Part shown: in pieces, positions 1 through 64,000 of the stretch
Layout of the letters: each line of letters starts with the position of its first letter
Numbering within the stretch: position 1 is the first letter of the stretch
NCBI GenBank assembly: GCA_041671325.1
Contig: JBAZBR010000004.1
Span: 4,004 to 68,003, forward strand
DNA from: Patescibacteria group bacterium
Lineage (GTDB): Bacteria > Patescibacteriota > Patescibacteriia > PEXW01
Direction of reading: 5' to 3'
Length of the DNA: 64,000 bases
The notes under the pieces: generated by a model
The model's database searches: none
Told to the model about the DNA's origin: nothing
The model's input: the letters and a program-made list of their open reading frames with translations, nothing else
Translations under genes and position numbers: made by a program

Positions 1-580
1 GGTTAGACAAATAGTTTTTCTTAAAGCAATAAGAGCAAAATTTTTCCCCTGTTATAACTGCGCCAAACTTGTCAGAATAGATTGGATTTTTTAACCCGCA
101 TTTTTTATACCAAGCAATTTTATCATCTTTGATTTTATCATTGTGGACTGTAATAATTATTTTTCCGTTGGGCTTCAACACCCTAAGCATTTCCTTTATG
201 GCGGGTTTGTGTTTTAGTAAATTGCCGAAGGTATGATTGAGACAAAGAATCACACCGAATAAATTATCGGGGAATGGAATATCATATATGTTTGCTATAT
301 AAAACTTTAAATTTTTTATCCCTTTATTATTCCTTTGCGCTTCTTTTATTGCTTGTGAATCATAATCAATTCCAATGCCTATCTTTATGTTGTTAGAGAC
401 TAATTTCAAATGTCTGCCAGACCCACAACCAGCGTCTAATACATAATCTTCTATTTTGCCTAAATTTTTTATGACCTTTTCTTCTGCAAGAAAAAAGCCT
501 TTAATGCTTTTTGGTTTTTTTGAAAAAATAAATCTTTTTTGTAAGTTTAATCTTTCGTATATTTTCACTTCATCTTCCAT
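1..580 (-). CDS. Class I SAM-dependent methyltransferase, C-terminally truncated by the window edge
   Basis: The reverse-strand translation starts at the ATG whose complement lies at 578-580 (MEDEVKIYERLNLQ...). It contains a DAGCGSGRH glycine-rich SAM-binding motif I and the frame stays open to position 1. The gene is absent from the ORF track because it runs off the window. Confidence 0.55.
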   Translation of the reverse strand, partial: MEDEVKIYERLNLQKRFIFSKKPKSIKGFFLAEEKVIKNLGKIEDYVLDAGCGSGRHLKLVSNNIKIGIGIDYDSQAIKEAQRNNKGIKNLKFYIANIYDIPFPDNLFGVILCLNHTFGNLLKHKPAIKEMLRVLKPNGKIIITVHNDKIKDDKIAWYKKCGLKNPIYSDKFGAVITGEKFCSYCFKKNYLSN

Positions 581-695
581 AAATTTATTATCTTACTTTA
601 CCAAAAAATCACCTCAATTAAAAGGTTGGCAAAGGTGTTGTGACTATTGTCAAGAGCAAGATTAAAAGATAGTTTAAAAGCACGATATATATCAA

Positions 696-767
696 GCCCA
701 GGTGGTGAAATTGCCGTGAACCACTAAAGGGTTCACGGCGACCCAGCACCCTTTAGTGGTGCTGGGT
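696..767 (+). repeat. Duplicated 5' fragment of tRNA-Leu (18 nt) fused to a ~54-nt double-hairpin insert, forming a tRNA-like folded segment
   Basis: The 18 nt at 696-713 (GCCCAGGTGGTGAAATTG) are identical to positions 1-18 of the intact tRNA-Leu at 1045. Two hairpins follow, CCGTGAAC...GTTCACGG and CCCAGCACC...GGTGCTGGG, whose loops ACTAAAGGG and CCCTTTAGT are mutual reverse complements. The sequence then resumes as GGTATAC, matching tRNA positions 19 onward. Confidence 0.45.
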
Positions 768-783
768 GGTATACGCGCAAAAT

Positions 784-1038
784 ATGCATTATATTTACAT
801 CTTACAATTATCGAATAAACAACTTTACTGCGGTATTACCTTGGACTTGAAAAGGAGGCTTGCTGAACACAAGAAAGGAAAGAGTCCATTCACGAAAAAT
901 AGATTGCCGTTGAAGCTGATTTTTTACGAAGCCTTTAATAATAAGTTAGACGCCGAAAAAAGAGAAAGATATTTTAAGTCTAGTAAGGGCAAATATACGT
1001 TACGGGCAATGCTGAAGTTCACTTTACAAAATGTTTAA
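784..1038 (+). CDS. GIY-YIG nuclease family protein (small, YhbQ/UPF0213-like)
   Basis: YIYIL...LYCGITLDLKRRLAEH is the canonical GIY-YIG N-terminal motif. The ORF track starts at a GTG at 766; the ATG at 784 (MHYIYIL) is the more likely start. Confidence 0.75.
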   Translation: MHYIYILQLSNKQLYCGITLDLKRRLAEHKKGKSPFTKNRLPLKLIFYEAFNNKLDAEKRERYFKSSKGKYTLRAMLKFTLQNV

Positions 1039-1044
1039 ATTAAT

Positions 1045-1129
1045 GCCCAGGTGGTGAAATTGGTATACACGCGAGGTTTAGGACCTCGTGCCGCAAGGCG
1101 TGGAGGTTCGAGTCCTCTCCTGGGCACCA
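1045..1129 (+). tRNA. tRNA-Leu (anticodon TAG), with encoded CCA
   Basis: Cloverleaf read by hand: acceptor GCCCAGG/CCTGGGC, D-arm GTGA...CAC, anticodon stem CGAGG/CCTCG with loop TTTAGGA (anticodon TAG). A long variable arm TGCCGCAAGGCGT and T-arm GGAGG-TTCGAGT-CCTCT follow, then discriminator A and CCA. Confidence 0.85.
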
Positions 1130-1200
1130 GCTCGTTTCGTGCTTCGACCTTCGTGAGCGCGCTTACGCTTGCTCACTCCGGACTTTGCACGAAGCCTCGC
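1130..1200 (+). ncRNA. Conserved structured element immediately 3' of a tRNA (copy 1 of 2)
   Basis: GCTCGTTTCGTGCTTC...GTGAGCGCGCTTACGCTTGCTCAC...GCACGAAGCCTCGC. The outer stem is TTCGTGC/GCACGAA and the inner stem GTGAGC/GCTCAC. About 85% of it matches the sequence following tRNA-Arg at 45404-45475. Confidence 0.4.
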
Positions 1201-1279
1201 TTTTCCTCACGAATGCGTGCTCCTCACTTCGTTCGTGTGCTCCTCATTCGTGAGGTGGATTTTATAAGCGTCCCGCTCA

Positions 1280-1306
1280 CCCCATTTCATCTTCAACGAA
1301 ATGGGG
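1280..1306 (+). terminator. Hairpin closing the tRNA-Leu locus (CCCCATTTC...GAAATGGGG)
   Basis: A perfect 9-bp stem. A second 11-bp hairpin, CCTCACGAATG...CATTCGTGAGG, lies at 1206-1256. No strong T-tract follows, so termination is uncertain. Confidence 0.3.
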
Positions 1307-1341
1307 ACCCCAAGTCTGTGACATTATCATAAAAATAATTT

Positions 1342-1866
1342 ATGCCCGTAAACCAAGAACCCCATATTCATCAAAACGTCATTTGCGCGAATGTTTTTGT
1401 CCGAAAAGATGGAAAGTTCTTGATGTTAAAGCGTTCGCCCAAGAAAAAATTTCTTCCTAACTACATAAATCCGATTGGCGGTAAGGTAGAGGCTGATGAA
1501 AATCCTTACTTGGCTGCACAACGCGAACTTAAGGAAGAAACGGGATTGGTTGTAAAGAATATGCGTTTAGAAGCGGTGGTGTTAGAAATTCAGCCTTATA
1601 AGGATAAGCCGCACAACTGGCTGGTTTTTCATTTCTCTGCCGACTGGGCGGGCGGTGAACTGCAAGCCACTGAAGAAGGTGAGTTTATTTGGTTTGAGCC
1701 GGAAGAAATTCCAAAGCAGCATTTATTCCCATCCGTGCAACAAATTATCCGCCACGTTATTAATCCCAATGATGGTACAGTCTTTGCGACCATCGCCTAT
1801 AACGAGCAAGGAGAGGTTGAAGAATCCACAAAAAGCCTTAGTATTTGCGCGTTGCCGTCAAAATAG
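1342..1866 (+). CDS. NUDIX hydrolase
   Basis: Nudix box GGKVEADENPYLAAQRELKEETGL (GX5EX7REUXEEXGU). Confidence 0.75.
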   Translation: MPVNQEPHIHQNVICANVFVRKDGKFLMLKRSPKKKFLPNYINPIGGKVEADENPYLAAQRELKEETGLVVKNMRLEAVVLEIQPYKDKPHNWLVFHFSADWAGGELQATEEGEFIWFEPEEIPKQHLFPSVQQIIRHVINPNDGTVFATIAYNEQGEVEESTKSLSICALPSK

Positions 1867-1912
1867 CGAGACGGAAGACCGGCGGCACCAAATTATCTTC
1901 TATTATTAAACC

Positions 1913-2476
1913 ATGGATGACCAACCAAATCTTAATATAATCGACGAAACCGGGAAGATAGTCGGTGAAGATTCACGTACGAATGTTCATGATAAGGGTT
2001 TGTTACACCAAGAAATTCATGTCTGGTTTTTTACATCTGATGGGAAAATAATTTTTCAACATCGAGCAAAGGATAAAGATACATTTCCAAATTTGCTTGA
2101 CGCATCGGTTGGTGGGCATGTCGAAAAAGGTGAAAAATATATTGATACTGCACTTAAAGAAATTAAGGAAGAAACAGGTTTACGTGTAACTTCTGATAAA
2201 TTGCGATATATCAAAACGCAAAGGAGCACATCGTATGATCCGGTGACGAGCAGAACCAACAATGTTTTAAGGGCAGTTTTTGCTTATAGATACGATGGTT
2301 TAATTGAATCACTTATGATTGAACAGGGCAAAGGTATTGGATTTGAAGCCTGGCCGCTAAAAACAATTTTGAACATTTCTTCAGAAGAAAAAAAACGTTT
2401 TATCCCGACCATCTTTAATCCAGACATTATTGATGTGTTTCATAAGATTGTGCTTATTATTCAGCGCGAATCTTAA
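1913..2476 (+). CDS. NUDIX-fold hydrolase, isopentenyl-diphosphate isomerase (type 1)-like
   Basis: GGHVEKGEKYIDTALKEIKEETGL Nudix-like box, with QEIHVWFF...IIFQHRA resembling the IDI N-terminal region. Confidence 0.6.
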   Translation: MDDQPNLNIIDETGKIVGEDSRTNVHDKGLLHQEIHVWFFTSDGKIIFQHRAKDKDTFPNLLDASVGGHVEKGEKYIDTALKEIKEETGLRVTSDKLRYIKTQRSTSYDPVTSRTNNVLRAVFAYRYDGLIESLMIEQGKGIGFEAWPLKTILNISSEEKKRFIPTIFNPDIIDVFHKIVLIIQRES

Positions 2477-2483
2477 TATATTT

Positions 2484-3011
2484 ATGTCCACCTCCGAAAT
2501 CCTTAATGTCATGGATGAACAGGGGAATGTCCTGCGGACGATTTCGCGTGAAGAAGCTGAAAGGGACAACCACCTGACACCCAATGCCTTGATTTTTGTT
2601 TTTACGCTCAAGGGTGAAGTCTGGATACAGAAGCGCGCTCGGACTAAAAAACACTTCCCGGGTTTGTGGGATATTTCCGCTTGTGGCGGCATTTTACACG
2701 GTGAAAAACCTGAAGCGAGCGCGCAACGGGAAATGGCTGAAGAGATGGGTTTTACTTGCGAGCTACATTTCGTTGAAGCGTTTTTGAATGAATTTCCAGG
2801 TGATGACGGTTCGACTCTCCGGCGTTTATCCCATCTTTTTGTGGGCATCAGTGATAAAATTCCGAGTATAAACGAGGAAGTTGAGGAATTCCTAGCAGTA
2901 CCCGCAGGTGAATTGGTCGAAAAAATTAAAAACAATCGCCAAGATTATGTGCCATCTTTTTTAATGGAGTTAGAAAAGGCCAGTGCGGCGTTTACGAAGC
3001 TGGCAATTTAG
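2484..3011 (+). CDS. NUDIX-fold hydrolase, IPP isomerase-like (third tandem paralog)
   Basis: WIQKRARTKKHFPGLWDISACGGILHGE...AQREMAEEMGF follows the IDI-1 pattern (W-x-S-C-x-H-x-x-x-GE). Start chosen at the ATG at 2484 (MSTSEIL), since the longer ORF from 2430 overlaps the upstream gene. Confidence 0.6.
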   Translation: MSTSEILNVMDEQGNVLRTISREEAERDNHLTPNALIFVFTLKGEVWIQKRARTKKHFPGLWDISACGGILHGEKPEASAQREMAEEMGFTCELHFVEAFLNEFPGDDGSTLRRLSHLFVGISDKIPSINEEVEEFLAVPAGELVEKIKNNRQDYVPSFLMELEKASAAFTKLAI

Positions 3012-3058
3012 TATAAAAATTAATTATTAAATTAAAAAAATTATTAACTTAAAAATAT

Positions 3059-3430
3059 ATGGGAAGTATCATTGAACTAAACGACACTCTCCAATTAACT
3101 TCAGACCAGGGTTTTCCCAAAGAACTCAATTTGGAAAAACACCTGGCGCAACCATACCAAGCGGATGATTTTAAGGATAAAATTTTTAGTTTTCATGGCA
3201 AACCAGACATTAGACAATACCATCAGCAGCCAGTGCGTAATTTTTTAGTGGAAAATCGTGATGGCAAGTGGATTTATTGGGGATTGGTACATATAGTAGA
3301 AATACGCCATGACTATTTGAAAAAAACCACCTCCGGGACCTTTAAAATTATTTACATTAATACACCGGAAGAAATGAAAATAGCGCATCATCTTATAGAT
3401 CAAAGAGATGACAAAAAGTTTTTCAAATAA
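3059..3430 (+). CDS. Hypothetical protein (123 aa)
   Basis: Clean ORF. No motif recognised. Confidence 0.4.
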   Translation: MGSIIELNDTLQLTSDQGFPKELNLEKHLAQPYQADDFKDKIFSFHGKPDIRQYHQQPVRNFLVENRDGKWIYWGLVHIVEIRHDYLKKTTSGTFKIIYINTPEEMKIAHHLIDQRDDKKFFK

Positions 3431-3528
3431 TATTGCTTACCAAGGCGTAATAATCGAAGAAAGTTTGGTAACTACGAATTACGAATCTATTACGAAAGTA
3501 CGAAATACGAATTAAGACATGAATTATT

Positions 3529-3909
3529 ATGGATTATAAAGGAGTAATAATAGAAGAGAGCTTAGAAAATGATGGGCTTTTAAAAGAAGTGAAGATTTTG
3601 AGTACAAAAGTCGAGGTGGTTACCGAAAAACATAAAACCCCTTGGATAAAACAATGGACTTTGCATACAATTGAAATTCCAGAAGCTCAGGCTGAATTGA
3701 TTGCGGATAAAATAAGCACGGCTTTAGATAAAGAACATAAGCATAGTTGGTATGTGGACTTTAAGAATGACCAGTTCCATTATATTATTTTTTCGAATAA
3801 GTTTTTCAAAGTTGAAAGGGGAAATAAGGAACAATACGCTCAAGCCACGCAATATGGTATAAGCTTAGGAATACCCGATTATCAACTAACTTTTTCGCCG
3901 GAAATTTAG
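3529..3909 (+). CDS. Hypothetical protein (126 aa)
   Basis: Clean ORF. Its N-terminal coding sequence is partly duplicated just upstream (see findings). Confidence 0.4.
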   Translation: MDYKGVIIEESLENDGLLKEVKILSTKVEVVTEKHKTPWIKQWTLHTIEIPEAQAELIADKISTALDKEHKHSWYVDFKNDQFHYIIFSNKFFKVERGNKEQYAQATQYGISLGIPDYQLTFSPEI

Positions 3910-4023
3910 GAGCGGGGCAGATAGTTGTGGTTTAAAGGTTTTGGGTATAAGCCTCCCCGCCTGCCTCCAGCTGATGCTCGGCAATGGCGGGCAGGTGTAT
4001 CGTTAGGGGGTGTGGTTTTTAAG

Positions 4024-4052
4024 TTGACAAGAACACAGGGGTTTTGTAAGCT
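4024..4052 (+). promoter_or_regulatory. Sigma70-like promoter TTGACA-17-TAAGCT
   Basis: Perfect -35 with exact 17-nt spacing, about 48 nt upstream of the GGAGG-preceded ATG at 4100. Confidence 0.5.
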
Positions 4053-4099
4053 GGTTTATTAAAATTAAAATCGAAAACCCTTTGATAAAGGAGGCAGAA

Positions 4100-4543
4100 A
4101 TGCCGAAGTGCAGCGAATGCAAAGATACCGGCGTAATCGAAACCGGAAATAATAGCCTGCCGTGTAATTGCGAAGCCGGTGAGGTCGCGCTGTTTAATGT
4201 GGCATGGGTTGATGGGCCGGTTACAGGCCAGGAAATGCGCAGGCATTTTTTAAACCCTTGCCCTGAGCCAATTTCTGCCGCCGCAACTAAAATTCCGGCA
4301 TCCGACTTGCCTGGTCGTCGGAGGCTCAAACCCTTTCATGAGTCAATAGTGGATGTGATTCAAAACGCCTTATGGTTTGAATTGCAGGGTTTGAGCAAAT
4401 TGCTTTTGGTTACTAAAATTCCAAAAAACCATGATGCCATTATTGAGGCGTGGACAAGGAGGGCCGGCGTAGAAAGGTATAAGCATGTAGTGGCAAGTCT
4501 ACGTCAGCAGAAGGCAATTGCCGAGCTAACCAACAAATCGTAA
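4100..4543 (+). CDS. Cys-rich hypothetical protein with a CxxCxDTG...CNC zinc-ribbon-like N-terminus
   Basis: Start taken at the ATG at 4100 after an AAGGAGG RBS (MPKCSECKDTG...). Confidence 0.5.
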   Translation: MPKCSECKDTGVIETGNNSLPCNCEAGEVALFNVAWVDGPVTGQEMRRHFLNPCPEPISAAATKIPASDLPGRRRLKPFHESIVDVIQNALWFELQGLSKLLLVTKIPKNHDAIIEAWTRRAGVERYKHVVASLRQQKAIAELTNKS

Positions 4544-4552
4544 ATTCCATAA

Positions 4553-4590
4553 TCAGGCGCCTGACCATTTGGTCTGGCGCCTTTTTTTAT
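4553..4590 (+). terminator. Rho-independent terminator (GGCGCC stem plus T7 tract)
   Basis: CAGGCGCCTGACCATTTGGTCTGGCGCC followed by TTTTTTTATTT. A near-identical module follows the gene ending at 5983. Confidence 0.55.
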
Positions 4591-4718
4591 TTGGTTGATT
4601 TGAACCTATATTTTGTTTGGTTTTTTTGTCAATCGGTTTTAGGCAATCCAATAGTTAAAAAACCCCCCAGACTCTTTTGGAGCTGGGGGAGTCAATATCA
4701 AGCCCGCAAATTTGGGCT

Positions 4719-5105
4719 TTACTTGACGACCGTGTCGATGACAATTTCGACCAGGGCGTTCTCGATGGGGAAACCGACCGCGAAGGTGGCGCGGACCGGT
4801 TTATCACAGCCTTCCAGCCAATTCAGGTAGACGGCATTGACGCTGGCAAAATCCTCTTTGTTGGCAAGCAGGATGGTCACCCTGAAAAGCCGGTCCTTGC
4901 TCGAGCCACAGTATTCGAGAATCGCGTCGGCATACTTGAAGATCTGTTCGGCTTGAGCGGCGGCGTCACCGTCAATGATCTGCTTTTCTCCGGGTTTGAA
5001 CGCTACCAATCCCGAAAGGCCCACTAGCTTATCTCCCGGTTCCAGGATGACTGCTTGGGGATAAGCCGCCGAAGTCGGGGCGTCGTCGGTTGAAAAGTAC
5101 CTCAT
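4719..5105 (-). CDS. RidA/YjgF/L-PSP family reactive-intermediate deaminase
   Basis: A 128-aa product with the YjgF-family pattern. The gene is noticeably GC-richer than its neighbours. Confidence 0.75.
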   Translation of the reverse strand: MRYFSTDDAPTSAAYPQAVILEPGDKLVGLSGLVAFKPGEKQIIDGDAAAQAEQIFKYADAILEYCGSSKDRLFRVTILLANKEDFASVNAVYLNWLEGCDKPVRATFAVGFPIENALVEIVIDTVVK

Positions 5106-5419
5106 TTCAGAATCCTCCTATACAGGATGTTTAAAGGTAAAGGGCTAAACTAGTTAAATCAAGATAGTTGGCTAATGTTAATCAGGTCAATATTTTTTGT
5201 CAAGCAATGTACTTATTAGTATTAACGATTATTTAATTAGTTAGTCTATTAACAATTCCATAAAAACCGTAAATCAGTACAGAGGCGTTTTTGGAATATA
5301 TTGCACAATACCAAGTCACGAAATACGGAGTTAATTTAGGAATACCGCATTTCTAAGTAGATTTTTCACCGGATATCAAGGAGTGGGAAAGGTAGGGTAT
5401 AACAAAATCTGTAAGATTA

Positions 5420-5448
5420 TTGACAATCCAATACAGAACAGATAAGTT
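5420..5448 (+). promoter_or_regulatory. Sigma70-like promoter TTGACA-17-TAAGTT
   Basis: Read directly at 5420-5448, upstream of the RBS and ATG at 5489. Confidence 0.5.
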
Positions 5449-5488
5449 TGGTGAAGTTCTTAATAAAATCAAAAACAAGGAGCCAAGC

Positions 5489-5983
5489 ATGTTTGGAAGA
5501 GGATTGAAAACGCCGAAAGGCATGGGTATTACTGCGCAAGCAGGAGATCTGGCACAACCAGATAAGCTGCCATTATCTCACGGTAATATGCTTGTAAAAG
5601 AAGCTTCGGAGACAACCCGTAAATATGCATGCGGTCACGAAGGACCCGAATGGTATGTTTTGGATGTCTATGGTCAAGAAACGGTCAAGATTGAGAAAAA
5701 AGACCTGTGCCCTGAATGTAAGATGGCAGATTACAAGAAATATGTAATTCGCTGTGCCGCCTGCGGTTTGCCAATTGCACCTGATCAAAGCGTCGCGCTT
5801 TATGCGAATAATACAGAATTCTTTGACCAGTCAATCGTAACTAAAGTAGGGGACAGTGTGATTGGTTGCATGCGATGGAATTGTTGTCCCTCAGGTGGAT
5901 TCTATGCGGGAAATTGGACAGAAGAGGGCTTCAAGTCTGCTTTTGATGGGGACACTGCTGCTGAGCAAGCCGCAACATCATAA
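5489..5983 (+). CDS. Cys-rich hypothetical protein (CPECK...CAACG zinc-ribbon-like)
   Basis: Start taken at the ATG at 5489 after an AAGGAG RBS. It is followed at 5993-6031 by a terminator almost identical to the one at 4553. Confidence 0.5.
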   Translation: MFGRGLKTPKGMGITAQAGDLAQPDKLPLSHGNMLVKEASETTRKYACGHEGPEWYVLDVYGQETVKIEKKDLCPECKMADYKKYVIRCAACGLPIAPDQSVALYANNTEFFDQSIVTKVGDSVIGCMRWNCCPSGGFYAGNWTEEGFKSAFDGDTAAEQAATS

Positions 5984-5992
5984 ATTTCATAA

Positions 5993-6031
5993 TCAGGCGC
6001 TTGACCACTTGGTCCGGCGCCTTTTCTTTTT
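5993..6031 (+). terminator. Rho-independent terminator, paralogous copy of the one at 4553
   Basis: CAGGCGCTTGACCACTTGGTCCGGCGCC followed by TTTTCTTTTT. Confidence 0.5.
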
Positions 6032-6039
6032 AAAACAAT

Positions 6040-6393
6040 TTATCCCGCGGCCTGGACCACGTTTTTGAAAACCGTGGAAAACAAAGTCCAGGAAACAATT
6101 ACCAAAAACATGCCAATGACTGCGCCGATAAGCAGTTTTCGGGAGTGCGTTTCCGAGTCTTCATTACCCCCAGCGGTAATCTTAACTATAATGCCGTAAA
6201 GGAGCATGACCGTTGAAACAACCCCGATTATGCCCAGAACCACGTTGGCAATACTGAAAAGGAAAGGCTTGATATCCAGCGTGTAAAGATTGGCTTGGGG
6301 CCCAATATTTTCCGTGGTAGTAGCCGCGACAATACGGGGCGATAAGTTGATTAATAAAGTAATTAAAAAGGGAAAGTATTTCTTTAGTTTCAT
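6040..6393 (-). CDS. VirB2/TrbC-like (type IV secretion-type) pilin family protein, divergent paralog
   Basis: Signal peptide, then two hydrophobic helices, with the AGGNED core shared with the next three genes. Confidence 0.45.
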   Translation of the reverse strand: MKLKKYFPFLITLLINLSPRIVAATTTENIGPQANLYTLDIKPFLFSIANVVLGIIGVVSTVMLLYGIIVKITAGGNEDSETHSRKLLIGAVIGMFLVIVSWTLFSTVFKNVVQAAG

Positions 6394-6459
6394 TTTTTAG
6401 ATAAAGCTTGGTTTACATAAAAAAGCCGTCAAAGTCGGTTTAGGCTTGAACAGAAAAAC

Positions 6460-6822
6460 TTAGTTAGTGACTTGGGCGGTCGTCTTTAGAACAAAGTTGA
6501 CGATTGCCCAAGAAAGCAGGACGACTATCAGGCCAACGACTGCCGAAGAGATCAGTCTTTTGGCCGTATCAGTTTTGTCCTCATTGCCGCCAGAAGTTGC
6601 CAAGGAAAAAACACCGTAAAGAATTACTACTAAGGCGATTAAACCCAATAAACCCAGAATAAAGCTAACAACATTCAAAATAGTTTGTTTCAGGTCTGTG
6701 GAAGTAAAACCCAGCGAGCCGGCAAAAGTCGTGTCAAAAGACACGGCCAAAGCCATGGCTGGCAGGGCTATAACGGTTAAGCTTATTAAGGTAGCAAAAA
6801 GGTATTTGTTAGGTTTTTTCAT
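6460..6822 (-). CDS. VirB2/TrbC-like pilin family protein (paralog 2)
   Basis: Signal peptide ending ...AMALA, then VSFDTTFAGSLGFTSTDLK, two TM helices and a GGNEDK motif. Confidence 0.5.
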   Translation of the reverse strand: MKKPNKYLFATLISLTVIALPAMALAVSFDTTFAGSLGFTSTDLKQTILNVVSFILGLLGLIALVVILYGVFSLATSGGNEDKTDTAKRLISSAVVGLIVVLLSWAIVNFVLKTTAQVTN

Positions 6823-7200
6823 TTATAATCCGCTTGGGCTCCCGGCTACTTGGTTGGCTGTTTTAAGCACAAAATTCACGATTGCCCAAGCCAGCAAGAC
6901 AATAACCAAACCAACTGAGGCTGAAGAAATTATCTGTTTGGCTTTGTCTACTTTGTCCTCATTGCCGCCTGCAGTCATCCAAATAAATCCAGCATAAAGA
7001 ATAAAGACAACGGCAATCAAGCCCAAGAGGCCTAAGACGAAGGTAATAACATTCAATACGGCCTGTTTTAAGTCTACCGAGGTAAAACCCAGCGAGCCGG
7101 CAAAAGTCGTGTCAAAAGACACGGCCATGGCAGCCATTGGCAAGGCTAGGCTAATTAATGACAAACCGAGAGCGGCAAGGTGTTTGTTAGTAAGTTTCAT
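6823..7200 (-). CDS. VirB2/TrbC-like pilin family protein (paralog 3)
   Basis: Same architecture. More than 70% identical to its neighbours in the VSFDTTFAGSLGFTS...LLAWAIVNFVLKT core. Confidence 0.5.
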   Translation of the reverse strand: MKLTNKHLAALGLSLISLALPMAAMAVSFDTTFAGSLGFTSVDLKQAVLNVITFVLGLLGLIAVVFILYAGFIWMTAGGNEDKVDKAKQIISSASVGLVIVLLAWAIVNFVLKTANQVAGSPSGL

Positions 7201-7305
7201 ATACCCTTATATTAACGCAATTTGCCGGAGAATTACAATAGCTATTACTAAAAACCCCCAGGTTTTAGCCGAAAGGGTTTTTAGTTTAATTAATAATTAT
7301 GTTAA

Positions 7306-7674
7306 TTAGGCGGTCACTTGATTGGTAGTCTTCAACACGAAGTTGACGATCGCCCAAGCCAGCAAAACCACAACTAAACCGATACAAGCTGAAGAAATGA
7401 TTTTCTTAGCTGAATCAACCTTATCTTCATTGCCACCCGCAGTCAGCCAGATAAAGCCACCGTAAAGAATCATGATAACCGCGATCAAGCCCAAGAGGCC
7501 TAATACAAAGGTAATCACGTTCAAAATCGTTGCCTTCAAATCAGTTGAAGTGAAGCCCAATGAACCGGCAAAAGTAGTATCAAAAGACACGGCTAAAGCC
7601 GCTATTGGTAAGGCCATTACACCCAGGGTTGCAGCGGTTGCAATTAAATATTTTTTGTTTAATTTCATAAACAC
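7306..7674 (-). CDS. VirB2/TrbC-like pilin family protein (paralog 4)
   Basis: Same architecture as the previous three genes. Confidence 0.5.
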   Translation of the reverse strand: MFMKLNKKYLIATAATLGVMALPIAALAVSFDTTFAGSLGFTSTDLKATILNVITFVLGLLGLIAVIMILYGGFIWLTAGGNEDKVDSAKKIISSACIGLVVVLLAWAIVNFVLKTTNQVTA

Positions 7675-7865
7675 ACCCCCTTTCCGATTTTTCGGTATAT
7701 TAGTCTAATCTAATTAAATCTTAGCTTATTTTGCTTAAAAGTCAAAGCTTTTAAACAGGTTATTGTACGCTTATTCAGAAAATAAATCAAGCCCCCAGGT
7801 TATTAGGGAAAAGTGGTAAAAAAATGAGTTTTTTGTCTTAACTTAGCTAAAAATTAGGATTTTAG

Positions 7866-8100
7866 GGTCCCCGTAAATCAGGCGCGCAAGCCCGCGAAAG
7901 CGGGATGAGCACGGATTTACGGGGAGAGGGGCACACTAATAGGGTCCCCACGAACGAGTAGCGGACCCCGCGGCCGCGGGGGAGTACGCATCTGCGGGGA
8001 GAGGGGCACTAAAAGGCTTTCTAAGAATAGGGGTCCCCATAAACGTGGCACGGAGCGGAGCGAGTACGCGTTTATGGGGAAAAGCGGCACATTTGTGGAG
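7866..8100. repeat. Three tandem ~77-88-nt hairpin units with conserved GGGTCCCC and GGGGAGAGGGGCAC flanks
   Basis: Unit stems are CCCCGTAAATC/GATTTACGGGG and CCCCATAAACG/CGTTTATGGGG; the middle unit is degenerate. The array lies in a divergent intergenic region, and the overlapping minus-strand ORF 7917-8114 looks spurious. Confidence 0.5.
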
Positions 8101-8324
8101 TCTGGAGTGGCCAAACGTTCAGTTTGGACACGAAAGGCGGAACAAATGTTGACGCGTGCGCCGTCGCGCCGTCGCGGTTTTATCGTGGATAACTCGGCCT
8201 TTTTTTGCCAAAACCTGTGTTAGCCTTAATTTAGTCAGTAAACAAACGCCATTCATTTCAATCCTGGAAAGGAGGTGAGTGGCATAACTAAAACCGTTCT
8301 TTTTAAACTGAAAGGAGAATCCAA

Positions 8325-9017
8325 ATGCAACGGATTCTTATTCTCGCCGGTTTGCTGCTCGCCTTGGTGTTGGCTGGGTGTAGTGAGCAGAGCGTCGCTC
8401 CAACTACGCAGGCCTCTGCTCAAGGTTTCTACTACGATGAAGTAGCTCAGACGTTGTTTCTGGATGGAAAAAGCATCGATCCAAGCGATGCGGCTATATG
8501 GTTGATTTCCAATCAGCCATCTAGCCAAGTTGTTCAAGAATTAGGAAAGATTCCTAATTCAATTCAAGAGCAGATTCTCAAAGCAGGAATGATCGCTATG
8601 GGGGTGAGTTCAGACACAGCAGCAGCTGTCCTAAAAGAACTATCTCTTCTGTTAGGACAAAAAGAGTCTTCCCAAGCAACTTCTGCCGCGGCTTGCCGGC
8701 AATTTATTGAATACCAGCCCTCCGCTGGTGCAACGGGCTGCAGAGGTTATTGGACGGATCCGTACTGTGATGGCGATCCTTCCGATAATGAGTACATTTT
8801 TGCATATTATCCGACCTGGTCGGATACGCCAGATGATGTGAGATGGTATACATACAATGCGTATGTGTACTATGCCTTGTGGGTGGCGTATCGTGCAAAT
8901 TTGCTTGCTCGTGATGCCTGTTCTCCGGGTGTATATCTTTGCATTGGCGATCGCGGCACCTGGCTCGCCGGCGGGCCAGTCGTTGTCAGTCTATATGTTC
9001 TTGTTGCTCATAACTGA
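8325..9017 (+). CDS. Lipoprotein (lipobox LAGC), Tyr/Trp/Cys-rich C-terminus
   Basis: MQRILILAGLLLALVLAGCSEQ signal peptide and lipobox, preceded by a GGAG RBS. Confidence 0.55.
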   Translation: MQRILILAGLLLALVLAGCSEQSVAPTTQASAQGFYYDEVAQTLFLDGKSIDPSDAAIWLISNQPSSQVVQELGKIPNSIQEQILKAGMIAMGVSSDTAAAVLKELSLLLGQKESSQATSAAACRQFIEYQPSAGATGCRGYWTDPYCDGDPSDNEYIFAYYPTWSDTPDDVRWYTYNAYVYYALWVAYRANLLARDACSPGVYLCIGDRGTWLAGGPVVVSLYVLVAHN

Positions 9018-9087
9018 AAAAAGAGGGGGAATGATTAATTGTCATTCTCCCTCATAAGTAAAAAATCTGTAAATCAATTTATTATTT

Positions 9088-9333
9088 ATGCTTAGGAAAT
9101 CTCAATTATCAAAAAGAATAATAATTTTAATCATAGTAGGGTACTATATTCTTGGTCTAGTTTTATTTTTAACCATCGGCAAGGATAGTCAGGCAGATTT
9201 TACAATGCAGCAAAGATTTGAAGAACTTCCCGGAAGTTTTCCAGAGTTGGCAATTTCTGGATTTTTTCAATACCTGATACTCCCCTTATTATGGCCAGCG
9301 CTTCTTATTTCAAAACTAATTATATTGTTATGA
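9088..9333 (+). CDS. Small membrane protein (hypothetical)
   Basis: Hydrophobic 81-aa ORF. Coding status is uncertain. Confidence 0.3.
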   Translation: MLRKSQLSKRIIILIIVGYYILGLVLFLTIGKDSQADFTMQQRFEELPGSFPELAISGFFQYLILPLLWPALLISKLIILL

Positions 9334-9611
9334 TCATCAAATTTCAGAATATCCTCAGACTTCTAAGCTTTGCGATTATCGGCGGTCTATGCTCCTTCGC
9401 TTTGAGTCTTTTTGGTTCACTGCTCTACCCCATGTCGATGTCGTCTTTATCTATTATTTCAATCGGCCTAAACATAACGGTTTGGCTGGGCATTATCCTT
9501 ACGGCAATATTCTTGAAGCAGCCCAAAAAAATCCCAGTACTTGTTTTTTTAATAGGTTTTATTTTTATTAGTCCATTTTTTTCGGGTTTAATTGTCACTT
9601 TAGGCGCTTAG
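9291..9611 (+). CDS. Small multi-TM membrane protein (hypothetical)
   Basis: A 106-aa hydrophobic ORF overlapping the previous one in another frame. Confidence 0.3.
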   Translation: MASASYFKTNYIVMIIKFQNILRLLSFAIIGGLCSFALSLFGSLLYPMSMSSLSIISIGLNITVWLGIILTAIFLKQPKKIPVLVFLIGFIFISPFFSGLIVTLGA

Positions 9612-9878
9612 TATTAAAAAAATAAAAAATGAAAAGGTGAGGTGAAAGTATTCGTGGAAAGAAAGGCCAAGAATGCACCTCACTAAAAGATTGAACCCAG
9701 TAACTGATTGTTCTTTAAAACTAAAGAAAGTGAGGTGATGTATTTGCCACACAAAGGCCTGGCATACCACAATGGGGGCTTTACTTAAGTAAAAAGGAGC
9801 TAAACCAGGAAACTTGTTGTCTTACTGACAAAACCTGAAAACTATTCCTCTATGTAGAGGGATAAAGGAGTAAAAAAC

Positions 9879-10688
9879 GTGAAAACTTCGAAAGTCTTGT
9901 CGATGATCGTTGCGATGTTATTCGTAGCCATAGGCACGCCCATGTACATGCAGGGCTGTTCCCAGAATGAAGGAACGTCAAACCTGCCAGCCAGGATTAC
10001 TGGTCCGGTGGACGCGGATTCTAATCTTGATGATGGGATTGGGACTGATGAAAACCAGACGCCAGATGTTGCTTATCGCTTATCTTCTGACCCAAGACAA
10101 GCGGTAAAACTAGAGTGTTTCTATGCCCTAAGCCAAGCCATTAATGGCTATTCTACGAAATCCATTAATGGCAATGCTGTGAGCAATTGGAATTTTATGG
10201 CCAACGACTTGAACGCTTACAACGTCATGAAGTCGCGCTATGGTTCCAATGCTTCTGTTTGGGGTTTGTATTACTCCAACCCAGCTTCGTATGGCTGTTA
10301 TGGTGGTTATGGCCGCGGCGGGCAGTGCGTACATTTCGTGAATTTGATTTTATATCGCAGTAGCGTTTATCAAGGTACGCTTCCGTCGTATGCTACCTGC
10401 CTGGCCAACTATAACAGCAGCCGTAGCTACACCAAGCCGTTCCGCCAACTCCGGGTGGGCGACATAATTCGCTCGTATAGCGCAAACGGCCATACGGCAA
10501 TTGTCGTAGCTATTTTAGCCGGAGTAGAAGGGTCGTCAGTGACATCCGTTGATGTAATTGATGCCAATTTTGTCGGCGGCATGGGTAACGAGATTATTGC
10601 CAGGCATATAATTTCCACGTCCGGATCGGGATATGGCGACCTGGATAATTATTATGCCGTCGATCTTATTGCTCTGGGTGGCCGTTAA
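9879..10688 (+). CDS. Secreted CHAP-domain peptidoglycan hydrolase (amidase/peptidase)
   Basis: Signal peptide, then GQCVHFVN (catalytic Cys) and NGHTAIVVA (catalytic His), both typical of the CHAP domain. Confidence 0.6.
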   Translation: MKTSKVLSMIVAMLFVAIGTPMYMQGCSQNEGTSNLPARITGPVDADSNLDDGIGTDENQTPDVAYRLSSDPRQAVKLECFYALSQAINGYSTKSINGNAVSNWNFMANDLNAYNVMKSRYGSNASVWGLYYSNPASYGCYGGYGRGGQCVHFVNLILYRSSVYQGTLPSYATCLANYNSSRSYTKPFRQLRVGDIIRSYSANGHTAIVVAILAGVEGSSVTSVDVIDANFVGGMGNEIIARHIISTSGSGYGDLDNYYAVDLIALGGR

Positions 10689-10767
10689 TCACTTTGCTTT
10701 GCCAAAAATGTCTGGGGAAAAGCATTCATGCTTTTCCCCAGATGGCTAATTCATTTTAATATCAATT

Positions 10768-11355
10768 TTGTCTTTCAAATATCGAAAATTTATGAAAAAT
10801 AAGCAACTCTTCTCAATTATTATCCCTGTAGTAGTCATTATATTAGCTATAGGTATTTATAAAGTTGCATCGATTTCAAAAAATTCTGACAATGAATCAA
10901 ACAGAACTAATGTCAGCAATGCGAATACCATTATTTATAAAACCGTAACTCTAGTTAATAGTAAGTATAGCTTTCAAATTCCCCAAGGTTATATTGCTTG
11001 TGAAAATTTTAATAAGCAAAATGTAAACGCAGCCTTAATTGCCTATGTCTGGTCGGATGGGACGTGTGATCATACCCAAGACGCTCCAGAAATTCAAGTG
11101 TTTGCTTATGCCAAGAATAATTTAAACCCCGAAAAATTTTTACGACAACGAGCAAGCGAAGGGTTTATGGATTTAAATCAGGATGCATTTAATCTTGAAA
11201 GCTTGAATGTCGGCACGCGGACAATAACTCAGATTTCAGTATCCAGGACAGAAACCTTTATTGCGGTTTTACCCTTGAATAGTAATTATTTTTTTGTGGC
11301 GACCCAATCACAATTAATAGGAGAAGCTAAAAAAATATTAGAGACCATTACTTAA
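10768..11355 (+). CDS. Membrane-anchored hypothetical protein
   Basis: N-terminal TM helix LFSIIIPVVVIILAIGIY. No recognised domain. Confidence 0.4.
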   Translation: MSFKYRKFMKNKQLFSIIIPVVVIILAIGIYKVASISKNSDNESNRTNVSNANTIIYKTVTLVNSKYSFQIPQGYIACENFNKQNVNAALIAYVWSDGTCDHTQDAPEIQVFAYAKNNLNPEKFLRQRASEGFMDLNQDAFNLESLNVGTRTITQISVSRTETFIAVLPLNSNYFFVATQSQLIGEAKKILETIT

Positions 11356-11660
11356 TTAACCCAAACCCAAACACCCGGGTCTTGGAAAGGAGATACCCGC
11401 GTGCTTGGTGATTTTGTCCGGATACCACTTTTGCTTTTACGCTCTTTTGGCATCCGAAAACCAGTATGAAGCAAACTCAAGAAAAGTCAACCCCGCACCA
11501 CTTTTTAAGTAAATATCAATTGGCTACTTTAGGGTATTATTTTGGCGAATATCCTAACAAATTGTATAAATGTTTGTATAAAAAGTGGTGCGGGGTCAAG
11601 CAAATTTGCCAATTTTCCCTTTAAATTAGCCATTTTTATTAAAGAAAGGGGGTGTATATT

Positions 11661-12071
11661 ATGAATTTGAATAAAGCTGTTTTAATGGGCAACTTAACCC
11701 ATGATCCTAAAGTCAAAAACCTGAATGGTAACCAAAAAGTCGCCACTTTTTCCGTGGCCACAAACTACGCGTGGCGTGATTACAAGACCAAGACCACTAA
11801 AGAGTCTGTGGAATTCCATCCGATCGTGGCCTGGGGCAAGTTAGCAGAAATCATCGAGAAGTACATGAAAAAAGGCGACCGGGTTTATGTGGAAGGCCGT
11901 TTGGCCACCCGTAAGTGGGAAGATAAAGAAAAGTTGAAGCACGAACGTACAGAAGTAGTTGCCCAAAACTTGATTATGTTAGGCTCCGCACGGAAAGGCG
12001 CGAAGCCCCAAGCGGTCGCAAACGCGGTCGCGCCAGAAGAAGGCGCTCTGGAAGAAGTTCCAGTGGCTTAA
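11661..12071 (+). CDS. ssb: Single-stranded DNA-binding protein
   Basis: MNLNKAVLMGNLTHDPKV...FSVATN...W..I.AWGKLAE... OB-fold pattern with an acidic C-terminal tail (EEGALEEVPVA). Start taken at the ATG at 11661 after a GGGGGTG RBS. Confidence 0.85.
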   Translation: MNLNKAVLMGNLTHDPKVKNLNGNQKVATFSVATNYAWRDYKTKTTKESVEFHPIVAWGKLAEIIEKYMKKGDRVYVEGRLATRKWEDKEKLKHERTEVVAQNLIMLGSARKGAKPQAVANAVAPEEGALEEVPVA

Positions 12072-12232
12072 TTTTGGTTTGTTCTTTTTTAATTTGTAAT
12101 TAATTCAATTTCGTCCCCTTGTCCTCTCCCCGTTGATGAAAATTTGGCGGGGAGTGATAAGGAGAAGAAGGGGTGGTTTTAGTTCTAGGCGTAGTAAGAA
12201 GTATCGGTGTGGGTATTAGTTTTAGGAAAATT

Positions 12233-12457
12233 ATGCCAGAAAAAAATATTGAGATCGGTGACCAAGTCGAAGTCATAATCAATGGTCGGTTAATGAAACT
12301 AAAAATTGTTTCTGGTCCTGGGGATTTAAGTAAAGGTCAATTGAATGTAACTACGCCAGTGGGCCAAGCTATTCTTGGTCGGCGAGTCGGGGAGTCCTGT
12401 TCGTTAACAATAACTCCGCCAAAAACTTTAAATATTAAAATTATCAAGATTTTATGA
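12233..12457 (+). CDS. GreA/GreB C-terminal (FKBP-like) domain protein
   Basis: IGDQVEVIINGRLMKLKIVSGPGD...VTTPVGQAILGRRVGESCSLTITPPKT matches the GreA C-terminal domain consensus. Start chosen at the ATG at 12233. Confidence 0.45.
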   Translation: MPEKNIEIGDQVEVIINGRLMKLKIVSGPGDLSKGQLNVTTPVGQAILGRRVGESCSLTITPPKTLNIKIIKIL

Positions 12458-14391
12458 AAAAGTTTTATTTGTTATCAATATTAATATTTATCATGCCATT
12501 TAAGTTTGCTCATGCGACCGTAGCCAATCACATAGTCATCGGCGAAATCCAGATCAGCGGCGCCACTGGCTTTAGCACGGATGAATTCGTCGAGCTTTAT
12601 AATCCTTTGGATAATTCAGTTGACCTTACGGGTTGGCAATTAATCAAAAGGACAGCCAGTGGCGCCGCCTATCCGCTTATTGATTCCTTCGAATTATCAC
12701 AAATTCCAGCGCATGGCTATTTTTTAATTGCTCATCCAACGGGCTACAAAGGCGCTATTAATCCAGACGCGCGCTATTCAACCACCAATTCCATTTCTTC
12801 TGATAACAGCGTGGAATTAGTAAATACCCAAGGCATTGTAGATTTGGTCGGCTGGGGTAAAGCAACGCATCTTGAAAATCAAGTCGCTTTAAATCCTGGA
12901 AATTCCAAAAGCTTGGAAAGAAAAGCTTTAATCAGTTCAACCCAAGATACCATGAAAGATGGTGGCGCTGACATGTTTCGGGGTAATGGCGAGGATACGG
13001 ATAATAATGGCAATGATTTGGTGATTCGTGAAAATCCTGAACCGCAAAACACAGCTTCGGATTTGGAATTCATTAACGCCGCTGCGCCTGTGACGCCAAT
13101 CACCCAGCCCGTAAATACGAATTCCAACGTCAATACCAATACTAATTCAGTTAGCAATCAAAGCCAGAGTATTATAATCGGGCCTAAAACTTTAATAATC
13201 ACTGAATTGTTCCCCAACCCCAAAGGAGATGATTCTAAAGAGGAATTTATTGAAATATTTAATTTTGGCGAAGAAGCTATTGATTTGAAAAATTGGAAAG
13301 TTGAGGATACCTCCAAATCCAGTTTTACTTTTCCAGTCTTGGTTTTATCACCAGGAAAATATTACGCAGTGAAAAGGCCAGAATCTGGTATTGCCTTGAA
13401 TAATACCGGCGGCGATACTGTAAATTTAGTTTCACCAGATGGTGAAACTGTGTCCAGCGTGAAATATAAGGAGGCGGCGGCTGAAGCGCGGGCATATGCC
13501 TATATAAATAAGGAGTGGATTTGGACCAATAAACCAACGCCTGGCGCGGATAACGTTTTTACTGATCCAAACAACCCGCCGGTGGCCATAATTAAGGAAG
13601 TTGAAACTGAAATAAAAGTCAGGCAAGAAATTCAATTTTCAGCCGCAGAGTCTTCTGATCCAGATGGCGATGACCTGGATTTTGTTTGGGATTTTAGTGA
13701 TGGTAAAACAGACCAAGGCTCCAAAGTCAAACACGTCTTTGCAAAGCCCGGAAAATTTATTGTTACCCTGATTGCCAAGGATTCCAAAGGTAAAGTTAGC
13801 CAAAGCAAAATTACTATTAAAGTAAGTGATTACCAGAAAAGTAAAGACTTGAGCATATCTGCCTTAATGCCTAATCCTGTAGAAGGGGAGGAAGAGTGGG
13901 TGGAAATCCAAAATTCTGGATCCAAGCCAGTAAATCTGGAAGCTTGGCAATTAAAATCCAAAACAAAGATTACTAAATTATCTGGCATGATTAATGCCAA
14001 AACCATCCTTCGTTTGACTGAAGAAGATTTGAATTTCACTTTGCGGAATGACGGGGCAACAATTGAGTTTTTGGATCCAGATGGGAAAATAATAAGTTCA
14101 GTAACATATCCTAAGGCTAAAAAAGGTGAAAAGTTTATTAAGGACTCGTCTGGTAGATATATTTCGGATTTGAGCCAGGAGCTTGGCGGCTTAGTCGAAC
14201 CAAAAAATCCAAATTCCACAGGTAAGGTCGAAGGCGAGAATGTTGAAAAAGCCGTTGCCACAACCCAACCCATAAATCTTTCTGATCAGGAAAAAGCCAA
14301 TAATTCTCTGCCCATTTGGTCATGGTTGGTAGTTGGTGGTGGGCTGGGCGGAGGCTGGCTGATTTGGGAAATTATCAGGAAAAAGCATTAA
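12454..14391 (+). CDS. Cell-surface protein with three lamin-tail domains, a PKD domain and a C-terminal TM anchor
   Basis: LTD signatures: IVIGEIQISG...DEFVELYNP...VDLTGWQL, LIITELFPNPKGDD..EEFIEIFNFG and ISALMPNPVEGEEEWVEIQNSG. PKD signature: FVWDFSDGKTDQGSKVKHVFAKPGKF. The C-terminus is GGGLGGGWLIWEIIRKKH. Confidence 0.7.
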   Translation: MKKFYLLSILIFIMPFKFAHATVANHIVIGEIQISGATGFSTDEFVELYNPLDNSVDLTGWQLIKRTASGAAYPLIDSFELSQIPAHGYFLIAHPTGYKGAINPDARYSTTNSISSDNSVELVNTQGIVDLVGWGKATHLENQVALNPGNSKSLERKALISSTQDTMKDGGADMFRGNGEDTDNNGNDLVIRENPEPQNTASDLEFINAAAPVTPITQPVNTNSNVNTNTNSVSNQSQSIIIGPKTLIITELFPNPKGDDSKEEFIEIFNFGEEAIDLKNWKVEDTSKSSFTFPVLVLSPGKYYAVKRPESGIALNNTGGDTVNLVSPDGETVSSVKYKEAAAEARAYAYINKEWIWTNKPTPGADNVFTDPNNPPVAIIKEVETEIKVRQEIQFSAAESSDPDGDDLDFVWDFSDGKTDQGSKVKHVFAKPGKFIVTLIAKDSKGKVSQSKITIKVSDYQKSKDLSISALMPNPVEGEEEWVEIQNSGSKPVNLEAWQLKSKTKITKLSGMINAKTILRLTEEDLNFTLRNDGATIEFLDPDGKIISSVTYPKAKKGEKFIKDSSGRYISDLSQELGGLVEPKNPNSTGKVEGENVEKAVATTQPINLSDQEKANNSLPIWSWLVVGGGLGGGWLIWEIIRKKH

Positions 14392-14434
14392 GCAACGGAG
14401 TACCTTAAAAAAGCAGGGTTTTTAGTGTATAGTA

Positions 14435-14848
14435 ATGGATATGGCACTGAGCCGAAAAATTCCAAAACAGAAAGTCAAACCCTTGATTTTGGTCGTGGAA
14501 GACGAGATTTCCGTGGCCGCGGCCTTGCGGGAAAATTTAGTTGAAAGGGGTTATAACGTTGAAGTGGCAAAAGACGGCATTGAAGCCATTGAAAAAGCCC
14601 GGTCTTTAAAACCCGCGGCAATTATTTTGGATTTGGGTTTGCCAAAACAGAATGGCCTGCAAGTAATTGAAAGGCTTAAGTCGACCAAAGCGGATTTCAG
14701 CATCCCGGTAATCGTGCTTTCGCAGGTGGAAAGTACGGTCGTCCTGCAAAAGTGCGAAGAGTTAGGCATGTCATGCTATTTCGTTAAAACCCACACCTCA
14801 ATTCAAAAAGTGATTGATACAGTCTTAAAGACTGTACCTTTAAGATAA
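14435..14848 (+). CDS. Stand-alone response regulator receiver (CheY-like REC) protein
   Basis: ILVVEDE...D(G)...AIILDLGLP..NGL...LKS.....IPVIVLS pattern. Confidence 0.8.
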   Translation: MDMALSRKIPKQKVKPLILVVEDEISVAAALRENLVERGYNVEVAKDGIEAIEKARSLKPAAIILDLGLPKQNGLQVIERLKSTKADFSIPVIVLSQVESTVVLQKCEELGMSCYFVKTHTSIQKVIDTVLKTVPLR

Positions 14849-14878
14849 TAATTTTTTAATTCCTTAATTTTTAACCAT

Positions 14879-17800
14879 ATGGCGCTAAGACTTTGGTCAT
14901 CCAAACCAATTCGCGCATGGCTTTTTAGCGTTTGCGCAATTGCTCTTATCTTAGTCGGTCTGGGAGCATATTTTAAGTTTTTTTATCAACCTGCCAAGAC
15001 TGGACCACAAGCCTTTGACAAAGTAGTTATTCCGGCTGATGCAAAGCTTGGGCAATTTTTCTTGCAACCCACCAAAGCTGACGCCCTCGGCGTGGAAACC
15101 GACACCGCCTTTACTTTAAAAAGCAGCATCCCAATCCAGAAAAAAGACATAGAAGTTTCTTTAAGCATATTGCCAAAAGTGGATTTGGCAATTGCCTCAG
15201 TAAGCGATAAAGAATTTACCATCACACCCAAAGAAAAATTAGCTGCCGGTTCGGTTTATAAGATCAGCCTGGGTACTACGGTGAAGTCCGATACAGGTTC
15301 AGAAAAGCAGATTTTTTCCTGGGCCTACCAACCCAAAGAAAGTTTGGAAATTGACGGAACCTTGCCCAAGAACAAAGCCACAGGCGTACCCTTGAACACC
15401 GGCATTGAAGTGACATTCAATACTGATAAGGTAAAAGATTTTGAAAAAAATATTACTTTTTCACCTGCTCTGGAGGGACGTTTTGAAAAACACGGCCGAG
15501 TTGTGGCTTTTGTACCTAAAGAGCGTTTGCGGCCAAGTACCCTGTATTCAGTTGTGGTGGCTAAGGGCTTGCCGATTAATGGTTCTTCAGTCAGTTTAGC
15601 TAGTGATTTCATTTTTAAATTTGAAACCGCCGGCACAGATGATAATAATGGTTATAGTTATCCTGATTTTTTTGATCCCTCATTCCACGCGGTCAAGCCT
15701 GGTGAAGCGCCGGTAATTGAATCAAATAATACAATTGGAGACCTTACTTCTTCAAAGGCAGTGGTTTATAAATTCAAGGATAATGCGGAGCTGGTTGAAC
15801 GTTTAAAACCCCTGGATGAAATTCCAGAATGGGCCTATTGGTCCAGGAAGCAAGCACTGATTAAGCTTGAGGGTTTGCACAAGATCGGGGAATACACGCC
15901 GACTGTGGAAATTCATGATTACCAAAGATTCATCCGCATGCCTAATGGTTTTGATGCGCGTTATTATGTTATGGATTTAACTTTAAATAAGCAGCGTTTG
16001 CAGACCGTGGTGGCGGTCAGCGAAATTGGGGCGGCCATGTATGCCAGCAGGCAAGAGGCGGTTTTATGGGTTCAAGATTTAAAAACTAAGGAACCTTTGG
16101 TTGGCGGAAGCGTCAAGAATTTGGAAAGTTCAGAGGAAAAGATCATTGATAAAGATGGTTTAGCAAAATTGAAAACCCCGTCGGCGGTAACTGGCGGGAA
16201 TGATTCTTTGGCCACCCGTTCTTACTTTTCAGTCACAGCCAAGGACGGCCGGAATTTGATCGTGCCAATTGCCCAAAATTTTTACGGCAGTTGGATGAAT
16301 TATGGCATGGGCTGGCGCAGCAGTAATCCGGATTATTGGGCTTATGTTTCCACCGATCGGACACTATACCGACCAGATGACACGGTAAACGTTTGGGGCG
16401 TGGTCAGGGATAGGCAGGCCACAAATTTTACTGACCAGGAAGTTAAAATGGAAATTTGGACTTGGAATTATGTGGATGGCAACAGTGATTACATCCCGCT
16501 GGTTACCGAGACAGTCAAGACTGGTGAATATGGCAATTATATAAAATCCATAAAACTAGACCACCTGACCTCAGGCAGCTACACTTTATCAGTCAAGAAT
16601 TCTAACAATGAAATTATTGCCTCGAAATATTTTGAGGTCAGGACTTTTGCCAAACCGGCTTACCAAATCTTGGTTACCCCGGATAAGTTAGCCGGATTTG
16701 ATGGCGAAGAAATTACCTACAGCATCCAGACCCAATTTTTTGACGGTACGCCAGCACCGAACATTAAATTGGCTTATTCGGATTACGGCCAGGCAGGCGA
16801 AGCAGGGACTAAAATCATTACGGATGCGCAAGGCAAAGCTTCAGTTAAAGTCACTATCAACGCCAAAGACCCGAAGAACATCCAGTACATCCATAAAAGT
16901 TTCTTCCCGCAAGACGCAGCTGAAGGCGATATTGTGGCTGACACGGACGTGATTGGCTATCCTAGCGCAGTGACTTTTGACCCAACTGGCCAATTTGAAG
17001 GCAACAACGCCAAAATTTCTTTGACTTTATCCACGATCGACACCAGCAAAGTGAATACCACTTGGTATTATATGCAAGATATTAAGGGCGTGATTGTGCC
17101 GAATTCAGAAATAACTGGTACGGTTTATGAACAAATTACAAAAAAAACTAAAAGAGGAGAAGAATATAATTTCATTGAAAAAACCGTGGTGGATTTGTAT
17201 GACTATACCACCACTGATGAAAAACGTGAAGATTTTTCCGGCCTGACTAATGATAAAGGAATTTTTGAAAAAGAATTTAACTTAACCGGCACGCAATATC
17301 GGATTGATATTACGGCAAAAGACCAGAATGGGCGCAAGGTTACGCGCTCGGTTTATCTTTATAAAGACGGTTACCACGAATACAGCCAGAACAATGATTA
17401 TATGGTTACTGATGCCCAAGACCTGGCTGATGCCAACGGTGTTTCAAAGAAATATAACATCGGCGAAACCACGGAAATCCGCTTAATAAAAAATGGCCAG
17501 CCAGTCAAAGGCAAGGGGCCTTTCCTGTTCATTAAGATGCAAAACGGTATTAAAGAAGTAAGCGTAAAAGATGTTTCAACTTTTAAATATGTTTTTAAGG
17601 CTGAAGACGCGCCGAATATTAGTTTTTCCGCAGCCTACTTTAATGGCAGTAGTTTTATCCTGACTAATTATTCGGCCAATTTAGTTTTCAATGAACAGAG
17701 CCGGGCTTTAAACCTTAAGCTTGAACCCGGCCAGGCAACTTACGCGCCAGGCGATAAAGCCAAATTAAAAGTTACAGTGACTAATAAGCAAAATCAGCCA

Positions 17801-19831
17801 GTCAAGACTTTGGTGAATTTAAGCGCCATTGATGAGGCTATAACCGCCATTCAAATCGATAATACGCCAACACCCTTGGAAACTTTGTATACTTTTTTAC
17901 CCGATGGGTTGATTGAACAGTACGCCAGCCACTTGCCTACGAAATTGGAAACAATGGCTGAAGGCGGCGGGGGCGGTGATGGCGCCAGGAAAAACTTTAA
18001 AGATGCGGTTTTATTCACGGAAGTGGAAACTAATGCCGCTGGCCAAGCAGAGGTGGAATTTTCACTGCCGGACAACATTACTTCTTGGCGGATAACCGCC
18101 CAAGGCGTGACACAAGATTTATCTGCCGGGCAAAATTCCATCAAACTGCCAGTAACTAAGGCCATATTTGGGGTTTTGACCATGAGCGAAGAGTATGTGG
18201 TTGATGATCAGCCGGTGGTAGTAGCCGGAGCTTATGGTTCAGGTTTGAATGTTGACAGCGACATCAGTTTTAAACTTGAGGTACCAGGTTTAGGCGAGTC
18301 GCAAACCAAGACAGCCAAGGCCTTTACTTTGCAGAAGTTTGTTTTACCGAAATTTCAGGTCGGGGATCAGGAAATAATACTGACGGTTAAATCAGGCGAA
18401 CAAAGCGATGTTTTAAGTCGGAAATTTAAAGTCTTGAGCTCCAGGCTGACTAAAGCCGCCAATGAATTTTTGGAAGCCAAGCCCGGTTTGACCATTACTG
18501 GTTCAGATGTCGACAGGACTACCCTAGTCTTTAGTGATTTGGAGAGGGGACGGTTGATATCATCTTTATATGGTTTGCGTTGGGCTTATGGCAAAAGATT
18601 GGAAACCCATTTGTCAGCCAATATAGCCAAAGACTTACTGACACAACTTGGCATTCAAGGGATTGATTCAAATAAAGACCCTAATTTTTTCCTGAGTTTC
18701 CAGCAAGAAGACGGCGGTATTAGCCAAATAAATTATGGGAGTTCAAGTTTGACTTTAAGTGCTTATGCGGCCGGTGCTTCTGATGTATTTGATAAGGTGA
18801 AGTTACGCCAATATTTTGTGAACAAACTTGAACAGAAGAATGCTTCTACCGAGCAAATTGGCTTGGCGCTCTTGGGCTTGGCCAACCTCAATGAACCGGT
18901 TTTACCGGACATTGATAGTTTTTTAAATCTTAATAATCTTGATGCTGAAGACCAGCTGACTGCCGCTTTAGCGTATTATGCTTTAGGCAGTTATGAAAAA
19001 ACTGCTGGAATTATGGTGGAATTATTCAAGAAGTACGGGGTGGTAGAAAAGCCTTTTGCCAAATTAAACCTTGGCGGAAGCAATGACAGTAAAATCGTCA
19101 ATACAGCCAGGTTCTATATTCTGGCTGAAGGCTTGAAATACGAGCAAAGAGCAGGTTTAAGCAAGTATTTAGCCAATAATTTTCCCAAAGACACCATAAC
19201 TAATCTGGAAAGAGTTTTAGCCATTAAAGCCGCAGTCCCACTCTTGAATGACCAAAGCGTTAGTTTGGATAATTCGGTAAATAGCCAAGTTACTTCCATC
19301 CAGCTAAAAAATTCAGAAACCAAGACTATCTCTCTAACACCGGCAGAATTAAAAACTTTCAAGGTAGTCAGTTACCAGGGCTTGGTGGGCATTGCCGTCA
19401 GCTCCTTAACGCCAATTGATATTAATGCAGAAAAAAAGGACGACCGGTTAAGTTTGGACCGGACATACTTCAATATCACGGATTGGGGCAAGGCAATTAA
19501 GCAGGGTGATATTGTCAGGATTGACCTCAAACCAAAACTGAAAGGCAATATAATTGATACCACCTACTTTGTCATTGACGAATTGCCATCGGGTTTAGTG
19601 CTGTTAACCAATCCTTGGCAAAGGGGGATTGCCTATGATAATAATCAGGGCTATCCCTTGGAAATCGACGGTCAGCGCCTGACTTTTTACAGCAATGCCC
19701 AGCGCGCTTTCCATTATTATGCCCGGGTTTTGACGCCTGGTGGGTATGCGGCAGAACCAGCACTGATCCAAGGCCAGAACAGCCGAGAAATAATTAATTA
19801 TTCCGGTGCGCAAACTTTGGAAATTAAATAG
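14879..19831 (+). CDS. Large (1650 aa) membrane-anchored alpha-2-macroglobulin-family-like protein
   Basis: N-terminal TM helix. FKDAVLFTEVETNAAGQAEVEFSLPDNITSWRITAQGV resembles the bacterial A2M (YfhM-like) signature region. No CxEQ thioester motif was seen. Confidence 0.5.
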   Translation: MALRLWSSKPIRAWLFSVCAIALILVGLGAYFKFFYQPAKTGPQAFDKVVIPADAKLGQFFLQPTKADALGVETDTAFTLKSSIPIQKKDIEVSLSILPKVDLAIASVSDKEFTITPKEKLAAGSVYKISLGTTVKSDTGSEKQIFSWAYQPKESLEIDGTLPKNKATGVPLNTGIEVTFNTDKVKDFEKNITFSPALEGRFEKHGRVVAFVPKERLRPSTLYSVVVAKGLPINGSSVSLASDFIFKFETAGTDDNNGYSYPDFFDPSFHAVKPGEAPVIESNNTIGDLTSSKAVVYKFKDNAELVERLKPLDEIPEWAYWSRKQALIKLEGLHKIGEYTPTVEIHDYQRFIRMPNGFDARYYVMDLTLNKQRLQTVVAVSEIGAAMYASRQEAVLWVQDLKTKEPLVGGSVKNLESSEEKIIDKDGLAKLKTPSAVTGGNDSLATRSYFSVTAKDGRNLIVPIAQNFYGSWMNYGMGWRSSNPDYWAYVSTDRTLYRPDDTVNVWGVVRDRQATNFTDQEVKMEIWTWNYVDGNSDYIPLVTETVKTGEYGNYIKSIKLDHLTSGSYTLSVKNSNNEIIASKYFEVRTFAKPAYQILVTPDKLAGFDGEEITYSIQTQFFDGTPAPNIKLAYSDYGQAGEAGTKIITDAQGKASVKVTINAKDPKNIQYIHKSFFPQDAAEGDIVADTDVIGYPSAVTFDPTGQFEGNNAKISLTLSTIDTSKVNTTWYYMQDIKGVIVPNSEITGTVYEQITKKTKRGEEYNFIEKTVVDLYDYTTTDEKREDFSGLTNDKGIFEKEFNLTGTQYRIDITAKDQNGRKVTRSVYLYKDGYHEYSQNNDYMVTDAQDLADANGVSKKYNIGETTEIRLIKNGQPVKGKGPFLFIKMQNGIKEVSVKDVSTFKYVFKAEDAPNISFSAAYFNGSSFILTNYSANLVFNEQSRALNLKLEPGQATYAPGDKAKLKVTVTNKQNQPVKTLVNLSAIDEAITAIQIDNTPTPLETLYTFLPDGLIEQYASHLPTKLETMAEGGGGGDGARKNFKDAVLFTEVETNAAGQAEVEFSLPDNITSWRITAQGVTQDLSAGQNSIKLPVTKAIFGVLTMSEEYVVDDQPVVVAGAYGSGLNVDSDISFKLEVPGLGESQTKTAKAFTLQKFVLPKFQVGDQEIILTVKSGEQSDVLSRKFKVLSSRLTKAANEFLEAKPGLTITGSDVDRTTLVFSDLERGRLISSLYGLRWAYGKRLETHLSANIAKDLLTQLGIQGIDSNKDPNFFLSFQQEDGGISQINYGSSSLTLSAYAAGASDVFDKVKLRQYFVNKLEQKNASTEQIGLALLGLANLNEPVLPDIDSFLNLNNLDAEDQLTAALAYYALGSYEKTAGIMVELFKKYGVVEKPFAKLNLGGSNDSKIVNTARFYILAEGLKYEQRAGLSKYLANNFPKDTITNLERVLAIKAAVPLLNDQSVSLDNSVNSQVTSIQLKNSETKTISLTPAELKTFKVVSYQGLVGIAVSSLTPIDINAEKKDDRLSLDRTYFNITDWGKAIKQGDIVRIDLKPKLKGNIIDTTYFVIDELPSGLVLLTNPWQRGIAYDNNQGYPLEIDGQRLTFYSNAQRAFHYYARVLTPGGYAAEPALIQGQNSREIINYSGAQTLEIK

Positions 19832-20669
19832 CTTAATACTCCTAATCATCATCGCTGCGCTAGCCATAAGCTGGCGCAGCTTTGGGCACTCGAAAAAATC
19901 TTCTTTAAGTTCAAAGATACTTGAAGAAATTACTTTGGCCCAGGTGGAAAGCGCCTATTCAGCTGGCCAAGAGTCAAAAGTGGTTAATGGCGCCAAAGCT
20001 GCGGTGCTGCCGCACCACCTTTTAGCTGATTATCTGATTGGCAGGCTAATTGGCAGTTTAAGAACCGCACAACCAACAACTATTATAATCATGGGCCCAG
20101 ATCACCAGAATAAAAGTTTAACAGAATTTTCAATCAGTGATGCCAATTGGCACTGGCAAAACCAGATTTTTGAAGTTAATAAGAAAATAGTTGATGATTT
20201 AAAAACCCTTAGCTCGGTAACGATAGATAATGAGCTGATTAAAAATGAGCATTCGGTTTTAACGCCCTTGCCCTTTTTAAAAAAACAATTTCCCAATTCA
20301 AATTTTGTGATACTAGCCGTAAAAAGTGGATTTGGTTTGGCCCAAATCCAAGAAATTGCAAATGTCCTAAACAAAACCTTAACTGAAAACGATTTAGTTA
20401 TTGCCAGCGTGGATTTTTCCCATTACCAGAATTTCCAAATCGCAAACCTTGAAGATGAAAAAAGCCTAAAACTCCTGGAAAAGATGATCCCCGTGGAGTT
20501 AAAAGATGTTTCCGCTGATTCTCCAACTTCGCTAGCCATTGTAATGGAATTTGCCAAACTTCGGAGCGCCAAGGGTTTGGAAATAATTGACCATAAAAAT
20601 TCCGCAGAAATATCAGGTAATCTCGCCTCCCAATCCACTACCAGTTATTTGGATTTTGTATTTTATTAA
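19806..20669 (+). CDS. Memo-like / AmmeMemoRadiSam system protein B family
   Basis: AAVLPHHLLADYLIG, IIIMGPDHQN, EHSVLTPLPFL and ASVDFSHYQ are collinear with MEMO1 motifs (PHAGY, LGPSHH, EHS.E..LP, SSDFCHWG). Confidence 0.65.
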   Translation: MRKLWKLNSLILLIIIAALAISWRSFGHSKKSSLSSKILEEITLAQVESAYSAGQESKVVNGAKAAVLPHHLLADYLIGRLIGSLRTAQPTTIIIMGPDHQNKSLTEFSISDANWHWQNQIFEVNKKIVDDLKTLSSVTIDNELIKNEHSVLTPLPFLKKQFPNSNFVILAVKSGFGLAQIQEIANVLNKTLTENDLVIASVDFSHYQNFQIANLEDEKSLKLLEKMIPVELKDVSADSPTSLAIVMEFAKLRSAKGLEIIDHKNSAEISGNLASQSTTSYLDFVFY

Positions 20670-20731
20670 AGTGATTTGTCACTCAATTTTATTAATATAA
20701 TTACCTCCCCTTGCATCCCCTCCTTCTTATT

Positions 20732-20884
20732 TGTCATCCCGAGCCTTGCCGACCTGCCCGCCGAACTAGCATGGTCCAGCCTTCGCAGCCGCTTCGGCGG
20801 AGTAGGCCAGGCGGGGGGATCCCGATAAGATAACCCGAGATTCCCCCACTCGCCCTCGAAGACTCGGGCTCGATCGGAATGACA
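20732..20884. repeat. MITE/REP-like imperfect palindromic element (TGTCATCCCGAGCC...GGCTCGATCGGAATGACA)
   Basis: The terminal inverted repeats were read directly. The internal GACCTGCCCGCC motif is shared (as a reverse complement) with the elements at 27025 and 35837. Confidence 0.55.
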
Positions 20885-20895
20885 GAAGGATCATA

Positions 20896-21195
20896 ATGAC
20901 ACGTAATAATACGAGAAAGCACAAATATTATGTTTATATGATGGCAAGCAAGAGTGGCGTGTTGTATATTGGCGTAACAAATAGTTTGATACACAGAGTT
21001 CTTGAACATAAAAACGGTTTGGTCGAAGGATTTACTAAAAAGTATAAATGCCAAAAACTGGTTTACTATGAAGAAACCGATGATATTAGTGCGGCAATCG
21101 CCAGAGAGAAACAATTAAAAAAATGGCGAAGAGAAAAGAAAGTTAAATTGATAGATACAATTAATCCGGGTTGGAAAGATTTAAGCGAGGAATAA
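20896..21195 (+). CDS. GIY-YIG nuclease family protein
   Basis: YYVYMMASKSGVLYIGVTNSLIHRVLEHKNG contains the GIY-YIG motif. The gene is flanked on both sides by MITE-like elements. Confidence 0.7.
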   Translation: MTRNNTRKHKYYVYMMASKSGVLYIGVTNSLIHRVLEHKNGLVEGFTKKYKCQKLVYYEETDDISAAIAREKQLKKWRREKKVKLIDTINPGWKDLSEE

Positions 21196-21202
21196 TTTCC
21201 TT

Positions 21203-21303
21203 TGTCATTTCGAGCGAAGCGTAGCGGAGCCGAGAAATCTAATTATCTCTAAAGGAGATTCCTCCGCTACAGTCGCCTTTGGCTCCTTCCGGTCGGAATG
21301 ACA
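21203..21303. repeat. MITE/REP-like palindromic element (TGTCATTTCGAGCGAAG...CTTCCGGTCGGAATGACA)
   Basis: Terminal inverted repeats read directly. It lies immediately 3' of the GIY-YIG gene. Confidence 0.55.
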
Positions 21304-21353
21304 AGATGATCGCCTGAGATGACAATTAGTTTAAGATATGGCAAAGTAAAATT

Positions 21354-22139
21354 ATGTCCATCGTCATCCTCCAATACAACCGAACTAAAAGGATCATCCA
21401 AATATTAGCACTATTGGTGGTTATTGTTATTGTTTATTTGTTTGTGTTTATTAGGTTTTATGCAAACACGGCCAACGAAAACAACTGGTTTAATAATCAT
21501 TTTCGAACCAGCTTGGCCAAGCATGATTTTTGGCGTTCGGTTTTTAATTTGCACCGTGATGGCGATGGGCAGGCTGCATATCTGGCTAAAAACAAATTAG
21601 CCGTGGTTATTTACACTACTGAAGATAATCAGATCTCGGCGGAGGTGAAAAATAATCTGGAGAAGGAGATAAAAAATATTTTGCCTAACTTATTGGAGGT
21701 GAAGTATTATGACGGCCAGCAACTGAATTTGGATAAGGCCAGCTATATGCGAAAAGATGTCAGGGATTTTGTGGCTGAGTTGTCGAAGAAAAAAGCGCAA
21801 ACCGATACCGCGCTTTTGAATGTCTTTATATTAAATCGTTCAGAAGAATATCCCGGCAATATTGGGTTAACCAATACAGACAATGGTGTAGTTATTTTTT
21901 GGGAGACGATTAAAGATTTGACCGCGGAAAATCCCAGCACTTTTGAGACTTATGTCAGCTCAACCATCTTGCACGAATTTGGCCACCAACTTGGTTTAAA
22001 CCACCTGGATGATCCAAGCTGTATCATGTCTTCAAGCGTGGAAAATCCAGGGACAAATACGGTTGGAAATTACTGGCCAGTAACCAGTTATTGCCAGCAG
22101 GAAAAAGCTTTAATTACCGTTAAGTTAAAAGTTGAGTAA
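21354..22139 (+). CDS. Membrane-anchored zinc metallopeptidase, archaemetzincin/metzincin-like
   Basis: HEFGHQLGLNHLDDPSC is an HExxHxxGxxH zinc-binding motif followed by a Cys, as in archaemetzincins. N-terminal TM helix. Confidence 0.6.
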   Translation: MSIVILQYNRTKRIIQILALLVVIVIVYLFVFIRFYANTANENNWFNNHFRTSLAKHDFWRSVFNLHRDGDGQAAYLAKNKLAVVIYTTEDNQISAEVKNNLEKEIKNILPNLLEVKYYDGQQLNLDKASYMRKDVRDFVAELSKKKAQTDTALLNVFILNRSEEYPGNIGLTNTDNGVVIFWETIKDLTAENPSTFETYVSSTILHEFGHQLGLNHLDDPSCIMSSSVENPGTNTVGNYWPVTSYCQQEKALITVKLKVE

Positions 22140-22223
22140 GTCAATTGTATTTGACACCCTTAATAGAGTATGTGAAGATATCTTGAAATAAACAAAGTTC
22201 ACGAAAAATTAAGGAGTTGAGAC

Positions 22224-22949
22224 GTGAATAGTTCAATTAAGCAATTTTATGATACTGGTGCAGCACAGTATAATTTTTTTGAGGCTGCGCTTGATTTGCC
22301 TACTTGCCCATACCCTGGTTTAGCCTTATTACGTCACGGTGAGCGAGCGTTCTTATCCAGTATAGCTAGAGGAAGCCGGGTTCTATATGTGGGCGCTGGT
22401 ACAGGCAGGCATATCCTTGCCCTTGCCAAGGATGGTTGCCGTGTAACTGGCGTGGAATTTTCTGCCGAAATGATCAACATTTGCCAGAAGAATCTCAGAG
22501 AAGGAACTGTTTATAGCGAGATTAAACCGACTACTAGTGGGCGTTTGGAGTATGGATTTAGTCCCGGAGATTCGCAAAGCGTAATTTTGTTGCAAGCAGA
22601 CATTAACGACCTCATTTTTCCGGACAACTTCTTTGATCATGCTTTTTGTTATTGCACCTTGCCGCTGATGGGGAGTGATGTCTGGCCACAAACATTGTCA
22701 AAAGTATTGAATAGTGCCAAAAAAAGTCGCATCTCAATTTATAACGAGCATGGCTTACATATTTTGGCTGAAGCCTATTCGCATTTTCGTCTGGGCGAAA
22801 TTACTAGTGTTATTCCCTTAAGGACCAAGAGTGGCTTTGAATATATTTCAATTTCTGATTCAAGCTTCAAGCTTGCAGTGCAGAAGCTTGGTTTTCAGTG
22901 TAAGGGACTAAGTTTGCCAACCGGTCGGATTTACACCTGCTTCAAATAA
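22224..22949 (+). CDS. Class I SAM-dependent methyltransferase
   Basis: VLYVGAGTGRHILALAKDGCRVTGVEFS carries motif I and post-I. Confidence 0.7.
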   Translation: MNSSIKQFYDTGAAQYNFFEAALDLPTCPYPGLALLRHGERAFLSSIARGSRVLYVGAGTGRHILALAKDGCRVTGVEFSAEMINICQKNLREGTVYSEIKPTTSGRLEYGFSPGDSQSVILLQADINDLIFPDNFFDHAFCYCTLPLMGSDVWPQTLSKVLNSAKKSRISIYNEHGLHILAEAYSHFRLGEITSVIPLRTKSGFEYISISDSSFKLAVQKLGFQCKGLSLPTGRIYTCFK

Positions 22950-23117
22950 CTTTGAACAGTATTGTTCAACAACCTTGAGAGGTTCACTAGCGTGGACCTC
23001 TTTTTATTAATGCAAGCCCAGACTTCAATTTGGAAGACCGGGGTTTTATATTTGCCAAAAAACCAGGAAAGGAGTAAAAAGAGCTCAGTTCGTTGACAAA
23101 AAGAGAAAGGATAGGCA

Positions 23118-24020
23118 ATGGAAAAAATAAGAATGTTGGAACGCGAGAGTATACCGTGCTGGTATGAGGCGGGCTTCCAAACAGAACCCTTGGCAGTCTT
23201 GATTCGCATAGCTGAGGAAATAATCCCGACGCTTCCCATAATTTCCCAAGAAAATCTCATGGTTAAGAGTTTCCTTAGTTGCAAATGGGGATTTAAGAAA
23301 TTCGAGCCAGATTACGCAGGCAACTTTGGGTTCGATAATAGTCTCCAATACAAGGGGTGCGAGAATGGTTTCGTGGTTTTGGAATGCCAAATCCCGCGTA
23401 TCTGGGAATTAACCGACCTATGTTGTGAACATTGCAAAGGTACTGGCAAAGAAGATTATTTTGGCGAAGAACGCAAATGTCTCTATTGTCGAGGACATGG
23501 TAAAGCTTTTAAAATGGATTGGCAGAAAGCCTATGCAATTTCAGCAACTTTATCCACTTTGTTTTCGATGCTTCAATTTCCAGATGCAGAAACGCATCAT
23601 GCTATCCCGCAGTTGATGGTGCATTGTTTTAATGTTTCCCGTGGGTTGCACGGCGGATCTTTGGGTGGTAATTTCAGTATTGAATTCACTGAGTGGCTTT
23701 TGTCATTCGGCCATGGCGGGGACATTCCTATCCCTGAAGTTGAAGAGGCAATGCAACAGGTGTATGCGAGATTGTTTGGCCACCTTGATAAGTATGAAAA
23801 GTACGATTTTCGTTCTTGGATTAGGGATGGCGGCCTGGTAACAAGCTGTCCAGGTAATGCCTGCGGGCTTCATCCGGAGTCATGGGGTTCGATCACGCCC
23901 AAGCATGGATATAATTACGCTTGCCACAATGTTGATACATCCGCTCAGCAACTCACGCTTTTTGCCGGGCTTTGCTATTTGCACGATCGCGCAAGGCGCG
24001 AACTTCAAAGCGCGAAATAA
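23118..24020 (+). CDS. Hypothetical protein with two DnaJ-type CxxCxGxG zinc-finger repeats
   Basis: The repeats are CEHCKGTGK and CLYCRGHGK. No other domain recognised. Confidence 0.45.
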   Translation: MEKIRMLERESIPCWYEAGFQTEPLAVLIRIAEEIIPTLPIISQENLMVKSFLSCKWGFKKFEPDYAGNFGFDNSLQYKGCENGFVVLECQIPRIWELTDLCCEHCKGTGKEDYFGEERKCLYCRGHGKAFKMDWQKAYAISATLSTLFSMLQFPDAETHHAIPQLMVHCFNVSRGLHGGSLGGNFSIEFTEWLLSFGHGGDIPIPEVEEAMQQVYARLFGHLDKYEKYDFRSWIRDGGLVTSCPGNACGLHPESWGSITPKHGYNYACHNVDTSAQQLTLFAGLCYLHDRARRELQSAK

Positions 24021-24044
24021 CGACAACTTGATCATTTTTTGAAA

Positions 24045-24076
24045 ACCCCGATTGAAAACCGGGGTTTTTCTTATTG
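24045..24076 (+). terminator. Rho-independent terminator (AAACCCCGATTGAAAACCGGGGTTTTTCTT)
   Basis: GC stem plus T-tract read directly. Confidence 0.6.
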
Positions 24077-24108
24077 CCACCTCTCAAATCCCAAGGTAAT
24101 CTACAAGC

Positions 24109-26865
24109 ATGAGTTCGCCCAAAGTCTTGCTAGTTGATGGCAATGCCATTATCCACCGCAGTTTTCACGCCCTGCCGCCTTTGACCACCAAAGACGGGAC
24201 CATGGTCAATGCGGTTTATGGTTTTGCCACCGCCTTATTAAAAGCCCTCAAGGAAATCCGGCCCACGCACGTGGCCGTGGCTTTTGACAAGAAAGGCCCG
24301 ACTTTTCGGGATGAATTATATGAACAATACAAAGCCACGCGGGTGGCCGCGGCGCAGGAACTTTATGACCAAATCCCTTTGGCTCATGAATTAGTGGCGG
24401 CTTTTAATTTTCCCGTGGTGGAAGCAGATGGCGTAGAAGCTGATGATGTCATTGGTACTTTGGCGCATAGATTAACTAAAGAAGGGGATCGGGTGGTGAT
24501 TTTAACTGGTGATATGGATACCATGCAATTAGTTTCTGACAAAGTTTCAGTTTTTTCCTTAAGGAAAGGTTTGTCTGACACGGTTTTGTACACGCCCAAG
24601 GAAGTAAAGGACCGTTATAGTTTTGGTCCGGAAAAGATTATTGATTACAAAGCTTTGCGAGGCGATCCATCGGATAATATTCCCGGCGTGAAAGGCGTGG
24701 GCGAAAAGACGGCCACGGATTTAATCTTGCAATTCCAAAGTATTGATAACATGTACCGGATTTTGGAACACCAGCCTAATAAAGCCAAAGGTTTGTCGGA
24801 AAAATTGAAATTAAAATTAATGGAAGAAAAGGAGCAGGCCTATTTAAGCAAAAAATTGTCGACCATCAAGTTGGATGTACCAATTCATTTTGATATTGGA
24901 GTGGCGAAAGTGAAAAACGCTGATGCCCAAAAACTCCATGACTTATTCGTAAAATGGGAATTCAAAAGCCTGGTGGGTAAAATTACCCAATTAGTAAATG
25001 AACCTGAAGAAGCTTTGGCTGAAGTCAGCCAGAAGTCGGCTGACCAAGGAGTTTTGATTGCTAAAGCTAAAGAAAAAGTTGATTACCAGTTAATTGATTC
25101 AGAAAAAGCTTTTCAGAAATTTTTAAGGGAAGCAGAAAAACAGGAATTTTTTGTCCTGGATACGGAAACCACCAGCTTGAATGTTTTTGAGGCTAAATTA
25201 CTAGGTATTAGTTTTGCCTGGGAACCGAAAAAAGCATTTTATGTGCCGGTGGAGAACAAAAAATGGTTGGCCGCACTTAAACCAATTTTGGAAAATGCAG
25301 AAATCCAGAAATGGGGGCATAATTTAAAATATGATGCTAAGGTTTTGGATCTGGCTGGCATTAAATTAGCTAACCAGAATTTTGATTCCATGATTGCTTC
25401 CTATTTATTAAATGCTGGTTCGCGCAGCCATGATTTGGACACCTTGGCTTTTAATGAGTTTGGGCACCAGATGATTCCTATTGAAAACTTGATCGGCAAA
25501 AAGGGTAAAGACCAATTAAATATGGGCCAGGTTCAAGTTGCAAAAATTTCCGAATATTCTTGTGAGGATGCAGATTATACCTTGCGTTTAGCCAAGAAGT
25601 TTTCACCCCAACTGGAACAGCAAAAATTGCTGAAATTATTTAAGGAAATTGAAATGCCTTTAATCCCAGTTTTGGAAAAGTTGGAATTGAACGGGGTTAA
25701 AGTGGACAAAGCCTTTTTAAAGCAATTAAGCATCAAATTGACCAAAACTCTTAATCAATTGGGAGCCAAGATTAAAAAATTTGGTGGGGAGGATTTGAAT
25801 GTGAACTCGCCCAAACAATTAAAAGAAGTTTTGTTCACCAAGTTAAAATTGTCAGTCCAAGGCATCAAAAAAACCAAAACTGGCATTTCCACGGCCGCGG
25901 GTGAATTGGAAAAACTCCAAGGCCTACACCCGATCATTGATTTGATTTTGGAACATCGGGAATTACAAAAGTTATTATCCACTTATATTGATGCTTTGCC
26001 GGTCTTAATCCAGAAACAAACTGGCCGCGTGCACACGGATTTTAACCAGACCATAACAGCCACTGGCCGGTTATCAAGTTCTAATCCGAATTTTCAAAAT
26101 TTGCCCATTCGCACAGAATTAGGTCGTTTCATCCGCCAGGCCATTATTGCGGAAAAAGGTTTTAAACTGATTTCCGCGGATTACTCGCAAATTGAGTTGC
26201 GGATTGTGGCCAGCTTGGCCAATGAAAAGCAGATGATTGAAGCTTTTGAAAATGGCGCAGATATCCATCGGGCTACGGCCGCGGATATTTTTGGTATTCC
26301 TCCGGAAAAAATCACTGATGATCAAAGAGACGCAGCTAAAGAAGTTAATTTTGGGGTTTTATATGGCATGGGTGTTTGGGGCTTGGCTAGTCGCAAGAAG
26401 ATTTCTACAGAAAAAGCCCGGGATTTTATTGATCGGTATTTCGCCTCGCGGCCAAATGTCCAGAAATTCTTGGAAGAGACTAAAGAGCAAGCCAGAAGAA
26501 AAGGCTATGTGGAAACCTTATTTGGCCGGAAAAGATTTATGCCGGAAATGAATTCGTCAATGGGCCAAGTGCGGGCCGCGGCCGAAAGAATGGCCATTAA
26601 TTTTCCCATCCAAGGCACGGCCGCGGACTTGTTAAAACTGGCCATGATTGAAGTGGATAAGGGTTTAGCCGCCATCAGTCCAAAAACCAAAATGATCTTG
26701 ACTGTGCATGACGAATTGGTTTTTGAAACGCCAACTGCAGATGTTGAAAAAGTCGCCAAGTTTGTGCAAGAAATCATGGATGATGTTTACACATTAAAAG
26801 TTCCAATTATGGTTGAAGTTAAAGTCGGGGATAATTGGGAGGAGATGGAGAAAGTAAGTTTTTAG
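24109..26865 (+). CDS. polA: DNA polymerase I
   Basis: N-terminal 5'-3' exonuclease (VLLVDGNAIIHRSFHAL), a 3'-5' exonuclease region, and a family A polymerase domain (RRAAKEVNFGVLYGMG; ...HDELVFE). Confidence 0.9.
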   Translation: MSSPKVLLVDGNAIIHRSFHALPPLTTKDGTMVNAVYGFATALLKALKEIRPTHVAVAFDKKGPTFRDELYEQYKATRVAAAQELYDQIPLAHELVAAFNFPVVEADGVEADDVIGTLAHRLTKEGDRVVILTGDMDTMQLVSDKVSVFSLRKGLSDTVLYTPKEVKDRYSFGPEKIIDYKALRGDPSDNIPGVKGVGEKTATDLILQFQSIDNMYRILEHQPNKAKGLSEKLKLKLMEEKEQAYLSKKLSTIKLDVPIHFDIGVAKVKNADAQKLHDLFVKWEFKSLVGKITQLVNEPEEALAEVSQKSADQGVLIAKAKEKVDYQLIDSEKAFQKFLREAEKQEFFVLDTETTSLNVFEAKLLGISFAWEPKKAFYVPVENKKWLAALKPILENAEIQKWGHNLKYDAKVLDLAGIKLANQNFDSMIASYLLNAGSRSHDLDTLAFNEFGHQMIPIENLIGKKGKDQLNMGQVQVAKISEYSCEDADYTLRLAKKFSPQLEQQKLLKLFKEIEMPLIPVLEKLELNGVKVDKAFLKQLSIKLTKTLNQLGAKIKKFGGEDLNVNSPKQLKEVLFTKLKLSVQGIKKTKTGISTAAGELEKLQGLHPIIDLILEHRELQKLLSTYIDALPVLIQKQTGRVHTDFNQTITATGRLSSSNPNFQNLPIRTELGRFIRQAIIAEKGFKLISADYSQIELRIVASLANEKQMIEAFENGADIHRATAADIFGIPPEKITDDQRDAAKEVNFGVLYGMGVWGLASRKKISTEKARDFIDRYFASRPNVQKFLEETKEQARRKGYVETLFGRKRFMPEMNSSMGQVRAAAERMAINFPIQGTAADLLKLAMIEVDKGLAAISPKTKMILTVHDELVFETPTADVEKVAKFVQEIMDDVYTLKVPIMVEVKVGDNWEEMEKVSF

Positions 26866-26867
26866 TA

Positions 26868-27010
26868 GTCCCTCTCCCTCTGGGAGAGGGTGCCGGAGGC
26901 GGTGGTGCCTGCCCGCCGTACTTCGTCTGGCGAAGGCAGGCGGGAGGGTTACTCGGAAATACAAATTATATCGTGAACCTCACCCCAGCCCTCTCCTATA
27001 TAGGAGAGGG
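26868..27010. repeat. Hairpin-pair repeat element (CCCTCTCCCTCTGGGAGAGGG ... CCCTCTCCTATATAGGAGAGGG)
   Basis: Two matching GGGAGAGGG-type hairpins bracket a GC-rich core. The overlapping ORF 26835-27044 is probably spurious. Confidence 0.45.
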
Positions 27011-27024
27011 GGATTTTAATTACG

Positions 27025-27208
27025 TCATTGCGACCCCGACGTAAGTCAGGGGAAGCAATTTTTTGGATTTGTCATCCTGAATCAACCAAATGGCGGATGA
27101 AGGATCTTTATAAATATTGTATTTATGAGGATTCTCCCGCCTACCTCGCCAAGGCGAGTTCAGTGGGCAGGTCGTCGTCCGACGTACGTCGGAACTCCTC
27201 AGAATGAC
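27025..27208. repeat. MITE/REP-like palindromic element (GTCATTGCGACCCCGACGTA...TACGTCGGAACTCCTCAGAATGACA)
   Basis: The terminal inverted repeats and the internal CTCGCCAAGGCGAG and GGGCAGGTCG motifs are shared with other copies. Confidence 0.5.
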
Positions 27209-27333
27209 AGAAAAAGAAAAAGGCGAACCACCCGGTTCGCCTCAAATGTATATTCGCATCTTGACACTAGGCGTGGCTGGTTTAGGATTGGAGCATAGGT
27301 ATTTTTCTGATTTCGTAATTAACTTTTAAATAT

Positions 27334-28443
27334 ATGGAAGAAAGATTCCCCTCTATAACAAGAGATGCCGAAGAATATGCGGGGAAAACCTCTATACCCG
27401 AAATAGCCGAGGATACCGCAAAAATGATTGAAGGCAACGAGGCCTTAGCTGATCGAACCCGAAAGGATATGGATCGAGGTGAAGGATATCGAAAAATGCA
27501 GAAGGAAGCAGCTGACGCAGTGAATCAGTATGAAGGCGCGGTAAAGGAGAAAAGGCTATATGTAGATGCTTTACGAGAAAAGGTAGAAAAAAGTACTGCC
27601 GGCCATTTATCCGAAAATGATCCAAAATTCCAGCGTTTGCGCGACCAATTATCAAAAGCCCAAAAAGAACTAAATCAAATGGAAGAAGACATTGTTAGTC
27701 TTCGAGTTAAGCAAGACTTTGATAAGAGCCATTATGATTCTTTAAAAAAAGAACAGGAGTTTGCCGCTAATTTGCCAGAGGAGCATGCTATTAATACAGT
27801 CATGGAATCCAAAGGTATATCTAATCCCGATAAAGCGGACCATGTTCGCCGGACAGTGCCAGGCACTTTAAATCGCCGAGAACAGGAGCGCGAGGATGCG
27901 ATTCAAGAGAAAAAAGAGGCGGAAAATTTTACCCAAGACATGGAAATATTGTATGCTATTCAGGCAGAATTTACAGCTCTAAAAGATGAAGATGAGAGGG
28001 TTTTTGCCGAAGCCATAACTAAAGCGCAAAGTCCGGAAGTGCACACCCAAATGAAAGGTCTTAATAGCCAAATTAAAAAACTAGAAAAAGCCTGGTTTGG
28101 CAAGACTGAAAAGCATGCTGAAGCTGAAAAACTCAAGGGGCAACTTAAGGCTATGGTTAATGATATTGTTTTTTTAGCAAGAGACAGGAGAAATGCCATA
28201 CTTGAATTTGACGACCGAAATACCGGAGACAGGTTATATCCGGATAGCATTGATAAACCAAGTCTGAAAAATATTTTACTGAGCTTGAATTATCGCTCCA
28301 ACAGCCCACGCCGCAAACAGTTGGAAGCGCCAATAAATCAATTAACCAAAGAAATAGATGCTTATTGGAAAGCAATACATCCAAGGATTGAACAAGTTGT
28401 TAAGGAAATTTTTGAAAGCCTTAATCTTGAAGAAAACGAATAA
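27334..28443 (+). CDS. Coiled-coil, Glu/Lys-rich hypothetical protein
   Basis: A 369-aa charged, heptad-like sequence with no enzymatic motif. Confidence 0.45.
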   Translation: MEERFPSITRDAEEYAGKTSIPEIAEDTAKMIEGNEALADRTRKDMDRGEGYRKMQKEAADAVNQYEGAVKEKRLYVDALREKVEKSTAGHLSENDPKFQRLRDQLSKAQKELNQMEEDIVSLRVKQDFDKSHYDSLKKEQEFAANLPEEHAINTVMESKGISNPDKADHVRRTVPGTLNRREQEREDAIQEKKEAENFTQDMEILYAIQAEFTALKDEDERVFAEAITKAQSPEVHTQMKGLNSQIKKLEKAWFGKTEKHAEAEKLKGQLKAMVNDIVFLARDRRNAILEFDDRNTGDRLYPDSIDKPSLKNILLSLNYRSNSPRRKQLEAPINQLTKEIDAYWKAIHPRIEQVVKEIFESLNLEENE

Positions 28444-28552
28444 GTATTCATTTAGTAGCTTAGCAAAGAAATAAAAACCGTCAGTTAGAACTGATGGTTT
28501 TTTGCTGGATAAAAAAATCCCCCACCCGAGTAAAACCCGGGTGGGGGAAAGA

Positions 28553-29248
28553 TCAGCATGTAAAGATGAACTGGATATATGCCCAGAACAGGATATAGGG
28601 CAATGTCATCAGGATTGGTATTGAGCCCCTCAAAACCAAACCCCACGTTGATGGCATTTTAGCCGTCAGCCTATTTGCTTTGGCCAGCCAGTTTCCTAAT
28701 TCATCATAGTCGTCCAGTGGGTAGTCTACCGAACGTTCCGGTGTATTCAGAACGAGTTTAGCATCAACGATCTTGCAGCTTGGTTTTGGCGAGTCCCAGG
28801 GAATGTCCGGAAGATATTTGTAGGGACTAATCAATCCAGTCACATCGTACCAGCACTGGTTAATTCTGGCCGCAAAAATTCCTCCGCGCGAATAGAGTTT
28901 TAAGAGGCCGGCGTGCTCCAAGCTTTGTCTTTCCAATCCACTCATTTTGGCATAGGGTATCATCGAAATAATAAGCCCGAGGAATGCCAAGATGAGCAAC
29001 GCATAAAAACTTATACCAAATTCAGAGTCGAAATGAAAGTCCTTACCAAACTGCTGATAGTAAAAAACATGAAGCTTTGTGTCGTAGTCTATATGATTTA
29101 TCCTTCCAAAAATACACTCCAGAAGGACAGTGAGTGCTATTACAAAAACCACGGTAAGCGCTAAGCCTGATTCTGTACAAGAAGTTAGGCTTTTTTCAAG
29201 GAGCTTCTTCGCCTCCAGCGCCTGTCGTTTCATTTCCTGGTTTTTCAT
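28553..29248 (-). CDS. Membrane protein (hypothetical)
   Basis: Two or three TM segments. No motif recognised. Confidence 0.4.
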   Translation of the reverse strand: MKNQEMKRQALEAKKLLEKSLTSCTESGLALTVVFVIALTVLLECIFGRINHIDYDTKLHVFYYQQFGKDFHFDSEFGISFYALLILAFLGLIISMIPYAKMSGLERQSLEHAGLLKLYSRGGIFAARINQCWYDVTGLISPYKYLPDIPWDSPKPSCKIVDAKLVLNTPERSVDYPLDDYDELGNWLAKANRLTAKMPSTWGLVLRGSIPILMTLPYILFWAYIQFIFTC

Positions 29249-29333
29249 CAGGTTTTTCCCTTCCCCCGCGCCGCCTCTGATTTTTCACAGAATTGACCGA
29301 GAGTTGAGTTTGAGGTTTGATGAGTCAACGACC

Positions 29334-29897
29334 CTATTGCGCAACTTCATGGCGAATTTTTGCCGCAAGAGCTCGAAGTGCTCCAGCATTTTTCTTGGTG
29401 CTGTTACCATCCACAACATTGTCGAGCAACTGAGCATCATTATTGGTCAAAGAGGTGTTTTCTGGTTTGTATGACAGTAGTCGCTGAAGCAACAACTGCA
29501 TCAGAAGTTCGTCCTTGAGTATTTCAATAATTTCTCCCAGAGCCGGCACAACCTGAACACGGTCCGCAATGGTACGCAAACCAACCAAAACAATCTTATG
29601 TTCATAGAGATATACTCTGCAGGTAGGATGATTGATTAGGTTGATTTCGACCGTGGCATTTCGAGAGATCTGAAGTCTTGCCCAGCGTTTAATGGTAGGA
29701 AAAGAAAACGACCTTTCGAAATTGTGGATTATAACGTCTTGAGAAACACAGTCTAGGAGCAATCCTGAAGGTATGTTTGCGGTTGGTGGGTTTTCATTCC
29801 AATCGAAACTAAAAGGATATTTTGATTGGAGATCGCCGACAAAACCTAGTCCCGGTACAAATTTTTGCTTCGGGACTTCGATTCTTGCGAAAAACAT
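29334..29897 (-). CDS. Hypothetical protein (187 aa)
   Basis: Clean ORF upstream of the previous gene on the same strand. Confidence 0.4.
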   Translation of the reverse strand: MFFARIEVPKQKFVPGLGFVGDLQSKYPFSFDWNENPPTANIPSGLLLDCVSQDVIIHNFERSFSFPTIKRWARLQISRNATVEINLINHPTCRVYLYEHKIVLVGLRTIADRVQVVPALGEIIEILKDELLMQLLLQRLLSYKPENTSLTNNDAQLLDNVVDGNSTKKNAGALRALAAKIRHEVAQ

Positions 29898-30135
29898 AGG
29901 TTATCCTTTCTTCACACATTCATGCCCTTCTCTTGCACCGCGCTACCACCTTGGTAGGTTGACCAAAAGTCGAGTGAACATGACTGACTATGACTTGCAC
30001 AGGCAGTCCCCTGAAAACAGCTGAAAAAAAGCTATTTTCACAAGGCTGCCAGTGAAGTGTTTTTCAATATGCAATAAACAAATAATACTACATCGTTTTT
30101 AGGGTTTTGTCAATACTAAGTGCGGGTGTTAAACT

Positions 30136-31161
30136 TTGGTCATGGATTTCTTAATTCTCCATGGTGAAGATACTTTCCGCTCCCGCAAAAGATTAATGGC
30201 CTTGCGGGAAGGTTTTAAGAAAAAGTATGATCCCAAAGGCACCAATATCACGGCTTACAGTGCACCTTTTGATTTAGGGCAAATCCGGAACAGCCTGGCA
30301 CAGGTGGGCATGTTTGCCAAAAAACGCTTAGTGGTTTTATATGATTTTTATTCCACCACCACCAGCGCTGACCGGGAAAAATTCAATGAGTGGTTAAGTA
30401 AAGACGCTTTTCCAGATTCAGTTATTATTTGTTGGGAAGGGAAAGATTTAGGTCAGCCCTCAGTAGTTAAAAAGACTAAAACACCTTCTAAATCTAAAAA
30501 ACCCAAAACCGTAACTTCCAAAATCACTTGGCCAGAACATGCCAAAGTCGAAATTTTTGAGCCTTTAGCCCAAGCGCAATTATTAGCTTGGATTAGGCAA
30601 GAAGTAAAAAGATTTGGCGGGGCAATTGCGCCAGCCGCGGTCAACCAGCTGGAAAATAATATTGGTCCAGACTTATGGACTTTAAATAATGTCATAGCCC
30701 AACTTATCGCCGCGGCTAATAATAAGCCAATTGATTTGCCAATGGTTAATGAATGGACCAAGTCCCCTTTGGATGAAAATATTTTTCATTTTACCGACGC
30801 CATTAGTTCAAGGAATTTATCAGAAGCCCTGACTCTTTTCCAATCCCAATTAAATTTAGGCATCCACCCCTTAGTCCTGCATTCCATGCTTATCCGCCAG
30901 GTTCGGGCTTTAGTAATGGTGGAAGAATGTTTGCGTCAAAACATGGCATTTGGGTCAATTGCCCAAGCAACCAATTTGCACCCCTATGTGGCGCAAAAGG
31001 CGGCAGGGGCAGTGAAAAAATTCCAAACCGGGGAATTGCAGAGATTGTTCATCCGCCTGGCAGATTTGGACGTGGAAATGAAAACCGGCAAAATTGAACC
31101 CGAGATTGCCTTAGCGGATTTTATCGCTAATGCGTGTTTGCCCTCCTCCGCGAAAGACTAA
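30136..31161 (+). CDS. holA: DNA polymerase III delta subunit-like
   Basis: A 341-aa protein whose N-terminal ...LHGED.F......L.......F...N..........L......MF..KRLVVL region matches the HolA pattern. Confidence 0.55.
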   Translation: MVMDFLILHGEDTFRSRKRLMALREGFKKKYDPKGTNITAYSAPFDLGQIRNSLAQVGMFAKKRLVVLYDFYSTTTSADREKFNEWLSKDAFPDSVIICWEGKDLGQPSVVKKTKTPSKSKKPKTVTSKITWPEHAKVEIFEPLAQAQLLAWIRQEVKRFGGAIAPAAVNQLENNIGPDLWTLNNVIAQLIAAANNKPIDLPMVNEWTKSPLDENIFHFTDAISSRNLSEALTLFQSQLNLGIHPLVLHSMLIRQVRALVMVEECLRQNMAFGSIAQATNLHPYVAQKAAGAVKKFQTGELQRLFIRLADLDVEMKTGKIEPEIALADFIANACLPSSAKD

Positions 31162-31362
31162 ATAGGGACACCCCATCTTTAAAATAGGGTTTAAGGAGGG
31201 CATCCTCCATAGTCCCGCGACTGCGGGACGAAGGAGGATTCGCTTTGGAGGGTTACGCTCATGAAAAAATTCGATGTGGTGCTATAAGGATAAGACTACC
31301 GGGATAAAAATAATCGTGGTATCCTTAACTTATTATTAATCATTAATAAAACCTGAAAGGAG

Positions 31363-31677
31363 GTGGAATATATGGAAGAACAGAAACCCCCCGTGCAAAA
31401 ATCAGACAGCAACACCAATGCTGCCTTATCTTATATTTGGATAATCAGCGTGATTATGATTGTCACCAAGAAAAATGATGAGTTTGTCATGTTCCACGCC
31501 AAGCAGGGACTAATCCTTTTCATTGCTTCATTCCTTTACTTTATCCCGTATTATATAGGTACGATATTAGATATTTTAATTGTGATTTGTATTATTGTTG
31601 GCTTTATCAAAGCCATGGCAGGTGAACGCTATAAATTGCCGGTTATCGGTGATTTAGCTGAGAAAATCAAGTTCTAA
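31363..31677 (+). CDS. DUF4870-like small membrane protein
   Basis: ALSYIWIISVIMIVTKKNDEFVMFHAKQGLILFI, with two TM helices. Confidence 0.5.
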   Translation: MEYMEEQKPPVQKSDSNTNAALSYIWIISVIMIVTKKNDEFVMFHAKQGLILFIASFLYFIPYYIGTILDILIVICIIVGFIKAMAGERYKLPVIGDLAEKIKF

Positions 31678-31815
31678 ATTGAAAATAAATTCAATGAACA
31701 AAAATTCCGGACATGAAATGTCTGGAATTTTGTTTAAAAAAAGTTTATTACTTGGTTTAAGAGGCATTGACAAACTTTAGCGAATCTGATAAGTTATTTT
31801 AAAATTAAATAAAAT

Positions 31816-32487
31816 ATGGAGGAACAAATGAACCTTAATACTTTTGAGTTTTCTTCTGGTGCCTTGGAATATTTTTTGCGGGAAGCTTTTGCCAGCCTTT
31901 GGCACAGGCTTAAAGCCCAGAGTGATCCGTACCTGGTTTTTGAGGATTTACTGGCACATTATCGGGAAGCCCATCGGCATTATCACACCGAAACCCACCT
32001 GGCTTTTTGCTTGGCAGCTTACAATGAAATCCGCAAGCATTTGAAAAACCCGCTGGAAGTGGAAATGGCAATTTTCCTTCACGACGTAATTTACCAGCCA
32101 GGTGAATTGGACAATGAGGAAAAAAGTACCAAATATGCCGCGGAATTGCTGGGTAAGATGGGTTTGCCAATTGAGGTTTGCGCCAGGATCTGTAATTTAA
32201 TCTTGGCCACCAAACATGATCAGGATCCTGAAAAGATTATGGACAATGATACACGATACATGCTGGACATAGATCTGCGCTGGATGGGCACTGATCCTGA
32301 AAGGTTTGAAAAAAATACTTTAAGGATCAGACGAGAATTTTCTCATCTTTCCGATCAAGATTTTGATTCTGGCCGTCGGGCTTTTTACCGGATGTTTCTG
32401 GATCGAAGCTCAATATTCTGCACTGAATATTTCGGCAAGAAATTCGAACAACAGGCCAGGGAAAACCTGGAACGCCTGGTCAGCTAG
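31816..32487 (+). CDS. HD-superfamily phosphohydrolase-like protein (COG4339-like)
   Basis: YREAHRHYHTETHLAFCL...IFLHDVIY pattern of conserved His/Asp residues. Confidence 0.45.
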   Translation: MEEQMNLNTFEFSSGALEYFLREAFASLWHRLKAQSDPYLVFEDLLAHYREAHRHYHTETHLAFCLAAYNEIRKHLKNPLEVEMAIFLHDVIYQPGELDNEEKSTKYAAELLGKMGLPIEVCARICNLILATKHDQDPEKIMDNDTRYMLDIDLRWMGTDPERFEKNTLRIRREFSHLSDQDFDSGRRAFYRMFLDRSSIFCTEYFGKKFEQQARENLERLVS

Positions 32488-32538
32488 AAAGTCATTTCAA
32501 AACCGCCCTATCATCTGGTAGAGCGGTTTTCTTGTTGA

Positions 32539-32799
32539 TTATTTCTTGTTGAGAGCCAGCATTAGCCTGGATTTCTTGCGGCTGGCGGTGTTTTTGCCAA
32601 TAATGTGTTTTCTGGCGGCTTTGTCCAAGAGTTTGGCAACCCGCAAGACTTTAGCCTTGGCTTCATCTTTTTTGCCAGCCAAAATCAGTTTCCGGGCTTT
32701 TTTCATTTCGTCATGGAGCAGGCCTTTGACAATCCGATTTGCCGCGGTCCGTTTGAGGCTTTGTTTGGCGTGCTTGATAGAGGCTTTCTTGATAGGCAT
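32539..32799 (-). CDS. rpsT: 30S ribosomal protein S20
   Basis: MPIKKASIKHAKQSLKRTAANRIVKG...KAARKHIIGKNTASRKKSRL is the S20 pattern. Confidence 0.8.
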   Translation of the reverse strand: MPIKKASIKHAKQSLKRTAANRIVKGLLHDEMKKARKLILAGKKDEAKAKVLRVAKLLDKAARKHIIGKNTASRKKSRLMLALNKK

Positions 32800-32953
32800 A
32801 AATATTTTCTTAATTTTTGGTGAAATAAAATTAACATGAAATTAATGATCATGCAAGCTATTGACGATTATCGGGCCTTAGGTTTAAGCTTTTGGAAAGC
32901 TTGAGACAAATAACAAAAAGGCTATTTAACAACTAAGATACGAGGAGGAAAAC

Positions 32954-34141
32954 GTGCTGACAGAAAGAATGAATAAAGCTTTTGCCAATAAGACTGGGGA
33001 GGACGCCTTTACCTGGACCACTGCGGCTGACCGGATTGATGCTGGGGGAGAGGGCGTGCCAACACTGCGTTGCCAAATCGGGCAAATTAAGTACCCGGTT
33101 TGTGAATCCCTGATTGATTCGACGGCAATTTCCCTATGCAACCAGGACGTGGGCTATGTCGGCTCCCAGGGCATCCTTAAAACAAGACAAGCCATCGCCG
33201 AAGATTTTAACCAGTTGAGGGGTACAGGAATTACCGCAGACCATGTTGGTATTAGCCCGGGCGCCAAGCCTTGGATTTTTGCCACCTGCCAGGCTTTCCT
33301 GAAGTCCGGAGATTTTGTTTTTTTGCCCAGGCCAGGCTATCCGATTTACGAAGCAGAAGTAAAATACATGGGCGCAATCCCGGTTCCCTTGCCGTTGAAG
33401 TCCAATGGCCACATTGACCTTTTAAAATTTGGGATATTAGTCGAGAGATTGAAGCCCAAACTCGTGATCTTAAATTATCCAGCCAATCCTGCGGGCGTAA
33501 TATTGACCCGCTCAGAGGCTGAGAAGATCAGTAAAATCGCCGTGCAACATGACCTGCTCATCTTGTCTGACGAGGCCTACAGCCGCATCTTGTACGATAA
33601 TAATGAGTTTGTCAGTGTCAGTTCTTTCCCCGGCATGCTGGAAAGAACCATTGTTATTGACGCCATGTCAAAAACCGGAGCCGTACCTGGCTTTCGCATG
33701 GGCTGGGGAGTGGTGCCGCTTGAGATCATGGGCAAATTCACGACTTTTTTGGGGAACATTTACTCCTGCGTCCCGCCCTTTATCCAAATTGGCGTTGCCG
33801 AGGTTTTGGGCAAATGTCGGTTTGGATACTATCAGCATGTCAGCGGAATGGTGGCTGAACTGCAAAGCCGGCGCGACTTGCTCTGTGAAGGGATGCGGAC
33901 TGTTCCGAAAATCAGTTTTCGAAGACCTCAAGGTGCCATGTACCTTTGGGTGAATATTCAAGAAGTCGGAAAATCCAGTTTTGATTTTTGCGAGCTACTG
34001 ATGCATAAATGGCGCCTAGTGACCTTGCCCGGCACTTCCTTTAACCAAGAGGGATACATTCGTATCTGTTTTGGCTCAACGCCCCAGGAAGTCATCCCGC
34101 AGATTTCCCAAAGGATAACCGACTGTATTGCCAGTCTGTAA
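32954..34141 (+). CDS. Pyridoxal-phosphate-dependent aminotransferase, class I/II (aspartate aminotransferase family)
   Basis: SDEAYSRILYD...VIDAMSKTGAVPGFRMGW carries the PLP lysine motif SKT.A..G.R.GW. Confidence 0.8.
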   Translation: MLTERMNKAFANKTGEDAFTWTTAADRIDAGGEGVPTLRCQIGQIKYPVCESLIDSTAISLCNQDVGYVGSQGILKTRQAIAEDFNQLRGTGITADHVGISPGAKPWIFATCQAFLKSGDFVFLPRPGYPIYEAEVKYMGAIPVPLPLKSNGHIDLLKFGILVERLKPKLVILNYPANPAGVILTRSEAEKISKIAVQHDLLILSDEAYSRILYDNNEFVSVSSFPGMLERTIVIDAMSKTGAVPGFRMGWGVVPLEIMGKFTTFLGNIYSCVPPFIQIGVAEVLGKCRFGYYQHVSGMVAELQSRRDLLCEGMRTVPKISFRRPQGAMYLWVNIQEVGKSSFDFCELLMHKWRLVTLPGTSFNQEGYIRICFGSTPQEVIPQISQRITDCIASL

Positions 34142-34172
34142 ACTTGAATACTCTTTCCATGAAAACCCCGAG

Positions 34173-34592
34173 TTAAGACTTGGGGTTTTTGTTTTTTATA
34201 ATTGAACTTTTGTAAATTTTAGGCTTGAAAGCTGGCAACCTGATGACTTTGGTCTTTAGCCCGCGTTTTTTTAATTCCAAACGGATTTTCTGAGTAAAAG
34301 CCATTTGATCATAACCTAAAGCTAAGATGTCTGGCTTTAATTCCTGGATAATTTTTAATTTATTTTTGGACGTTTTGCCCAAAATTACGCGGTCAACCCA
34401 TTTAACTTTTTTAATAGCGTTTAACCTTGTTTTTTCTTTTTGCCAAGGTTTTTCACCTTTAATCTGCTTAACGGTTTTATCGCGGGCAATGACCACAGTC
34501 AAATGGTCGCCTAAAGCCTTGGCTTTTTTAAACAAAAAAAGATGACCTTTATGCAAATGGTCAAAAGTGCCGGTAACCACAACTTTTTTCAT
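34173..34592 (-). CDS. Cytidylyltransferase-like nucleotidyltransferase (HxGH; RibL-type FMN adenylyltransferase candidate)
   Basis: MKKVVVTGTFDHLHKGHLFLFKKA has the TFDxxHxGH signature of the cytidylyltransferase-like fold. Confidence 0.6.
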   Translation of the reverse strand: MKKVVVTGTFDHLHKGHLFLFKKAKALGDHLTVVIARDKTVKQIKGEKPWQKEKTRLNAIKKVKWVDRVILGKTSKNKLKIIQELKPDILALGYDQMAFTQKIRLELKKRGLKTKVIRLPAFKPKIYKSSIIKNKNPKS

Positions 34593-34655
34593 AGGTTTTA
34601 ATTATATCATTCGCACAAAAAATCAGGCCATCCGTTTTAGCGGATGGCCGTAAAT

Positions 34656-35024
34656 TTACTCAACGAGTTGCAAGATAATCAGGCGGTGCATATCGTGTTT
34701 TTGCCCGAGTGATACCTTAACAAGGCGGGCAAATTGTAAATCATGGAAAATGATTTCTCGATTCATGCCCCCGGCCATCATGGCTGGACTTTTGGTGACT
34801 TTGTCCAGCATATAATACTTGCCAAGCCCTGATTTGAAAGAAGCAAGGCCAAGTGCTTCAAGTGCTTTGACACAGTCGTCAAATTCATCTGTTTGAGCTT
34901 GGCCCATCGTATTTTCGGGACCGGTAATTGACCCATACCAAGCTACTCTCAGTTTTTCGGCTAAATCTTGAAGTTCAGCTGAAGACATTTCTTGCGGAAC
35001 GGTCTTTTTCAAAATCACCTCCAT
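34656..35024 (-). CDS. Hypothetical protein (122 aa)
   Basis: Clean ORF. No motif recognised. Confidence 0.4.
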   Translation of the reverse strand: MEVILKKTVPQEMSSAELQDLAEKLRVAWYGSITGPENTMGQAQTDEFDDCVKALEALGLASFKSGLGKYYMLDKVTKSPAMMAGGMNREIIFHDLQFARLVKVSLGQKHDMHRLIILQLVE

Positions 35025-35134
35025 TTTAGATTTTTCTTTATCTGTCGCAAAATTAACACAAGAAATTTAATATGTCAATGATTTTTTTAACATCAAAAAT
35101 CAGGCCATCCGTTTTAGCGGATGGCCTCATGAGG

Positions 35135-35758
35135 TTATTTGCTGTTTATCTGTGGGACTACGTGTTGGATAAAAATTTCAACAAGAGCTGGATCCAGTGA
35201 TTTCCCGGCCAAATCCTTTAATCGCATGACTGCATCATTGATACTGAGCTTTTCTTGGTAGGATCTGGAAGTGGTCATAGCATCGAAGGTGTCAGAAATT
35301 GCCGTTATCCGGCCGGGGAGGGGGATTTTTTCTCCCGCATAGCCCAAGGGATAGCCACGGAGATCACCTTTGTGGTCGCCATCATATCTTTCATGATGGA
35401 AGAAAACACATTCGATGATCGCATCCGGAATGTCCACCGTACTTTTCCGCAAAATCTGTACGCCATCGTGGGGATGATTTTCCAATTCCACGATTTGTGA
35501 GTCAGAGAGATGGCGCGAGGGATTATTCAGGGTGTATTCTTCCACGCAGGTTTTGCCAATATCATGGACCAGGCCACCCAGCCGGAGTAATTCAACTTCG
35601 ATTTGAGTCAGTTTGGGCCTGATGGCTTGAGCTAGCAGCAACACGTAATCACTCACACGTCTTGAATGTCCTTTAGTGTAAGGATTTTTCCTTTCCAAGA
35701 CGCTGATCAGGACTTGAGCGGTGGATTCAATGACTTTTAGATCGAAGTTTTTTGGCAT
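35135..35758 (-). CDS. HD-GYP domain phosphodiesterase
   Basis: GHSRRVS, LVHDIGK, HHERYDG and GYP motifs. Confidence 0.8.
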   Translation of the reverse strand: MPKNFDLKVIESTAQVLISVLERKNPYTKGHSRRVSDYVLLLAQAIRPKLTQIEVELLRLGGLVHDIGKTCVEEYTLNNPSRHLSDSQIVELENHPHDGVQILRKSTVDIPDAIIECVFFHHERYDGDHKGDLRGYPLGYAGEKIPLPGRITAISDTFDAMTTSRSYQEKLSINDAVMRLKDLAGKSLDPALVEIFIQHVVPQINSK

Positions 35759-35836
35759 TTATGCTCCTTTGTTAAAATTTCATTTTTTGTTTCAAAAAAA
35801 CTTAACACAGCATTTTGCTGGTGTCAATGGCTTCTC

Positions 35837-35998
35837 TGTCATTGCGAGCGACTCCGCCGCCGCGGGGAGGAGTGCGGCAGTCTCAAAAGAAATGGGAGAT
35901 TGCTCCCGCCTGGCCTACTCCGCTGAAGCGGCTGCGAAGGCTGGACCTCGCCAAGGCGAGTACGGCGGGCAGGTCGTCTCTGCCTACGGCAGATCCTC
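35837..35998. repeat. MITE/REP-like palindromic element (TGTCATTGCGAGCGAC...GATCCTCGCAATAACA)
   Basis: Terminal inverted repeats plus the CTCGCCAAGGCGAG and GGCGGGCAGGTCG core shared with 27025 and 20732. Confidence 0.55.
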
Positions 35999-36044
35999 GC
36001 AATAACAATGGGAATTTAGCGGTAAAGACTTTTTAATTAAATGA

Positions 36045-38042
36045 TTAGTAGCGCCTTTTCCTTCTCCTGACCCGTGGTTGGCCTTCGCCCTGCAATAATT
36101 TAATTTGGTCCCGGATATTCGCAGCTTTTTCAAAATCCAAATTCTGGGCCGCTAAACTCATTTGGTTTTCCAAGTCTTTCAAGACATAAGGGATTTCTTC
36201 CTTTGGAACTTTTTGCGGATTAAAGATTATTTTTTCCTCCTCAGCCTTTTTACCGGCTAAACGGGATTCCCGGATGGCTTTAATAATGGTTTTTGGCGTA
36301 ATGCCGTGTTTAGTATTGTAGGCGGTTTGGATTTTCCGTCGGCGTTCAGTTTCGGAAATGGCAGATTTCATGGCTTTGGTAATTTTGTCGGCATACATGA
36401 TGACCTGGCCTTCCACGTGCCTGGCGGCCCGGCCCATGGTTTGGATCAAGGCCATGTCAGATCTTAAAAAGCCCTCTTTATCCGCATCCAAAATTGCCAC
36501 CAAGGAAACCTCAGGCAAGTCCAAACCTTCGCGCAATAAATTAATGCCCACCACCACATCAATTTCGCCAGTGCGCAAAGTTCTTAAAATTTCCAAACGA
36601 TCAAAAGTTTCCACATCTGAATGCAGGTATTGCACTTTGATATCCAAGTCTTTCAAATAATCAGTCAGATCTTCGGCAATACGTTTGGTCAGTGTTGTTA
36701 CTAAAACCCTTTGGCCTTTTTCAACCCGAGCGCGGATTTGTTCCAGCAAATCATCAACCTGATGCTTGGTTGGTTTGACTTTGATCGCGGGGTCGAGCAA
36801 ACCCGTGGGCCTAATCAATTGCTCAGCAATTTTTTGACTATGGATTTTTTCATATTCCCGCGGGGTGGCAGAAACAAAAATCACTTGGTTAAGCCTTTTT
36901 TCAAACTCGGCAAATTTTAATGGCCGGTTGTCATAGGCCGCGGGCAAGCGGAAGCCGTAATCAACCAAAGTTTTTTTGCGCGCCTTATCGCCTTCATACA
37001 TGCCGCCAATTTGCGGCACGGTCATGTGGGATTCGTCGATGAATAATAAATAATCCTTGGGAAAAAAGTCCATCAAAGTGTAAGGCGGCGTGCCAGGAGC
37101 GCGGCCGTCAAAATAGCGGGAATAATTTTCAATGCCCGAAGTAAAACCAGTGGTGCGGATCATTTCCAAATCAAAATTGATACGCTGTTGCAACCTTTCG
37201 GCTTCCAATAATTTACCGTTGGCCTTGAACCAAGCCAATCTTTCTTTCAAATCCTTCTCAATTTGCAACAAAGATTTCTCCATACCCTTGGGGTCGGTGA
37301 CATATTGGGTGGCTGGGTAAATATCAACCTGGTCCAGTTTAACCACGTTTTTCCCAGTCAAGGAATCCACTTCTTCAATTTTTTCAATCTCATCACCGAA
37401 AAAATAAATTTTGTAAAGCCGACTTTCGGAAAAGCTGGGAAAAATTTCCACCGTATCACCCAAAGCCCGGAAAGAGCCGCGCCAAATGTCCAAGTTCCTT
37501 CTTTCAAAATGCATGGCTACCAATTTATTAAGCAAGTCTTGGCGTTTTAAAGTCTGGCCTTTTTTCAAAGTGATGCGACCTTTTTGGTATTCAGCCGGCG
37601 AACCCAAACCATAAATGCAAGAAACCGAAGCCACGATTATCACATCGCGGCGGGAAAGGATGGCTTGGGTGGAAGCGTGGCGCAAGCGGTCAATCTCTTC
37701 ATTAATATCCGTTTCTTTTTCAATGTAAGTGTCAGTCTTGGGGATGTAAGCTTCGGGTTGGTAATAGTCGTAATAGGAAACAAAATAATGCACGGCATTT
37801 TTAGGGAAAAAGTCCTCAAACTCGCTGGCCAGTTGCGCAGCCAGGGTTTTATTGTGGGAGATAATCAAAGTCGGCTTTTGGGTTTTTTCAATGACCTTGG
37901 CCATGGTAAAGGTTTTGCCAGAGCCAGTCACGCCCAAAAGCGTCTGGCCTTTGAAACCAGAATTTAGACCTTTGACCAATTTTTCAATGGCCTGCGGTTG
38001 ATCGCCAGTGGGTTTGAACGGTGCCTGGAGTTTAAATTGCAT
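36045..38042 (-). CDS. uvrB: Excinuclease ABC subunit B
   Basis: GVTGSGKTF Walker A, a helicase domain, and a C-terminal UvrB/UvrC interaction helix (...IRDQIKLL). Confidence 0.9.
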
Positions 38043-38207
38043 AAATATAAAGGGGTTGGCCTGCCCCGTACCCGACCCCGAGCTTGGCGAGGGGGAGTGG
38101 TATGGGGTCGCCAGTTGGCTTAAATGGCGCTTGAAGAATAAATTTACCCATAGATTATTGAAGTATTGGTCAAGTGGTATAATAGAGTCAAGTAAAGAAA
38201 ATTCAAA

Positions 38208-38660
38208 TTGCTATTTAAAAAGGAGAGTGAAATGAGTGGTAACAGGCAGTCTTTGTTACGCATGCCCTATTGGTTTTATGCGGCGGTTGAAATCATTTTT
38301 TATTGGCTAGCGATGGTAAACTTATTGATTATATGTGGGTTGGGGTTTATTAATAACCCCTCACAAATGCTGGTGTGCCTCTTGGCTTTTTTGCCAATGT
38401 TTATTGCGATTGTGCTGTTAATAAGAATGGTCAAGACATGGAATATTTGGGCTAAGCACTGGCGCAAACCGGCTTTACTCCTCTTAGTAGTATTTAATGT
38501 TTACTGTATAGTTTCGGGCCAGAGCTGGGTAACCGATTGGCCAATGATGCGAACAATCTTGTTATTGTCAGCGATGTTGCAAGTGATTACTTTTCTTATT
38601 CTGAATCGGTTGGTCAAGTGGTTACCAGAGGGCTGGCGAACTCAGATACAATTAATTTAA
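38208..38660 (+). CDS. Multi-TM membrane protein (hypothetical)
   Basis: Four predicted TM helices. Confidence 0.4.
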
Positions 38661-38799
38661 GGCTTTTTTCAATTTGACCTCATCCGCTGGATGAGGTCAT
38701 TTTTTAGTTTCACGGGTTTGAAAGGGGCTTGGAGTTTAAATTGCATAAGTTCAACTGGGTGGTTATAATATTAATACATTTAAATTTAACATAAAAATA

Positions 38800-39207
38800 A
38801 TGTCTATTCTAAAAATATATCAGGAAAAAGCTAATATCTTGAAAAAAAATAATACTTTGTTAGTTATTTGGCTTGTCATATTAATGTGGAACATCGTGGG
38901 TATTGTTGTTACTGTTGTGGGAATGATAGGATCTTTACCGGATTTTGCTCCAAAGGATGTTGGAACTGCAGAAATTATCACAGGCGTGGCAACCATGCTG
39001 TTTTTAACTTTATTATTAGGTATCGCGGTTATTATCGGAGTGTTTAATTTAAAAAAATGGACAATTAGCTTACTTGGTTTATTAGCAATACTGGGCTTAA
39101 TTAGTCTTAATATTATTACAATTCTTACGGGGGTTATTCAATTTGGCCTTTACTGGTATTTGTATAAGGAATACCAAAAACTGACGGGTGATAGCCGGTT
39201 GGTTTGA
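38800..39207 (+). CDS. Multi-TM membrane protein (hypothetical)
   Basis: Four predicted TM helices. Confidence 0.4.
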   Translation: MSILKIYQEKANILKKNNTLLVIWLVILMWNIVGIVVTVVGMIGSLPDFAPKDVGTAEIITGVATMLFLTLLLGIAVIIGVFNLKKWTISLLGLLAILGLISLNIITILTGVIQFGLYWYLYKEYQKLTGDSRLV

Positions 39208-39397
39208 AAGATATCTTAAGTTTAAACTTCATAAGCAAGATTCACTATACCAATGAAGCTCAATTAATAAAAGATTTTTTGTGTTCGCTTCATACCCGCC
39301 TACGCCAAGGCTTCGGCCGACGAAGGTCGGCGGGTTATCAGCCCTAGGGATTTTTTGTGGAATTAGCAAAGTCGTAGCTGGAGGCTGATAAAAATAA

Positions 39398-39440
39398 AAA
39401 ACACCCCAAGTCCTCAAACTTGGGGTGGGTTTTTGCAAAA
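39398..39440 (-). terminator. Rho-independent terminator of the minus-strand GHKL operon
   Basis: On the minus strand, CCCCAAGTTTGAGGACTTGGGG is followed by TGTTTTTTATTTTT, ten nt after the stop of the 39450 gene. Confidence 0.6.
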
Positions 39441-39449
39441 AGAGCTAAA

Positions 39450-41075
39450 TCAATCAAAAGCGCCAATTAGTCTCATCCAGTAATGCTGGAATAACCGGTC
39501 AAAGGCTTTTCGCTCAGTATCGCTGTCAGTGAATTGCATAGCGATTTCTTTGCACAAATGCCTTTGGACATAAAGGCGCAAATGCTTATCACCCCTTTCT
39601 TCAGCTTTTTGCCAATCACCATGTTCAACGTTGAAGAACACGATGCCGCTTTCAAAACGGGTGCGCCAATTATAGCCTCGGGCATCGTCAGCAGTGGCCG
39701 TTTTGACCGTTATGCCAAATTGGCTTTTAATCTCATGACGCTGATAGCCGTTTGGATGTTCAGCGCTGGAATGGGTCTTTCCGAGCCTTTCATGAGTTGG
39801 AGGTTGTTTGCCAGACCCACGACAATTCGAACGACTTCTTGCTTCTTCAATAGTCGGCGGGGTAATCCTGACTTTACCGCTTTGTATATTTCCCGCAGTG
39901 GCGCTGACATGGCTGCCAGAAACAAAACCCTTAAACCTTCCTTGAAGTTGCAAGTCGTCGTTCGCCTGGAATAAAGCATCCAGGCCTTCAACGGCTGAAC
40001 GGATGATTTCTGCGTGCTTGATCGAACGTCCACGATCCCGCACCATATCAATGTAGCCAGGGCAATATTCAGCCGCATAGGTTTGGACTGCGGTTACAAA
40101 AGCTTCAAACTGCTCATCCGGGTCAAAACCTTTTCGGTTTTGCCTCAAAGTGCAGAAATTTAAATAAATGTAGCCTTGGAAAAAGCCCGAACCTAGCGTG
40201 GGCTTTACATCGCGCCAAAGATCGCGTACCCGATACAAGTCAAATCCATCTTTGTGCTTGTGGTCAACCATAATTTTTGGGGAGCTAACTGGTTGAACAG
40301 TCGTAAACATCTGGAAGTCAACATCGCCAAAAGGGGTTGGGATGGAAACAGCACGTTGCCGTCGGCCAGGGAATTCCTGTGGCTTTGCGTCAACCACCTG
40401 TTCAGGGCCGGTAAGTGGTTTATAGACTAACCGGACAAGGGCGTTTTGACTCTTGATTTTAACGGCATACCTTTCGCCAAGATAGCTGGCAATTTCTTCA
40501 ATGCGAGCCAATTGCTTCATGGCATTGGGCATGACATCTTTCAGAATCACGCAGGTGGTTGGCTGGAAATTCCCAGGCGGGTTTTTGTAGCCAAAGCCCG
40601 GCGGCATGGTTTCAAAAACACCCTTCGGCTTGTCATTGGGGCCCTGAACCTTTTTAATCCCGGCTTTTAAAACGTGTAGCTGTATATACGGGCTGTGCGG
40701 AACGGTTAAAGACCTGGTAATCCAGGTCATTTCCCCTTTTGTTTCCGAAACCAAGAAGAGCGCGGCAATCTTATCAAGTCCTTTTTCGCCGATATCTTCG
40801 GGGTTAAACTTGTTGGTCATGCCGACATTGTTCCAGATTTTCAGCAGCTCAGCTTTGGTAGCGCCCAAGCCGTCATCCCAGCCAAGCATCATTGATCTTT
40901 TTTCATCGATGACAATAATGATATGTTTGGCTTTTTTGTCCAAAGAATTTTGGACAAGGGCGGCGATCACGTCTGAAGGGGTTTCTGCCAAGTGGGCCAA
41001 ATACCATAAGACGTTGCCGACATGGACGCCGATTTCAAACTCCTCGCGCCTGATTCCGTCTTTGGGGTTTGTCAT
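39450..41075 (-). CDS. GHKL (Bergerat-fold) ATPase-domain protein, MutL/MORC/TopoVIB-like N-terminus, 541 aa
   Basis: N-box IAALVQNSLDKKAKHIIIVI and G1-box MLGWDDGLGAT. The remaining ~400 aa are unassigned. A 4-nt ATGA overlap with the upstream gene indicates translational coupling. Confidence 0.6.
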   Translation of the reverse strand: MTNPKDGIRREEFEIGVHVGNVLWYLAHLAETPSDVIAALVQNSLDKKAKHIIIVIDEKRSMMLGWDDGLGATKAELLKIWNNVGMTNKFNPEDIGEKGLDKIAALFLVSETKGEMTWITRSLTVPHSPYIQLHVLKAGIKKVQGPNDKPKGVFETMPPGFGYKNPPGNFQPTTCVILKDVMPNAMKQLARIEEIASYLGERYAVKIKSQNALVRLVYKPLTGPEQVVDAKPQEFPGRRQRAVSIPTPFGDVDFQMFTTVQPVSSPKIMVDHKHKDGFDLYRVRDLWRDVKPTLGSGFFQGYIYLNFCTLRQNRKGFDPDEQFEAFVTAVQTYAAEYCPGYIDMVRDRGRSIKHAEIIRSAVEGLDALFQANDDLQLQGRFKGFVSGSHVSATAGNIQSGKVRITPPTIEEARSRSNCRGSGKQPPTHERLGKTHSSAEHPNGYQRHEIKSQFGITVKTATADDARGYNWRTRFESGIVFFNVEHGDWQKAEERGDKHLRLYVQRHLCKEIAMQFTDSDTERKAFDRLFQHYWMRLIGAFD

Positions 41076-41587
41076 TTATCACCCCCAGAGTTATGTCCGG
41101 AACCAAGATGTAGATGTCCCTCTTCAATCAGTGTCCGGCGGATCGTTTCCGAATTCAGAGCTCGGGCGAGGGTTGAAAACAGCTTCAAGCCATCCCCACC
41201 ACAGAGTTCACGCAACTTGTCTCGCAATGAGGAATCGGGATCTTGGGCAATGAGCTGTAAATCCGGTAACATAAGCTGGATTAACAACTGAAGCCGATTT
41301 ACTACCGTCATGTCTTTAGCAGTTGATTCTGGATAAGCGAGTAGTTTAGCCAAAGCCGTGGAAGTTGCTGGGCCATTAAAAAGCGCGTTACCAGTCAATT
41401 CAAAAAGTTTTCTTCGGTGTTTAGCTGAACGTGGGACACTCTTGCCATTCCACCATTCGGTGAAAGTGGATTTGGGAATGCCCAATCTTTGCGCCATGGC
41501 AGTCGGCCCGTCAAGCTTGAGTTGCCGCGCGCAGTTCTTCAAAATCACTGATATAGTTTTGTCCATTTTTTCGTCCTTTCTACACAT
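41072..41587 (-). CDS. HTH (XRE/Cro-like) DNA-binding protein
   Basis: MAQRLGIPKSTFTEWWNGKSVP has a helix-turn-helix pattern near the N-terminus. Confidence 0.5.
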   Translation of the reverse strand: MCRKDEKMDKTISVILKNCARQLKLDGPTAMAQRLGIPKSTFTEWWNGKSVPRSAKHRRKLFELTGNALFNGPATSTALAKLLAYPESTAKDMTVVNRLQLLIQLMLPDLQLIAQDPDSSLRDKLRELCGGDGLKLFSTLARALNSETIRRTLIEEGHLHLGSGHNSGGDK

Positions 41588-41593
41588 CAGTGG

Positions 41594-42454
41594 TTAAGAT
41601 ATTCGAACGCGTTTGGCAAGCCTGATCATGGAATCGGAGAAAACTCTGACTTGGGTGATCCTGGAAATTTCATTGGCGATTGTTACCCAGGCTTTTTTCT
41701 TAGCCCTGGCTTGGCGCAAAAAAGCCACCAAGCTAATTTTCTTTTTGACCCGTAAAATCCGGTCAGCTTTGAAGTTGTCTTTCTTCAAAATGATTTGCCG
41801 ACGGCCGAGTTGGGGCTTGGGGGTCAAAGACAGAACCTTCATCCAGGAACACAATATCCGTTGATTGACCGTTAGGACGTATTTTTCACTGATTGTTTTG
41901 GCTGCTCGTTTTTGTGATTTTTGATCAGCGTAGATGGCAGCAATAATTCTTCTGGCTTTTTTAACCCCGCCAACCCGACGGCAAAAACCACGCAAAGACT
42001 TACTCCGTGAAGGAAGGTCTTGTATAGAGGTTATTCGTCTGGGTTTTCTTGACCTTTTTCTTTTGTACCTGGATTTCAGTTTATGGAGTCTTTCCGGGCT
42101 GGTTAGCGTTTGGGCGGTTGTGCCAAAATGTATGTCCAGCACGGAAAAGCCAAGTCTTGAACTGGCGCTGGCTAGCCACACTGCAAATGCTTCATAATGA
42201 GCAAGTACAGCCAGGCCCAGATCCAAAGCGTCTTTTTCCTCGCCTTTGAATTTCGGAATATGGGTATAAAGCAGTTGCGGAGAGAGGTTGCCTTCTCGCC
42301 TGGCCGCTGAAATCAAGGTGTGCAAATCTGGATGGTCATCCAAGTAGCGATGAAAATCTTGATCGTTCATCAGGTCTTTGGTTGCGGCGAGGCTTTTACG
42401 AATAATCTCAATTGCTTTTTGCATCTTTCGGTTTTCCTTTCGTGCCCGTGCCAA
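41594..42454 (-). CDS. Highly basic hypothetical protein (286 aa, Arg/Lys-rich; nucleic-acid-binding candidate)
   Basis: Runs of KRKRSRKPRR and ARAKKKAW. No recognised catalytic motif. Confidence 0.45.
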   Translation of the reverse strand: MARARKENRKMQKAIEIIRKSLAATKDLMNDQDFHRYLDDHPDLHTLISAARREGNLSPQLLYTHIPKFKGEEKDALDLGLAVLAHYEAFAVWLASASSRLGFSVLDIHFGTTAQTLTSPERLHKLKSRYKRKRSRKPRRITSIQDLPSRSKSLRGFCRRVGGVKKARRIIAAIYADQKSQKRAAKTISEKYVLTVNQRILCSWMKVLSLTPKPQLGRRQIILKKDNFKADRILRVKKKISLVAFLRQARAKKKAWVTIANEISRITQVRVFSDSMIRLAKRVRIS

Positions 42455-42481
42455 GATTTTCTTGACGTGGACGTGATAGGG

Positions 42482-42727
42482 TTATGGTTTTATTGCTTTC
42501 CAAAAAGCCTTAATTCCATGATCTCTTTTGATCACGGCTAGCCAGCGGGCGGCCTTAGCTAAACCCGGGTCATGGGTAGATGCTAAAGCCAAACGATGAC
42601 ACTTATCCGGACTGTTGCTTTGAGCTAATCCAATTAGACTAGGTTCTTGTAAAGCCGGTTGCGCTAAGATTTTCAGCTCAGTTAAACTGTGTTTCGCGGC
42701 CACACTTTTAACTCCTTTCGTTTTCAA
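42482..42727 (-). CDS. Small hypothetical protein (81 aa), first gene of the operon
   Basis: Clean ORF. A TTGACA-17-TAAGGT promoter candidate sits about 60 nt upstream on the minus strand, at roughly 42790-42818. Confidence 0.35.
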   Translation of the reverse strand: MKTKGVKSVAAKHSLTELKILAQPALQEPSLIGLAQSNSPDKCHRLALASTHDPGLAKAARWLAVIKRDHGIKAFWKAIKP

Positions 42728-42865
42728 GTTGCGGTTTTTTTGGTTTATTTAAGAAAGCCAAAAAGCTTTCAAATTACCTTAAAATTATTACTTGAGTTTG
42801 TCAATAAATGAAAATCTGCTAATTAATAGAAAAAGCCTTAGCCTTATCAGTGCTATACTTTATCT

Positions 42866-43453
42866 ATGATCGCGCAAATCCGCGGGCAAATCACTGCCCT
42901 AACAATAAAATCAGCAATCGTGGATGTTAACGGCATTGGTTACCGGGTTTTTGTGACCCCGCAAACCTTGGCGGGTTTGGAAATCAACCAAACCTATACT
43001 TTATATACCCACCACCACCAGCGGGAAGACGGGCAAGAATTGTACGGCTTTTTAAGTGTGGACGAGCGGGACATGTTTGAAAAACTTTTAAGCGTGAATG
43101 GGGTGGGTCCCAAATCCGCCTTGGGAGTTTTGTCGCGCGCCCGAGTTTCGGATATTGTCAAAGCCGTGCAAGAAAATGAAACCAGCATGCTGACCAAAGT
43201 TTCGGGGATTGGCGCCAAAACCGCGGAAAGAATTGTGCGGGAATTGGCCGGAAAATTGGACGGGCAATTTATAATTACTAAACCTGGCGAAATTGCTGCC
43301 ACCAGCGATGAGGCTGATGTCATTTCCGCTTTGGAGCAATTGGGTTATTCGGCCAATGAAGCCAGGAAAGCCTTAGCTGGTTTACCGAAAGATATAAAGG
43401 ATCCAGCGCAAAAAATTAAGGCAGTGTTAAAAAACCACGGCCAAGCCAAATAA
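42866..43453 (+). CDS. ruvA: Holliday junction DNA helicase RuvA
   Basis: MIAQIRGQI...GIGYRVFV...LYGF...ER..F..L..V.GVGPK.AL.VLS pattern, with domain III at the C-terminus. Confidence 0.9.
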   Translation: MIAQIRGQITALTIKSAIVDVNGIGYRVFVTPQTLAGLEINQTYTLYTHHHQREDGQELYGFLSVDERDMFEKLLSVNGVGPKSALGVLSRARVSDIVKAVQENETSMLTKVSGIGAKTAERIVRELAGKLDGQFIITKPGEIAATSDEADVISALEQLGYSANEARKALAGLPKDIKDPAQKIKAVLKNHGQAK

Positions 43454-43454
43454 T

Positions 43455-44486
43455 ATGGAAATTCAAGCTTGGTCAGATCAGGAAAATTGGGAGAAATTTT
43501 TAAGCACTATCCAGCACGCGCCTTTTCAGCAGTCTTGGGCTTGGGGTGAATTCCAAAAATCCCGAGGTGCGGAAATTATCAGGTTAGCCGTAATTAAAAA
43601 TCAAAAACTTATTGGTCTTGTCCAAGGCTTAATTGAGCCTTGGCGTTTTGGCCAACAAACTGTAACGGTTTTTTCCGGTCCCGTGGCGGATTTAAATTTA
43701 CAACCCAAAGAATACCAGGAAGTTTTAAGTTTGTCAGTGATTAAATTAATTGAAATCGCGAAAACTAGGACTTGTATGTATTTCCATATTGAACCGGCAA
43801 TTGAAAAAAGCCAGGAGTCATTATTTCGTGCATTAATTGAGGAAAATAAATTAACACCTGCCAAAGCCTTTCAACCAGTGGATACGGTCGTTTTAGATGT
43901 CAATAAGGATGAAAATTCTATCCTGCAAAACATGCACGAAAAGACTCGTTACAATATCCGTTTGTCCGAGAAAAAAGGCGTGCAAGCGCAAAGTTATGTG
44001 GGGGAAATGGCCAAAGAAAAAATGGATTTATTTATTCGGCTGAACCAAGAAACCACGGCGCGGGATAAATTCACCAGCCACAGCGCCGGTTATTATAAAA
44101 AAATGGCAGAAAATTTACCCGAAGGCACGCTAAAACTTTTTATTGCCAGTTTTGAAAACCAGCCAATTGCCGCCAATGTAATTATTGATTATGCCGACAC
44201 CTCAACTTATTTGCATGGTGCCTCGTCGGATAAATTCCGCAATGTCATGGCCCCGCATTTGTTGCAGTGGCGCCAGATTTTGGAGGCTAAATTGGCAGGC
44301 AAACATTGGTACGATTTTTACGGCATCCAGACGGAAACTAGGATGAGACAATCAAAATCTGGCGCCAGCTGGGCAGGCATTACTCGTTTCAAGTTGGGCT
44401 TTAGCGGCCAGGTTACTTCTTATTTAGATGCCTTGGAGTTGCCAATTAAAAAAACCTGGTATAGGCTTTTAAAAGTTATCCGTTAA
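43455..44486 (+). CDS. FemAB-family (peptidoglycan interpeptide bridge / aminoacyl-transferase-like) protein
   Basis: QSWAWGEFQ, DKFRNVMAPHLLQWRQILEAKLAGKHWYDFYGI and FKLGFSG are typical of FemAB/GNAT-fold peptidyltransferases. Confidence 0.55.
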   Translation: MEIQAWSDQENWEKFLSTIQHAPFQQSWAWGEFQKSRGAEIIRLAVIKNQKLIGLVQGLIEPWRFGQQTVTVFSGPVADLNLQPKEYQEVLSLSVIKLIEIAKTRTCMYFHIEPAIEKSQESLFRALIEENKLTPAKAFQPVDTVVLDVNKDENSILQNMHEKTRYNIRLSEKKGVQAQSYVGEMAKEKMDLFIRLNQETTARDKFTSHSAGYYKKMAENLPEGTLKLFIASFENQPIAANVIIDYADTSTYLHGASSDKFRNVMAPHLLQWRQILEAKLAGKHWYDFYGIQTETRMRQSKSGASWAGITRFKLGFSGQVTSYLDALELPIKKTWYRLLKVIR

Positions 44487-44496
44487 CTAAAATTTT

Positions 44497-45222
44497 ATGA
44501 TCAAGACTGCTGTCATTTCCGCCGCTGGCAAAGGCACGCGCATGAAAGAGCTGGCCAAAGACAAACCCAAACACATGATTGAAGTGAATGGCAAGCCCTT
44601 CTTGTGGTATTTGATTGAAAATCTGCGCGCCGCCGGCTTTGATGATTTAATTATCGTGGTTGGCCACCTTTGCCAGCATATTGAAAAGTTCGCTGAATCT
44701 TATCCGCACAAACTGACCATTGTTAACCAATACGGCGTCATGGGCGAAGAGGTTTATGGTACGGCCGTGCCGATTATGGCTGCCAAAGAAGCGGTGGATG
44801 GCAAACCTTTCATTGCGGTCTATGGCGATAACCTGTATTCAGTCCGGGATTTGAAAGCCATGAACCATGATGATGGGCTTTGTTATGTCGGCGGTTTGCC
44901 GCATGAGAATTGGCAGAAGTACGGAGTTTTGATCCCCGGCTCAAACCAGGAATTAAAAGAGATCATCGAAAAACCTGATCATGATGTGGGTTCAAAATTA
45001 ATTAACACCGGCTTGTATACTTTTACCCAAGATATTTTGGAAGCCTGCAAACACGTCAAACCCACGCCACCCAAAAATGAATTATATTTGACTGACGCCA
45101 TAACCGAATTGGCTAGCCAGGGCAAAGTCATGATCCAGCCCATCCAGGATTATTGGAAAGATTTTGGCTCACCAGAGGATGTGGGCACAGTCAGCCGGTT
45201 TTTAATAGAAAGAAGTAAGTAA
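44497..45222 (+). CDS. Sugar-phosphate nucleotidylyltransferase
   Basis: AVISAAGKGTRMKEL..DKPKHMIEVNGKPFL carries the G-x-G-T-R motif. Confidence 0.7.
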   Translation: MIKTAVISAAGKGTRMKELAKDKPKHMIEVNGKPFLWYLIENLRAAGFDDLIIVVGHLCQHIEKFAESYPHKLTIVNQYGVMGEEVYGTAVPIMAAKEAVDGKPFIAVYGDNLYSVRDLKAMNHDDGLCYVGGLPHENWQKYGVLIPGSNQELKEIIEKPDHDVGSKLINTGLYTFTQDILEACKHVKPTPPKNELYLTDAITELASQGKVMIQPIQDYWKDFGSPEDVGTVSRFLIERSK

Positions 45223-45233
45223 GGAAGAATCTC

Positions 45234-45316
45234 GCGCCCGTAGCTCAACGGATAGAGTATTGGCCTCCCTCCGGGCCGTTGACCCGTAGGGCCAGAGGCC
45301 GAAGCCTAAAAATCTA
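45234..45316 (+). other. Pseudo-tRNA: partial duplicate of the 5' portion of tRNA-Arg with a ~30-nt insertion and no T-arm or 3' acceptor
   Basis: GCGCCCGTAGCTCAACGGATAGAGTATTGGCCTCC...CCGAAGCCT parallels the first 47 nt of the downstream tRNA-Arg (GTCCCCATAGCTTAACGGATAAAGCGTAGGCCTCCGAAGCCT). No pairing partner for the acceptor 5' strand was found. Confidence 0.3.
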
Positions 45317-45328
45317 ATTAATTATACT

Positions 45329-45403
45329 GTCCCCATAGCTTAACGGATAAAGCGTAGGCCTCCGAAGCCTGAGATTGAGGTTCAATTCCTCATGGGGGCA
45401 CCA
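45329..45403 (+). tRNA. tRNA-Arg (anticodon CCG), with encoded CCA
   Basis: Hand-folded: acceptor GTCCCCA/TGGGGGC, D-arm GCTT-AACGGATA-AAGC, anticodon stem TAGGC/GCCTG with loop CTCCGAA (CCG), T-arm TGAGG-TTCAATT-CCTCA, then A-CCA. Confidence 0.8.
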
Positions 45404-45475
45404 GCTCGTTTCGTGCTTCACCCTGCGTGAGCGCGCTTTTCGCTTGCTCACTTCAGGTTACGCACGAAGCCTCGC
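45404..45475 (+). ncRNA. Conserved structured element immediately 3' of a tRNA (copy 2 of 2)
   Basis: GCTCGTTTCGTGCTTCACCCTGCGTGAGCGCGCTTTTCGCTTGCTCAC...GCACGAAGCCTCGC has the same nested stems as the copy at 1130-1200. A terminator-like hairpin follows at 45549-45585 (CCCCAATTTTTTATTAAAAAATTGGGG). Confidence 0.4.
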
Positions 45476-45690
45476 ATTCCCGACAAACCCGTACTCGCTC
45501 CGCTGCGTTCCTGGTTTGTCGGGTCAGGTTTCACAAACGTGTCGCTTACCCCAATTTTTTATTAAAAAATTGGGGCCCCCCGGGTTTTAGTTTGCTTTTT
45601 TATCCTTAAAGAGAGAAAATAAAAAGGCACACCCTTAAACAAATAAGGGTTTAAAGCATTACAAAATCTCAATAATTAACCAAAATAATT

Positions 45691-46485
45691 ATGAGCAAAA
45701 AAACTATATTAATAAGAAGCGTATTTTTAATCGCTCTGGCCTTTGTCGTTACTGGCTGCAGCAAAAAAACCACCAACACCAACACCACGAATACCAACAC
45801 CAATGTGGTGGTGACTGAAGCGCCCTTTGTCATGAATGGCAGTACCAAGGTCTTCAGCCTTAAATTGGTCAATGGGTTATTCAATTATAAAACCATGACT
45901 TTTTACGCTGGCGACAATGTGGAAGTCCGGTTGACCAGCAATAACCAGCCAGTTGATTTTAAATTCCAAAATGTACCAGCCACTTCAACCAACGGCATCT
46001 TCCGTACCATTATCCAGGATGATGACAAGGGCGGAACCTATTTGCTGGTTTGTTCGAACCAAGAGTGCGGTAGCATCACCTTAACGGTTATTCCAAAAAC
46101 CAACACTAATACCACGAATGGCAACACCAATCAAGCCGCTAATACCAATACCTCGCCTAACCAAATCACCAAAGTTGAATTGCAACGCATCCCGGCTGGC
46201 ACAACCTTTAGTCCCAATAATACCTATGAAACTACGACCAGTTTCAATGTCGGCGATCAATTCGGCTTGAGCGTTACTGGGGAATTTAAACTCGGTACCA
46301 CTTTAGCCCACACCTTCACCAATAGTGCCGGCAAAGAAATTGAAGCACAGTCTAAGCATCAAAACTTACAGCCTGGCACGAACGGCTCTTGCTGTTTCAG
46401 TCTGCCCACTACCGCTGGTTCGTATAACCTCAAACTTTATGTGGATGGTAAGGCTGCCCAGAGCGTGCCGATTACTTTGAAATAA
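45691..46485 (+). CDS. Lipoprotein with TNTN low-complexity linkers (hypothetical)
   Basis: Signal peptide with lipobox VTGC, and repeated TNTNTTNTNTN tracts. Confidence 0.5.
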   Translation: MSKKTILIRSVFLIALAFVVTGCSKKTTNTNTTNTNTNVVVTEAPFVMNGSTKVFSLKLVNGLFNYKTMTFYAGDNVEVRLTSNNQPVDFKFQNVPATSTNGIFRTIIQDDDKGGTYLLVCSNQECGSITLTVIPKTNTNTTNGNTNQAANTNTSPNQITKVELQRIPAGTTFSPNNTYETTTSFNVGDQFGLSVTGEFKLGTTLAHTFTNSAGKEIEAQSKHQNLQPGTNGSCCFSLPTTAGSYNLKLYVDGKAAQSVPITLK

Positions 46486-46609
46486 TAAATTTCAGGACAA
46501 TATTAAAACACCTCAAGGCAAAGTCTTGGTAGTCCCGTAAGAAATATAAGTATAAAAAACAACCCCGCTGGTTTTTGCGGGATTGTTTTTCAAATTGATT
46601 TTTAATTTT

Positions 46610-47737
46610 TTACCAAAGCGGAACCCATAAATCTTCAATGATATCAACAAAGAGACTTCCAGTGTCATTGAAATACGAACCCGGCAGGTCGTAAATTAAC
46701 AAACCTAGAGGGTTGCCTGTTCCTGCATAAGGTATCTGGTAAGTATTTAGGGTATTATAGGCACCCCAATTTACAAACCCATTGTCCACCTTGAGGTCAA
46801 GGAGATCGGTTCCGTATGTGTCATACGGTGCTGCGACCCCATCAACCCAGTTTGTCCCATCTGAAGTGCTGTAATCGGCATCAAAATTAATGACGCAACC
46901 AGGCTGGTTGCATGCATAAGCCGTGCCGTACGCCTTCAGGAAATAATTCTTGCCTAATCCAAGCGTGTTATCGCTAAAAGTCGGCGTTGCTTGGCTTGCC
47001 AGGACTTCGACAGTCTCTACGAATGTCGGGCCGACATGATATGTACCCCGATGCCAATCTTCAAGAATGCTTTTTGAAACGCCAAACTTGTAATGTCCGC
47101 CAAAATCCAAACCGGTTTTTTCTTTCATAATATCCAAAATCTGGATCGCACTGCAGCCATAGGTGTATTCCATAGTCACCCAGGCTGTATTAGTAACCAT
47201 AGTTCTTGGTGTTTTCGTAATCCACCTAGAGCCGTCCCACATGTAGCGGTTAGTGCCTAAACTTTCGGTTAGATGATCCGCATCCGTACCAGGACATTTA
47301 TCAGCGTCCCCATAAATCCCGTCATGGTCATCTGGCGTCGCTGTGCCGGTCATGTACCAAGCCCAAGGAACATTGCCACTGATATGGCCGGTGCCATCGA
47401 TTGTTCCGGAAACGGTAACAGTGTATCCAGGGTTATACGGACCAGCATAAGTTGTGGTTAAAGAAATATTGTTTCCATCAACGTAACCGGTTATGGTTTC
47501 CGTAGTCTGGCCAGGCAAATTATATGGCGCACTGCCAGCCGGATATCCGGCGGTTCCCGTAAAGGTTCCGTCAGAGAGCTGGTTGGTAATGGTTACATCA
47601 TGATGGTAAGAACCCAAAACCACCCATTCGTATGTTCCAGTCACATCCCAATTGGGGCTGTAAGCGCTGGATGGGATAGGCAAACAAAACAAAAACAATA
47701 TTGCCCCCGTAGCAATACCTGAAATTATTTTTTTCAT
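46610..47737 (-). CDS. Secreted hypothetical protein (375 aa)
   Basis: N-terminal signal peptide, Gly/Tyr/Trp-rich. No motif recognised. Confidence 0.5.
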   Translation of the reverse strand: MKKIISGIATGAILFLFCLPIPSSAYSPNWDVTGTYEWVVLGSYHHDVTITNQLSDGTFTGTAGYPAGSAPYNLPGQTTETITGYVDGNNISLTTTYAGPYNPGYTVTVSGTIDGTGHISGNVPWAWYMTGTATPDDHDGIYGDADKCPGTDADHLTESLGTNRYMWDGSRWITKTPRTMVTNTAWVTMEYTYGCSAIQILDIMKEKTGLDFGGHYKFGVSKSILEDWHRGTYHVGPTFVETVEVLASQATPTFSDNTLGLGKNYFLKAYGTAYACNQPGCVINFDADYSTSDGTNWVDGVAAPYDTYGTDLLDLKVDNGFVNWGAYNTLNTYQIPYAGTGNPLGLLIYDLPGSYFNDTGSLFVDIIEDLWVPLW

Positions 47738-47917
47738 TTTTTCACCCCCTTCCTTTATATAAAGGCTATATAAAAGCTGTTAAGCCATTGTAACAGGGGT
47801 TTAAACGTTTAACAATAAGCTTTTCTAAAGGGTAAAGAAAAACGATTTTTATTTGATTTTCTGGGATGAAAGAGGGAGAATGGGATTATCAAGCTTGATT
47901 ATTAATATTGTCAATAT

Positions 47918-48298
47918 ATGGACAAAAAAACCTATTTCAAAATCTTCGGCTATGGCCTGCAATTGTTCGTGGTGGTCATGCTTTTGATCTTTGCAATGTC
48001 TGCCATTACCAACTCTGACCAAATTGATCATTGGTGGGAAGGCGTGGTTATTGCCATCTTAATGGCCGGTTGCTCTTGGTTATATTCCTTGCGCTTAAAG
48101 CCAACCACCACCAAAGAGAAATTAACCTACGGCATTACCTGGGCAATAATGATAGCCGTAATTATTTTGATTATTACTATTCCCAACAAAACCACCGGCA
48201 TAGTCTTTGGAAGTTGGAGCGCGTATTTGATATTTCTGGGCGTGGCAGTGGGGCCGATAGTAGGGAATTATAAATCTGTAACTCCGAAAATTGGGTAA
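47918..48298 (+). CDS. Multi-TM membrane protein (hypothetical)
   Basis: Four hydrophobic helices. A terminator hairpin follows at 48340-48382. Confidence 0.4.
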   Translation: MDKKTYFKIFGYGLQLFVVVMLLIFAMSAITNSDQIDHWWEGVVIAILMAGCSWLYSLRLKPTTTKEKLTYGITWAIMIAVIILIITIPNKTTGIVFGSWSAYLIFLGVAVGPIVGNYKSVTPKIG

Positions 48299-48401
48299 GT
48301 GTGGGGCGTGAACACAACGCTATTTAAGATATAAGAAAGAGCGCCTGCAAGGTTTTTATCCCTGAACAGGCGCTTTTTGGATTTGATACGAATCGGCAGG
48401 G

Positions 48402-48548
48402 TTATGGCCGGGATTTCCCAGTTAGATTATTCCATTGGGGCCAGCTGCCATTGGCCATTCTGCCGCCTACGCAACGACACCAACCGGTGAATTGGCCGTG
48501 CTTGTCATATTCGTATTCATAACCACCTTGCACAAACCAGCCTTTCAT
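48402..48548 (-). CDS. Small Trp/Gly/Tyr/Cys-rich protein (48 aa), absent from the ORF track
   Basis: On the minus strand, a GGAGGT RBS lies 6 nt before the ATG. It encodes MKGWFVQGGYEYEYDKHGQFTGWCRCVGGRMANGSWPQWNNLTGKSRP and is driven by a consensus TTGACA-17-TATATT promoter. Confidence 0.35.
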   Translation of the reverse strand: MKGWFVQGGYEYEYDKHGQFTGWCRCVGGRMANGSWPQWNNLTGKSRP

Positions 48549-48594
48549 TTCGCTACCTCCTTCGATGCGTTTTTTTAGATTTTTATATTCAAGG

Positions 48595-48624
48595 GAATAT
48601 ATGCCAATTTTGTTTATTTGTCAA
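48595..48624 (-). promoter_or_regulatory. Near-consensus sigma70 promoter (TTGACA-17-TATATT), copy A of a duplicated ~50-bp promoter module
   Basis: Read on the minus strand. It is almost identical to copy B at 49354-49384. Confidence 0.55.
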
Positions 48625-48907
48625 GCCTAAGCGGACTTGCCATTTTAGTTCAGCAACGACGGCAACAAGCACCTAAAATTTATTAGCCAACCTAAAAAGG
48701 ACTGTCCTTGCGGAGCAGTCCTTTTTGATATGAATATTTTACTTTAACTGGCGGCATTATTAATAGTACTCATTAGGATCAAATGGTTTTTTCCAGTAGC
48801 AGAGAACCCGGTGTGAGCCAGTTCTTTATGGCATTCGTAAATAAAAAAAGGTCCGGGGGTTAATTCCCAGACCATAGAGATTTTAGTGCATAACGGCGCG
48901 TGTTCTA

Positions 48908-49282
48908 TTAACGGCGTGCCGCTTCTGCGCGCAACTCACGGATGGCTTGCTCTTCGGTAAGGTACACATCTACTATTCCCTTGGGATTAAAATTCTGCCT
49001 ATACTCAAGGTACCGCCTCGTGTTGTCTCCGGCGCTGATCGCCAGCCTATGTTTACGACTGGCTAACCGCTTATGGATCTCGAGGATCGCTTTGAAAATG
49101 TCCGGTCCTATCGTCCGGATCTGACTACAATCCAGGAGGTGCAGGGATTCTTTGCTAGGCACGCCGAAGTGCCTTTTCAGTTTCGCGGCGTACTGTGTTT
49201 CCGGCGTCTTGACGTCATTTGCAAGGGTATAACGCCGGATCCCTCCCTCGAGTACTTTTGTGGTAACCAGCTTTTTACTCAT
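48908..49282 (-). CDS. STAS-domain (anti-sigma-factor antagonist-like) protein
   Basis: LHLLDCSQIRTIGPDIFKAILEI...HRLAISAG...VYLTEEQAI matches the SpoIIAA/STAS pattern. GGAGG RBS. Confidence 0.45.
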   Translation of the reverse strand: MSKKLVTTKVLEGGIRRYTLANDVKTPETQYAAKLKRHFGVPSKESLHLLDCSQIRTIGPDIFKAILEIHKRLASRKHRLAISAGDNTRRYLEYRQNFNPKGIVDVYLTEEQAIRELRAEAARR

Positions 49283-49353
49283 GATACGTCCTCCGTATAA
49301 AGGTTCTATGTCAGTGCCTAATTATCCTAACTATTGCGTTTTTTGCATTCAGG

Positions 49354-49384
49354 GAAATTTATGCCAATTTTGTTTATTTGTCAA
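49354..49384 (-). promoter_or_regulatory. Sigma70 promoter (TTGACA-17-TAAATT), copy B of the duplicated promoter module
   Basis: Read on the minus strand, driving the STAS-like gene. Confidence 0.5.
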
Positions 49385-49422
49385 ATTTAAGCGGTTGAAC
49401 ATTCCCTCAAAAAGGCGTACTT

Positions 49423-49941
49423 TTGGGGTATATGTTTGACCAATTCCTTTATTACGAAATCCAAAAATCCAAACCCTGGTGGATGTATTTGATCATCGCG
49501 CCGTTGTTTGTCTTTTCCGTCTGGAGCTTTGTCCAGCAGATAATTTTTAATAAGCCGTTTGGCAGTGATCCCGCGCCAGACTGGGGCGTCTGGCTGATTT
49601 TAATTATTTGCGGCATTGGCCTGCCTTGGTTATTTTTGCAAAGCAAGCAAATCATCAAGTTTGACGGGAAAACCATTTCCGCCTCCTATGTCCCGTTTTG
49701 GAAAACCACCTTCGCCCTGGACCAGGTTGAAAAATTTTACCCGCGGGATTTTAATCCCATGCGCGATTTCTGGGGCTGGGGCATCCGCTATGGCCTAAAG
49801 AAAGGTTCAAAGTGGGTCATGGCCTATGTGTATTTTAATGAAAATAGGGGAGTCCAATTCGAACTTAAAAACGGCCGCCGCATCCTGATTGGCAGTAGGA
49901 AGACTGAGCAGTTTTTGGAGGTGCTGAACCGAAAAATTTAA
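49423..49941 (+). CDS. Membrane protein with bacterial PH-like (YdbT/DUF304-like) C-terminal region
   Basis: Two N-terminal TM helices, then FDGKTISASYVPFWKTTFALDQVEKF. Confidence 0.4.
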   Translation: MGYMFDQFLYYEIQKSKPWWMYLIIAPLFVFSVWSFVQQIIFNKPFGSDPAPDWGVWLILIICGIGLPWLFLQSKQIIKFDGKTISASYVPFWKTTFALDQVEKFYPRDFNPMRDFWGWGIRYGLKKGSKWVMAYVYFNENRGVQFELKNGRRILIGSRKTEQFLEVLNRKI

Positions 49942-49967
49942 TAAAAAAATTATTTTTTAAAAAACCT

Positions 49968-51719
49968 ATGGACAATAATCAACCGGCGACACTAAAAACC
50001 TCGCCAAAACCAAAAAAATTAATCATTATCGTTGTGATTGCAGTTTTAGTCATCGGGGGAGCGGTGGCCGCCTTTGCCTTCATGGGAAAATCAAAAGATG
50101 CTGGCAAGACAACCAACACAACTTCAACCAATTCCGCCTCCAGCAGTAATGCCGCTGAAAACGTAAATACCACAAACTCGCCAGCCGTCCAAAATTCCAA
50201 CACAACCGTCTCCACCGTCGGCAAGGTGCTCGGCCAAAGTACTGGCAGCCTGCCTTATGCCGCCATTGATGAAGCCCATGTCGCTTCAGCAGTCATTGAC
50301 AGTAACGGCGGCGTCATCACCGCTACCCTGCCCAAAAACATAACCGCGTACCTTATCCTGCCGGAGGGCGAAGTAATCCAGGAGGCTTTTGTCAGCCTGA
50401 TCCCTTATACGGCCATGCCTTCGGGCCAGAAGCACGGCTATCTTTCAGATGAGCTCGGCTACGGCGTGCAGGTACAAATAAAAAGCCTACAGATGGGCGT
50501 CCGGGGCTATTTGGTTTTTGATACCACTGGCGGTATTGCCACTTCAGAGGCGGTTGCCAAGGAAAAATACTTCAACCGTTGCGACCCGAATTTCACTTGG
50601 TTTGACCCCTACCTTTGCGCCAAAAAGAATAAAGTTTCCGCCTCGACTGTCGTGACCAAGGATCTTACGGTCATCACGCCGATCCATGCGGCAAAATTAA
50701 ACAGCCTGGTCTTTCCCCGAAACACCATCCCCACGGGCATTAATGGGTTGGTGGCCTTGCCCATCAAGGGCGGCGACGTGTTCATACCCCAAAAAGTTGA
50801 CCAAGCGCTAGTAGATAAATTAACCCAGGATGGCCTCAGTAAATACAGCAGTATCACCCAAAAGTTGGAAGCCACCGGCTTGGCCCTGGCCTGGGGCGGC
50901 AATAAATTTTCACAGGAACAGCTGAAATTAATCAGATATCTGGCGGAAGAAAATTACTACCAGGAAGCAATCAAGGCGATAGCTATTTCCCAGCAATTTT
51001 CGAATTTGCTTGGGGCCGGCAGCCTGACTATTACGCGTGGAGAGTTTGACGACATGACCAATGAGGAACTAAAGGCTGACATTGACGAGAATCTGGTTGA
51101 CCTGGCAAAAATATTTCTTAAAGACGCCCAGGAAGTCACCCAAAAATTCGGTTTTGGCATTAAATCCATTACAGCGGCCGCCGCGATCAGCGATGCCGCC
51201 CAATTGGGCGTGGCCGGGGCCAGCCAAGCGCTCGGCACGGTCAGGAGCAATATTGAGAGCATTGGCACGTCGGATTCGACTTCCCTGGGCAGGCGCAGTA
51301 GCGCGTTGGAAAGTTCCGACTACACAAATTCCGGCGGCGGCGAACCGCAGATTACCCCCGAGATCCTGCAAGGCATGGCCAGAGACGTGATTAACCGCGT
51401 TTGGGCCGATCCCAAAGCGACGATTAAGGATATATTGAACGCTATGTCTCTGGCTCGTGCCACCGCCCTGGACAATGAGGATCAGATAATCAATGAGGGG
51501 CTGGAAAAAATCACGAAAATTTTGGAGCAAATGCTCAAAGATGCCGTCTGGGCCAAGGACTTTTTCGATATCGCCGCCATTGCCAAGATGCTGGGCCTGG
51601 ATGACCTTGCCGATGACGCCATCGCCAAAGGCAAAAAAGCCCCTATCTCGCAAAAACTCTGCGACCTGGTAAAAAAGAACTTAAGCAACTTCGGCCTCAA
51701 TAAATGCAGTATTGAATAA
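49968..51719 (+). CDS. Membrane-anchored extracytoplasmic hypothetical protein (583 aa)
   Basis: N-terminal TM helix, a Ser/Thr/Asn-rich linker, and an Ala-rich C-terminal region. Confidence 0.5.
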   Translation: MDNNQPATLKTSPKPKKLIIIVVIAVLVIGGAVAAFAFMGKSKDAGKTTNTTSTNSASSSNAAENVNTTNSPAVQNSNTTVSTVGKVLGQSTGSLPYAAIDEAHVASAVIDSNGGVITATLPKNITAYLILPEGEVIQEAFVSLIPYTAMPSGQKHGYLSDELGYGVQVQIKSLQMGVRGYLVFDTTGGIATSEAVAKEKYFNRCDPNFTWFDPYLCAKKNKVSASTVVTKDLTVITPIHAAKLNSLVFPRNTIPTGINGLVALPIKGGDVFIPQKVDQALVDKLTQDGLSKYSSITQKLEATGLALAWGGNKFSQEQLKLIRYLAEENYYQEAIKAIAISQQFSNLLGAGSLTITRGEFDDMTNEELKADIDENLVDLAKIFLKDAQEVTQKFGFGIKSITAAAAISDAAQLGVAGASQALGTVRSNIESIGTSDSTSLGRRSSALESSDYTNSGGGEPQITPEILQGMARDVINRVWADPKATIKDILNAMSLARATALDNEDQIINEGLEKITKILEQMLKDAVWAKDFFDIAAIAKMLGLDDLADDAIAKGKKAPISQKLCDLVKKNLSNFGLNKCSIE

Positions 51720-51853
51720 TTTAAAGATTATAATTGCCTCGTCCCTTTCGACTCCTTGCCATGACAATAATAAATAACCCGTCATTGCGAGCCCCCGCTT
51801 TTTGGCGGGGGGGGTGTGGCAATCTTTAACTATAGTAAACTAACATCCATACT

Positions 51854-52219
51854 ATGAAAAAATTTCTCTATTGGGCGCCGCGAATTTTAAGCATTGTAAT
51901 GGTGTGTTTTATCTCCATCTTCGCTCTGGATGTGTTTGATCAGAGTTATACTTTTTGGGAATTGGTGCTCGCGCTCTTCATGCACCTTTTGCCCTCAATC
52001 GTAGCGGTCATTATAATCATTATCGCCTGGAAAAGGGAGCAAATCGGCGGCTGGCTTTTCATTGCATTGGGTATGGGATTTGTGTTTATCGGCAGGTTTG
52101 AACTGATGGCGATTTTAATTGTCACCCTTCCGATCATCATCATTGGTGCGCTGTTTTTATTGCACTATTATAAATATGTAAAAGGGGCGAAAGATTCTGG
52201 AGGCGTTGGGGAAAGTTAA
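51854..52219 (+). CDS. Multi-TM membrane protein (hypothetical)
   Basis: Four TM helices. Confidence 0.4.
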   Translation: MKKFLYWAPRILSIVMVCFISIFALDVFDQSYTFWELVLALFMHLLPSIVAVIIIIIAWKREQIGGWLFIALGMGFVFIGRFELMAILIVTLPIIIIGALFLLHYYKYVKGAKDSGGVGES

Positions 52220-52498
52220 CTAATAGGAGGTAAGTTTTTAGTTTCTTGATTGTTCCCTTATAAAATATGGGGATTTTGAGTTATCCACAACATTCTTTGC
52301 TTTTTTTATTAATATATTAAATTAAGGTTTTTTATGAATGGTATATAGAAACGAATAATATGCAATAAATACAGGAGATATATGATGATAATTAGAGTAT
52401 TTACTCATATATGAACTGTTAATCATGCCGATTTGACAATAAAAATGACATATGATAGATTAAACCGTGCTATGAATTATAATTAACAACCAACAACT

Positions 52499-52894
52499 AT
52501 GAACGAAAACAACCCACTCAATAGACTATTGGTGAGCGATTCCCAAGATGTTAATAAAGAAGAGTTGGCAAATTTGCTTGAACCGTACGTTTTTATCAAT
52601 AAAGATTCGAAATCTTTTGATTTTTCATCCAAGTTTCACGGACTTCCCACTCATGCCGATAGAATTCTTATTATTTTTGCAGCAGTGAAGGCAAGGCATA
52701 TAATTTTACAAACGGAAGATAGAATTACGCCCTCTGAAATTATCAAAATGGAGGTTGCGGCTGAAGGCAGCATAAAAGGTACATTAAAAAGGCTTTCTGA
52801 CGATGGTGAGATAAAAGCAGATAAAGGTAAGTATTATCTACCAAATTATAAAATTCCAAAGCTTGTTGAGCATTTTAAATCTTTTAATAAGTAG
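52499..52894 (+). CDS. Small wHTH-like protein, paralog 1 of 3 in an AT-rich island
   Basis: The C-terminal KGTLKRLSDDGEIKADKGKYYLPNYK resembles a winged-helix wing. It is a paralog of the next two genes. Confidence 0.4.
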   Translation: MNENNPLNRLLVSDSQDVNKEELANLLEPYVFINKDSKSFDFSSKFHGLPTHADRILIIFAAVKARHIILQTEDRITPSEIIKMEVAAEGSIKGTLKRLSDDGEIKADKGKYYLPNYKIPKLVEHFKSFNK

Positions 52895-52899
52895 ATATT

Positions 52900-53304
52900 A
52901 TGGATAATAATATAGAAAAAAGAATTTCAGATATTGAAATACGTCTAAAGAAACTTGAAGAAAAAAATAAAATAGTGATTAGTCAAGGGGACGTGAAAAG
53001 GGCTCAATTATCATTGGGTGAATTTCTTTCTACAAAACTAATCAGCAATGATGTTGAGCGCACTCTAGCAATTGCATATTATTTGGAATTTTATGAAAAA
53101 ATGCAACAATTTAATATTAGTGATCTTGAAAACGGATTTCGTTCCGCTCGTTATAAATTGCCTAAAAATATAAACGATAAAGTAAATATGAATATTAAGA
53201 AAGGTCACCTTGCTGAAGAAAAAGGAAAAAAAGATTTCAAAAAAGCATGGTATATCACCGACGCGGGTGTAAAATATATTGAGACAGAATTAAATAATAA
53301 GTAA
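52900..53304 (+). CDS. Small wHTH-like protein, paralog 2 of 3
   Basis: LAIAYYLEFYE...KKGHLAEEKGKKDFKKAWYITDAGVKYIE. Confidence 0.4.
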   Translation: MDNNIEKRISDIEIRLKKLEEKNKIVISQGDVKRAQLSLGEFLSTKLISNDVERTLAIAYYLEFYEKMQQFNISDLENGFRSARYKLPKNINDKVNMNIKKGHLAEEKGKKDFKKAWYITDAGVKYIETELNNK

Positions 53305-53305
53305 T

Positions 53306-53710
53306 ATGTCAGAGGAACAAATGCAGAAAATATTAGCTCAACTTTTAGATCACGATAAAAGAATCCGTACACTTGAGGCTTGTGATGTTAATTCTGAAAT
53401 CCCTAAAACGGAGAAGGAAGCTACCCTTGCGGAGATAGTACATGGGAAGATTTTTAAATCCGGGCAAGAAAAAATCGCAGTGATTGTTGGATATTACGAA
53501 CTAATACTCCATCAGTCACCTGTCAATGAAACAAATATTCGAACCGGTTGGTTAAAGGGAAAACTTGATGGAAAATATCGTAGCAATTTACTCGAACGTA
53601 CTGTTAGTGATGCATTAGTTAGAGATTTAGAAAATGGCGCATACGATCTCTCCCAAACGGGTGAAAAATTTTTTAATAATTTTCTAAAATCAAATGTTGG
53701 AAAAGCTTAA
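53306..53710 (+). CDS. Small wHTH-like protein, paralog 3 of 3
   Basis: IAVIVGYYELIL...LENGAYDLSQTGEKFFNNFL. Confidence 0.4.
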   Translation: MSEEQMQKILAQLLDHDKRIRTLEACDVNSEIPKTEKEATLAEIVHGKIFKSGQEKIAVIVGYYELILHQSPVNETNIRTGWLKGKLDGKYRSNLLERTVSDALVRDLENGAYDLSQTGEKFFNNFLKSNVGKA

Positions 53711-54443
53711 GCAAGAGTTAAGTAGGAGACTTAGTGACGAACAACTTATTGAGAATTTATTTTTTAGTTATCAGAGGATCTCAGAAAAGTTTATTGCTCA
53801 AAAACCAGTTGATTTATTGCAAAATACGGGCTTATTTGTCGAATCCGCACTACGCGTGGCGGAACATTTCATTTTAGGCGCTCACACCTCTCTTGGAAAA
53901 GAATTTGATATTGATAATTGTATACAGAAATTAGAAAAATCATCTGGTGCTGATGGTTTGAGAATTCATGTGGCGCGGTTAAGTCGAGCAATCTACGATT
54001 TTCGCTCTCGGAAAAAGGGCGTACACTTGAAAGCTATTGACCCGATGATTATTGATGCTAGTGTAGTTTTTAATATCTGCACTTGGATATTTATTGAGAT
54101 ACTGAAGGAAAGCGGCGTATCAGATGCAGAAAAAACAATACATTTGCTTTTTACAAGAAAAACACCGCTCGTACAAGAAGTCGATGGGATTTTACGTACA
54201 ACAAATCCAAAACTTTCAGGAACTCAGCGTATCCTTATTCTACTTTATTCTGCCCCAAACGGATTATTTGAGGCAGAAATACTTGAAGGAGCAAAAAGAA
54301 AAGTTAAGAACAAAGACCATCTACATAAGGACCTCAAAAGCATGGATACCCGCGATCTTATTCATCAACGTTCAGATAGTAAATGGACATTATTTGGCCA
54401 AGGTTTCGGCGAAGCTGAGAAGCTAATTTCAAAGTACTCTTAA
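53694..54443 (+). CDS. HEPN-like (Rx4H) hypothetical protein, 249 aa
   Basis: ARLSRAIYDFRSRKKGVH contains an R-x4-H motif in a predicted all-alpha context. The gene overlaps the upstream gene by 17 nt. Confidence 0.4.
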   Translation: MLEKLKQELSRRLSDEQLIENLFFSYQRISEKFIAQKPVDLLQNTGLFVESALRVAEHFILGAHTSLGKEFDIDNCIQKLEKSSGADGLRIHVARLSRAIYDFRSRKKGVHLKAIDPMIIDASVVFNICTWIFIEILKESGVSDAEKTIHLLFTRKTPLVQEVDGILRTTNPKLSGTQRILILLYSAPNGLFEAEILEGAKRKVKNKDHLHKDLKSMDTRDLIHQRSDSKWTLFGQGFGEAEKLISKYS

Positions 54444-54584
54444 AACCAGCTTGGTAAAATGAATAATAATCCCAACTCCATAAGGAGTCTATTATTTTTT
54501 GTTTATTTTTAATTTGGATTATACTTCAATTACCCACTTCATCATGCTTATTAATTAATTTTTAACCCTTAACCAAAAACCCAT

Positions 54585-55067
54585 ATGACCGAATACAATC
54601 CCAAAACCGACTGCTGTCAGCCGTTTGATCCAACGCCCTGGCAGGACAAGGAAATCACCTGGAATAACAAGATTTTTGTTAAAGATCATGTGGCGAGTTT
54701 CTTCCATATCCCCATGAACATGGGGAAAGTTATTACCCGCAACCTGGCGCTCATTGATAAAGCCAATGCGCGGGCACCGTATCAATTAATGCTTACTGAT
54801 GAGAAATCCATGTGGGGTTCGGATATTTATATTGATGTTTCCAAAGAAGTTCCTGGTGCGGAAATGGCTACTTTATCCGGCACATACCTCACCAAAGTAT
54901 TTGAAGGTCCATACCAGAACGCGGGCAAATGGGCGCAAGAAATGCTGGCCTATGTGAAAGCCAAAGGCAAAGAATCGAAAAAACTGTATTTTTCCTACAC
55001 CACTTGCCCCAAGTGCGCCAAGAAGTACGGCAAGAATTACGTGGTTTTATTTTCTAAAATTAACTAA
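54585..55067 (+). CDS. Hypothetical protein (160 aa) with a C-terminal CPKC motif
   Basis: Clean ORF. No family recognised. Confidence 0.45.
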   Translation: MTEYNPKTDCCQPFDPTPWQDKEITWNNKIFVKDHVASFFHIPMNMGKVITRNLALIDKANARAPYQLMLTDEKSMWGSDIYIDVSKEVPGAEMATLSGTYLTKVFEGPYQNAGKWAQEMLAYVKAKGKESKKLYFSYTTCPKCAKKYGKNYVVLFSKIN

Positions 55068-55073
55068 AAACAT

Positions 55074-55256
55074 ATGATGGACGTTAATGTTACTAAACGC
55101 GGCGGGGAAGCGGTTTATGGCTTAGGCTTTGTTGGCGCGGCCATTTATTACATTTCCGTGGCCACGGGTTTTTGGGTGGGCGTGCTTGGAGTATTAAAAG
55201 CCTGCGTCTGGCCAGTGTTTTTTGTCTACCACGCGTTGAAGTTTTTAGGGGCTTAA
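55074..55256 (+). CDS. Small membrane protein (60 aa, hypothetical)
   Basis: Two TM helices. Confidence 0.3.
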   Translation: MMDVNVTKRGGEAVYGLGFVGAAIYYISVATGFWVGVLGVLKACVWPVFFVYHALKFLGA

Positions 55257-55298
55257 AGCTTGTCGTTGGTAGAAATTTATATAATTAGCGCTTGATTC

Positions 55299-55931
55299 AT
55301 GACTCAGCGGCGTATATACCAAGATGAATTTCCATATTTCGTAACTTTTCGGACGCTTGATAGCCAACCCTTGTTTGAGGATGAAAAAATGGCGGAGTTG
55401 TTTCGGCGCGAATTATTTGTATCGGCAAAAATCAAACATTTTGATATTTTTGCGTACCAAATAATGCCCGATCATATCCATGTTTTAACGCAAATAAATG
55501 TCGAGCGCACGCTTGAGAGCATGCGCTCGGGTGACTCGGGTGACGGGGATGGTGAAGATATCGTGAGCATGCGCTCGGGGGTTGGTAAAAATATTTTGTC
55601 ATCAAAACCCGAACGCACGTTCTCTAACGTGCGTGAGGGGGAAATCCACCCGATCTCCGCCAAAAGCACCCTTTCGAGGGTGCGGACCAAAACTCCCAAA
55701 TATAATATTTCCGATTTGATGCAATCCATCAAAGGCAATTTTTCCCGGAAAATCCATGAAGGCAATATTTGGCAAAAACGGTTTTATACCAAAATCGTGA
55801 ATACCCATAAATATTTGGAAACCGTGATTAATTATATTGAAAACAATCCAATCAAAGCGGAATTGCCGAAAAGATATCAACAAAAACCCTACCAATATTT
55901 CAATTGGCCGAAAATTCACGCCTTGTTTTGA
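55299..55931 (+). CDS. IS200/IS605-family Y1 (HuH) transposase-like protein, REP-associated tyrosine transposase candidate, with an in-frame low-complexity insertion
   Basis: MPDHIHVL carries the HuH motif. SDLMQSIKGNFSRKI...WQKRFY is the central IS200 block, and NYIENNP holds the catalytic Tyr. An extra ~70-aa Ser/Gly/Asp/Arg-rich segment is encoded by hairpin-forming DNA at 55500-55690. Confidence 0.65.
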   Translation: MTQRRIYQDEFPYFVTFRTLDSQPLFEDEKMAELFRRELFVSAKIKHFDIFAYQIMPDHIHVLTQINVERTLESMRSGDSGDGDGEDIVSMRSGVGKNILSSKPERTFSNVREGEIHPISAKSTLSRVRTKTPKYNISDLMQSIKGNFSRKIHEGNIWQKRFYTKIVNTHKYLETVINYIENNPIKAELPKRYQQKPYQYFNWPKIHALF

Positions 55932-55960
55932 GGCAGGAATGGACTTAGAATTAATTTATT

Positions 55961-56152
55961 ATGAATGGCCAAAATCGAAATAACATTTATCCAGGACTGC
56001 ATGTGGCGATAGTCCAAAAACAAGACCAGCCCACGGGCAGACTGACCGAGGGCATTGTTAAAGATATTTTAACCAATTCTCCCACGCATCCGCATGGCAT
56101 AAAAGTGCGATTGGAAACTGGGGAAGTGGGGAGAGTGCAAGAAATTAGGTAA
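55961..56152 (+). CDS. YwbE/DUF2196-like small protein
   Basis: GLHVAIVQKQDQPTGRLTEGIVKDILT...HPHGIKVRLETGEVGRVQEI. Confidence 0.45.
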   Translation: MNGQNRNNIYPGLHVAIVQKQDQPTGRLTEGIVKDILTNSPTHPHGIKVRLETGEVGRVQEIR

Positions 56153-56395
56153 ATGTATTACCTCTATATTTTGAAATGCAAGGATAAGACGCTTTATACC
56201 GGCATTACCACAGATTTAAAAAGGCGTTTAGCTGAACATAACTCATCAAAACTCGGGGCAAAATATACCAAAGGCCGGAGGCCGGTTAAGTTGGTTTATA
56301 CTAAAAAATTTCGAACTCGGTCTACAGCAACAAAGACAGAAGCACGGATAAAAAATTTATCGCGGACAGAGAAACTGCGTTTAATTAAAAAGTAG
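56153..56395 (+). CDS. GIY-YIG nuclease family protein
   Basis: MYYLYILKCKDKTLYTGITTDLKRRLAEH. The gene starts on the nucleotide after the upstream stop codon (taaATG). Confidence 0.75.
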   Translation: MYYLYILKCKDKTLYTGITTDLKRRLAEHNSSKLGAKYTKGRRPVKLVYTKKFRTRSTATKTEARIKNLSRTEKLRLIKK

Positions 56396-56423
56396 GATTT
56401 TGTAAAAATAGATAAAAACATTC

Positions 56424-57539
56424 ATGATCACTATTAAAGAAATCAAAACCAAACCAGAGGTTAAGGAATTCGTAAAATTTCCCTGGCAGATTTATAAACA
56501 TGACCCAAACTGGGTACCACCCTTGATTCATGACCAGTGTAATTTTTTTAATCCCGAGAAAAATCCTTATTACCACCATTCCAAGGTCATGCTGCTTATG
56601 GCTTTTCGCGATGGGGAGCCGGTTGGCCGTTTAGCCGTGCATGAAAATACCCTGCACGTGAAAAAATATCATGAACAAATTGGTTTCTTTGGTTTTTTTG
56701 AATGCATAGATGACTTTGCCGTGACCAGAGCATTGTTTGATCACGGAAAAAATTGGCTGAAAAAACTTGGGTATTCTGCCATGCGCGGTCCAGCCAATTT
56801 TTCCATCAACGGCGAATATTCCTTGCTAGTGGATGGGTTTGATTCACCGCCCGTGGCCTTAATGACTTATAACCCCTGGTATTACGAAAATTTGCTAAAG
56901 CAATATGGATTTAAACAGTCCCAAGAAATGTACGCTTACCAGCTGTACACTGAATCGGGCTTGCCCCAGAGCGTTATTACACGGGCGAATGAAGCCATTA
57001 AGAACCATCCCGAGTTTAGGGTCAGGAAAATGAAAAAGCGGAATCTTGAACAAGAAGCCAGAATAGTCAACAGAATTTACAATGAAGCCTGGGATAAAAA
57101 TTGGGGAGCCGTACCATTCACGGAAAAAGAAATCATGGCACTGGCTCGGGAGCTTAAAATGATTTTAGATGAAGACATTGCCTTAATCGGGGAAATCAAT
57201 GGCGAACCGATTGGTTTTTCCTTGTCCATTCCCGATGCCAACCAGATCTTGAAAGCGGCCAAGGGTCGGCTCTTGCCGTTTGGGTTCCTGAAAATGCTCT
57301 GGGCAAAAAGGCGCATTAACGGTATTCGCGTGCTGGTCATGGGCATTTTAGAAAAGTACCGGCATAAAGATTTTGATAAGGTTTTTTACAAAAAAACCTG
57401 GGAAGAAGGCAAGAAAAAGGGTTATTTGTTCGCCGAAGGTTCGCTGATTAATGAATCCAATGCGCCCATGCGCCACGTGCTGGAAAAGCTTGGCGCTAAG
57501 ATCTATAAGACTTACCGGATGTACGATTTGAAATTTTAA
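56424..57539 (+). CDS. Hypothetical protein, possibly GNAT-fold acyltransferase-like (371 aa)
   Basis: Conserved-looking N-terminus MITIKEIKTKPEVKEFVKFPWQIYKHDPNWVPP. The assignment is weak. Confidence 0.35.
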   Translation: MITIKEIKTKPEVKEFVKFPWQIYKHDPNWVPPLIHDQCNFFNPEKNPYYHHSKVMLLMAFRDGEPVGRLAVHENTLHVKKYHEQIGFFGFFECIDDFAVTRALFDHGKNWLKKLGYSAMRGPANFSINGEYSLLVDGFDSPPVALMTYNPWYYENLLKQYGFKQSQEMYAYQLYTESGLPQSVITRANEAIKNHPEFRVRKMKKRNLEQEARIVNRIYNEAWDKNWGAVPFTEKEIMALARELKMILDEDIALIGEINGEPIGFSLSIPDANQILKAAKGRLLPFGFLKMLWAKRRINGIRVLVMGILEKYRHKDFDKVFYKKTWEEGKKKGYLFAEGSLINESNAPMRHVLEKLGAKIYKTYRMYDLKF

Positions 57540-57582
57540 TAAAAGAAAAACCCGGCCGGTGAAGGTCGGGTTGATTGTTTTA

Positions 57583-58521
57583 TTATTCTTCGCAAATATT
57601 AAGGATGGTATTCGCGATCATCGGGGCCAGGGAAAGTACCTGGATTTTCGAGTCATCACGCTTTTCCCAGGGCAGGTAAATGGAATCAGTGATGTAGACT
57701 TTCTTAATGAACGGGCGGTCTTCAATGCGATGCACGGCATTTGCGGAGAGTACGCCATGCGTGGCCATTTGGGTCAGGTCAAGCGCGCCTAGGCGTTCAA
57801 GCAAGTCCGCGTTTACCGTTAAAGTGCCTGCGGTTGCAATTTCGTCATCCTTACAAAGCACGTGTTTGCCCTTCACGTCACCTTCAAAATTTTCGATAGT
57901 CGTTTCCTCGTGCTCGGGATGCAGCTTCGCGGTTTTCGCCAAGGTCATTTGAAGTTCTTTGGCCATGCGTTCACAGCTTTCATGTCTCCCGCTATCGGGC
58001 TGGAGAAACACCCAATTCGCCAGCCGTCTGCCCCGTAGTACGTCAATAAAAAGCGGGTCGGGGTCGATGTGGTAGACTTTCATGCCAGCATTTTCAAAGT
58101 GCTTTATGGTATCCGGATGATGGATGTCCACTAGGACAACGTCAGTCGCACCGGCGCAAGCCAAGAAATCCGCCATAAGTTCGGACATCACCGCTTCGCC
58201 GCCGCTTTGGTCTCGCTCTTGCCGGCGAAAGCCCATAAAGGGCATGACCGCAATAAGGCGTCTGGGCTTCCGTTTGCTCAACGGACGGACCAGCCCCCAG
58301 AGGTCGAAGTAGGATTTCGTCGCCGGGCACGCGGTGGAATTAATCACCACCGCGATATCATCAGGCATAACCTGCTCACAGCTTACAATCCGGTACCAGG
58401 GTTCCAAATCGGCGAATTCCTTAATGCGGGTATGTCCGCGTTGGACGCCGAGGTGGCGGCAAATTTCTTGGGTAAGCTTATGGCTCTCCCGGCCGCAGAA
58501 GACTAAAGGTATGTTTTTCAA
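57583..58521 (-). CDS. prs: Ribose-phosphate pyrophosphokinase (PRPP synthetase)
   Basis: AVMPFMGFRRQERD, VVLVDIHH and the PRPP-binding loop HVLCKDDEIATAGTL. Confidence 0.65.
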   Translation of the reverse strand: MKNIPLVFCGRESHKLTQEICRHLGVQRGHTRIKEFADLEPWYRIVSCEQVMPDDIAVVINSTACPATKSYFDLWGLVRPLSKRKPRRLIAVMPFMGFRRQERDQSGGEAVMSELMADFLACAGATDVVLVDIHHPDTIKHFENAGMKVYHIDPDPLFIDVLRGRRLANWVFLQPDSGRHESCERMAKELQMTLAKTAKLHPEHEETTIENFEGDVKGKHVLCKDDEIATAGTLTVNADLLERLGALDLTQMATHGVLSANAVHRIEDRPFIKKVYITDSIYLPWEKRDDSKIQVLSLAPMIANTILNICEE

Positions 58522-58673
58522 CTTGCACTCCTTTGATATGGAAATACCTATTTTTGTTCTTGTGTTTAGTAAATTAGCTTAGTTAAAAAAGAGGGTGTTT
58601 GTCAAATAAAGACTTAAAAATATCCCCCATAGCGGCTGCTACAGGGGATTGGTTCTGTCTAAATAACGATTGA

Positions 58674-59666
58674 CTACTCGTACTTTTTTAGTACGGAATA
58701 GTATTTGTTTTTCTGGGTGTAAGTCGTGGAGAACTCAAGTAAAAGCCTGGCTTGGGATTCTGGGAACTGTTGCAGAAGTTCAATAGCCTCAGCACATAGT
58801 GCAAAAGCTTTAGTTTTGCCATAAGCTATTGCCCCAGACTGGACCATAATCCTTCTGACCGTATCAATTTCGACTGTTGATAGTTTTCTTTTACCAAAAA
58901 GTGGATGTAAGGTTTCCCAGTTTGCTTGCGGCGCTTGTTCGCGGACAAAAATAATCGGCAGGGTAGATTTCCCTTGGCGAAAATCTTCAAGCTTTTTACC
59001 AAAGTCCCAGGTATCATTGGCAATGATATGTGCCATACCGATTTTTTTGCCTATTTCGCCCAACAGAATAATTTCTGAGTCTGTGCCTTTTCCGAGAATA
59101 CCACCGATCCTCAATGCCCACTTCCAGAAATTATAACCCTCAGCTTTAAGCATGTAGTAAGCTTCATCAGTGCCATGCAGAGATAAATCTATGGCAGCAC
59201 CTTGGAGGGTATTTTCATCGAGCTGAGACATCTCCCTTAAGAAGTGTTGGAAACAATCCTGAGAAATACGGTTGCCGATATCGCAGGCCATGGTGTTAGC
59301 AATTGAGTACAGGCCGACGGCTTGGAGCAAGAGCGCGCTGTCCGCCTCTTTATCAATGACGTCGTCAAGGCAATAGTATGCCGTATCTTTTACTTCAATC
59401 GCGCCGCAAACAGGAATAATGTCATGCCAATTTTTGCCGCCGACTAATTCATAAGCCAGTCTGACCGTGGCTGGCCTTAGCTGAGGCATCCCAAGTCTAT
59501 ACCTTTGAAGCAAGCGCTCTCTGATTTCTGGGAATAGCAGGAAATGACTTCCAACAAAATTCTTGACAAAAGGATCAACTTTTTCCGCTGTCTTATGTAA
59601 ATATTCAAAGTACTGCATTCGGAGCCGGTAAGATCTCCGTTTGTTTTCGCGACCGGTTTTACCCAT
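58674..59666 (-). CDS. Trans-isoprenyl diphosphate synthase-fold (polyprenyl synthetase-like) protein
   Basis: YCLDDVIDKEAD is DDxxD-like; a second, degenerate motif is ANDTWDFG. Confidence 0.4.
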   Translation of the reverse strand: MGKTGRENKRRSYRLRMQYFEYLHKTAEKVDPFVKNFVGSHFLLFPEIRERLLQRYRLGMPQLRPATVRLAYELVGGKNWHDIIPVCGAIEVKDTAYYCLDDVIDKEADSALLLQAVGLYSIANTMACDIGNRISQDCFQHFLREMSQLDENTLQGAAIDLSLHGTDEAYYMLKAEGYNFWKWALRIGGILGKGTDSEIILLGEIGKKIGMAHIIANDTWDFGKKLEDFRQGKSTLPIIFVREQAPQANWETLHPLFGKRKLSTVEIDTVRRIMVQSGAIAYGKTKAFALCAEAIELLQQFPESQARLLLEFSTTYTQKNKYYSVLKKYE

Positions 59667-60027
59667 CGCTTTCTCCTTTATTTTTCAAACAACTTTGTGG
59701 TTTCTATTTAATAAATAAACTTACTGCCGGGGACCCGGCTTTGTCAAATAAAAATACCCGTCCTAAACAGTTATTGGAATCATTGAATAATTGATAAATT
59801 TATTCCAATCCATTGACATAACCGCTGCCCCATATTAATATGAGCCATTAATCAGCACCTTGAAAAATCGCATGCAAATACGTAGTCATAGCCAAAAGGC
59901 ACTATTAAGCCACCTCATGCTGAATTAAAAAGGGGAATGGTTTTTTCTGGCTATGACTACCAAGCTGGCAGTCCTCTAGCAGTAAACAAAAAATGGCGAA
60001 AACCTGAAACAGAAAGGAAAAAGCGCC

Positions 60028-60642
60028 ATGATTATTGATCAATTTAGGGATTTTAGCGCCCGAGTAATCCAGAATCTGCCGGACATGGATTCCCGTCAGA
60101 TGCAAGCGTTTATCGATAATCCTAAAAGGCTTAAGAAAGTTCTCCTTGAAGCATTCTGTCCAGTAGTCAGAATTGGTAAGATCACGACCAATAATCGTTC
60201 TGTTAAAAAGTGTATAGCTGATCTTAAACAGAGAGATTTTTATATCAGCGAATTTGTGGGAGACATGCTTCAAAACAAAAAGTTCGTTGTTACGAACGGC
60301 ATAACATACGAACTCGTCCTAATAAAGGGCGATGAATTTACGGATAGAACTAGGACACCCAGAAATATTAGAAAACTGGCTAGTGCTCATGGTCTTCTTG
60401 CTCCACCCGTTGGACTAGGCCCTTACTTGAGAGAGATGTTTTCAGGTGAAGATCTCAAAAAGATGGGTTTCTTGGAGCTCGTTCTCATGCATGAACCCGT
60501 CACTTTTTCATCTGGTATTTTTGGAGGTCTATACCATGTCTTTGATGTCAGTGGCGATCATGAACTGAAGACCTGCGATTGCCGTCTTGACGTCGAGTTG
60601 GATTGTAAGATTGGGTTCGTATTCTGGGATCCTGCAAAGTAG
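60028..60642 (+). CDS. Hypothetical protein (204 aa)
   Basis: AAAGGAAAAAG RBS, and a terminator hairpin GACCCGCG...GTGCGGGTC plus T-tract at 60667-60705. The overlapping minus-strand ORF 59905-60273 is probably spurious. Confidence 0.45.
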   Translation: MIIDQFRDFSARVIQNLPDMDSRQMQAFIDNPKRLKKVLLEAFCPVVRIGKITTNNRSVKKCIADLKQRDFYISEFVGDMLQNKKFVVTNGITYELVLIKGDEFTDRTRTPRNIRKLASAHGLLAPPVGLGPYLREMFSGEDLKKMGFLELVLMHEPVTFSSGIFGGLYHVFDVSGDHELKTCDCRLDVELDCKIGFVFWDPAK

Positions 60643-60744
60643 CTTCAGTCCTTTTTCGAAAAATTAACGACCCGCGTCGTATCAATGGTGCGGGTCGTTT
60701 TATTTTATCTTAAAATTTAACAGCTTTCTACGCCGATGATTTTT

Positions 60745-62601
60745 TTAAGTTCCGCTGTCGTGGGAAATGCTGGTCCGCATGCTGGCTGACAAGGTCAAGA
60801 TAGTCTTAAGTTTTTTCAGAGTCGTACTGCTGAAAACCAATAAGTTCGGCTGGGAGTTGCCAGCCCGACTGACCAGGATTTCCGCCTTGCCGTCATTGTT
60901 AATATCCCCAGTAGAAAGCCGGACACCGGTTTTGTCAGTTTTGGTAAAAGCGTAAAAGGATTGTTTTTGGAGTTGGAGCGTATTTAGACCGAGGAATTTC
61001 AGGATTTTAACTTGGGGTCCAAAACTTGCTCTGGGTCCTATAATGACTTCAGCTTTGCCGTCATTGTTCAAATCACCAACGGCTAAAGCATAGCCAGTCC
61101 TCAAGCCGGAAGCGTAAATTTTGGTTTTCTGGCTGATTTGCTTGAAAACTTTTTTAGTGTTTAATTGGAAAACTTTGACGGTCGGGCTGCCATTATTGAA
61201 TGGCGCGGTCAAGATTTCCGCTTTGCCGTCAGCGTTCACGTCGCCAACAGCCAAGGCAATGCCGTTTTTAAAGCTTGTTGATTCAGCATTAAATTCTTTC
61301 AGGATTTGGGTGTAGCGGCCATTTTTAAAACCATAAATCCTGACATTCGGCGAACCCTTTTGCTTGGCTGTGATAATTTCCGCTTTGCCGTCGGCATTCA
61401 CATCGCCGACCGCGATGTTCACGCCATCTTTATATTTATCGCCATAAGGCAGGAAAGTCGCCAGCCGAGAACCGTCTTTCCGGAAAATCCGAATTTCCGC
61501 TTTTCGCCCAGAGCCAGGGGCGACAATAATTTCGCCCAAACCGTCTTCGCCCAAGTCTTTCAATTTCACCTGGATCCCGCCACGGAAGGTTTTTTCATAC
61601 GCCAGGAAAGATTTAATAAGGCCGCCATTTTTATTGAGCAAAGTTACGCGCGGTTCATTTTTGCCTTCCGGACCGACGACAATAAAAATTGTCAAAGCCA
61701 CCTGGAATTCCGCTTCAGCCGGTGAAGGGTCAATATTGCCCGCCTCATCTTGGCTCCTGACTTTGAAGGTGTGCTTACCATCGGTTAAGTCTTGGTAAGT
61801 CACTCTTTTAATTGCCGTCCAGCTTGACCAAGCTTGGCTGTCCAATTTATAACTGAAAACTAGTTTTTCCGGTTTAGTGGTATCATCCAAGCCTTGCCAA
61901 GTAAAACTGAACCTGGCTGAATTCAAGTCAACCGTCGGGGCGGCCGTAATGTAAGTGTTGGGCGGAATTGAATCGCCTGTATTTTTGGAACAGATTCTGG
62001 TTTCCGCTGGTTTGTTAGTTTCCGTGCCGCAACCAGTTTGGTCCGTGCAAGTCCTGAGTTGCTGGTTGTTCTGACAGGTCAACCATTCCGTGCAATGCCA
62101 ATTTTCCACGCAGTTTGGCAGGGAGATGGAGGCGGTTTTTTTAGTGGCAATATTGGAAAGGCTGGAAACATTGCCGGCGTCATCTGTGGTTTTCAAGGCG
62201 AAGTAATAAGCCTGGTTGGGCTGCAATTGGGCGACCTGCAAACTTTCCGGGCTACCGGCAGTTTTGGGCGAGCCGACATTTGGCGCTTGGGTGGCTAAAG
62301 CCCAATTTGACTCCGTGATGGTCGCGGTGCTGTACCGGATATCGTAACTAGCGGCTTGTCCGGTATTAGCGTCATCACCTGGCGCGGTCCAGGCAAGGTA
62401 TATGGAATTTGTGTCATCAAGGGCCGCGGCTTCAACCGAAGTTATGATGTTTTGCGGAGGGTTAAAACCGTTATTGGAAGCAACAACTAAAGCCGAAAGC
62501 GCCGACCCTGCCCAAAAAGCCACGATGAATAAAGCTAAGACTGGATGAACAGTGGTTTTTTGCTTGGTTTCAGTTTGTTCTAAAAAAGTACTCGGTCGCA
62601 T
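60745..62601 (-). CDS. Secreted FG-GAP repeat (integrin-alpha-like beta-propeller) protein
   Basis: At least six repeats of GD(V/L/I)N(A/N)DGKAE(I/V), plus an N-terminal signal/TM segment. Confidence 0.7.
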   Translation of the reverse strand: MRPSTFLEQTETKQKTTVHPVLALFIVAFWAGSALSALVVASNNGFNPPQNIITSVEAAALDDTNSIYLAWTAPGDDANTGQAASYDIRYSTATITESNWALATQAPNVGSPKTAGSPESLQVAQLQPNQAYYFALKTTDDAGNVSSLSNIATKKTASISLPNCVENWHCTEWLTCQNNQQLRTCTDQTGCGTETNKPAETRICSKNTGDSIPPNTYITAAPTVDLNSARFSFTWQGLDDTTKPEKLVFSYKLDSQAWSSWTAIKRVTYQDLTDGKHTFKVRSQDEAGNIDPSPAEAEFQVALTIFIVVGPEGKNEPRVTLLNKNGGLIKSFLAYEKTFRGGIQVKLKDLGEDGLGEIIVAPGSGRKAEIRIFRKDGSRLATFLPYGDKYKDGVNIAVGDVNADGKAEIITAKQKGSPNVRIYGFKNGRYTQILKEFNAESTSFKNGIALAVGDVNADGKAEILTAPFNNGSPTVKVFQLNTKKVFKQISQKTKIYASGLRTGYALAVGDLNNDGKAEVIIGPRASFGPQVKILKFLGLNTLQLQKQSFYAFTKTDKTGVRLSTGDINNDGKAEILVSRAGNSQPNLLVFSSTTLKKLKTILTLSASMRTSISHDSGT

Positions 62602-62606
62602 ATAAG

Positions 62607-63989
62607 TTAATTAGCGGTTAAATCCGTGACCCTGGCTGGGGGAGTGGCGTCAGATTGGCTTTCGGTTAGCAAATTAATAATTAAGCGCGGGCGCATGCTA
62701 GTATTAGTATTTTCCGAAGAAGCAAAACCCAAGCCCCGCGCATTGGCATTGGCTATTTCCAAAAGCACGCCGCGGTTTGAATAAGCGCCAGTCAGCCATT
62801 TTTGGCAGACATTATCACCGTTAGCCGAAAGGTTAAAAGTAATCCAAGAGCCGGGGGTTTTAAACAAAGGCAGTTCAGGCGAAGTTGGATTTTTTGTGAC
62901 CAAGCTGCTTGAAGTCCGGTCATTGCCATCACTGCTGGCGCCAGCCGAAGTCCAGGCGTTACCCGCAGAAGCGTTGTTCCAGCTGACCGTGCCCTCTGCC
63001 CAATTTTTGATCAGCCGGCGGACTGAAACATCCGTCAGGTTTTTATGGGAATCTTCAGAGGTTGCATAAAGCTGTAAAAGACAATCTTTGACTTTTAGGT
63101 CTGATGAAAGGCTGGCTAGGTTGAACATGATTGCAGTTTTGTAAATCGCGCCAGGCTCGGTCCAAAGTCCCAGTTGTGCCCAGGAATTGGCGCTTTGGCC
63201 GTCAGTTGCCGTCGGCCGGGTACTGCGTAAAGGCGCATCTGCCGTACCAGCATAGCCATTGACGCCTTTTTGCAGGCTGTAATTCGGGCAGGCGTCACTG
63301 CTGTTGTCCACGCATTCCGTGCCTTGGGCATTGCAAGTTCCTGAGCAGTTCTTGTCCGTAGTGCAGGCCTGGTTCGGCCGGCAAGCTTCATAACCGCAAG
63401 CCAAGGCGGGGTTATACAAGTCACCAGTACAGCAATAGCCCGAATACCTTTGGCTGCCTTCGCAAACACAGCCTTTAGCCGAAACTAAGCCGTAAACACT
63501 CGCGCCGGTCGTGCAAGCTTGGCAGGCCGCATCGCTATTGCGGCAATTATCATCTTTATTATTGCCGCAGATTTCTAAAGCCCCGGGATTTACAGCCGCG
63601 TCTGAATTATTGCAATCAACATCCGGGAAACGGCAAGCGGTGGAAGCTGGATTGCCATAGCCATCACCGTCATCATCAACGCAGGTTACTGGACAACCAT
63701 CACCTGTATTATCAACGCAGGCTCCCCAGGCACTGCTACTGCAGGTTTGGGCGCCTGCGCAGCTGGCTGAAGTTGCGCAAGTGCGGGTGGCGCCGTTTGA
63801 GCAAGTTTCCGGAAACCATTCAGTCCAGGGTGATTGGGCCAGATCAATATACGCCCCGGCTTTTAAAGCTAAGGCTTCAGAAGTGGATGTCGGCAAATAG
63901 CTTTTCGGGTCATTTGCCGACAGGCTTGGGTCCTGCATGATCCGGAGCAGGGAAGTTGGCGAAGCCGCAATCGATGAATTTTGGTCCAA
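62607..63989 (-). CDS. Cys-rich secreted/surface hypothetical protein (460 aa)
   Basis: Dense CxxxC-type Cys clusters (CGNNKDDNC, CVDDDGDGYG). It sits immediately upstream of the FG-GAP gene, so the two are probably co-transcribed. Confidence 0.5.
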   Translation of the reverse strand: MDQNSSIAASPTSLLRIMQDPSLSANDPKSYLPTSTSEALALKAGAYIDLAQSPWTEWFPETCSNGATRTCATSASCAGAQTCSSSAWGACVDNTGDGCPVTCVDDDGDGYGNPASTACRFPDVDCNNSDAAVNPGALEICGNNKDDNCRNSDAACQACTTGASVYGLVSAKGCVCEGSQRYSGYCCTGDLYNPALACGYEACRPNQACTTDKNCSGTCNAQGTECVDNSSDACPNYSLQKGVNGYAGTADAPLRSTRPTATDGQSANSWAQLGLWTEPGAIYKTAIMFNLASLSSDLKVKDCLLQLYATSEDSHKNLTDVSVRRLIKNWAEGTVSWNNASAGNAWTSAGASSDGNDRTSSSLVTKNPTSPELPLFKTPGSWITFNLSANGDNVCQKWLTGAYSNRGVLLEIANANARGLGFASSENTNTSMRPRLIINLLTESQSDATPPARVTDLTAN

Positions 63990-64000
63990 GCCAGAATTTG

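Follow-up and report, generated by a model that had tools for sequence, protein, structure and literature searches.

A multi-hairpin module that begins at the base after the encoded CCA of many Patescibacteria tRNA genes: a candidate co-transcribed 3' trailer repeat

In the 64-kb stretch of Patescibacteria DNA analysed here (the window), both tRNA genes are directly followed, on their own strand, by a module of several hairpins that belongs to a seemingly undescribed family. Members of this family stand behind tRNA genes of many kinds in Patescibacteria, an uncultured group that is very large and whose genomes are tiny. We give about even chances to the explanation that the module is a co-transcribed, structured tRNA 3' trailer repeat that is cut between CCA and G (CCA/G) and has spread at tRNA 3' ends. 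The features of the window that bear on this are listed below, where H1, H2 and H3 are successive hairpins and H1' is a variant first hairpin.

696-778, + strand: relic of an older tRNA-Leu; its 5' 18 nt, at 696-713, are identical at 18/18 bases
784-1038, + strand: GIY-YIG nuclease ORF, 84 aa (Pfam PF01541, E-value 1.3e-15)
1045-1129, + strand: tRNA-Leu(TAG) with encoded CCA (ARAGORN; Rfam tRNA, 55.9 bits)
1130-1200, + strand: H1, copy 1, nested hairpin (sequence, fold)
1201-1259, + strand: H2, copy 1, 11-bp stem 1205-1215/1245-1255 (fold, alignments)
1260-1312, + strand: H1' 3'-half remnant and H3, copy 1 (alignment, fold)
7864-8029, - strand: two tandem H2-class hairpins, CCCC..CGTRCTC..GGGGACCC (39.7 bits for 7967-7864)
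8155-8030, - strand: third module copy, H1'-like first hairpin and H2 (covariance model R1, 78 bits, E-value 1e-17)
45234-45316, + strand: relic tRNA-Arg, internally deleted, of the L004/L005 allele type (sequence match)
45329-45403, + strand: tRNA-Arg(CCG) with encoded CCA (ARAGORN; Rfam, 64.5 bits)
45404-45475, + strand: H1, copy 2, nested hairpin (sequence, fold)
45476-45527, + strand: H2, copy 2, stem 45479-45489/45513-45523 (fold)
45528-45585, + strand: H1' 3'-half remnant and H3, copy 2 (alignment, fold)

According to both ARAGORN and Rfam the window contains two tRNAs and no more, Leu(TAG) and Arg(CCG), and no tRNA was found in the 8.6 kb past its right end (locus L062). As the initial annotation had stated, the same nested hairpin stands directly 3' of both: H1 begins one base after CCA, at 1130 and at 45404. 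The two H1 stretches, of 71-72 nt, are ~85% identical and share identical blocks of 19, 13, 12 and 14 bases. A 35-nt pattern made from both copies, with 6 positions free and up to 3 mismatches, matches the window at these two sites only, the chance expectation from 100 shuffles being 0 matches. Fold prediction agrees with the outer and inner stems described earlier. The outer stem is GUUUCGUGC/GCACGAAGC (1134-1142/1187-1195 in copy 1 and 45408-45416/45462-45470 in copy 2) and the predicted inner stem GUGAGCG/GCUCAC; the ~195-nt trailers have folding z-scores of -4.9 and -7.4.

Homology of the two copies continues past H1 into H2 and then H3, and what had been described as a ~70-nt unit is a multi-hairpin module of 125-190 nt. 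The sequence after H1, initially taken to be divergent, is a second homologous hairpin: the 11-bp stems of H2 (CCTCACGAATG/CATTCGTGAGG vs CCCGACAAACC/GGTTTGTCGGG) are wholly different in sequence and keep their complementarity. Between the two window copies eight pairs are changed on both sides, H2 of copy 2 being fully compensated relative to copy 1; differences between copies, earlier assigned mostly to loops, are not confined to these, and many are compensated stem changes. In H2 of copy 1 the inner helix, of the CGUGC/G(U/C)GCU type, is conserved and the tip variable. Covariance model R1 scores 135 bits for 1130-1260 and 117 bits for 45404-45528. The initial annotation had placed a terminator-like hairpin further downstream; a hairpin is indeed there, but this hairpin, H3, is homologous in both copies and of the same class as H2 (CCCC...GGGGACCCC). 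Its stem lies at 1280-1288/1298-1306 in copy 1 (CCCCATTTC..GAAATGGGG, then ACCCC) and at 45549-45560/45564-45575 in copy 2, where a T-rich stretch follows. The H1' remnant was identified by alignment with the complete H1'-H3 modules at L037:6419 and L044:1207.

The layout in the window is H1, H2, variant-H1 remnant and H3; in general it is H1 followed by one or more H2-class hairpins. H1 is flanked by GCTC and CTCGC, and H2 by TTT(N)CCCC and GGGGACCCC, while the 3' boundary of the module is ragged, ending ...GGGGACCCC(GAAGA..). Its GC content is 56-71%, against 43% in the host window. The third copy has CAUUUGU/ACAAAUG as its outer stem and is preceded by ..GGCGCAC; no tRNA is called there, and an inverted-repeat match links it to copy 2. 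The adjoining tandem H2-class hairpins lie upstream of a T4SS-pilin gene cluster. Neither ORFs nor gene calls overlap the module. It does give rise to spurious ORFs through the tRNAs, such as 1051-1332. Protein coding was rejected: trailer ORFs only run through tRNAs, their frames differ between the two copies, and no gene is called.

A tRNA-free search pattern and the covariance model together found 48 copies in Patescibacteria genomes and metagenomes, a sample in which the apparent conservation of the outer stem is inflated and one subfamily is represented, most loci having been retrieved with a pattern that fixes the outer-stem sequence. Thirty-four of the 48 start at tRNA end +1 (32 at offset 0), behind tRNAs of 22 isoacceptors and 14 amino acids, and ten more follow a relic tRNA 3' end terminating in CCA. 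CCA precedes 44 of the 47 evaluable copies, and the module is always on the tRNA strand. Among species genomes, the tRNA-free pattern yielded 12 Patescibacteria-type loci, with H1 at tRNA end +1 in 10. The search of relatives therefore speaks for the earlier suggestion that the motif abuts tRNA 3' ends. Only 34 of 67 tRNAs carry a module, in loci that were picked for containing one. Since loci labelled Gammaproteobacteria or Anaerolineaceae have tRNAs identical to those of Patescibacteria MAGs, we distrust these labels. Four singleton matches (L008, L014, L019 and L023) look like chance and were set aside. A palindromic repeat of Myxococcota shares the outer stem and loop motifs and scores only ~25 bits; this likeness may be convergent.

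No family in Rfam 15 fits the module. Searched at gathering thresholds, 23 related loci and the window itself gave only tRNA matches. At E <= 10 nothing overlaps H1 or H2 around either site, and the trailer matches are minus-strand chance matches over H3 only, far below gathering. A scan of viral contigs for the module returned 0 matches, and a phage origin was rejected on this ground. An exact-sequence literature search found no papers, and a topic search found only a classification of REPs (PMC3733652) and a study of the group I introns that tRNAs of Patescibacteria carry (PMC13011429); tRNA trailers are mentioned in neither.

Judged from the alignments, selection clearly maintains the fold of the module. 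A covariance model had been suggested as a check, and covariation is strong. Compensatory changes occur at 22/35 pairs in a 16-sequence MAFFT alignment. Across the 48 aligned sequences pairing holds in 93.4% of cells, and double changes occur at 31 of the 35 pairs; none of 500 shuffles reached this result, and slid controls pair at only 35-51%. The outer stem of H1 contains a U.G wobble in 46 of 47 copies. Apart from this wobble, A.C/C.A mismatches (42) outnumber G.U pairs (21), so this strand test favours neither RNA-level nor DNA-level hairpins. Syntenic copies differ mostly by compensated changes: the Val modules of L036 and L026 by four double changes, one single change and one lost pair, and the window copy at tRNA-Arg from L004/L005 by eight double changes. 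G at +1 is present in all 16 hand-aligned copies and in ~90% of the 48. The GCUC linker, the U.G wobble and the CGUGCUC/GCGCC helices are conserved as well, and loops are least conserved. An alternative pairing of CGUGC in H2 with GCACG in H1 was rejected, since copies with CGAGC/GCUCG in H1 keep CGUGC in H2.

In arrays of relatives the module makes up the whole spacer between tRNAs, and the gene layout suggests that it is co-transcribed with them. Loci L036 and L026 both have the order Arg-module-11 nt-Val-module-12 nt-Ala-module, and other arrays read Lys-module-Arg-module (L020) and Met-module-Leu-module (L050). Modules also stand behind the tRNAs of a cluster that starts just downstream of a 16S 3' end (L044), and one lies between tRNA-Tyr and RNase P RNA (L038). 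Canonical terminators come after the module, not before it.

Module copies are gained and lost at identical tRNAs and exchanged between tRNA loci. An identical 77-nt tRNA-Val is followed by a full module in L044, by its first 9 nt only in L043 and by none in L057. The orthologous tRNA-Arg of relative L002, identical to the tRNA-Arg(CCG) of the window at 70/73 bases, has no module. Different H1 variants are found behind identical tRNAs, and the window copies have their nearest relatives at other tRNAs (Thr, 86%; Leu-GAG, 90%) rather than in each other. The composite scar of H1, H2, H1' remnant and H3 is common to Leu-TAG, Arg-CCG and Val-GAC loci. Well-folded copies persist in L054 and L055 though inserts that start with a terminator-like hairpin separate them from the tRNA. 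Because identical tRNAs occur with and without the module, it is dispensable at a given tRNA and a required role in processing is unlikely. Its high GC content and its close similarity across genomes of differing composition fit a mobile element and a constrained RNA equally.

If the module is a co-transcribed trailer repeat, it would be transcribed within the tRNA precursor, from the base after the encoded CCA, and its RNA would fold by itself into stable, GC-rich hairpins. Since 3' exonucleases could not pass such hairpins, an endonucleolytic cut at CCA/G would be needed to part it from the tRNA, leaving a mature CCA end and a ~130-nt hairpin RNA. A small RNA released by RNase Z would be compatible with the gene layout. 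The family would persist because selection keeps the fold of each copy: a self-contained spacer would leave tRNA folding and processing undisturbed, and it may benefit the host by shielding the CCA end or insulating neighbouring genes. We infer that copies spread through recombination or transposition, with the tRNA 3' end and the conserved helices inside the module as anchors.

The most serious alternative, which we regard as possible though rather unlikely, would make the module selfish DNA, a hairpin repeat of the REP/REPIN, MITE or IS200/IS605-PATE type whose transcription is incidental. A single-strand-specific HUH transposase, for instance the RAYT of the window, would then insert it 3' of ...CCA. 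Several observations agree with this: the variable presence at identical tRNAs, related copies behind unrelated tRNAs, a GC content well above that of the host, the excess of A.C mismatches over G.U pairs, the tRNA-less copy and tandem H2 units, and the Myxococcota repeat. Two hairpins, no target duplication and insertion always 3' of a fixed short sequence recall IS200/IS605 elements. A RAYT gene lies in the window at 55299-55931 (NCBIfam REP_Tyr_transpos, 85 bits, cut-off 80), and RAYT homologues are common in Patescibacteria. However, neither this gene nor three homologues (L063/L064) have H1- or H2-type hairpins in the 160 nt on either side, no module lies within 10 kb of the homologues, and the covariance model finds nothing in those loci. 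A target of 3-4 nt also predicts many insertions away from tRNAs, yet 44/47 copies follow a tRNA 3' end. Syntenic arrays keep modules with compensated changes, the remnant in L043 is an imprecise deletion and not a clean excision, and the 64-kb window holds only three copies.

REPs are by definition palindromes of 20-40 nt that bear an unpaired GTAG or CGTC tag on one side (PMC3733652); neither tag is found on H1 or H2. Like the module, REPs and REPINs are short, GC-rich, imperfect palindromes outside genes that are transcribed, as the module probably is, and kept as hairpins, occurring singly or clustered and sometimes inside genes, and the window has a RAYT gene. REPs differ in being dispersed over many intergenic sites, in numbers from tens to thousands, and in flanking RAYT genes in inverted orientation, whereas the module is 125-190 nt long (H1 71 nt), untagged, tied to the base after the tRNA CCA and not RAYT-flanking. 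PATEs and MITEs (RPE, Correia/NEMIS, ERIC, BOX) are likewise non-coding, structured, interspersed repeats of 100-200 nt, but a near-exclusive location at tRNA 3' ends over 22 isoacceptors is not a property of these families. As for MITE features, the module has no terminal inverted repeats and no target-site duplication, and its 5' junction is always CCA/G, without a flanking repeat. IS200/IS605 elements have hairpins at their ends and go in 3' of a fixed short sequence without target duplication; the two hairpins of the module, its fixed upstream CCA and the lack of duplication fit, and no copy with a transposase was found.

It is doubtful that the module is an element specialised for the CCA end, either an RNA that specifies the CCA/G cut or a mobile element that seeks out the first base past the CCA of any tRNA gene. 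Such an RNA would cleave itself or attract a nuclease to the conserved GCUC-plus-helix entry, and in arrays it would set the tRNA 3' ends. The mobile form could rely on an HUH single-strand transposase, for example, or on reverse transcription with template switching to tRNA 3' ends. Either form, if real, would give bacteria an equivalent of the tRNA-targeting and tRNA-derived elements of eukaryotes.

We think it improbable that the module is a functional RNA made by tRNA processing, be it a stable hairpin RNA or a scaffold that binds protein, on the lines of rtT or 3'ETS-leuZ in Escherichia coli, or a cis-acting determinant of the CCA/G cut. The conserved G+1, GCUC linker, U.G wobble and helices, the exact register with CCA and the fold maintained in syntenic copies would all suit such an RNA, whose expression in arrays would be stoichiometric with the tRNAs. 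Set against these are loops that are the least conserved part, a loose architecture with extra or missing hairpins and mosaics, dispensability at individual tRNAs, and the absence of a match to any Rfam ribozyme or sRNA family even at E <= 10. The last holds for self-cleaving ribozymes of the HDV-like and hatchet types in particular, and the fold is two independent hairpins.

The initial annotation had also reported partial tRNA copies upstream of both tRNAs. These are real. The tRNA-Leu relic carries a 54-nt two-hairpin insert in the D-loop (714-767), followed by GGTATACGCGC, and the arms of its hairpin at 739-767 also bracket tRNA-Ala in L026. The tRNA-Arg relic matches the 5' half of the L004 tRNA-Arg at 32/35 bases, and its TCCCTCCGGGC matches the 3' part of the L005 tRNA. 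Relic tRNA fragments beside intact tRNAs are frequent in these genomes, with or without a trailer, and a 5' relic is lacking at most copies of the trailer. The proposed tripartite module mixed two phenomena: the upstream relics come from a separate process, the insertion of new tRNA genes into old ones (tRNA gene replacement). The GIY-YIG ORF stands between the Leu relic and the intact tRNA-Leu; its homologues in the loci examined are not consistently near tRNAs or modules. A group I intron carrying this ORF was rejected, since the tRNA downstream lacks nothing and the gap between it and the relic, with the 255-nt ORF in it, measures only ~330 nt. The module and the nested, replaced tRNA genes together indicate that these genomes rework their tRNA loci unusually actively.

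The tRNA 3' ends of these genomes are insertion hot spots, and the module could be an arm left behind, or the attachment site used, by integrative elements aimed at tRNA genes; we consider this very unlikely. Insertions hit the 3' end from T-loop to CCA, which is duplicated, and inserts of 38 nt to 4.8 kb, one of them a DGR-bearing segment in L005, have CCA on one side and a 7-20-nt repeat of the tRNA 3' end on the other. In all these cases, however, H1 stays with the old tRNA 3' fragment outside the insert and is therefore not part of the inserted DNA, and the earlier suggestion of an att-like site is not supported for H1 itself. The same module stands behind 22 isoacceptors, whereas integrase att sites are tRNA-specific, and no integrase is among the genes called nearby. 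The covariation indicates selection on the fold, not on protein-binding repeats. Nor does the outer stem GTTTCGTGC/GCACGAAGC fit attC cores (RYYYAAC...GTTRRRY).

That the module is an intrinsic terminator of tRNA genes is even harder to credit. Its hairpins are GC-rich, and two of those in the window, H2 of copy 1 and H3 of copy 2, have a T-rich run behind them, but H1 has no U-tract and no T-run after it. In arrays, modules fill spacers of 130-150 nt and end only 11-16 nt before the next tRNA, which leaves no room for a promoter; filling these spacers, the module would have to be co-transcribed and could not be a terminator. Separate canonical terminators, moreover, follow it in L004, L005 and L015. 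A chance resemblance or recent local duplication without wider meaning, for which there being only two tRNA-linked copies in the window might speak, is already refuted by the 0 matches expected by chance, by the 48 copies from dozens of independent assemblies and by the window copies not being closest relatives, which upholds the initial view that a conserved trailer with a defined fold goes with the tRNAs.

Its 48 members and their strong covariation make the module a candidate for a new RNA family; it is also a marker of this lineage. If it is indeed a co-transcribed trailer repeat, a structured family is locked to the nucleotide at the 3' end of many Patescibacteria tRNA genes, and the cells would need a precise CCA/G cut beside a very stable helix, which bears on tRNA maturation with a reduced set of RNases. 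It would also be a clean case of a non-coding repeat that spreads among tRNA loci while keeping its fold.

Some known systems share parts of this arrangement. The HDV-like ribozymes of the R2 retrotransposon 5' end offer a conceptual lead, as they, like the putative trailer, involve a highly expressed structural-RNA unit and an exact cut at the element's own first nucleotide; the module differs from them in having no HDV, hatchet or other ribozyme match and in that no double pseudoknot can be drawn. In murine gammaherpesvirus 68, a tRNA-like gene is followed by two pre-miRNA hairpins, and the RNase Z cut frees the hairpins. On a single transcript these units too have a tRNA fold with two stable hairpins directly after it. 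The likeness is one of architecture alone: they are eukaryotic and viral, are made by RNA polymerase III, and their hairpins feed the miRNA pathway. The rtT repeats of the tyrT operon and 3'ETS-leuZ, both of Escherichia coli, are sequences directly downstream of a tRNA that are co-transcribed with it and freed by processing, and rtT is a repeated unit. Both are confined to a single locus and species, and they are not known to form a family over many tRNAs and genomes. No sequence or Rfam similarity to them was found; their layout is similar to that of the module, whose release as a trailer is putative.

Both tRNA genes in the window are followed, from the first base past the tRNA (1130 and 45404), by a common 71-72-nt sequence with ~85% identity and long identical blocks:

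1045-1129: tRNA-Leu(TAG), encoded CCA
45329-45403: tRNA-Arg(CCG), encoded CCA

A 35-nt pattern taken from this shared sequence matched at these two sites only in the window, where none was expected by chance. Sequence comparison and folding bore out the nested hairpin that the initial annotation had placed behind both tRNAs, in description and in coordinates. This hairpin, H1, is predicted to have an outer stem GUUUCGUGC/GCACGAAGC, a short middle helix and an inner stem GUGAGCG/GCUCAC. The unit size of ~70 nt proposed there proved too small, as H1 is followed by a second hairpin (H2), a remnant of a variant of H1 (H1') and a third hairpin (H3), giving a trailer module of 125-190 nt. What had been read as divergent sequence after H1 is H2, whose 11-bp stem (1205-1215/1245-1255 behind tRNA-Leu versus 45479-45489/45513-45523 behind tRNA-Arg) differs in sequence at almost all positions between the copies, with complementarity kept in both. 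Past H2, both trailers align with the 3' half of H1', and they close with H3, which belongs to the H2 class (CCCC...GGGGACCCC). Folding z-scores for the entire trailers were -4.9 and -7.4. No ORF or gene call over the trailer region explains it. Mechanical ORFs do run through the tRNAs and modules (1051-1332, 93 aa; 45375-45590, 71 aa), and they probably give rise to false 'hypothetical proteins' when such genomes are annotated.

To look for further copies, we built a pattern from both strands of the H1 outer stem alone, containing zero tRNA bases, and ran it on GTDB genomes, one for each species, and on JGI metagenomes, finding 22 and 33 loci, respectively. Of the 22 genome loci, 12 were of the window type, with H1 at tRNA end +1 in ten and behind a duplicated tRNA 3' fragment in two. 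Another four look like chance pattern matches. The remaining six, in Myxococcales/Polyangiales MAGs (L009, L010, L012, L022, L025 and L027), belong to a Myxococcota palindromic repeat of ~150 bp (AAACAGCAT...ATGCGACGCTGTTT) which lies away from tRNAs and their 3' ends. Its centre has the H1 outer stem and the loop motifs GTGCTCAC/CGTTCCGC in common with H1, and it scores about 25 bits with a covariance model of the module. This model, built from 16 copies and run on all sequence retrieved with a cut-off of 60 bits, yielded 48 copies, all on the tRNA strand where a tRNA or its remains precede them. The abutment on tRNA 3' ends seen in the window extends to the family: 34 of the 48 copies start at tRNA end +1 (32 at offset 0), the tRNAs in front of them comprising 22 isoacceptors (14 amino acids), and a further ten come after a tRNA 3' end, relic or duplicate, with terminal CCA. 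Three copies have no CCA before them and one is cut by a contig end. In these loci, which were picked for containing the module, it follows 34 of the 67 tRNAs. The window also holds a third complete copy (8155-8030, minus strand, 78 bits), which has no tRNA and is followed by two further H2-class hairpins upstream of a T4SS-pilin gene cluster. The pilin genes preceded by this copy and hairpin array are tandem paralogues (6460-7674, minus strand; three ~300-nt repeats), with a fourth repeat just downstream at about 6120-6470.

The window belongs to a metagenome contig of 158 kb (ENA ERZ27249449), and its proteins match Parcubacteria/Patescibacteria. We do not claim a cross-phylum distribution, because the records labelled Gammaproteobacteria or Anaerolineaceae have the very same tRNAs as Patescibacteria MAGs. 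As far as Rfam 15, which gave no match to the module even at E<=10, and the searchable literature, where we found neither its sequences nor a description, can show, the family was previously undescribed. These results confirm and enlarge the original observation, with Patescibacteria carrying structured modules fixed in place at tRNA 3' ends.

The fold of the module is under selection. Two-sided changes affected 22 of 35 predicted pairs in a MAFFT alignment of 16 copies. With the covariance model suggested in the initial annotation, 93.4% of cells were paired among 48 copies and 31 of the 35 pairs had double changes (262 cells). None of 500 shuffles reached these pairing values, and sliding the partners gave 35-51% pairing; fitting of the 48-copy alignment to the model tilts its figures towards structure, though the margin is large. 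Differences between syntenic copies are mainly compensated. In H1 the outer helix is conserved and the inner one varies, in at least two versions. H2 is the other way round, its outer helix varying and its inner helix (CGUGC/GCGCG) conserved, with a variable tip above. The search pattern accounts for part of the sequence conservation in the H1 outer stem; copies found by the model alone and the H1' variant have compensated changes there as well. The strand test gave a mixed signal, with one U.G wobble nearly invariant (46/47) but 42 A.C mismatches versus 21 G.U pairs elsewhere.

In loci of relatives (L numbers), the module forms the spacer of tRNA arrays or lies beside other RNA genes:

L036, L026: Arg-module-11 nt-Val-module-12 nt-Ala-module
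L020: Lys-module-Arg-module
L050: Met-module-Leu-module
L044: tRNAs with modules behind them, in a cluster starting just downstream of a 16S 3' end
L038:2490-3162, minus strand: tRNA-Tyr, module copy and RNase P RNA gene, head to tail

The gap from module to next tRNA in arrays is 11-16 nt, too short to hold a promoter, so that the module must be co-transcribed with the array tRNAs and a role as an efficient terminator is ruled out. Ordinary terminators were found 3' of the module in several loci. GC-rich stable hairpins start 4 nt past the CCA, so exonucleases from downstream cannot reach the tRNA 3' end; we infer that an endonucleolytic cut at or near CCA/G frees it.

The orthologous tRNA-Arg(CCG) locus has three module states among relatives. 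In L004, H1-H2 comes right after the CCA, with a compensated outer-stem change (UUCGAGC/GCUCGAA). In L005, a 4.8-kb segment is inserted exactly between tRNA and H1-H2, its right end giving ...TGCACCA directly before H1. This segment (L005:12354-17170) is bounded by ~150-nt terminal inverted repeats and bears a diversity-generating retroelement, with genes for HTH, reverse transcriptase (RVT_1) and bAvd proteins. The closest relative, L002, has no module. A 77-nt tRNA-Val(GAC) that is identical in L044, L043 and L057 has a full module in the first, just the initial 9 nt of one in the second and none in the third, and different H1 variants follow identical tRNA-Arg(TCG) and identical tRNA-Thr genes. 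The two tRNA-linked window copies are not each other's closest: the Leu copy best matches one behind tRNA-Thr (86%), and the Arg copy those behind Leu-GAG (90%) and Val-GAC (83%). The composite H1-H2-(H1' remnant)-H3 is common to Leu-TAG, Arg-CCG and Val-GAC and was therefore copied between loci as a unit. In-place inheritance is clear for some syntenic copies (Ala-CGC, 91%; Val-TAC, 82%). Together, syntenic and cross-locus kinship indicate vertical descent combined with copying between tRNA loci, by either transposition or gene conversion; in the latter, the tRNA 3' end and conserved helices would serve as homology.

The initial annotation had joined fragments upstream of the tRNAs with the trailer into a 'tripartite module'. 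The fragments are real. Positions 696-713 are the first 18 nt of a tRNA-Leu, followed by a 54-nt two-hairpin D-loop insert and 11 nt of the old tRNA; 45234-45316 is a tRNA-Arg with an internal deletion and belongs to the L004/L005 allele, the intact gene being the L002 allele. Relics of this kind are common in related loci, where 70 tRNAs have 11 strict matches in their surroundings, as well as diverged ones. New tRNA genes lie inside old ones, in the D-loop or anticodon stem, with pairing leader and trailer arms whose sequence differs from case to case; other small structured inserts have the CCA on one side and, on the other, a 14-20-nt duplicate of the stretch from T-loop to CCA:

Intact tRNAs beside or inside relics of the same tRNA: window 696-1044 and 45234-45328; L026:4860-5101; L044:900-1322; L057:230-1640
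Structured inserts at the tRNA CCA: L018:6887-6996; L034:9537-9710 (minus strand); L024:2059-2178; L054:82-241; L055:636-804; L013:1639-1760

In all these cases the module remains on the old tRNA 3' end, so the proposed unit is two things side by side, tRNA gene replacement and a trailer module. Some inserts share a conserved 5' end, CCCCGTCnnnnGACGGGGTARAGTCCGMGCGCC. The arms of window hairpin 739-767 are those bracketing the L026 tRNA-Ala, with nothing between them. The CCA-to-duplicate inserts form two or three families of 100-170 nt, one of which opens with a terminator-like hairpin. The window has three small GIY-YIG nuclease ORFs of about 84-99 aa (784-1038, 20896-21195 and 56153-56400). 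The first, between the tRNA-Leu relic and the intact gene, recalls the free-standing homing endonucleases of tRNA regions in phages. Directly upstream of a GIY-YIG ORF is one copy of another GC-rich repeat family (20735-20885, 35820-36005, 26880-26960; ends like GTCATTGCGAG...CTCGCAATAAC), with a 43-nt inverted match of 98% between 20773-20815 and 35905-35947.

We give roughly even chances to the module being a co-transcribed trailer or spacer whose RNA would fold on itself, would be separated from the tRNA by a cut at CCA/G and would spread by recombination at tRNA ends. A primarily selfish element, a DNA hairpin that a single-strand transposase moves, seems rather unlikely. Like REP/REPIN and miniature transposable elements the module is a hairpin repeat, but it differs from them in the features that define these elements, namely size, tag, dispersal and RAYT flanking. 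The rest of the probability is shared by a module RNA that has a function itself and by other readings, and all of these overlap.

The window does encode a RAYT (REP-associated tyrosine transposase; 55299-55931). Its middle third (about residues 69-137) is a variable region where GC-rich palindromes encode ERT(L/F)S.VRS-like repeats, and Patescibacteria homologues have the same variable repeat region. A similar GC-rich stretch lies just past the window's right end (L062:5433-5642).

The layout of the module resembles that of the Escherichia coli tRNA 3' spacer RNAs rtT and 3'ETS-leuZ, and that of the murine gammaherpesvirus 68 units, which consist of a tRNA plus two hairpins. Both likenesses are analogies and do not imply membership in these families.

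What the first reader, a model, noticed from the sequence alone, without database searches (positions are those of the whole stretch)
6040..7674. Tandem array of four VirB2/TrbC-like pilin paralogs
Four consecutive minus-strand genes of 117-125 aa encode proteins with a signal peptide, the shared core VSFDTTFAGSLGFTS(T/V)DLK..ILNV..F.LGLLGLIA and two hydrophobic helices with an AGGNEDK motif between them. This matches conjugative (type IV secretion) pilin architecture and pilin-like families noted in CPR genomes. The three proximal copies are 70-80% identical while 6040-6393 is divergent, consistent with birth-and-death diversification of a surface-exposed structure. No VirB4/VirB6/VirD4 genes are present in this window, so the machinery that would use these pilins lies elsewhere or the proteins have another role.
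Basis: partly seen in the sequence, partly recalled or inferred. Interest (0 to 1): 0.5.

Follow-up and report, generated by a model that had tools for sequence, protein, structure and literature searches.

The report
VirB2-like pilin gene array, Patescibacteria

Summary
Four minus-strand ORFs (6040-6393, 6460-6822, 6823-7200, 7306-7668) each encode a signal peptide and a two-helix hairpin with a GGNED loop. All four score above the Pfam gathering cut-off for PF18895 T4SS_pilin. A profile of the subfamily aligns with genuine Agrobacterium-type VirB2/TrbC pilins (hhalign 90.8%, E 1.2e-6). The exact proteins are already in GenBank from a Patescibacteria MAG, two of them named "pilin".

Tandem VirB2-like arrays in Patescibacteria are published: 441 arrays of 2-11 genes, and an essential array in Southlakia. 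No T4SS gene lies in the window, in 14 kb of extra flank, or within 10 kb of any of about 85 related loci. A published table lists VirB4 in 7 of the 9 Kerfeldbacteria assemblies I read.

Two corrections. The three similar copies are 67.5-75.8% identical and are old duplicates under purifying selection. Their exposed N-terminal 19 residues are kept nearly identical, which argues against surface diversification among them.

The array occupies a conserved chromosomal site holding 1-4 copies in relatives. It descends from the major pilin of a separate operon (solute-binding protein, pilins, DUF2079, glycosyltransferases). Verdict: new member of a known kind, low interest.

The parts
7306..7668 (-). 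It is 'major pilin'-type. Its ortholog is C4546_04685 of the SURF_31 MAG (84% identity). It is 85% identical to the major pilin of the canonical pilin operon on another contig of the same MAG.
   Evidence: PF18895 53.2 bits. Identical to GenBank MFA6588297.1, 'MAG: pilin'. Tree and identities. Shine-Dalgarno GGAAAGGGGG upstream of the ATG.
6823..7200 (-). Pilin copy 3 (125 aa, with a 5-residue longer C-terminal tail, SPSGL). It has no ortholog in the 3-copy array of the closest relative, so it is either a lineage-specific gain or a loss in that relative.
   Evidence: PF18895 48.3 bits. GenBank MFA6588298.1, 'pilin'. Neighbour-joining tree.
6460..6822 (-). Pilin copy 2 (120 aa). Its ATG directly abuts the TAA stop of copy 3 (TAAATG), which suggests translational coupling.
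   Evidence: PF18895 44.4 bits. Sequence. GenBank MFA6588299.1, WCT08_04465, 'hypothetical protein'.
6040..6393 (-). Pilin copy 1 (117 aa), divergent at about 30% identity to the others. It has the same architecture (signal peptide, two helices, AGGNEDS loop), no obvious Shine-Dalgarno sequence, and evolves fast (44% identity to its SURF_31 ortholog).
   Evidence: PF18895 30.9 bits, above the 26.6 cut-off. Identities. GenBank MFA6588300.1, WCT08_04470.
7718..7790 (-). Two tandem sigma-70-like promoter matches upstream of copy 4: TTGATT-17-TACAAT and TTGACT-16-TAAGAT. The second is almost identical to the sequence upstream of the SURF_31 array.
   Evidence: Pattern scan (5 promoter-like sites found against 3.6 expected, so the scan alone is weak). 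Conservation TTGACTTTTAAGCAAAAT.AG.TA.G.TTT read directly.
7255..7275 (-). Terminator-like hairpin with a T-run in the 105-bp gap after copy 4. It may attenuate read-through into copies 3 to 1. This is inferred.
   Evidence: Pattern scan (11 terminator-like sites found against 3.7 expected in shuffles). Sequence.

Best explanation
The locus is a satellite array of four paralogous genes for VirB2-like pilins (Pfam PF18895) in the chromosome of a Patescibacteria MAG. Its relatives are Kerfeldbacteria-type genomes, which the literature assigns to class ABY1.

Proposed mechanism. Each precursor is exported by the Sec pathway and cut by signal peptidase I after an invariant P-x-x-(A/V)-x-A motif. 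The roughly 94-residue mature protein sits in the membrane as a two-helix hairpin, with the N- and C-termini outside and the GGNED(K) loop inside. By analogy with other VirB2 pilins, and with the essential pilin array of the Saccharibacterium Southlakia epibionticum, the subunits are extracted from the membrane. A VirB4-powered, monoderm-type T4SS encoded elsewhere in the genome then polymerises them into a pilus or conduit used for contact with a host cell.

Origin. The array arose by duplication of the major pilin gene of a separate canonical operon, found on another contig of the same MAG. It has since gained and lost copies at a fixed chromosomal site next to ssb, greA, an LTD/PKD surface-protein gene and a response-regulator gene.

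Shown here: family membership, architecture, the cleavage motif, purifying selection, the paralogy/orthology pattern, synteny and copy-number variation.

Inferred: the precise membrane orientation (termini out, loop in), assembly by a T4SS, filament formation, co-expression, and the role in host interaction.
For: Family membership:
- All four proteins exceed the PF18895 gathering score.
- The subfamily profile matches genuine MPF_T VirB2/TrbC. The alignment runs from the peptidase site through helix 1 (hhalign probability 90.8%, E 1.2e-6).
- 6 of 43 subfamily members hit PF04956.
- There are sub-threshold but significant hits to the Mycoplasma ICE pilin-like family NF045849 (E 4e-10 to 1e-6).

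Processing and architecture:
- Pro at -6 and Ala at -1 occur in 43 of 43 homologues, and A/V/T/S at -3 in 43 of 43.
- The AlphaFold2 model is a helical hairpin with mean pLDDT 77.6.

Selection and history:
- Synonymous sites are saturated while the protein is kept.
- A syntenic site holds 3, 2 and 1 copies in three other genomes.
- A neighbour-joining tree places copy 4 next to the canonical-operon major pilins.
- A second array lies on a 145-kb contig whose proteins have GenBank accessions interleaved with those of the window in two MAG versions.

Literature:
- VirB4 was found in 2,417 of 3,035 Patescibacteria assemblies.
- VirB2-like pilins were found in 1,948 of those assemblies, but near virB4 in only 1,135.
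- 441 pilin arrays were reported (PMC12102498).
- 7 of the 9 Kerfeldbacteria assemblies listed in the part of Table S1 that I read have VirB4.
- The predicted pilin subunits within the T4SS cluster of S. epibionticum are essential (PMC10633639; PMC12857230).
Against: - No T4SS gene was found in the 64-kb window, in about 14 kb of extra contig flank, in the 20 kb read around the second array, or within 10 kb of any of about 85 related loci.
- The presence of VirB4 in this MAG was not established.
- The window proteins do not hit PF04956 directly.
- Fold searches cannot discriminate a helical hairpin.
- No solved structure is found by sequence.
- No pilus has been seen for any PF18895 protein of Patescibacteria in the papers I read. 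There the subunits are called 'predicted', and the systems are credited only with a 'potential to elaborate conjugative pili'.
Confidence: 0.6

Rival explanations
1. The proteins are T4SS-independent envelope proteins. In this clade the PF18895 hairpin would serve as a subunit or membrane anchor of a surface structure. That structure would be made or modified by the genes that actually sit next to it: a solute-binding protein, DUF2079 and PMT_2/GT-C glycosyltransferases, and a sugar nucleotidyltransferase. The window array would supply extra copies of that subunit.
For: - Among about 85 related loci, the recurrent neighbours are SBP_bac_8 (41 loci), NTP_transferase (38), PMT_2-type transferases (35) and DUF2079 (31). 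None has a VirB4-like ATPase within 10 kb.
- The same hairpin forms the N-terminus of proteins of 1,877-3,442 aa and up to 3,722 aa. That looks like a membrane anchor for giant surface proteins.
- The mature N-terminus is rich in Ser and Thr.
Against: - Homology to VirB2 is supported.
- In Saccharibacteria the pilin array lies inside the T4SS cluster and is essential.
- Most Kerfeldbacteria assemblies listed have VirB4.
- Scattered T4SS genes are normal in reduced genomes.
- Gene adjacency to glycosyltransferases does not show an assembly role.
- The window array itself lacks those neighbours.
Confidence: 0.15
2. The paralogs are interchangeable alternative major pilins, used for surface variation or to match different host strains, as proposed for virB2 arrays of Anaplasma and Bartonella.
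For: - There are multiple paralogs and copy number varies between relatives.
- The C-terminal tails differ: TTNQVTA, TANQVAGSPSGL and TTAQVTN.
- Copy 1 evolves fast (44% identity between orthologs, against 84% for copy 4).
- The literature suggests this for Patescibacteria arrays.
Against: - The exposed N-terminal 19 residues of copies 2-4 are kept nearly identical by selection. 12 of 19 codons differ synonymously between copy 4 and the other two.
- Overall dN is low (0.18-0.27) against saturated synonymous sites.
- I saw no invertible promoter, silent cassettes or recombination repeats in 5,960-8,340. The only conversion-like tract is 39 nt shared by copies 2 and 3.
Confidence: 0.15
3. The genes have a division of labour within one filament. 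Copy 4 would be the abundant major subunit, and copies 3-1 would be low-abundance minor pilins for initiation, the tip or the base. This is a refinement of the best explanation, not an exclusive alternative.
For: - Copy 4 is promoter-proximal and has the strongest Shine-Dalgarno sequence.
- It is followed by a terminator-like hairpin.
- Copy 4 has the highest family score and the slowest evolution.
- The canonical operon in relatives shows a fixed order: a large pilin-domain protein, a small divergent pilin, then the major pilin(s).
Against: - Promoter and terminator calls are consensus matches only.
- There are no expression data.
- Copies 2 and 3 are still 68-76% identical to copy 4, closer than minor pilins usually are to the major subunit.
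Confidence: 0.3

Closest known systems
VirB2-like pilin arrays of Patescibacteria (Pfam PF18895 T4SS_pilin): the essential pilin series in the Southlakia epibionticum T4SS cluster and the 441 arrays catalogued by Quinonero-Coronel et al. 2025
   Same: Same Pfam family, same phylum, and the same tandem arrangement of 2-11 small genes with a signal peptide and a two-helix hairpin.
   Different: - This array is not in or near a T4SS cluster.
- Three copies are 67.5-75.8% identical, whereas that survey reports a mean of 25% and a maximum of 54% within arrays.
- In my sample of related loci, high in-array identity is common: 21 of 51 arrays exceed 54%, with a maximum of 97%. The difference therefore reflects the clade or the sampling rather than this locus.
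VirB2/TrbC pilins of Gram-negative MPF_T systems (Pfam PF04956), such as Agrobacterium VirB2
   Same: - A long signal peptide ending in P-A-x-A, then a short exposed N-terminus.
- A helix with the N-I-x-x-F/W-x-L-G-x-x-G motif, a short loop and a second hydrophobic helix.
- The profile-profile match has probability 90.8%.
   Different: - The window proteins give no direct PF04956 hit.
- The loop is acidic or mixed (GGNEDK).
- The host is a monoderm.
- There is no adjacent virB1, virB3 or virB4, unlike the plasmid loci.
- Head-to-tail cyclisation is not testable here.
Scattered virB2 paralog arrays of obligate intracellular Rickettsiales and of Bartonella (known from the literature; cited in PMC12102498 and PMC2653234)
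   Same: Tandem amplification of the pilin gene in a reduced, host-dependent genome, with T4SS genes dispersed in the chromosome rather than in one operon.
   Different: These are different phyla and diderm T4SSs. In those cases surface variation is proposed, whereas here the exposed N-terminus of three copies is conserved.
NCBIfam NF045849, Mbov_0395 family pilin-like conjugal transfer protein of Mycoplasma ICEs
   Same: A small two-helix protein of a monoderm conjugation module. All four window proteins hit it with E values of 4e-10 to 1e-6.
   Different: Scores of 28.3-39.3 bits are below the equivalog cut-off of 40, so the proteins are not members. No ICE context is present.

Membership tests
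Pfam PF18895 T4SS_pilin | Whole-protein HMM score at or above the curated gathering cut-off (26.6 bits) | tested here: met
   Scores are 30.9, 44.4, 48.3 and 53.2 bits for the four proteins. All 43 aligned homologues also match.
Pfam PF04956 TrbC/VirB2 pilin | Direct HMM match of the protein to the TrbC/VirB2 model | tested here: not met
   None of the four window proteins matches at E <= 1. Only 6 of 43 subfamily relatives match (best E 1.7e-6).
VirB2/TrbC superfamily (remote homology) | Profile-profile similarity to experimentally anchored VirB2/TrbC proteins | tested here: met
   hhalign of the subfamily alignment A2 against eight annotated MPF_T VirB2/TrbC proteins gave probability 90.8% and E 1.2e-6. 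The 51 aligned columns run from the peptidase site through helix 1. The match covers only part of the protein, so this is moderate support.
VirB2-type pilin | Cleavable Sec signal peptide with a signal peptidase I site | tested here: met
   The n-region is MK..KK and is followed by a hydrophobic h-region. Pro at -6 and Ala at -1 occur in 43 of 43 homologues, and A/V/T/S at -3 in 43 of 43. This is a motif inspection; no dedicated predictor was run.
VirB2-type pilin | Mature protein is a hairpin of two hydrophobic helices joined by a short polar loop | tested here: met
   Hydropathy segments. The AlphaFold2 model shows H41-76, a turn at 77-80 and H81-119, with pLDDT 84-92 over the hairpin.
VirB2-type pilin | Fold-level match to solved pilin structures | tested here: inconclusive
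T4SS gene cluster | Genetic linkage to VirB4 or other T4SS components | tested here: not met
   None was found in the window or in 14 kb of extra flank. None was found within 10 kb of about 85 related loci.
T4SS (functional dependence) | A VirB4 ATPase encoded in the same genome | not testable with these tools
   Only about 78 kb of the 158-kb contig and 20 kb of a second contig of the MAG could be read. From the literature, 80% of Patescibacteria assemblies have VirB4, as do 7 of the 9 Kerfeldbacteria assemblies listed in the part of Table S1 read.
NCBIfam NF045849 Mbov_0395 pilin-like conjugal transfer protein | Score at or above the equivalog cut-off (40 bits) | tested here: not met
   Scores are 28.3-39.3 bits.
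Conjugative pilin | Polymerisation into an extracellular filament; post-translational cyclisation or acetylation | not testable with these tools
   This requires microscopy or mass spectrometry.

The most novel reading that the evidence does not exclude
In ABY1-type Patescibacteria the PF18895 'pilin' hairpin is not a T4SS part. Instead it would be the subunit and membrane anchor of a separate surface structure. That structure would be built or glycosylated by the conserved operon of solute-binding protein, pilins, DUF2079 and GT-C glycosyltransferases, and the same module would carry giant (2-3.7 kaa) surface proteins. The window array would then be a reservoir of extra subunits for that structure.
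Probability: 0.12. Interest if true: 0.7.

Novelty: new member of a known kind. Interest (0 to 1): 0.2.

Why it matters
Patescibacteria depend on host cells. In the one species tested genetically, the T4SS and its pilin genes are essential, yet their function is unknown. This locus adds one more well-delimited pilin array, this time from a Kerfeldbacteria-type (class ABY1) lineage. It shows that such arrays can sit far from any T4SS gene. It also shows that they can be old duplicates kept under purifying selection with an invariant exposed N-terminus, and that they can be traced to the major pilin gene of a conserved operon. None of this changes current understanding. The more useful lead is the side observation that the family's conserved neighbours in this clade are glycosyltransferase and solute-binding genes rather than T4SS genes.

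Tried and rejected
- Sequence-profile search of PDB chains. Only chance-level membrane-protein hits (E > 0.6).
- Hunt for T4SS genes. I ran Pfam on 40 ORFs of at least 150 aa from the window, Pfam and NCBIfam on unannotated neighbours, and read the contig beyond both window ends. I also screened Walker-A motifs in all ORFs of at least 400 aa in the related loci, then ran Pfam on the candidates. They were DnaB, an ABC transporter, ClpB, ChlI, BipA, AcrB and surface proteins. No VirB4 or VirD4 was found.
- VirB4 seed. I could not obtain a Patescibacteria VirB4 seed sequence with the available tools, so the rest of the MAG could not be queried.
- Source genome. It is not among the species representatives of genome contigs; the best hit is the SURF_31 MAG at 81%.
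- Gene conversion as the cause of the identical N-terminal segment. Rejected for copy 4 against copies 2 and 3, where 12 of 19 codons differ. A 39-nt identical tract remains possible between copies 2 and 3.
- Pseudogenes or chance ORFs. Rejected on family scores, conservation and low dN.
- Rfam search of the upstream region. No match at E <= 1.
- The ORFs at 52499-53710, three consecutive genes of about 130 aa, were checked as a possible second pilin-like array. They are soluble, charged proteins and do not match the pilin HMM.
Full report
**1. The observation**

Listing ORFs in 4,000-10,000 shows four consecutive minus-strand ORFs at 6040-6393 (117 aa), 6460-6822 (120 aa), 6823-7200 (125 aa) and 7306-7674 (122 aa). 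The last one starts at a GTG. The ATG two codons downstream (7668) is preceded by GGAAAGGGGG and is the start of the identical GenBank protein of 120 aa.

The gaps between the genes are 105 bp, 0 bp (TAAATG) and 66 bp. Alignment confirms the shared VSFDTTFAGSLGFTS(T/V)DLK segment, the LGLLGLIA helix and the (A/S)GGNED(K/S) loop. Global identities among the three proximal copies are 67.5%, 72.5% and 75.8%. The distal copy is about 30% identical to each. Each protein has an N-terminal hydrophobic segment and two long hydrophobic segments.

**2. What the proteins are**

All four exceed the curated cut-off of Pfam PF18895 "Type IV secretion system pilin": 30.9, 44.4, 48.3 and 53.2 bits against 26.6. 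None hits PF04956 (TrbC/VirB2) at E <= 1. All hit NCBIfam NF045849, the Mycoplasma ICE pilin-like conjugal transfer protein, with E values of 4e-10 to 1e-6, but below its 40-bit cut-off.

To test the VirB2 link directly, I aligned 43 members of the subfamily (A2). I also aligned eight annotated VirB2/TrbC proteins from MPF_T plasmids, fetched from PLSDB (A3). hhalign gives 90.8% probability and E 1.2e-6. It aligns the P-A-x-A peptidase site, the short exposed N-terminus and the N-I-x-x-F/W-x-L-G-x-x-G helix. Six of the 43 subfamily members also match PF04956 on their own (best E 1.7e-6).

In the 43-sequence alignment, Pro at -6 and Ala at -1 are invariant, and position -3 is always A, V, T or S. 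That is a signal peptidase I site. AlphaFold2 with this alignment gives a signal helix at 5-27 and a hairpin of H41-76, a turn at 77-80 (GGNE) and H81-119, with mean pLDDT 77.6.

The family is very large. A full HMMER scan gives 69,940 cluster representatives at E <= 1e-3 and 19,649 at E <= 1e-10.

**3. Where it comes from**

The four proteins are exact matches to GenBank entries MFA6588297-MFA6588300 (a twin MAG carries MFA6953878-881), labelled "Patescibacteria group bacterium". Two are named "pilin" and two "hypothetical protein" (WCT08_04465 and WCT08_04470). The source contig is 158 kb, and the window is positions 3,932-67,931 of it.

The rest of the window is ordinary chromosome. It carries three NUDIX genes, a RidA-like gene, SSB, GreA, PolA, holA, UvrB, RuvA, FemAB, PRPP synthase and large secreted proteins (LTD/PKD, alpha-2-macroglobulin, FG-GAP).

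The closest homologues come from Parcubacteria, Kerfeldbacteria, Uhrbacteria, Magasanikbacteria and Buchananbacteria MAGs. The published survey assigns Kerfeldbacteria and Magasanikbacteria to class ABY1.

**4. T4SS machinery**

No VirB4, VirD4, VirB6 or other T4SS family was detected in any of the following:
- the 40 window ORFs of at least 150 aa that were scanned with Pfam;
- the unannotated neighbours;
- the 2.7 kb and 8.6 kb of contig read beyond the window ends.

I fetched 80 related loci from species-representative genomes with 10-kb flanks and added those from exact-protein look-ups. A Walker-A screen of all ORFs of at least 400 aa, followed by Pfam, found only DnaB, an ABC transporter, ClpB, ChlI, BipA, AcrB and similar proteins. 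In this clade the subfamily is therefore consistently not next to a T4SS ATPase.

I could not query the remainder of the MAG. The literature gives the prior:
- VirB4 is present in 2,417 of 3,035 Patescibacteria assemblies.
- VirB2-like pilins were detected in 1,948 VirB4-containing assemblies, and lie near virB4 in only 1,135 of them (PMC12102498).
- In the part of its Table S1 that I read, 7 of 9 Kerfeldbacteria assemblies are VirB4-positive.

**5. History of the array**

The same chromosomal site (ssb, greA, LTD/PKD protein, response regulator) carries three pilin genes in the SURF_31 MAG (L002), two in L013 and one in L014.

A distance tree pairs copy 4 with SURF_31 gene 1 (84% identity), copy 2 with gene 2 (66%) and copy 1 with gene 3 (44%). 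Copy 3 has no partner. The sister group of copy 4 and its ortholog is the major pilin of a different, widely conserved operon. In the same MAG that operon lies on a 145-kb contig (L005: P0004, 85% identical to copy 4). Its GenBank accessions, MFA6588432 and MFA6954168, fall within the same runs as the window's proteins. Assigning both contigs to one genome is an inference from accession numbering and from the shared sample.

The window array is therefore a satellite derived from the canonical major pilin, with later gain or loss of copies.

**6. Selection**

Between copy 4 and copies 2 and 3, synonymous sites are saturated (pS 0.74-0.77) while dN is about 0.2. Between copies 2 and 3, dS is 1.2 and dN/dS is 0.23. 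These are old duplicates under purifying selection.

The mature N-terminal 19 residues would be exposed on a VirB2-type filament. This placement rests on established knowledge of F- and T-pilus structures, not on a test here. These residues are identical in copies 2 and 4 and differ at one residue in copy 3. Yet 12 of 19 codons differ synonymously between copy 4 and the others.

Differences concentrate in the signal peptide, the helices and the C-terminal tail. This contradicts diversification of the exposed part for these three copies. Copy 1 and its ortholog do evolve fast. Copies 2 and 3 share a 39-nt identical tract at the start of the mature region, which may be a short conversion tract.

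**7. Expression signals**

These are weak evidence.
- Two sigma-70-like matches lie upstream of copy 4 (7790-7762 and 7745-7718). A terminator-like hairpin follows copy 4 (7275-7255).
- The second promoter sequence is nearly identical upstream of the SURF_31 array.
- Copy 2 starts at the stop codon of copy 3.
- This layout fits an abundant first product and less abundant downstream ones, but there are no expression data.

**8. Comparison with what is known**

Tandem arrays of VirB2-like pilins in Patescibacteria are published. There are 441 arrays of 2-11 genes in 383 assemblies (PMC12102498). [quoted passage not shown]

That survey reports a within-array identity averaging 25% with a maximum of 54%. 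Here three copies are at 68-76%. In my sample of related loci, however, 21 of 51 arrays exceed 54% and the maximum is 97%. High identity is therefore common for this subfamily and is not special to this locus.

The finding is a correct identification of a new member of a known kind.

**9. The most novel reading not excluded**

The conserved neighbours of this subfamily are a solute-binding protein, a sugar nucleotidyltransferase, DUF2079 and PMT_2/GT-C transferases. The hairpin also forms the N-terminus of giant proteins. I found no paper in the held library that links DUF2079 with pilins.

A T4SS-independent surface structure is conceivable. I rate it at about 0.12, given the VirB2 homology and the Saccharibacteria precedent.

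Noticed in passing
window 7863-8095, extending to about 8200; also L013 9371-9440 and L101 2140-2330: Upstream of the array lie three tandem 77-80-nt repeats. Each folds into a long hairpin with 12-nt perfect arms (TCCCCRTAAAY...RTTTAYGGGGA). The RNA fold z-score is -5.1, and the motif is not expected by chance in the window (0 in 100 shuffles). A near-identical unit sits upstream of the syntenic array in L013. A roughly 170-nt stretch (the third hairpin, a 28-nt-arm hairpin and a GC-rich terminator-like palindrome) is highly conserved, by eye in the alignment, in an unrelated metagenome contig without pilin genes (L101). This may be a small RNA gene on the plus strand or a mobile intergenic repeat. 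There is no Rfam match.
   Followed up: partly
window about 8150-8200; L002 9790-9835; L013 9259-9305; L101 about 2270-2320: The box AGCGCCGTCGCGACGGCGCTGTTTTATCGTGGATAACTCGGCC is conserved with only a few substitutions. It is a GC palindrome with a T-run followed by a DnaA-box-like TGTGGATAA/TTATCCACG. It occurs in four genomes, between the pilin array and the divergent lipoprotein gene in three of them. Its function is unknown.
   Followed up: partly
L005 8754-10363 (same MAG, contig k141_712465); also L004, L006, L011, L012 and about 35 further loci: A second pilin cluster has a fixed order: NTP_transferase, SBP_bac_8, a large pilin-domain protein (270-660 aa), a small divergent pilin, and 1-3 canonical pilins. 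These are followed by DUF2079 and several PMT_2/GT-C glycosyltransferases. Neighbour counts among about 85 loci are SBP 41, NTP_transferase 38, PMT_2-type 35 and DUF2079 31. I found no paper in the held library linking DUF2079 and pilins.
   Followed up: partly
L031 534-10478; L044 9899-20227; L048 9899-19402; L049 9887-18079; L052 9866-17983; L083 8116-18336; L068, L037, L062: ORFs of 1,877-3,442 aa begin with a PF18895-type pilin domain. The full-library scan shows more, up to 3,722 aa (for example P0266 and P0247). They look like giant surface proteins anchored by, or presented on, the pilin module.
   Followed up: no
proteins P0123-P0134 and others: Predicted proteins contain 2-17 tandem pilin domains; for example, P0134 is 1,775 aa with 17 matched stretches. 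They are either real polypilins or arrays fused by gene calling, for instance under a wrong genetic code.
   Followed up: no
L014, L015, L023, L025, L028 and about 20 other loci: Many GenBank TPA MAG records titled 'uncultured Gammaproteobacteria bacterium' carry pilin loci of the same subfamily as the Patescibacteria MAGs. At least one (L014) also shows the ssb and LTD/PKD synteny. The organism labels look wrong.
   Followed up: no
window 8325-11355: The divergent neighbours of the array are a lipoprotein-like protein (8325-9017), two small multi-helix membrane proteins (9088-9333 and 9291-9611) and a secreted protein with a sub-threshold CHAP amidase hit (9879-10688; 22.9 bits against a cut-off of 26). 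The last two have homologues at the same place in SURF_31 (36-50% identity). A VirB1-like wall hydrolase role is conceivable but unsupported.
   Followed up: partly
window 45329-57539: After tRNA-Arg (45329-45403) comes about 12 kb of mostly family-less ORFs with uneven GC content (0.335 at 52-54 kb, 0.498 at 50-52 kb). It includes three consecutive soluble proteins of about 130 aa (52499-53710), a faint Y1 transposase hit (55299-55931) and a 583-aa protein with an N-terminal membrane helix (49968-51719). This may be an integrated element or a variable island.
   Followed up: no

Follow-up and report, generated by a model that had tools for sequence, protein, structure and literature searches.

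Tandem hairpins between pilin and lipoprotein genes of a Patescibacteria group bacterium repeat the opening stem-loop of a conserved structured RNA

Results

The stretch of Patescibacteria DNA analysed here (the window, 64 kb) contains an intergenic region that lies, as the initial annotation had placed it, between a minus-strand pilin array and a plus-strand lipoprotein gene (Table 1). Four PF18895 T4SS-pilin genes make up the minus-strand array, whose edge is at position 7674, and the region itself was confirmed to be GC-rich, forming a GC island (0.53–0.60 against approximately 0.42). The pilin synteny is shared with the relatives L006, L007/L041, L010, L017, L035 and L039. A homologue search with the downstream lipoprotein returned only the lipoprotein itself and synteny was therefore traced via the pilin and LTD-PKD proteins; the proteins at the corresponding position in relatives have peptidase domains of the M23 or C39-like kind. 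Four homologous metagenomic loci were identified by DNA pattern and more via the syntenic proteins. Five pilin look-ups led to a paralogous pilin locus without the RNA, and the P0133 look-up proved to be the same organism as L007.

Table 1. Features of the main locus and of the two further loci in the window
Feature	Position	Strand	Description
Second locus	1118..1311	-	minimal hairpin unit (1270-1311) and P1-P2 (1118-1260)
T4SS-pilin gene	7306..7674	-	first of the divergent array; PF18895
Candidate RNA promoter	7833..7860	+	TTGTCT-N16-TAGGAT, ending 4 nt upstream of the first GGG; putative, from sequence
Unit 1	7865..7934	+	intact extra P1 copy of the long type, inner CCCGC-GAAA-GCGGG tip, tail GGGGAGAGGGGCAC
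Unit 2	7942..8009	+	degraded extra P1 copy
Unit 3 / P1	8030..8083	+	canonical P1: GGGG-U-CCCC, N7 stem, UGGCRCG / GAGYACG interior, GGGG; AAAA linker
P2	8084..8156	+	rod-like hairpin; opening strand is the unit-3 tail GCGGCAC, closing strand UUGACGCG; from RNAalifold and pair counts
P3	8158..8182	+	GC-rich hairpin then UUUUA; window variant of the near-invariant palindrome AGCGCCGTCGCGACGGCGCT + TGTTTT
16-mer	8183..8198	+	invariant TCGTGGATAACTCGGC; minus strand TTATCCACG, DnaA-box-like
Extended -10-like box	8218..8226	+	TGT-TAGCCT, always 22 nt past the 16-mer; from alignments, putative promoter element
Leader hairpin	8248..8283	+	GCCAUUCA/UGAGUGGC; SD-like AAGGAGG within and beside the loop; by eye
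Lipoprotein gene	8325..9017	+	signal peptide and lipobox; mature part is an orphan
Third locus	45392..45580	-	minimal hairpin unit (45539-45580) and P1-P2 (45392-45528)

Three consecutive hairpin units had been described in this region and were recovered, the third spanning 8030–8090 with its tail. They have in common the head GGGTCCCC and tails of the form GGGGA..GGCAC. The head occurs at 7865, 7942 and 8031, which are three of its five matches in the 64 kb (1.4 expected); the match at 59729–59736 was considered as a further unit and rejected, as it sits between the two boxes of a promoter-like site (TTGACA/TAAGTT). The tail GGGGAGAGGGGCAC is found exactly at 7921 and 7996, and as a variant with three mismatches (GGGAAAAGCGGCAC) at 8077–8090. 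Perfect stems had been reported for units 1 and 3, and the repeat finder returned both as perfect inverted repeats, their length being 12 bp instead of the 11 bp initially given: TCCCCGTAAATC/GATTTACGGGGA in unit 1 (7868–7879/7914–7925) and TCCCCATAAACG/CGTTTATGGGGA in unit 3 (8034–8045/8069–8080). The palindrome noted inside the loop of unit 1 is a genuine inner hairpin. We also agree that this is not a CRISPR array, the hairpins being 60–71 nt long with irregular periods (77 and 89 nt), sharing only head and tail, and having "variable" parts that are self-complementary.

Each unit was then folded and compared with dinucleotide shuffles, a check that had been proposed with the initial annotation. 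Units 1 and 3 were found to be stable (-34.8 kcal/mol, z = -4.9, and -25.8 kcal/mol, z = -3.9, respectively); unit 2 on the plus strand folded no better than shuffles (z = -0.5), forming no clean hairpin and having three A·C mismatches in its stem.

The three hairpins are the repeated first stem-loop (P1) of a conserved structured RNA of Patescibacteria. They are not an array of equivalent units, as first proposed: unit 3 supplies the first of the two hairpins that form a module, P1-P2, and units 1 and 2 are supernumerary P1 copies. Nor does the feature end at 8100, since conserved structure runs on to approximately 8226 and, as a leader, to 8325. Both P1 and P2 are long irregular rods with conserved purine-rich internal loops of the tandem G·A type, and P2 contains two such 3x3 loops, GGA/GGA and GGA/GAA. 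In order to assess membership, a covariance model (R1) was built from the terminal units of eight lineages, including unit 3 of the window (78.8 bits) and leaving out units 1 and 2. Model R1 found unit 1 with 73.5 bits (E = 4e-18) and unit 2 with 33.3 bits (E = 6e-7), and model R2 scored 141 bits for 8030–8165. Unit 1 also shares approximately 90% identity with the P1 that stands last in L031 and L006, and the 5' half of unit 2 has its orthologue in the upstream unit of L031. Because both units are found by a model built without them and have orthologues in L031 and L006, they belong to the family; unit 1 is an intact and unit 2 a decaying extra P1 copy. Degenerate 5'-half copies in relatives resemble the debris of a duplicating repeat.

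Eight metagenomic lineages of Patescibacteria were found to carry P1-P2, at 11 sites in total, and the proposed check for covariation in relatives revealed compensatory base changes across the eight. When eight sequences were folded jointly with RNAalifold, 24 of the 58 pairs had double changes. In the alignment of 11, the proportion of paired cells was 95.2% (75.6% in shuffles), 23 of 34 pairs showed double compensatory changes and the covariation score was 0.628 against 0.248 in shuffles, a value reached by 0 of 500; these shuffle statistics are inflated, as the alignment holds only 11 copies from about eight lineages, several of them closely related. Slid controls reached at most 47% paired. 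In the P1 helix, 9 of 14 pairs carried double compensatory changes and 99.4% of cells were paired in the 11 sequences; helices 2–4 showed double changes in 14 pairs, and the closing pair of P2 switches between C-G and G-C. Conservation in relatives with such changes supports the option of a small structured RNA that had been put forward initially, and is at odds with the incidental GC-rich spacer that had been its counterpart.

The same alignment points to the strand. Consensus pairs included 14 G·U and no A·C, one P2 pair being nearly always a wobble (U·G in four, G·U in three, C-G in one and unpaired in three of the 11 copies), and all 11 copies were more stable in the plus-type orientation, by 2.1–15.3 kcal/mol. 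The candidate promoter upstream of unit 1 is weak (8 of 12 matches) and is not listed by the consensus scanner. A TAnnAT/TAnnAA -10-like hexamer lies 0–4 nt upstream of GGGG in many units of relatives; the promoter upstream of the units is not conserved as a motif across relatives.

Downstream of P2, the consensus P3 consists of a GC stem of 9 bp capped by a CGCG loop (approximately -19 kcal/mol) and followed by UGUUUU, which is the predicted form of an intrinsic terminator (GC stem-loop and U-run), and a terminator scan picked up the window variant at 8163–8178. Three substitutions break the palindrome in the window and the hairpin ahead of the U-run remains (alignment A3 and folds). Two Logan contigs break at about 8165, most probably on account of the P3 sequence, which is palindromic or directly repeated, and not of dispersal. 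The 16-mer was exact or near-exact in 10 of 10 lineages, including ones without P1-P2: L010 and L017 have P3, the 16-mer, the -10 box, the leader and the gene in the absence of the module. The near-invariance of P3, which survives the loss of P1-P2, is odd for a mere terminator, and P3 may be part of the downstream promoter and not of the RNA. The leader hairpin shows a compensatory C-G to U-A change in L008. Two other pairings were rejected, namely that of 5' GGGU with ACUC of the 16-mer (suggested by RNAalifold), which shows no covariation and whose changes mostly break pairs, and a long-range GUGGAUAAC-GUUAUCCAC pairing seen in L039 and L006, where the leader is long, and missing from L017, L035 and short leaders.

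A search for further copies, likewise proposed earlier, revealed two additional P1-P2 copies within the window that had escaped the first reading, both beside tRNA genes. The second locus ends at the CCA end of a plus-strand tRNA-Leu (1045–1129; R1 E = 2e-8; R2 112 bits, E = 2e-23) and the third at the CCA end of a plus-strand tRNA-Arg (45329–45403; R1 E = 3e-8; R2 106.8 bits, E = 3e-22). Together with one in L007 they make up the tRNA-adjacent copies, none of which has a same-strand gene directly downstream. In L009 the block, with an identity of approximately 93% as estimated from the alignment, lies in an unrelated gene context. The copy density is three loci in the 64-kb window and one to two per locus in relatives, the genomes being incomplete, and a model search covering approximately 110 kb elsewhere in related genomes returned no P1-P2 copy.

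Searches against known families were then carried out. Rfam 15 in gathering mode returned only tRNA, rRNA and group I intron for the window and nine loci, and in E-value mode no match overlapped the module (7650–8350, 1000–1400 and L006/L008). BLAST against phages and plasmids gave no match to the module, and three of four scans of viral contigs were without match; the six viral-contig matches of a 17-mer had no tRNA and no model match and were put down to chance. The same holds for the only two pattern matches in a scan of species representatives, in Nocardia and Chthonomonas, where GC is high and R1 and R2 found nothing significant. No transposase-like Pfam domain or RAYT gene was present in any neighbourhood examined, and neither terminal inverted repeats nor target-site duplications were seen at the tRNA junctions.

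Several specific identities were considered and rejected. A TIGR-Tas array was discarded as no Nop domain (Pfam) was found among genes within 5–10 kb in the window and eight lineages, and the module interior (UGGCRCG ... GAGYACG) is not a pair of spacers, being conserved and paired, with one interior pair covarying from A-U to G-C. A type III toxin-antitoxin locus does not fit units that differ in length and sequence, nor a downstream product with a signal peptide and lipobox whose counterparts in relatives are M23 or C39-like. Neighbourhoods held no DEDD/IS110 recombinase gene as would be expected for an IS110/IS1111 bridge RNA, and the internal loops are just 3x3 nt. For a CsrA sponge of the CsrB/RsmZ type, GGA is frequent in the window copy but absent at the counterpart positions of L008 and L006 (alignment A3); by our own estimate the GGA count in the window copy is near compositional expectation. 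Mimicry of 23S rRNA was dismissed as well: the motifs CGACGGCG-UGUUU and GGAUAAC, reminiscent of the peptidyl-transferase region, gave only chance matches of 10–14 nt by BLAST against the 23S genes of L039, L010, L017 and L035. Lastly, the TGGCAC of the units was not part of a sigma-54 promoter, as inspection showed every copy to lack a correctly spaced -12 GC element.

Discussion

Based on these sequence comparisons, we propose, at a probability of about one half, that the array consists of tandem P1 copies of a new P1-P2 module that would act as an autonomous, protein-docking plus-strand RNA. A weak promoter immediately 5' of the first GGGG would drive transcription of P1-P2 as a small structured RNA, which at the main locus would be terminated by the P3 hairpin and U-run. 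Docking of a protein appears likelier than base-pairing with a target because the conserved sequence lies in internal loops and not in a single-stranded seed, and additional P1 copies would offer more docking sites. The lipoprotein gene would probably have its own promoter, made of the 16-mer, N22 and TGnTAGCCT block. Autonomy is supported by the tRNA-adjacent copies without a downstream gene, by the unrelated context in L009 and by L010 and L017, where P3, the 16-mer and the -10 box stand without P1-P2. Against it, the tRNA-adjacent copies have no recognisable terminator and their orientation would run antisense into the tRNA. No candidate partner protein was consistently encoded near the module in the neighbourhoods examined.

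The position of the main locus could also be read as that of a cis-regulatory leader (an attenuator, riboswitch-like element or processive antiterminator), in which transcription would start upstream of unit 1 and P1-P2, with a ligand or protein, would set stopping at P3 or read-through into the lipoprotein operon (8325 to more than 20 kb, all on the plus strand). In all eight block-bearing lineages P1-P2 shares its strand with the gene that follows and comes 1–3 nt ahead of a canonical hairpin and U-run; 8 of the 11 copies occupy the upstream, same-strand position of a riboswitch or attenuator, and the downstream gene cluster is long and co-directional. Furthermore, helices after P3 covary and are possibly mutually exclusive, and in the window the mutated P3 pairs with the closing strand of P2, so that these two exclude each other. 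However, the three remaining copies abut tRNA genes, without P3 or a same-strand gene directly downstream, and in L010 and L017 P3, leader and gene are retained without the module. Inspection of alignment A3 found no conserved anti-terminator pairing between sensor and terminator, the overlap of P3 with the P2 closing strand being confined to the window. The conserved extended -10-like box at fixed spacing between P3 and gene, and a canonical TTGACA-N17-TAGAGT between the block and the next gene in L009, also speak against a leader, which we consider somewhat unlikely. A selfish or neutral hairpin repeat of the REP/BIME or MITE kind, spreading by tandem duplication, seeding beside sequences able to form hairpins, tRNA 3' ends among them, and decaying, with any RNA effect (stabiliser or terminator) secondary, would account for three loci within 64 kb, for the same junction (...CGAAACGAGC/TGG, the slash marking the boundary) at two different tRNAs, for presence/absence polymorphism among relatives, for tandem copies with truncated 5'-half relics and for the high-identity block (an estimated 93%) in the unrelated context of L009. 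This origin is nevertheless unlikely in our view: compensatory changes keep the structure in orthologues whose flanking LTD-PKD protein is only about 50–58% identical, internal-loop sequence is conserved, the G·U bias is strand-specific, orientation is single within each array, no transposase or RAYT gene lies in any neighbourhood and there are only one to three copies per 10–64 kb, with none in the 110 kb of other related loci. More doubtful still is a novel type of portable RNA module that would work with a protein as a scaffold or by modifying the polymerase (processive antitermination), placed at the start of transcripts that cross strong structures, namely P3 before the variable-effector lipoprotein operon and the tRNA genes in antisense, its P1 number being tuned by tandem duplication.

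Readings at the level of DNA or of the minus strand fare worse. The protein-binding site array suggested in the initial annotation would be a double-stranded DNA element, or a promoter arrangement serving the divergently oriented pilin and lipoprotein operons, with GGGGTCCCC and GTGGCAC as palindromic half-sites. These near-palindromes are kept even in truncated units, and the adjacent P3 palindrome, the 16-mer and the fixed N22 spacing do resemble DNA-level elements. For the hairpins it is nonetheless very improbable, given that G·U pairs are strand-asymmetric (14 against no A·C) and that stem sequences covary freely, the N7 arms varying while complementarity is kept; copies at tRNA genes, moreover, lie outside promoter regions. 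Hardly credible is the proposal that the hairpins act on the minus strand, terminating tRNA transcripts at the two other loci and insulating the pilin operon at the main locus. Read along the tRNA strand, P2 in reverse complement does come directly after CCA, followed by UUUU at tRNA-Leu, and unit 2 folds better on the minus strand; yet the wobble count and the lower minus-strand stability of all 11 copies oppose it, the linker that would supply the U-run is of ARAG type and often not A-rich (CAGAG, UCAAG, AAUG), and nothing upstream at the main locus is there to be terminated.

Patescibacteria (CPR) are a very large and mostly uncultured branch of ultra-small bacteria with tiny genomes, and to our knowledge almost no regulatory RNAs have been described in them. 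The module is a strongly covarying RNA family without an Rfam counterpart, and its locus is conserved between type IV secretion-like pilin genes and cassette-like exported lipoproteins, some of them peptidases, which are candidate host-interaction genes of these episymbionts. If expressed, it would open a way into gene control or RNA-protein biology for organisms that are as yet beyond manipulation. It further exemplifies how an RNA domain evolves, here via tandem duplication and decay of one hairpin; were it a hairpin repeat, it would be a first REP-like family characterised in Patescibacteria.

Parallels with known systems are partial. TIGR-Tas arrays, known from CPR bacteria among others, consist of tandem stem-loop units with variable palindromic stems followed by a terminator, each unit carrying two unpaired 8–12-nt spacers flanked by box C/D motifs, and are accompanied by a Nop-domain Tas gene (PMC12045711). 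Our module likewise has tandem stem-loops of variable yet palindromic stem sequence and a predicted terminator after them, but its interior is conserved and base-paired, it has one to three units only and there is no Tas gene. In type III toxin-antitoxin systems (ToxI), near-identical tandem RNA repeats and a terminator precede a gene for a ToxN/AbiQ-type endoribonuclease. The order of tandem RNA repeats, terminator and protein gene is the same here, but the repeats are neither near-identical nor of fixed period and the downstream gene codes for a predicted exported lipoprotein.

CsrB and RsmZ are protein-sequestering small RNAs with repeated hairpins, a varying number of units and an intrinsic terminator. 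The module resembles them in its repeated hairpin units, in a copy number that varies between relatives and in the predicted terminator at its end; unlike them it has no conserved GGA in apical loops, its conserved nucleotides being in internal loops, it has no known CsrA-like partner and some of its copies are without terminator. The processive antiterminator RNAs put and EAR act near the 5' end of transcripts, and EAR has an Rfam entry. The module recalls them in its two neighbouring stem-loops, whose internal irregularities are conserved and which, near the putative 5' end of a transcript, precede a predicted terminator and a long operon, but there is no sequence or model similarity, the EAR model of Rfam gave no match and the tRNA-adjacent copies misfit. 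Like attenuating leaders and riboswitches whose expression platform is an intrinsic terminator, the module is a covarying domain directly upstream of a GC hairpin and U-run on the gene strand, with a structured leader after it; in contrast to them, it also occurs without terminator or gene (at the tRNA loci), terminator and gene occur without it, and neither an anti-terminator nor an Rfam match was found. Finally, REP/BIME and MITE-like repeats are dispersed GC-rich extragenic hairpins, and the module too is dispersed, GC-rich, extragenic, tandem, polymorphic among relatives and found near tRNA genes. It differs from them in having no RAYT or transposase, in its low copy number, in the single orientation of its arrays and in its conserved internal loops, and its structure has been kept over long divergence with strand-specific wobble pairs.

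Results

The initial annotation had described three tandem hairpin units between a minus-strand pilin array and a plus-strand lipoprotein gene. Sequence reading and a repeat finder located the units as described, and their setting was confirmed by gene calls. The motif GGGTCCCC occurs at 7865, 7942 and 8031, exact copies of GGGGAGAGGGGCAC lie at 7921 and 7996 with a diverged version at 8077, and the region is a GC island, the background GC content being 42%. The perfect stems ascribed to units 1 and 3 are indeed inverted repeats, although of 12 bp rather than 11 bp, and folding set these two units apart from shuffled controls (z = -4.9 and -3.9) but not unit 2 (z = -0.5). A fifth GGGTCCCC at 59729-59736 (minus strand), upstream of a gene at 59666, lies in the palindrome GCCGGGTCCCCGGC between TTGACA and TAAGTT and was rejected as a family unit. 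The genes around the lipoprotein gene are typical Patescibacteria neighbours, and database searches with its 230-aa product matched only the protein itself.

Scanning metagenomes with a pattern that fits each of the three units brought up four homologous loci, L006 to L009, and in these conservation extended well beyond the reported end of the array; further loci came from contigs encoding orthologues of the pilin and LTD-PKD proteins that flank it. A consensus structure was computed from an alignment of eight distinct lineages (A3), with two hairpins, P1 and P2, and a terminator-like hairpin, P3. Based on this structure, unit 3 is the P1 of the RNA and its tail is the first strand of P2. The sequence taken for an end motif opens P2, and the supposed array of three units ending at 8100 is P1 in triplicate. 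The closing pair of P2 swaps C-G for G-C among lineages, and the rod contains two symmetric purine-rich loops (3x3, tandem G·A type). Folding predicts the P3 consensus to be a canonical terminator-like hairpin, whose GC stem has 9 bp and a folding energy of about -19 kcal/mol; in the window the palindrome carries three breaking substitutions. The conserved block 8158-8226, made of palindrome, T-run, TCGTGGATAACTCGGC, 22 AT-rich nt and TGnTAGCCT, looks like promoter or operator DNA. On the minus strand the 16-mer reads TTATCCACG and agrees with the DnaA box at 8/9 positions. Two independent Logan assemblies (L004, L005) both start at window position ~8165, within the P3 repeat/palindrome, a shared break that the inverted/direct repeat probably caused during assembly.

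Features of the locus and of the further copies (window coordinates unless a locus is named)
Feature	Position	Strand	Description
T4SS-pilin genes (four)	6040-7674	minus	PF18895
Units 1, 2, 3	7865-7934, 7942-8009, 8030-8090	plus	hairpin units
P1	8030-8083	plus	GGGG-U, then CCCC + N7 paired with N7' + GGGG; conserved interior UGGCRCG / GAGYACG (A3 consensus)
Linker P1 to P2		plus	purine (A3 consensus)
P2	8084-8156	plus	long rod; opening strand formed by the tail of the unit, G[C/G]GGCAC (...GCGGCAC in unit 3), closing strand UGAC[G/C]CG (A3 consensus)
P3	8158-8182	plus	almost invariant palindrome AGCGCCGTCGCGACGGCGCT, then UGUUUU (A3 consensus)
16-mer		plus	invariant TCGTGGATAACTCGGC, directly after the P3 segment (A3)
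Spacer		plus	exactly 22 nt, AT-rich, non-conserved, between 16-mer and -10-like box
-10-like box		plus	TGnTA(G/A)(C/G)CT after the spacer; reads as extended -10 box
Leader		plus	own covarying helices, Shine-Dalgarno sequence, then lipoprotein gene
Lipoprotein gene	8325-9017	plus
Further neighbours		plus	CHAP-like protein, SSB, LTD-PKD protein, receiver domain, alpha-2-macroglobulin-like giant
P1-P2 copy	1118-1260	minus	minimal hairpin unit 1270-1311; locus 1118-1311; convergent with tRNA-Leu(tag) 1045-1129
P1-P2 copy	45392-45528	minus	minimal unit 45539-45580; locus 45392-45580; convergent with tRNA-Arg(ccg) 45329-45403
P1-P2 copy	L007 9144-9291		convergent with tRNA-Leu(tag)

The initial annotation had proposed looking for covariation across related genomes, and this was found among 11 P1-P2 copies aligned by MAFFT without a structural reference (A5), where both sides changed in 23 of 34 pairs. 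Standard pairs accounted for 95.2% of cells against 75.6 ± 1.4% when shuffled, and the covariation score was 0.628 against 0.248 in the control (attained by 0/500 shuffles), although these shuffle figures overstate significance since the sequences are akin. Kinship does not affect the many independent pair types or the slid-register control, in which moving partners by 1-3 columns left 29-47% of cells paired. The conservative consensus pairs held 14 G·U cells and no A·C cells, one P2 position was nearly always a wobble when paired (four U·G, three G·U and one C-G, with the other three of the 11 copies unpaired), and in every copy (11/11) the reverse complement folded less stably than this orientation, by 2.1-15.3 kcal/mol. 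The purine-rich loops are structurally sensible in this orientation only, given what is established about tandem sheared G·A pairs. We therefore find the plus strand, which is also that of the lipoprotein gene, to be the functional one at this locus, and a plus-strand RNA structure to be under selection. Unit 2 is an exception that, owing to three A·C mismatches, has better pairing on the minus strand, a preference that we read as decay.

Units 1 and 2 were left out of the P1 model, for which the terminal units of eight lineages served as input, among them unit 3 of the window. The model nevertheless detects them at E = 4e-18 and E = 6e-7, respectively. Unit 1 shares ~90% identity with the P1 of L031 and L006 that is terminal and linked to P2, and the 5' half of unit 2 is common to the upstream extra unit of L031. 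Both tails read GGGGCAC, a G-type tail whose partner strand in other lineages is UGACCCG; the P2 of the window closes with UGACGCG, which fits the tail of unit 3 only. Model matches, identities and tail types thus identify units 1 and 2 as supernumerary P1 copies, each duplicated with the first 7 nt of P2, and show that P1 was multiplied in tandem. Relatives lean the same way: L031 bears one extra unit, and L006, L007, L008 and L039 one to three truncated 5'-half relics each (GGGGYCCCC-N7-GTGGCACG, a T-run and often AGGAT). Upstream of its hairpin array, L031 also has a GC-rich stretch (420-640) with long palindromes (ccccgcctgcc...ggcgggcagg), unrelated to P1/P2, which may be another repeat family.

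A search for further copies, likewise proposed at the outset, yielded two in the window with the same models, one at each of its tRNA genes (2/2), and a third at tRNA-Leu of L007; no others were found in the ~234 kb searched with the models. All three terminate in ...CGAAACGAGC followed by TGG, the complement of the tRNA CCA end, and the junction CGAAACGAGC/TGG is identical at both window tRNAs and at the L007 tRNA-Leu. The tRNA-adjacent copies have no terminator, and the minimal unit before each window copy is an GGGGNCCCC hairpin. As the differences between the window tRNA-Leu copy and that of L007 are compensatory, these copies too are under structural constraint. The orthologous tRNA-Leu in five other lineages is without a P1-P2 copy. 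In relatives (L039 90-2490, L010 from 8411, L017 from 9204, L035 1-563) the locus adjoins the 23S rRNA gene, which in L039 contains a group I intron, and tRNA-Leu(tag) sits between that gene and the pilin genes; the window tRNA-Leu is flanked instead by methyltransferase and NUDIX genes.

The RNA is modular in make-up, and P1-P2 is found both with and without the P3 block. L010/L011 and L017/L018 retain P3, 16-mer, N22 spacer, -10-like box, leader and lipoprotein gene, and P1-P2 is missing, with either UGACCC or a decayed GGGCC... sequence left of it. P1-P2-P3, 16-mer and -10 box recur in L009 (2148-2350) at ~93% identity (estimated from the alignment) in an unrelated gene context, with a histidine kinase upstream and a 50-aa Cys-rich peptide and radical-SAM enzyme downstream; similarity ends directly after TAGCCTTAA. 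The latter two genes (2527-4025; peptide ..CCGGSCIGGNCK..) form a RiPP-like pair. A paralogous pilin locus in the same organisms (L012-L016, L019-L030), comprising NTP_transferase, solute-binding protein, three pilins (<=85% identical to those of the window) and DUF2079, holds no RNA copy.

Positional counterparts of the lipoprotein gene, all encoding lipoproteins, lie at L010 4125-4658, L031 1181-1663, L039 4698-5342, L041 1797-2462, L035 5260-5988 and L017 3380-4057. They share with it a similar signal peptide and lipobox (..GCSE/N..), and the mature parts are unrelated. That of L017 is an M23 peptidase and that of L035 a C39-like one, and nothing was recognised in the others. The picture is of a variable, cassette-like exported protein that follows a conserved putative promoter and leader. 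In the leader hairpin (8248-8283, arms GCCAUUCA/UGAGUGGC), an SD-like AAGGAGG occupies the 3' part of the loop and extends into the 3' arm. The real SD (8312-8317) lies ~50 nt further downstream, and L008 shows a compensatory C-G to U-A change in the hairpin. Long-leader lineages (L006, L007, L017, L035, L039) have a different, larger covarying structure, whose helices GAGGY...RCCUC and CCUCAC...GUGAGG are possibly exclusive. A PF05635 gene (23S rRNA IVP / Avd-like four-helix bundle) lies directly upstream of LTD-PKD in L035 (7466-7882) and L040 (3167-3541), with no reverse transcriptase seen; GreA occupies this position in the window.

Discussion

The conserved nucleotides lie in internal loops, with no conserved single-stranded stretch of >=6 nt, which makes a base-pairing seed unlikely and a protein-docking role for P1-P2 more likely. 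An autonomous small RNA is favoured by three copies without a cis target and by two lineages that have the gene block but not the module. Such an RNA would start from a weak promoter immediately upstream of the first GGGG (in the window TTGTCT-N16-TAGGAT, 7833-7860) and would end, at the main locus, at P3, while the lipoprotein gene would be served by its own promoter, the 16-mer/N22/TGnTAGCCT block. No promoter motif common to the copies was found on comparing the sequences upstream of the units. The nearly invariant sequence of P3 suggests a sequence-specific site of the downstream promoter, either in addition to or in place of a terminator.

The main rival is that P1-P2 could act in cis on P3 and the long plus-strand operon, as an attenuator or antiterminator, which would suit 8 of the 11 copies and the competition between the mutated P3 of the window and the P2 closing helix. 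A REP/MITE-like selfish hairpin repeat could account for the dispersal of the module, the identical tRNA junctions, the truncated relics and the L009 block, but sits poorly with long-term compensatory evolution, strand-specific wobbles, conserved loops, uniform orientation and the absence of a transposase from every neighbourhood examined. The strand and covariation data disfavour both minus-strand terminators and an array of double-stranded-DNA sites, the latter being the protein-binding option of the initial annotation.

The module has no match in Rfam 15. A CRISPR array was rejected, as before, the "variable" parts of the units being self-complementary; ToxI-type arrays, IS110 bridge RNAs and CsrB-type sponges were each rejected on one defining feature. 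TIGR-Tas stem-loop arrays, some of which come from CPR bacteria, likewise consist of tandem variable palindromic stems, but a Nop-domain Tas gene is needed with them, as are dual spacers that are unpaired and carry box C/D motifs (PMC12045711). The module has no such spacers, and no Nop domain was found among genes within 5-10 kb of it in the window and in eight lineages. Its closest counterparts in working are multi-hairpin protein-binding sRNAs and leaders with a terminator platform, although it is a member of neither family. The small structured RNA among the options first offered is supported by 11 copies of a conserved, covarying RNA, which is a real and previously uncatalogued structured-RNA family, so far from only one Patescibacteria clade. 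Structured non-coding RNAs and hairpin modules are a known kind in bacteria, while the family itself, the tandem behaviour of P1 and the placement against tRNA CCA ends are new.
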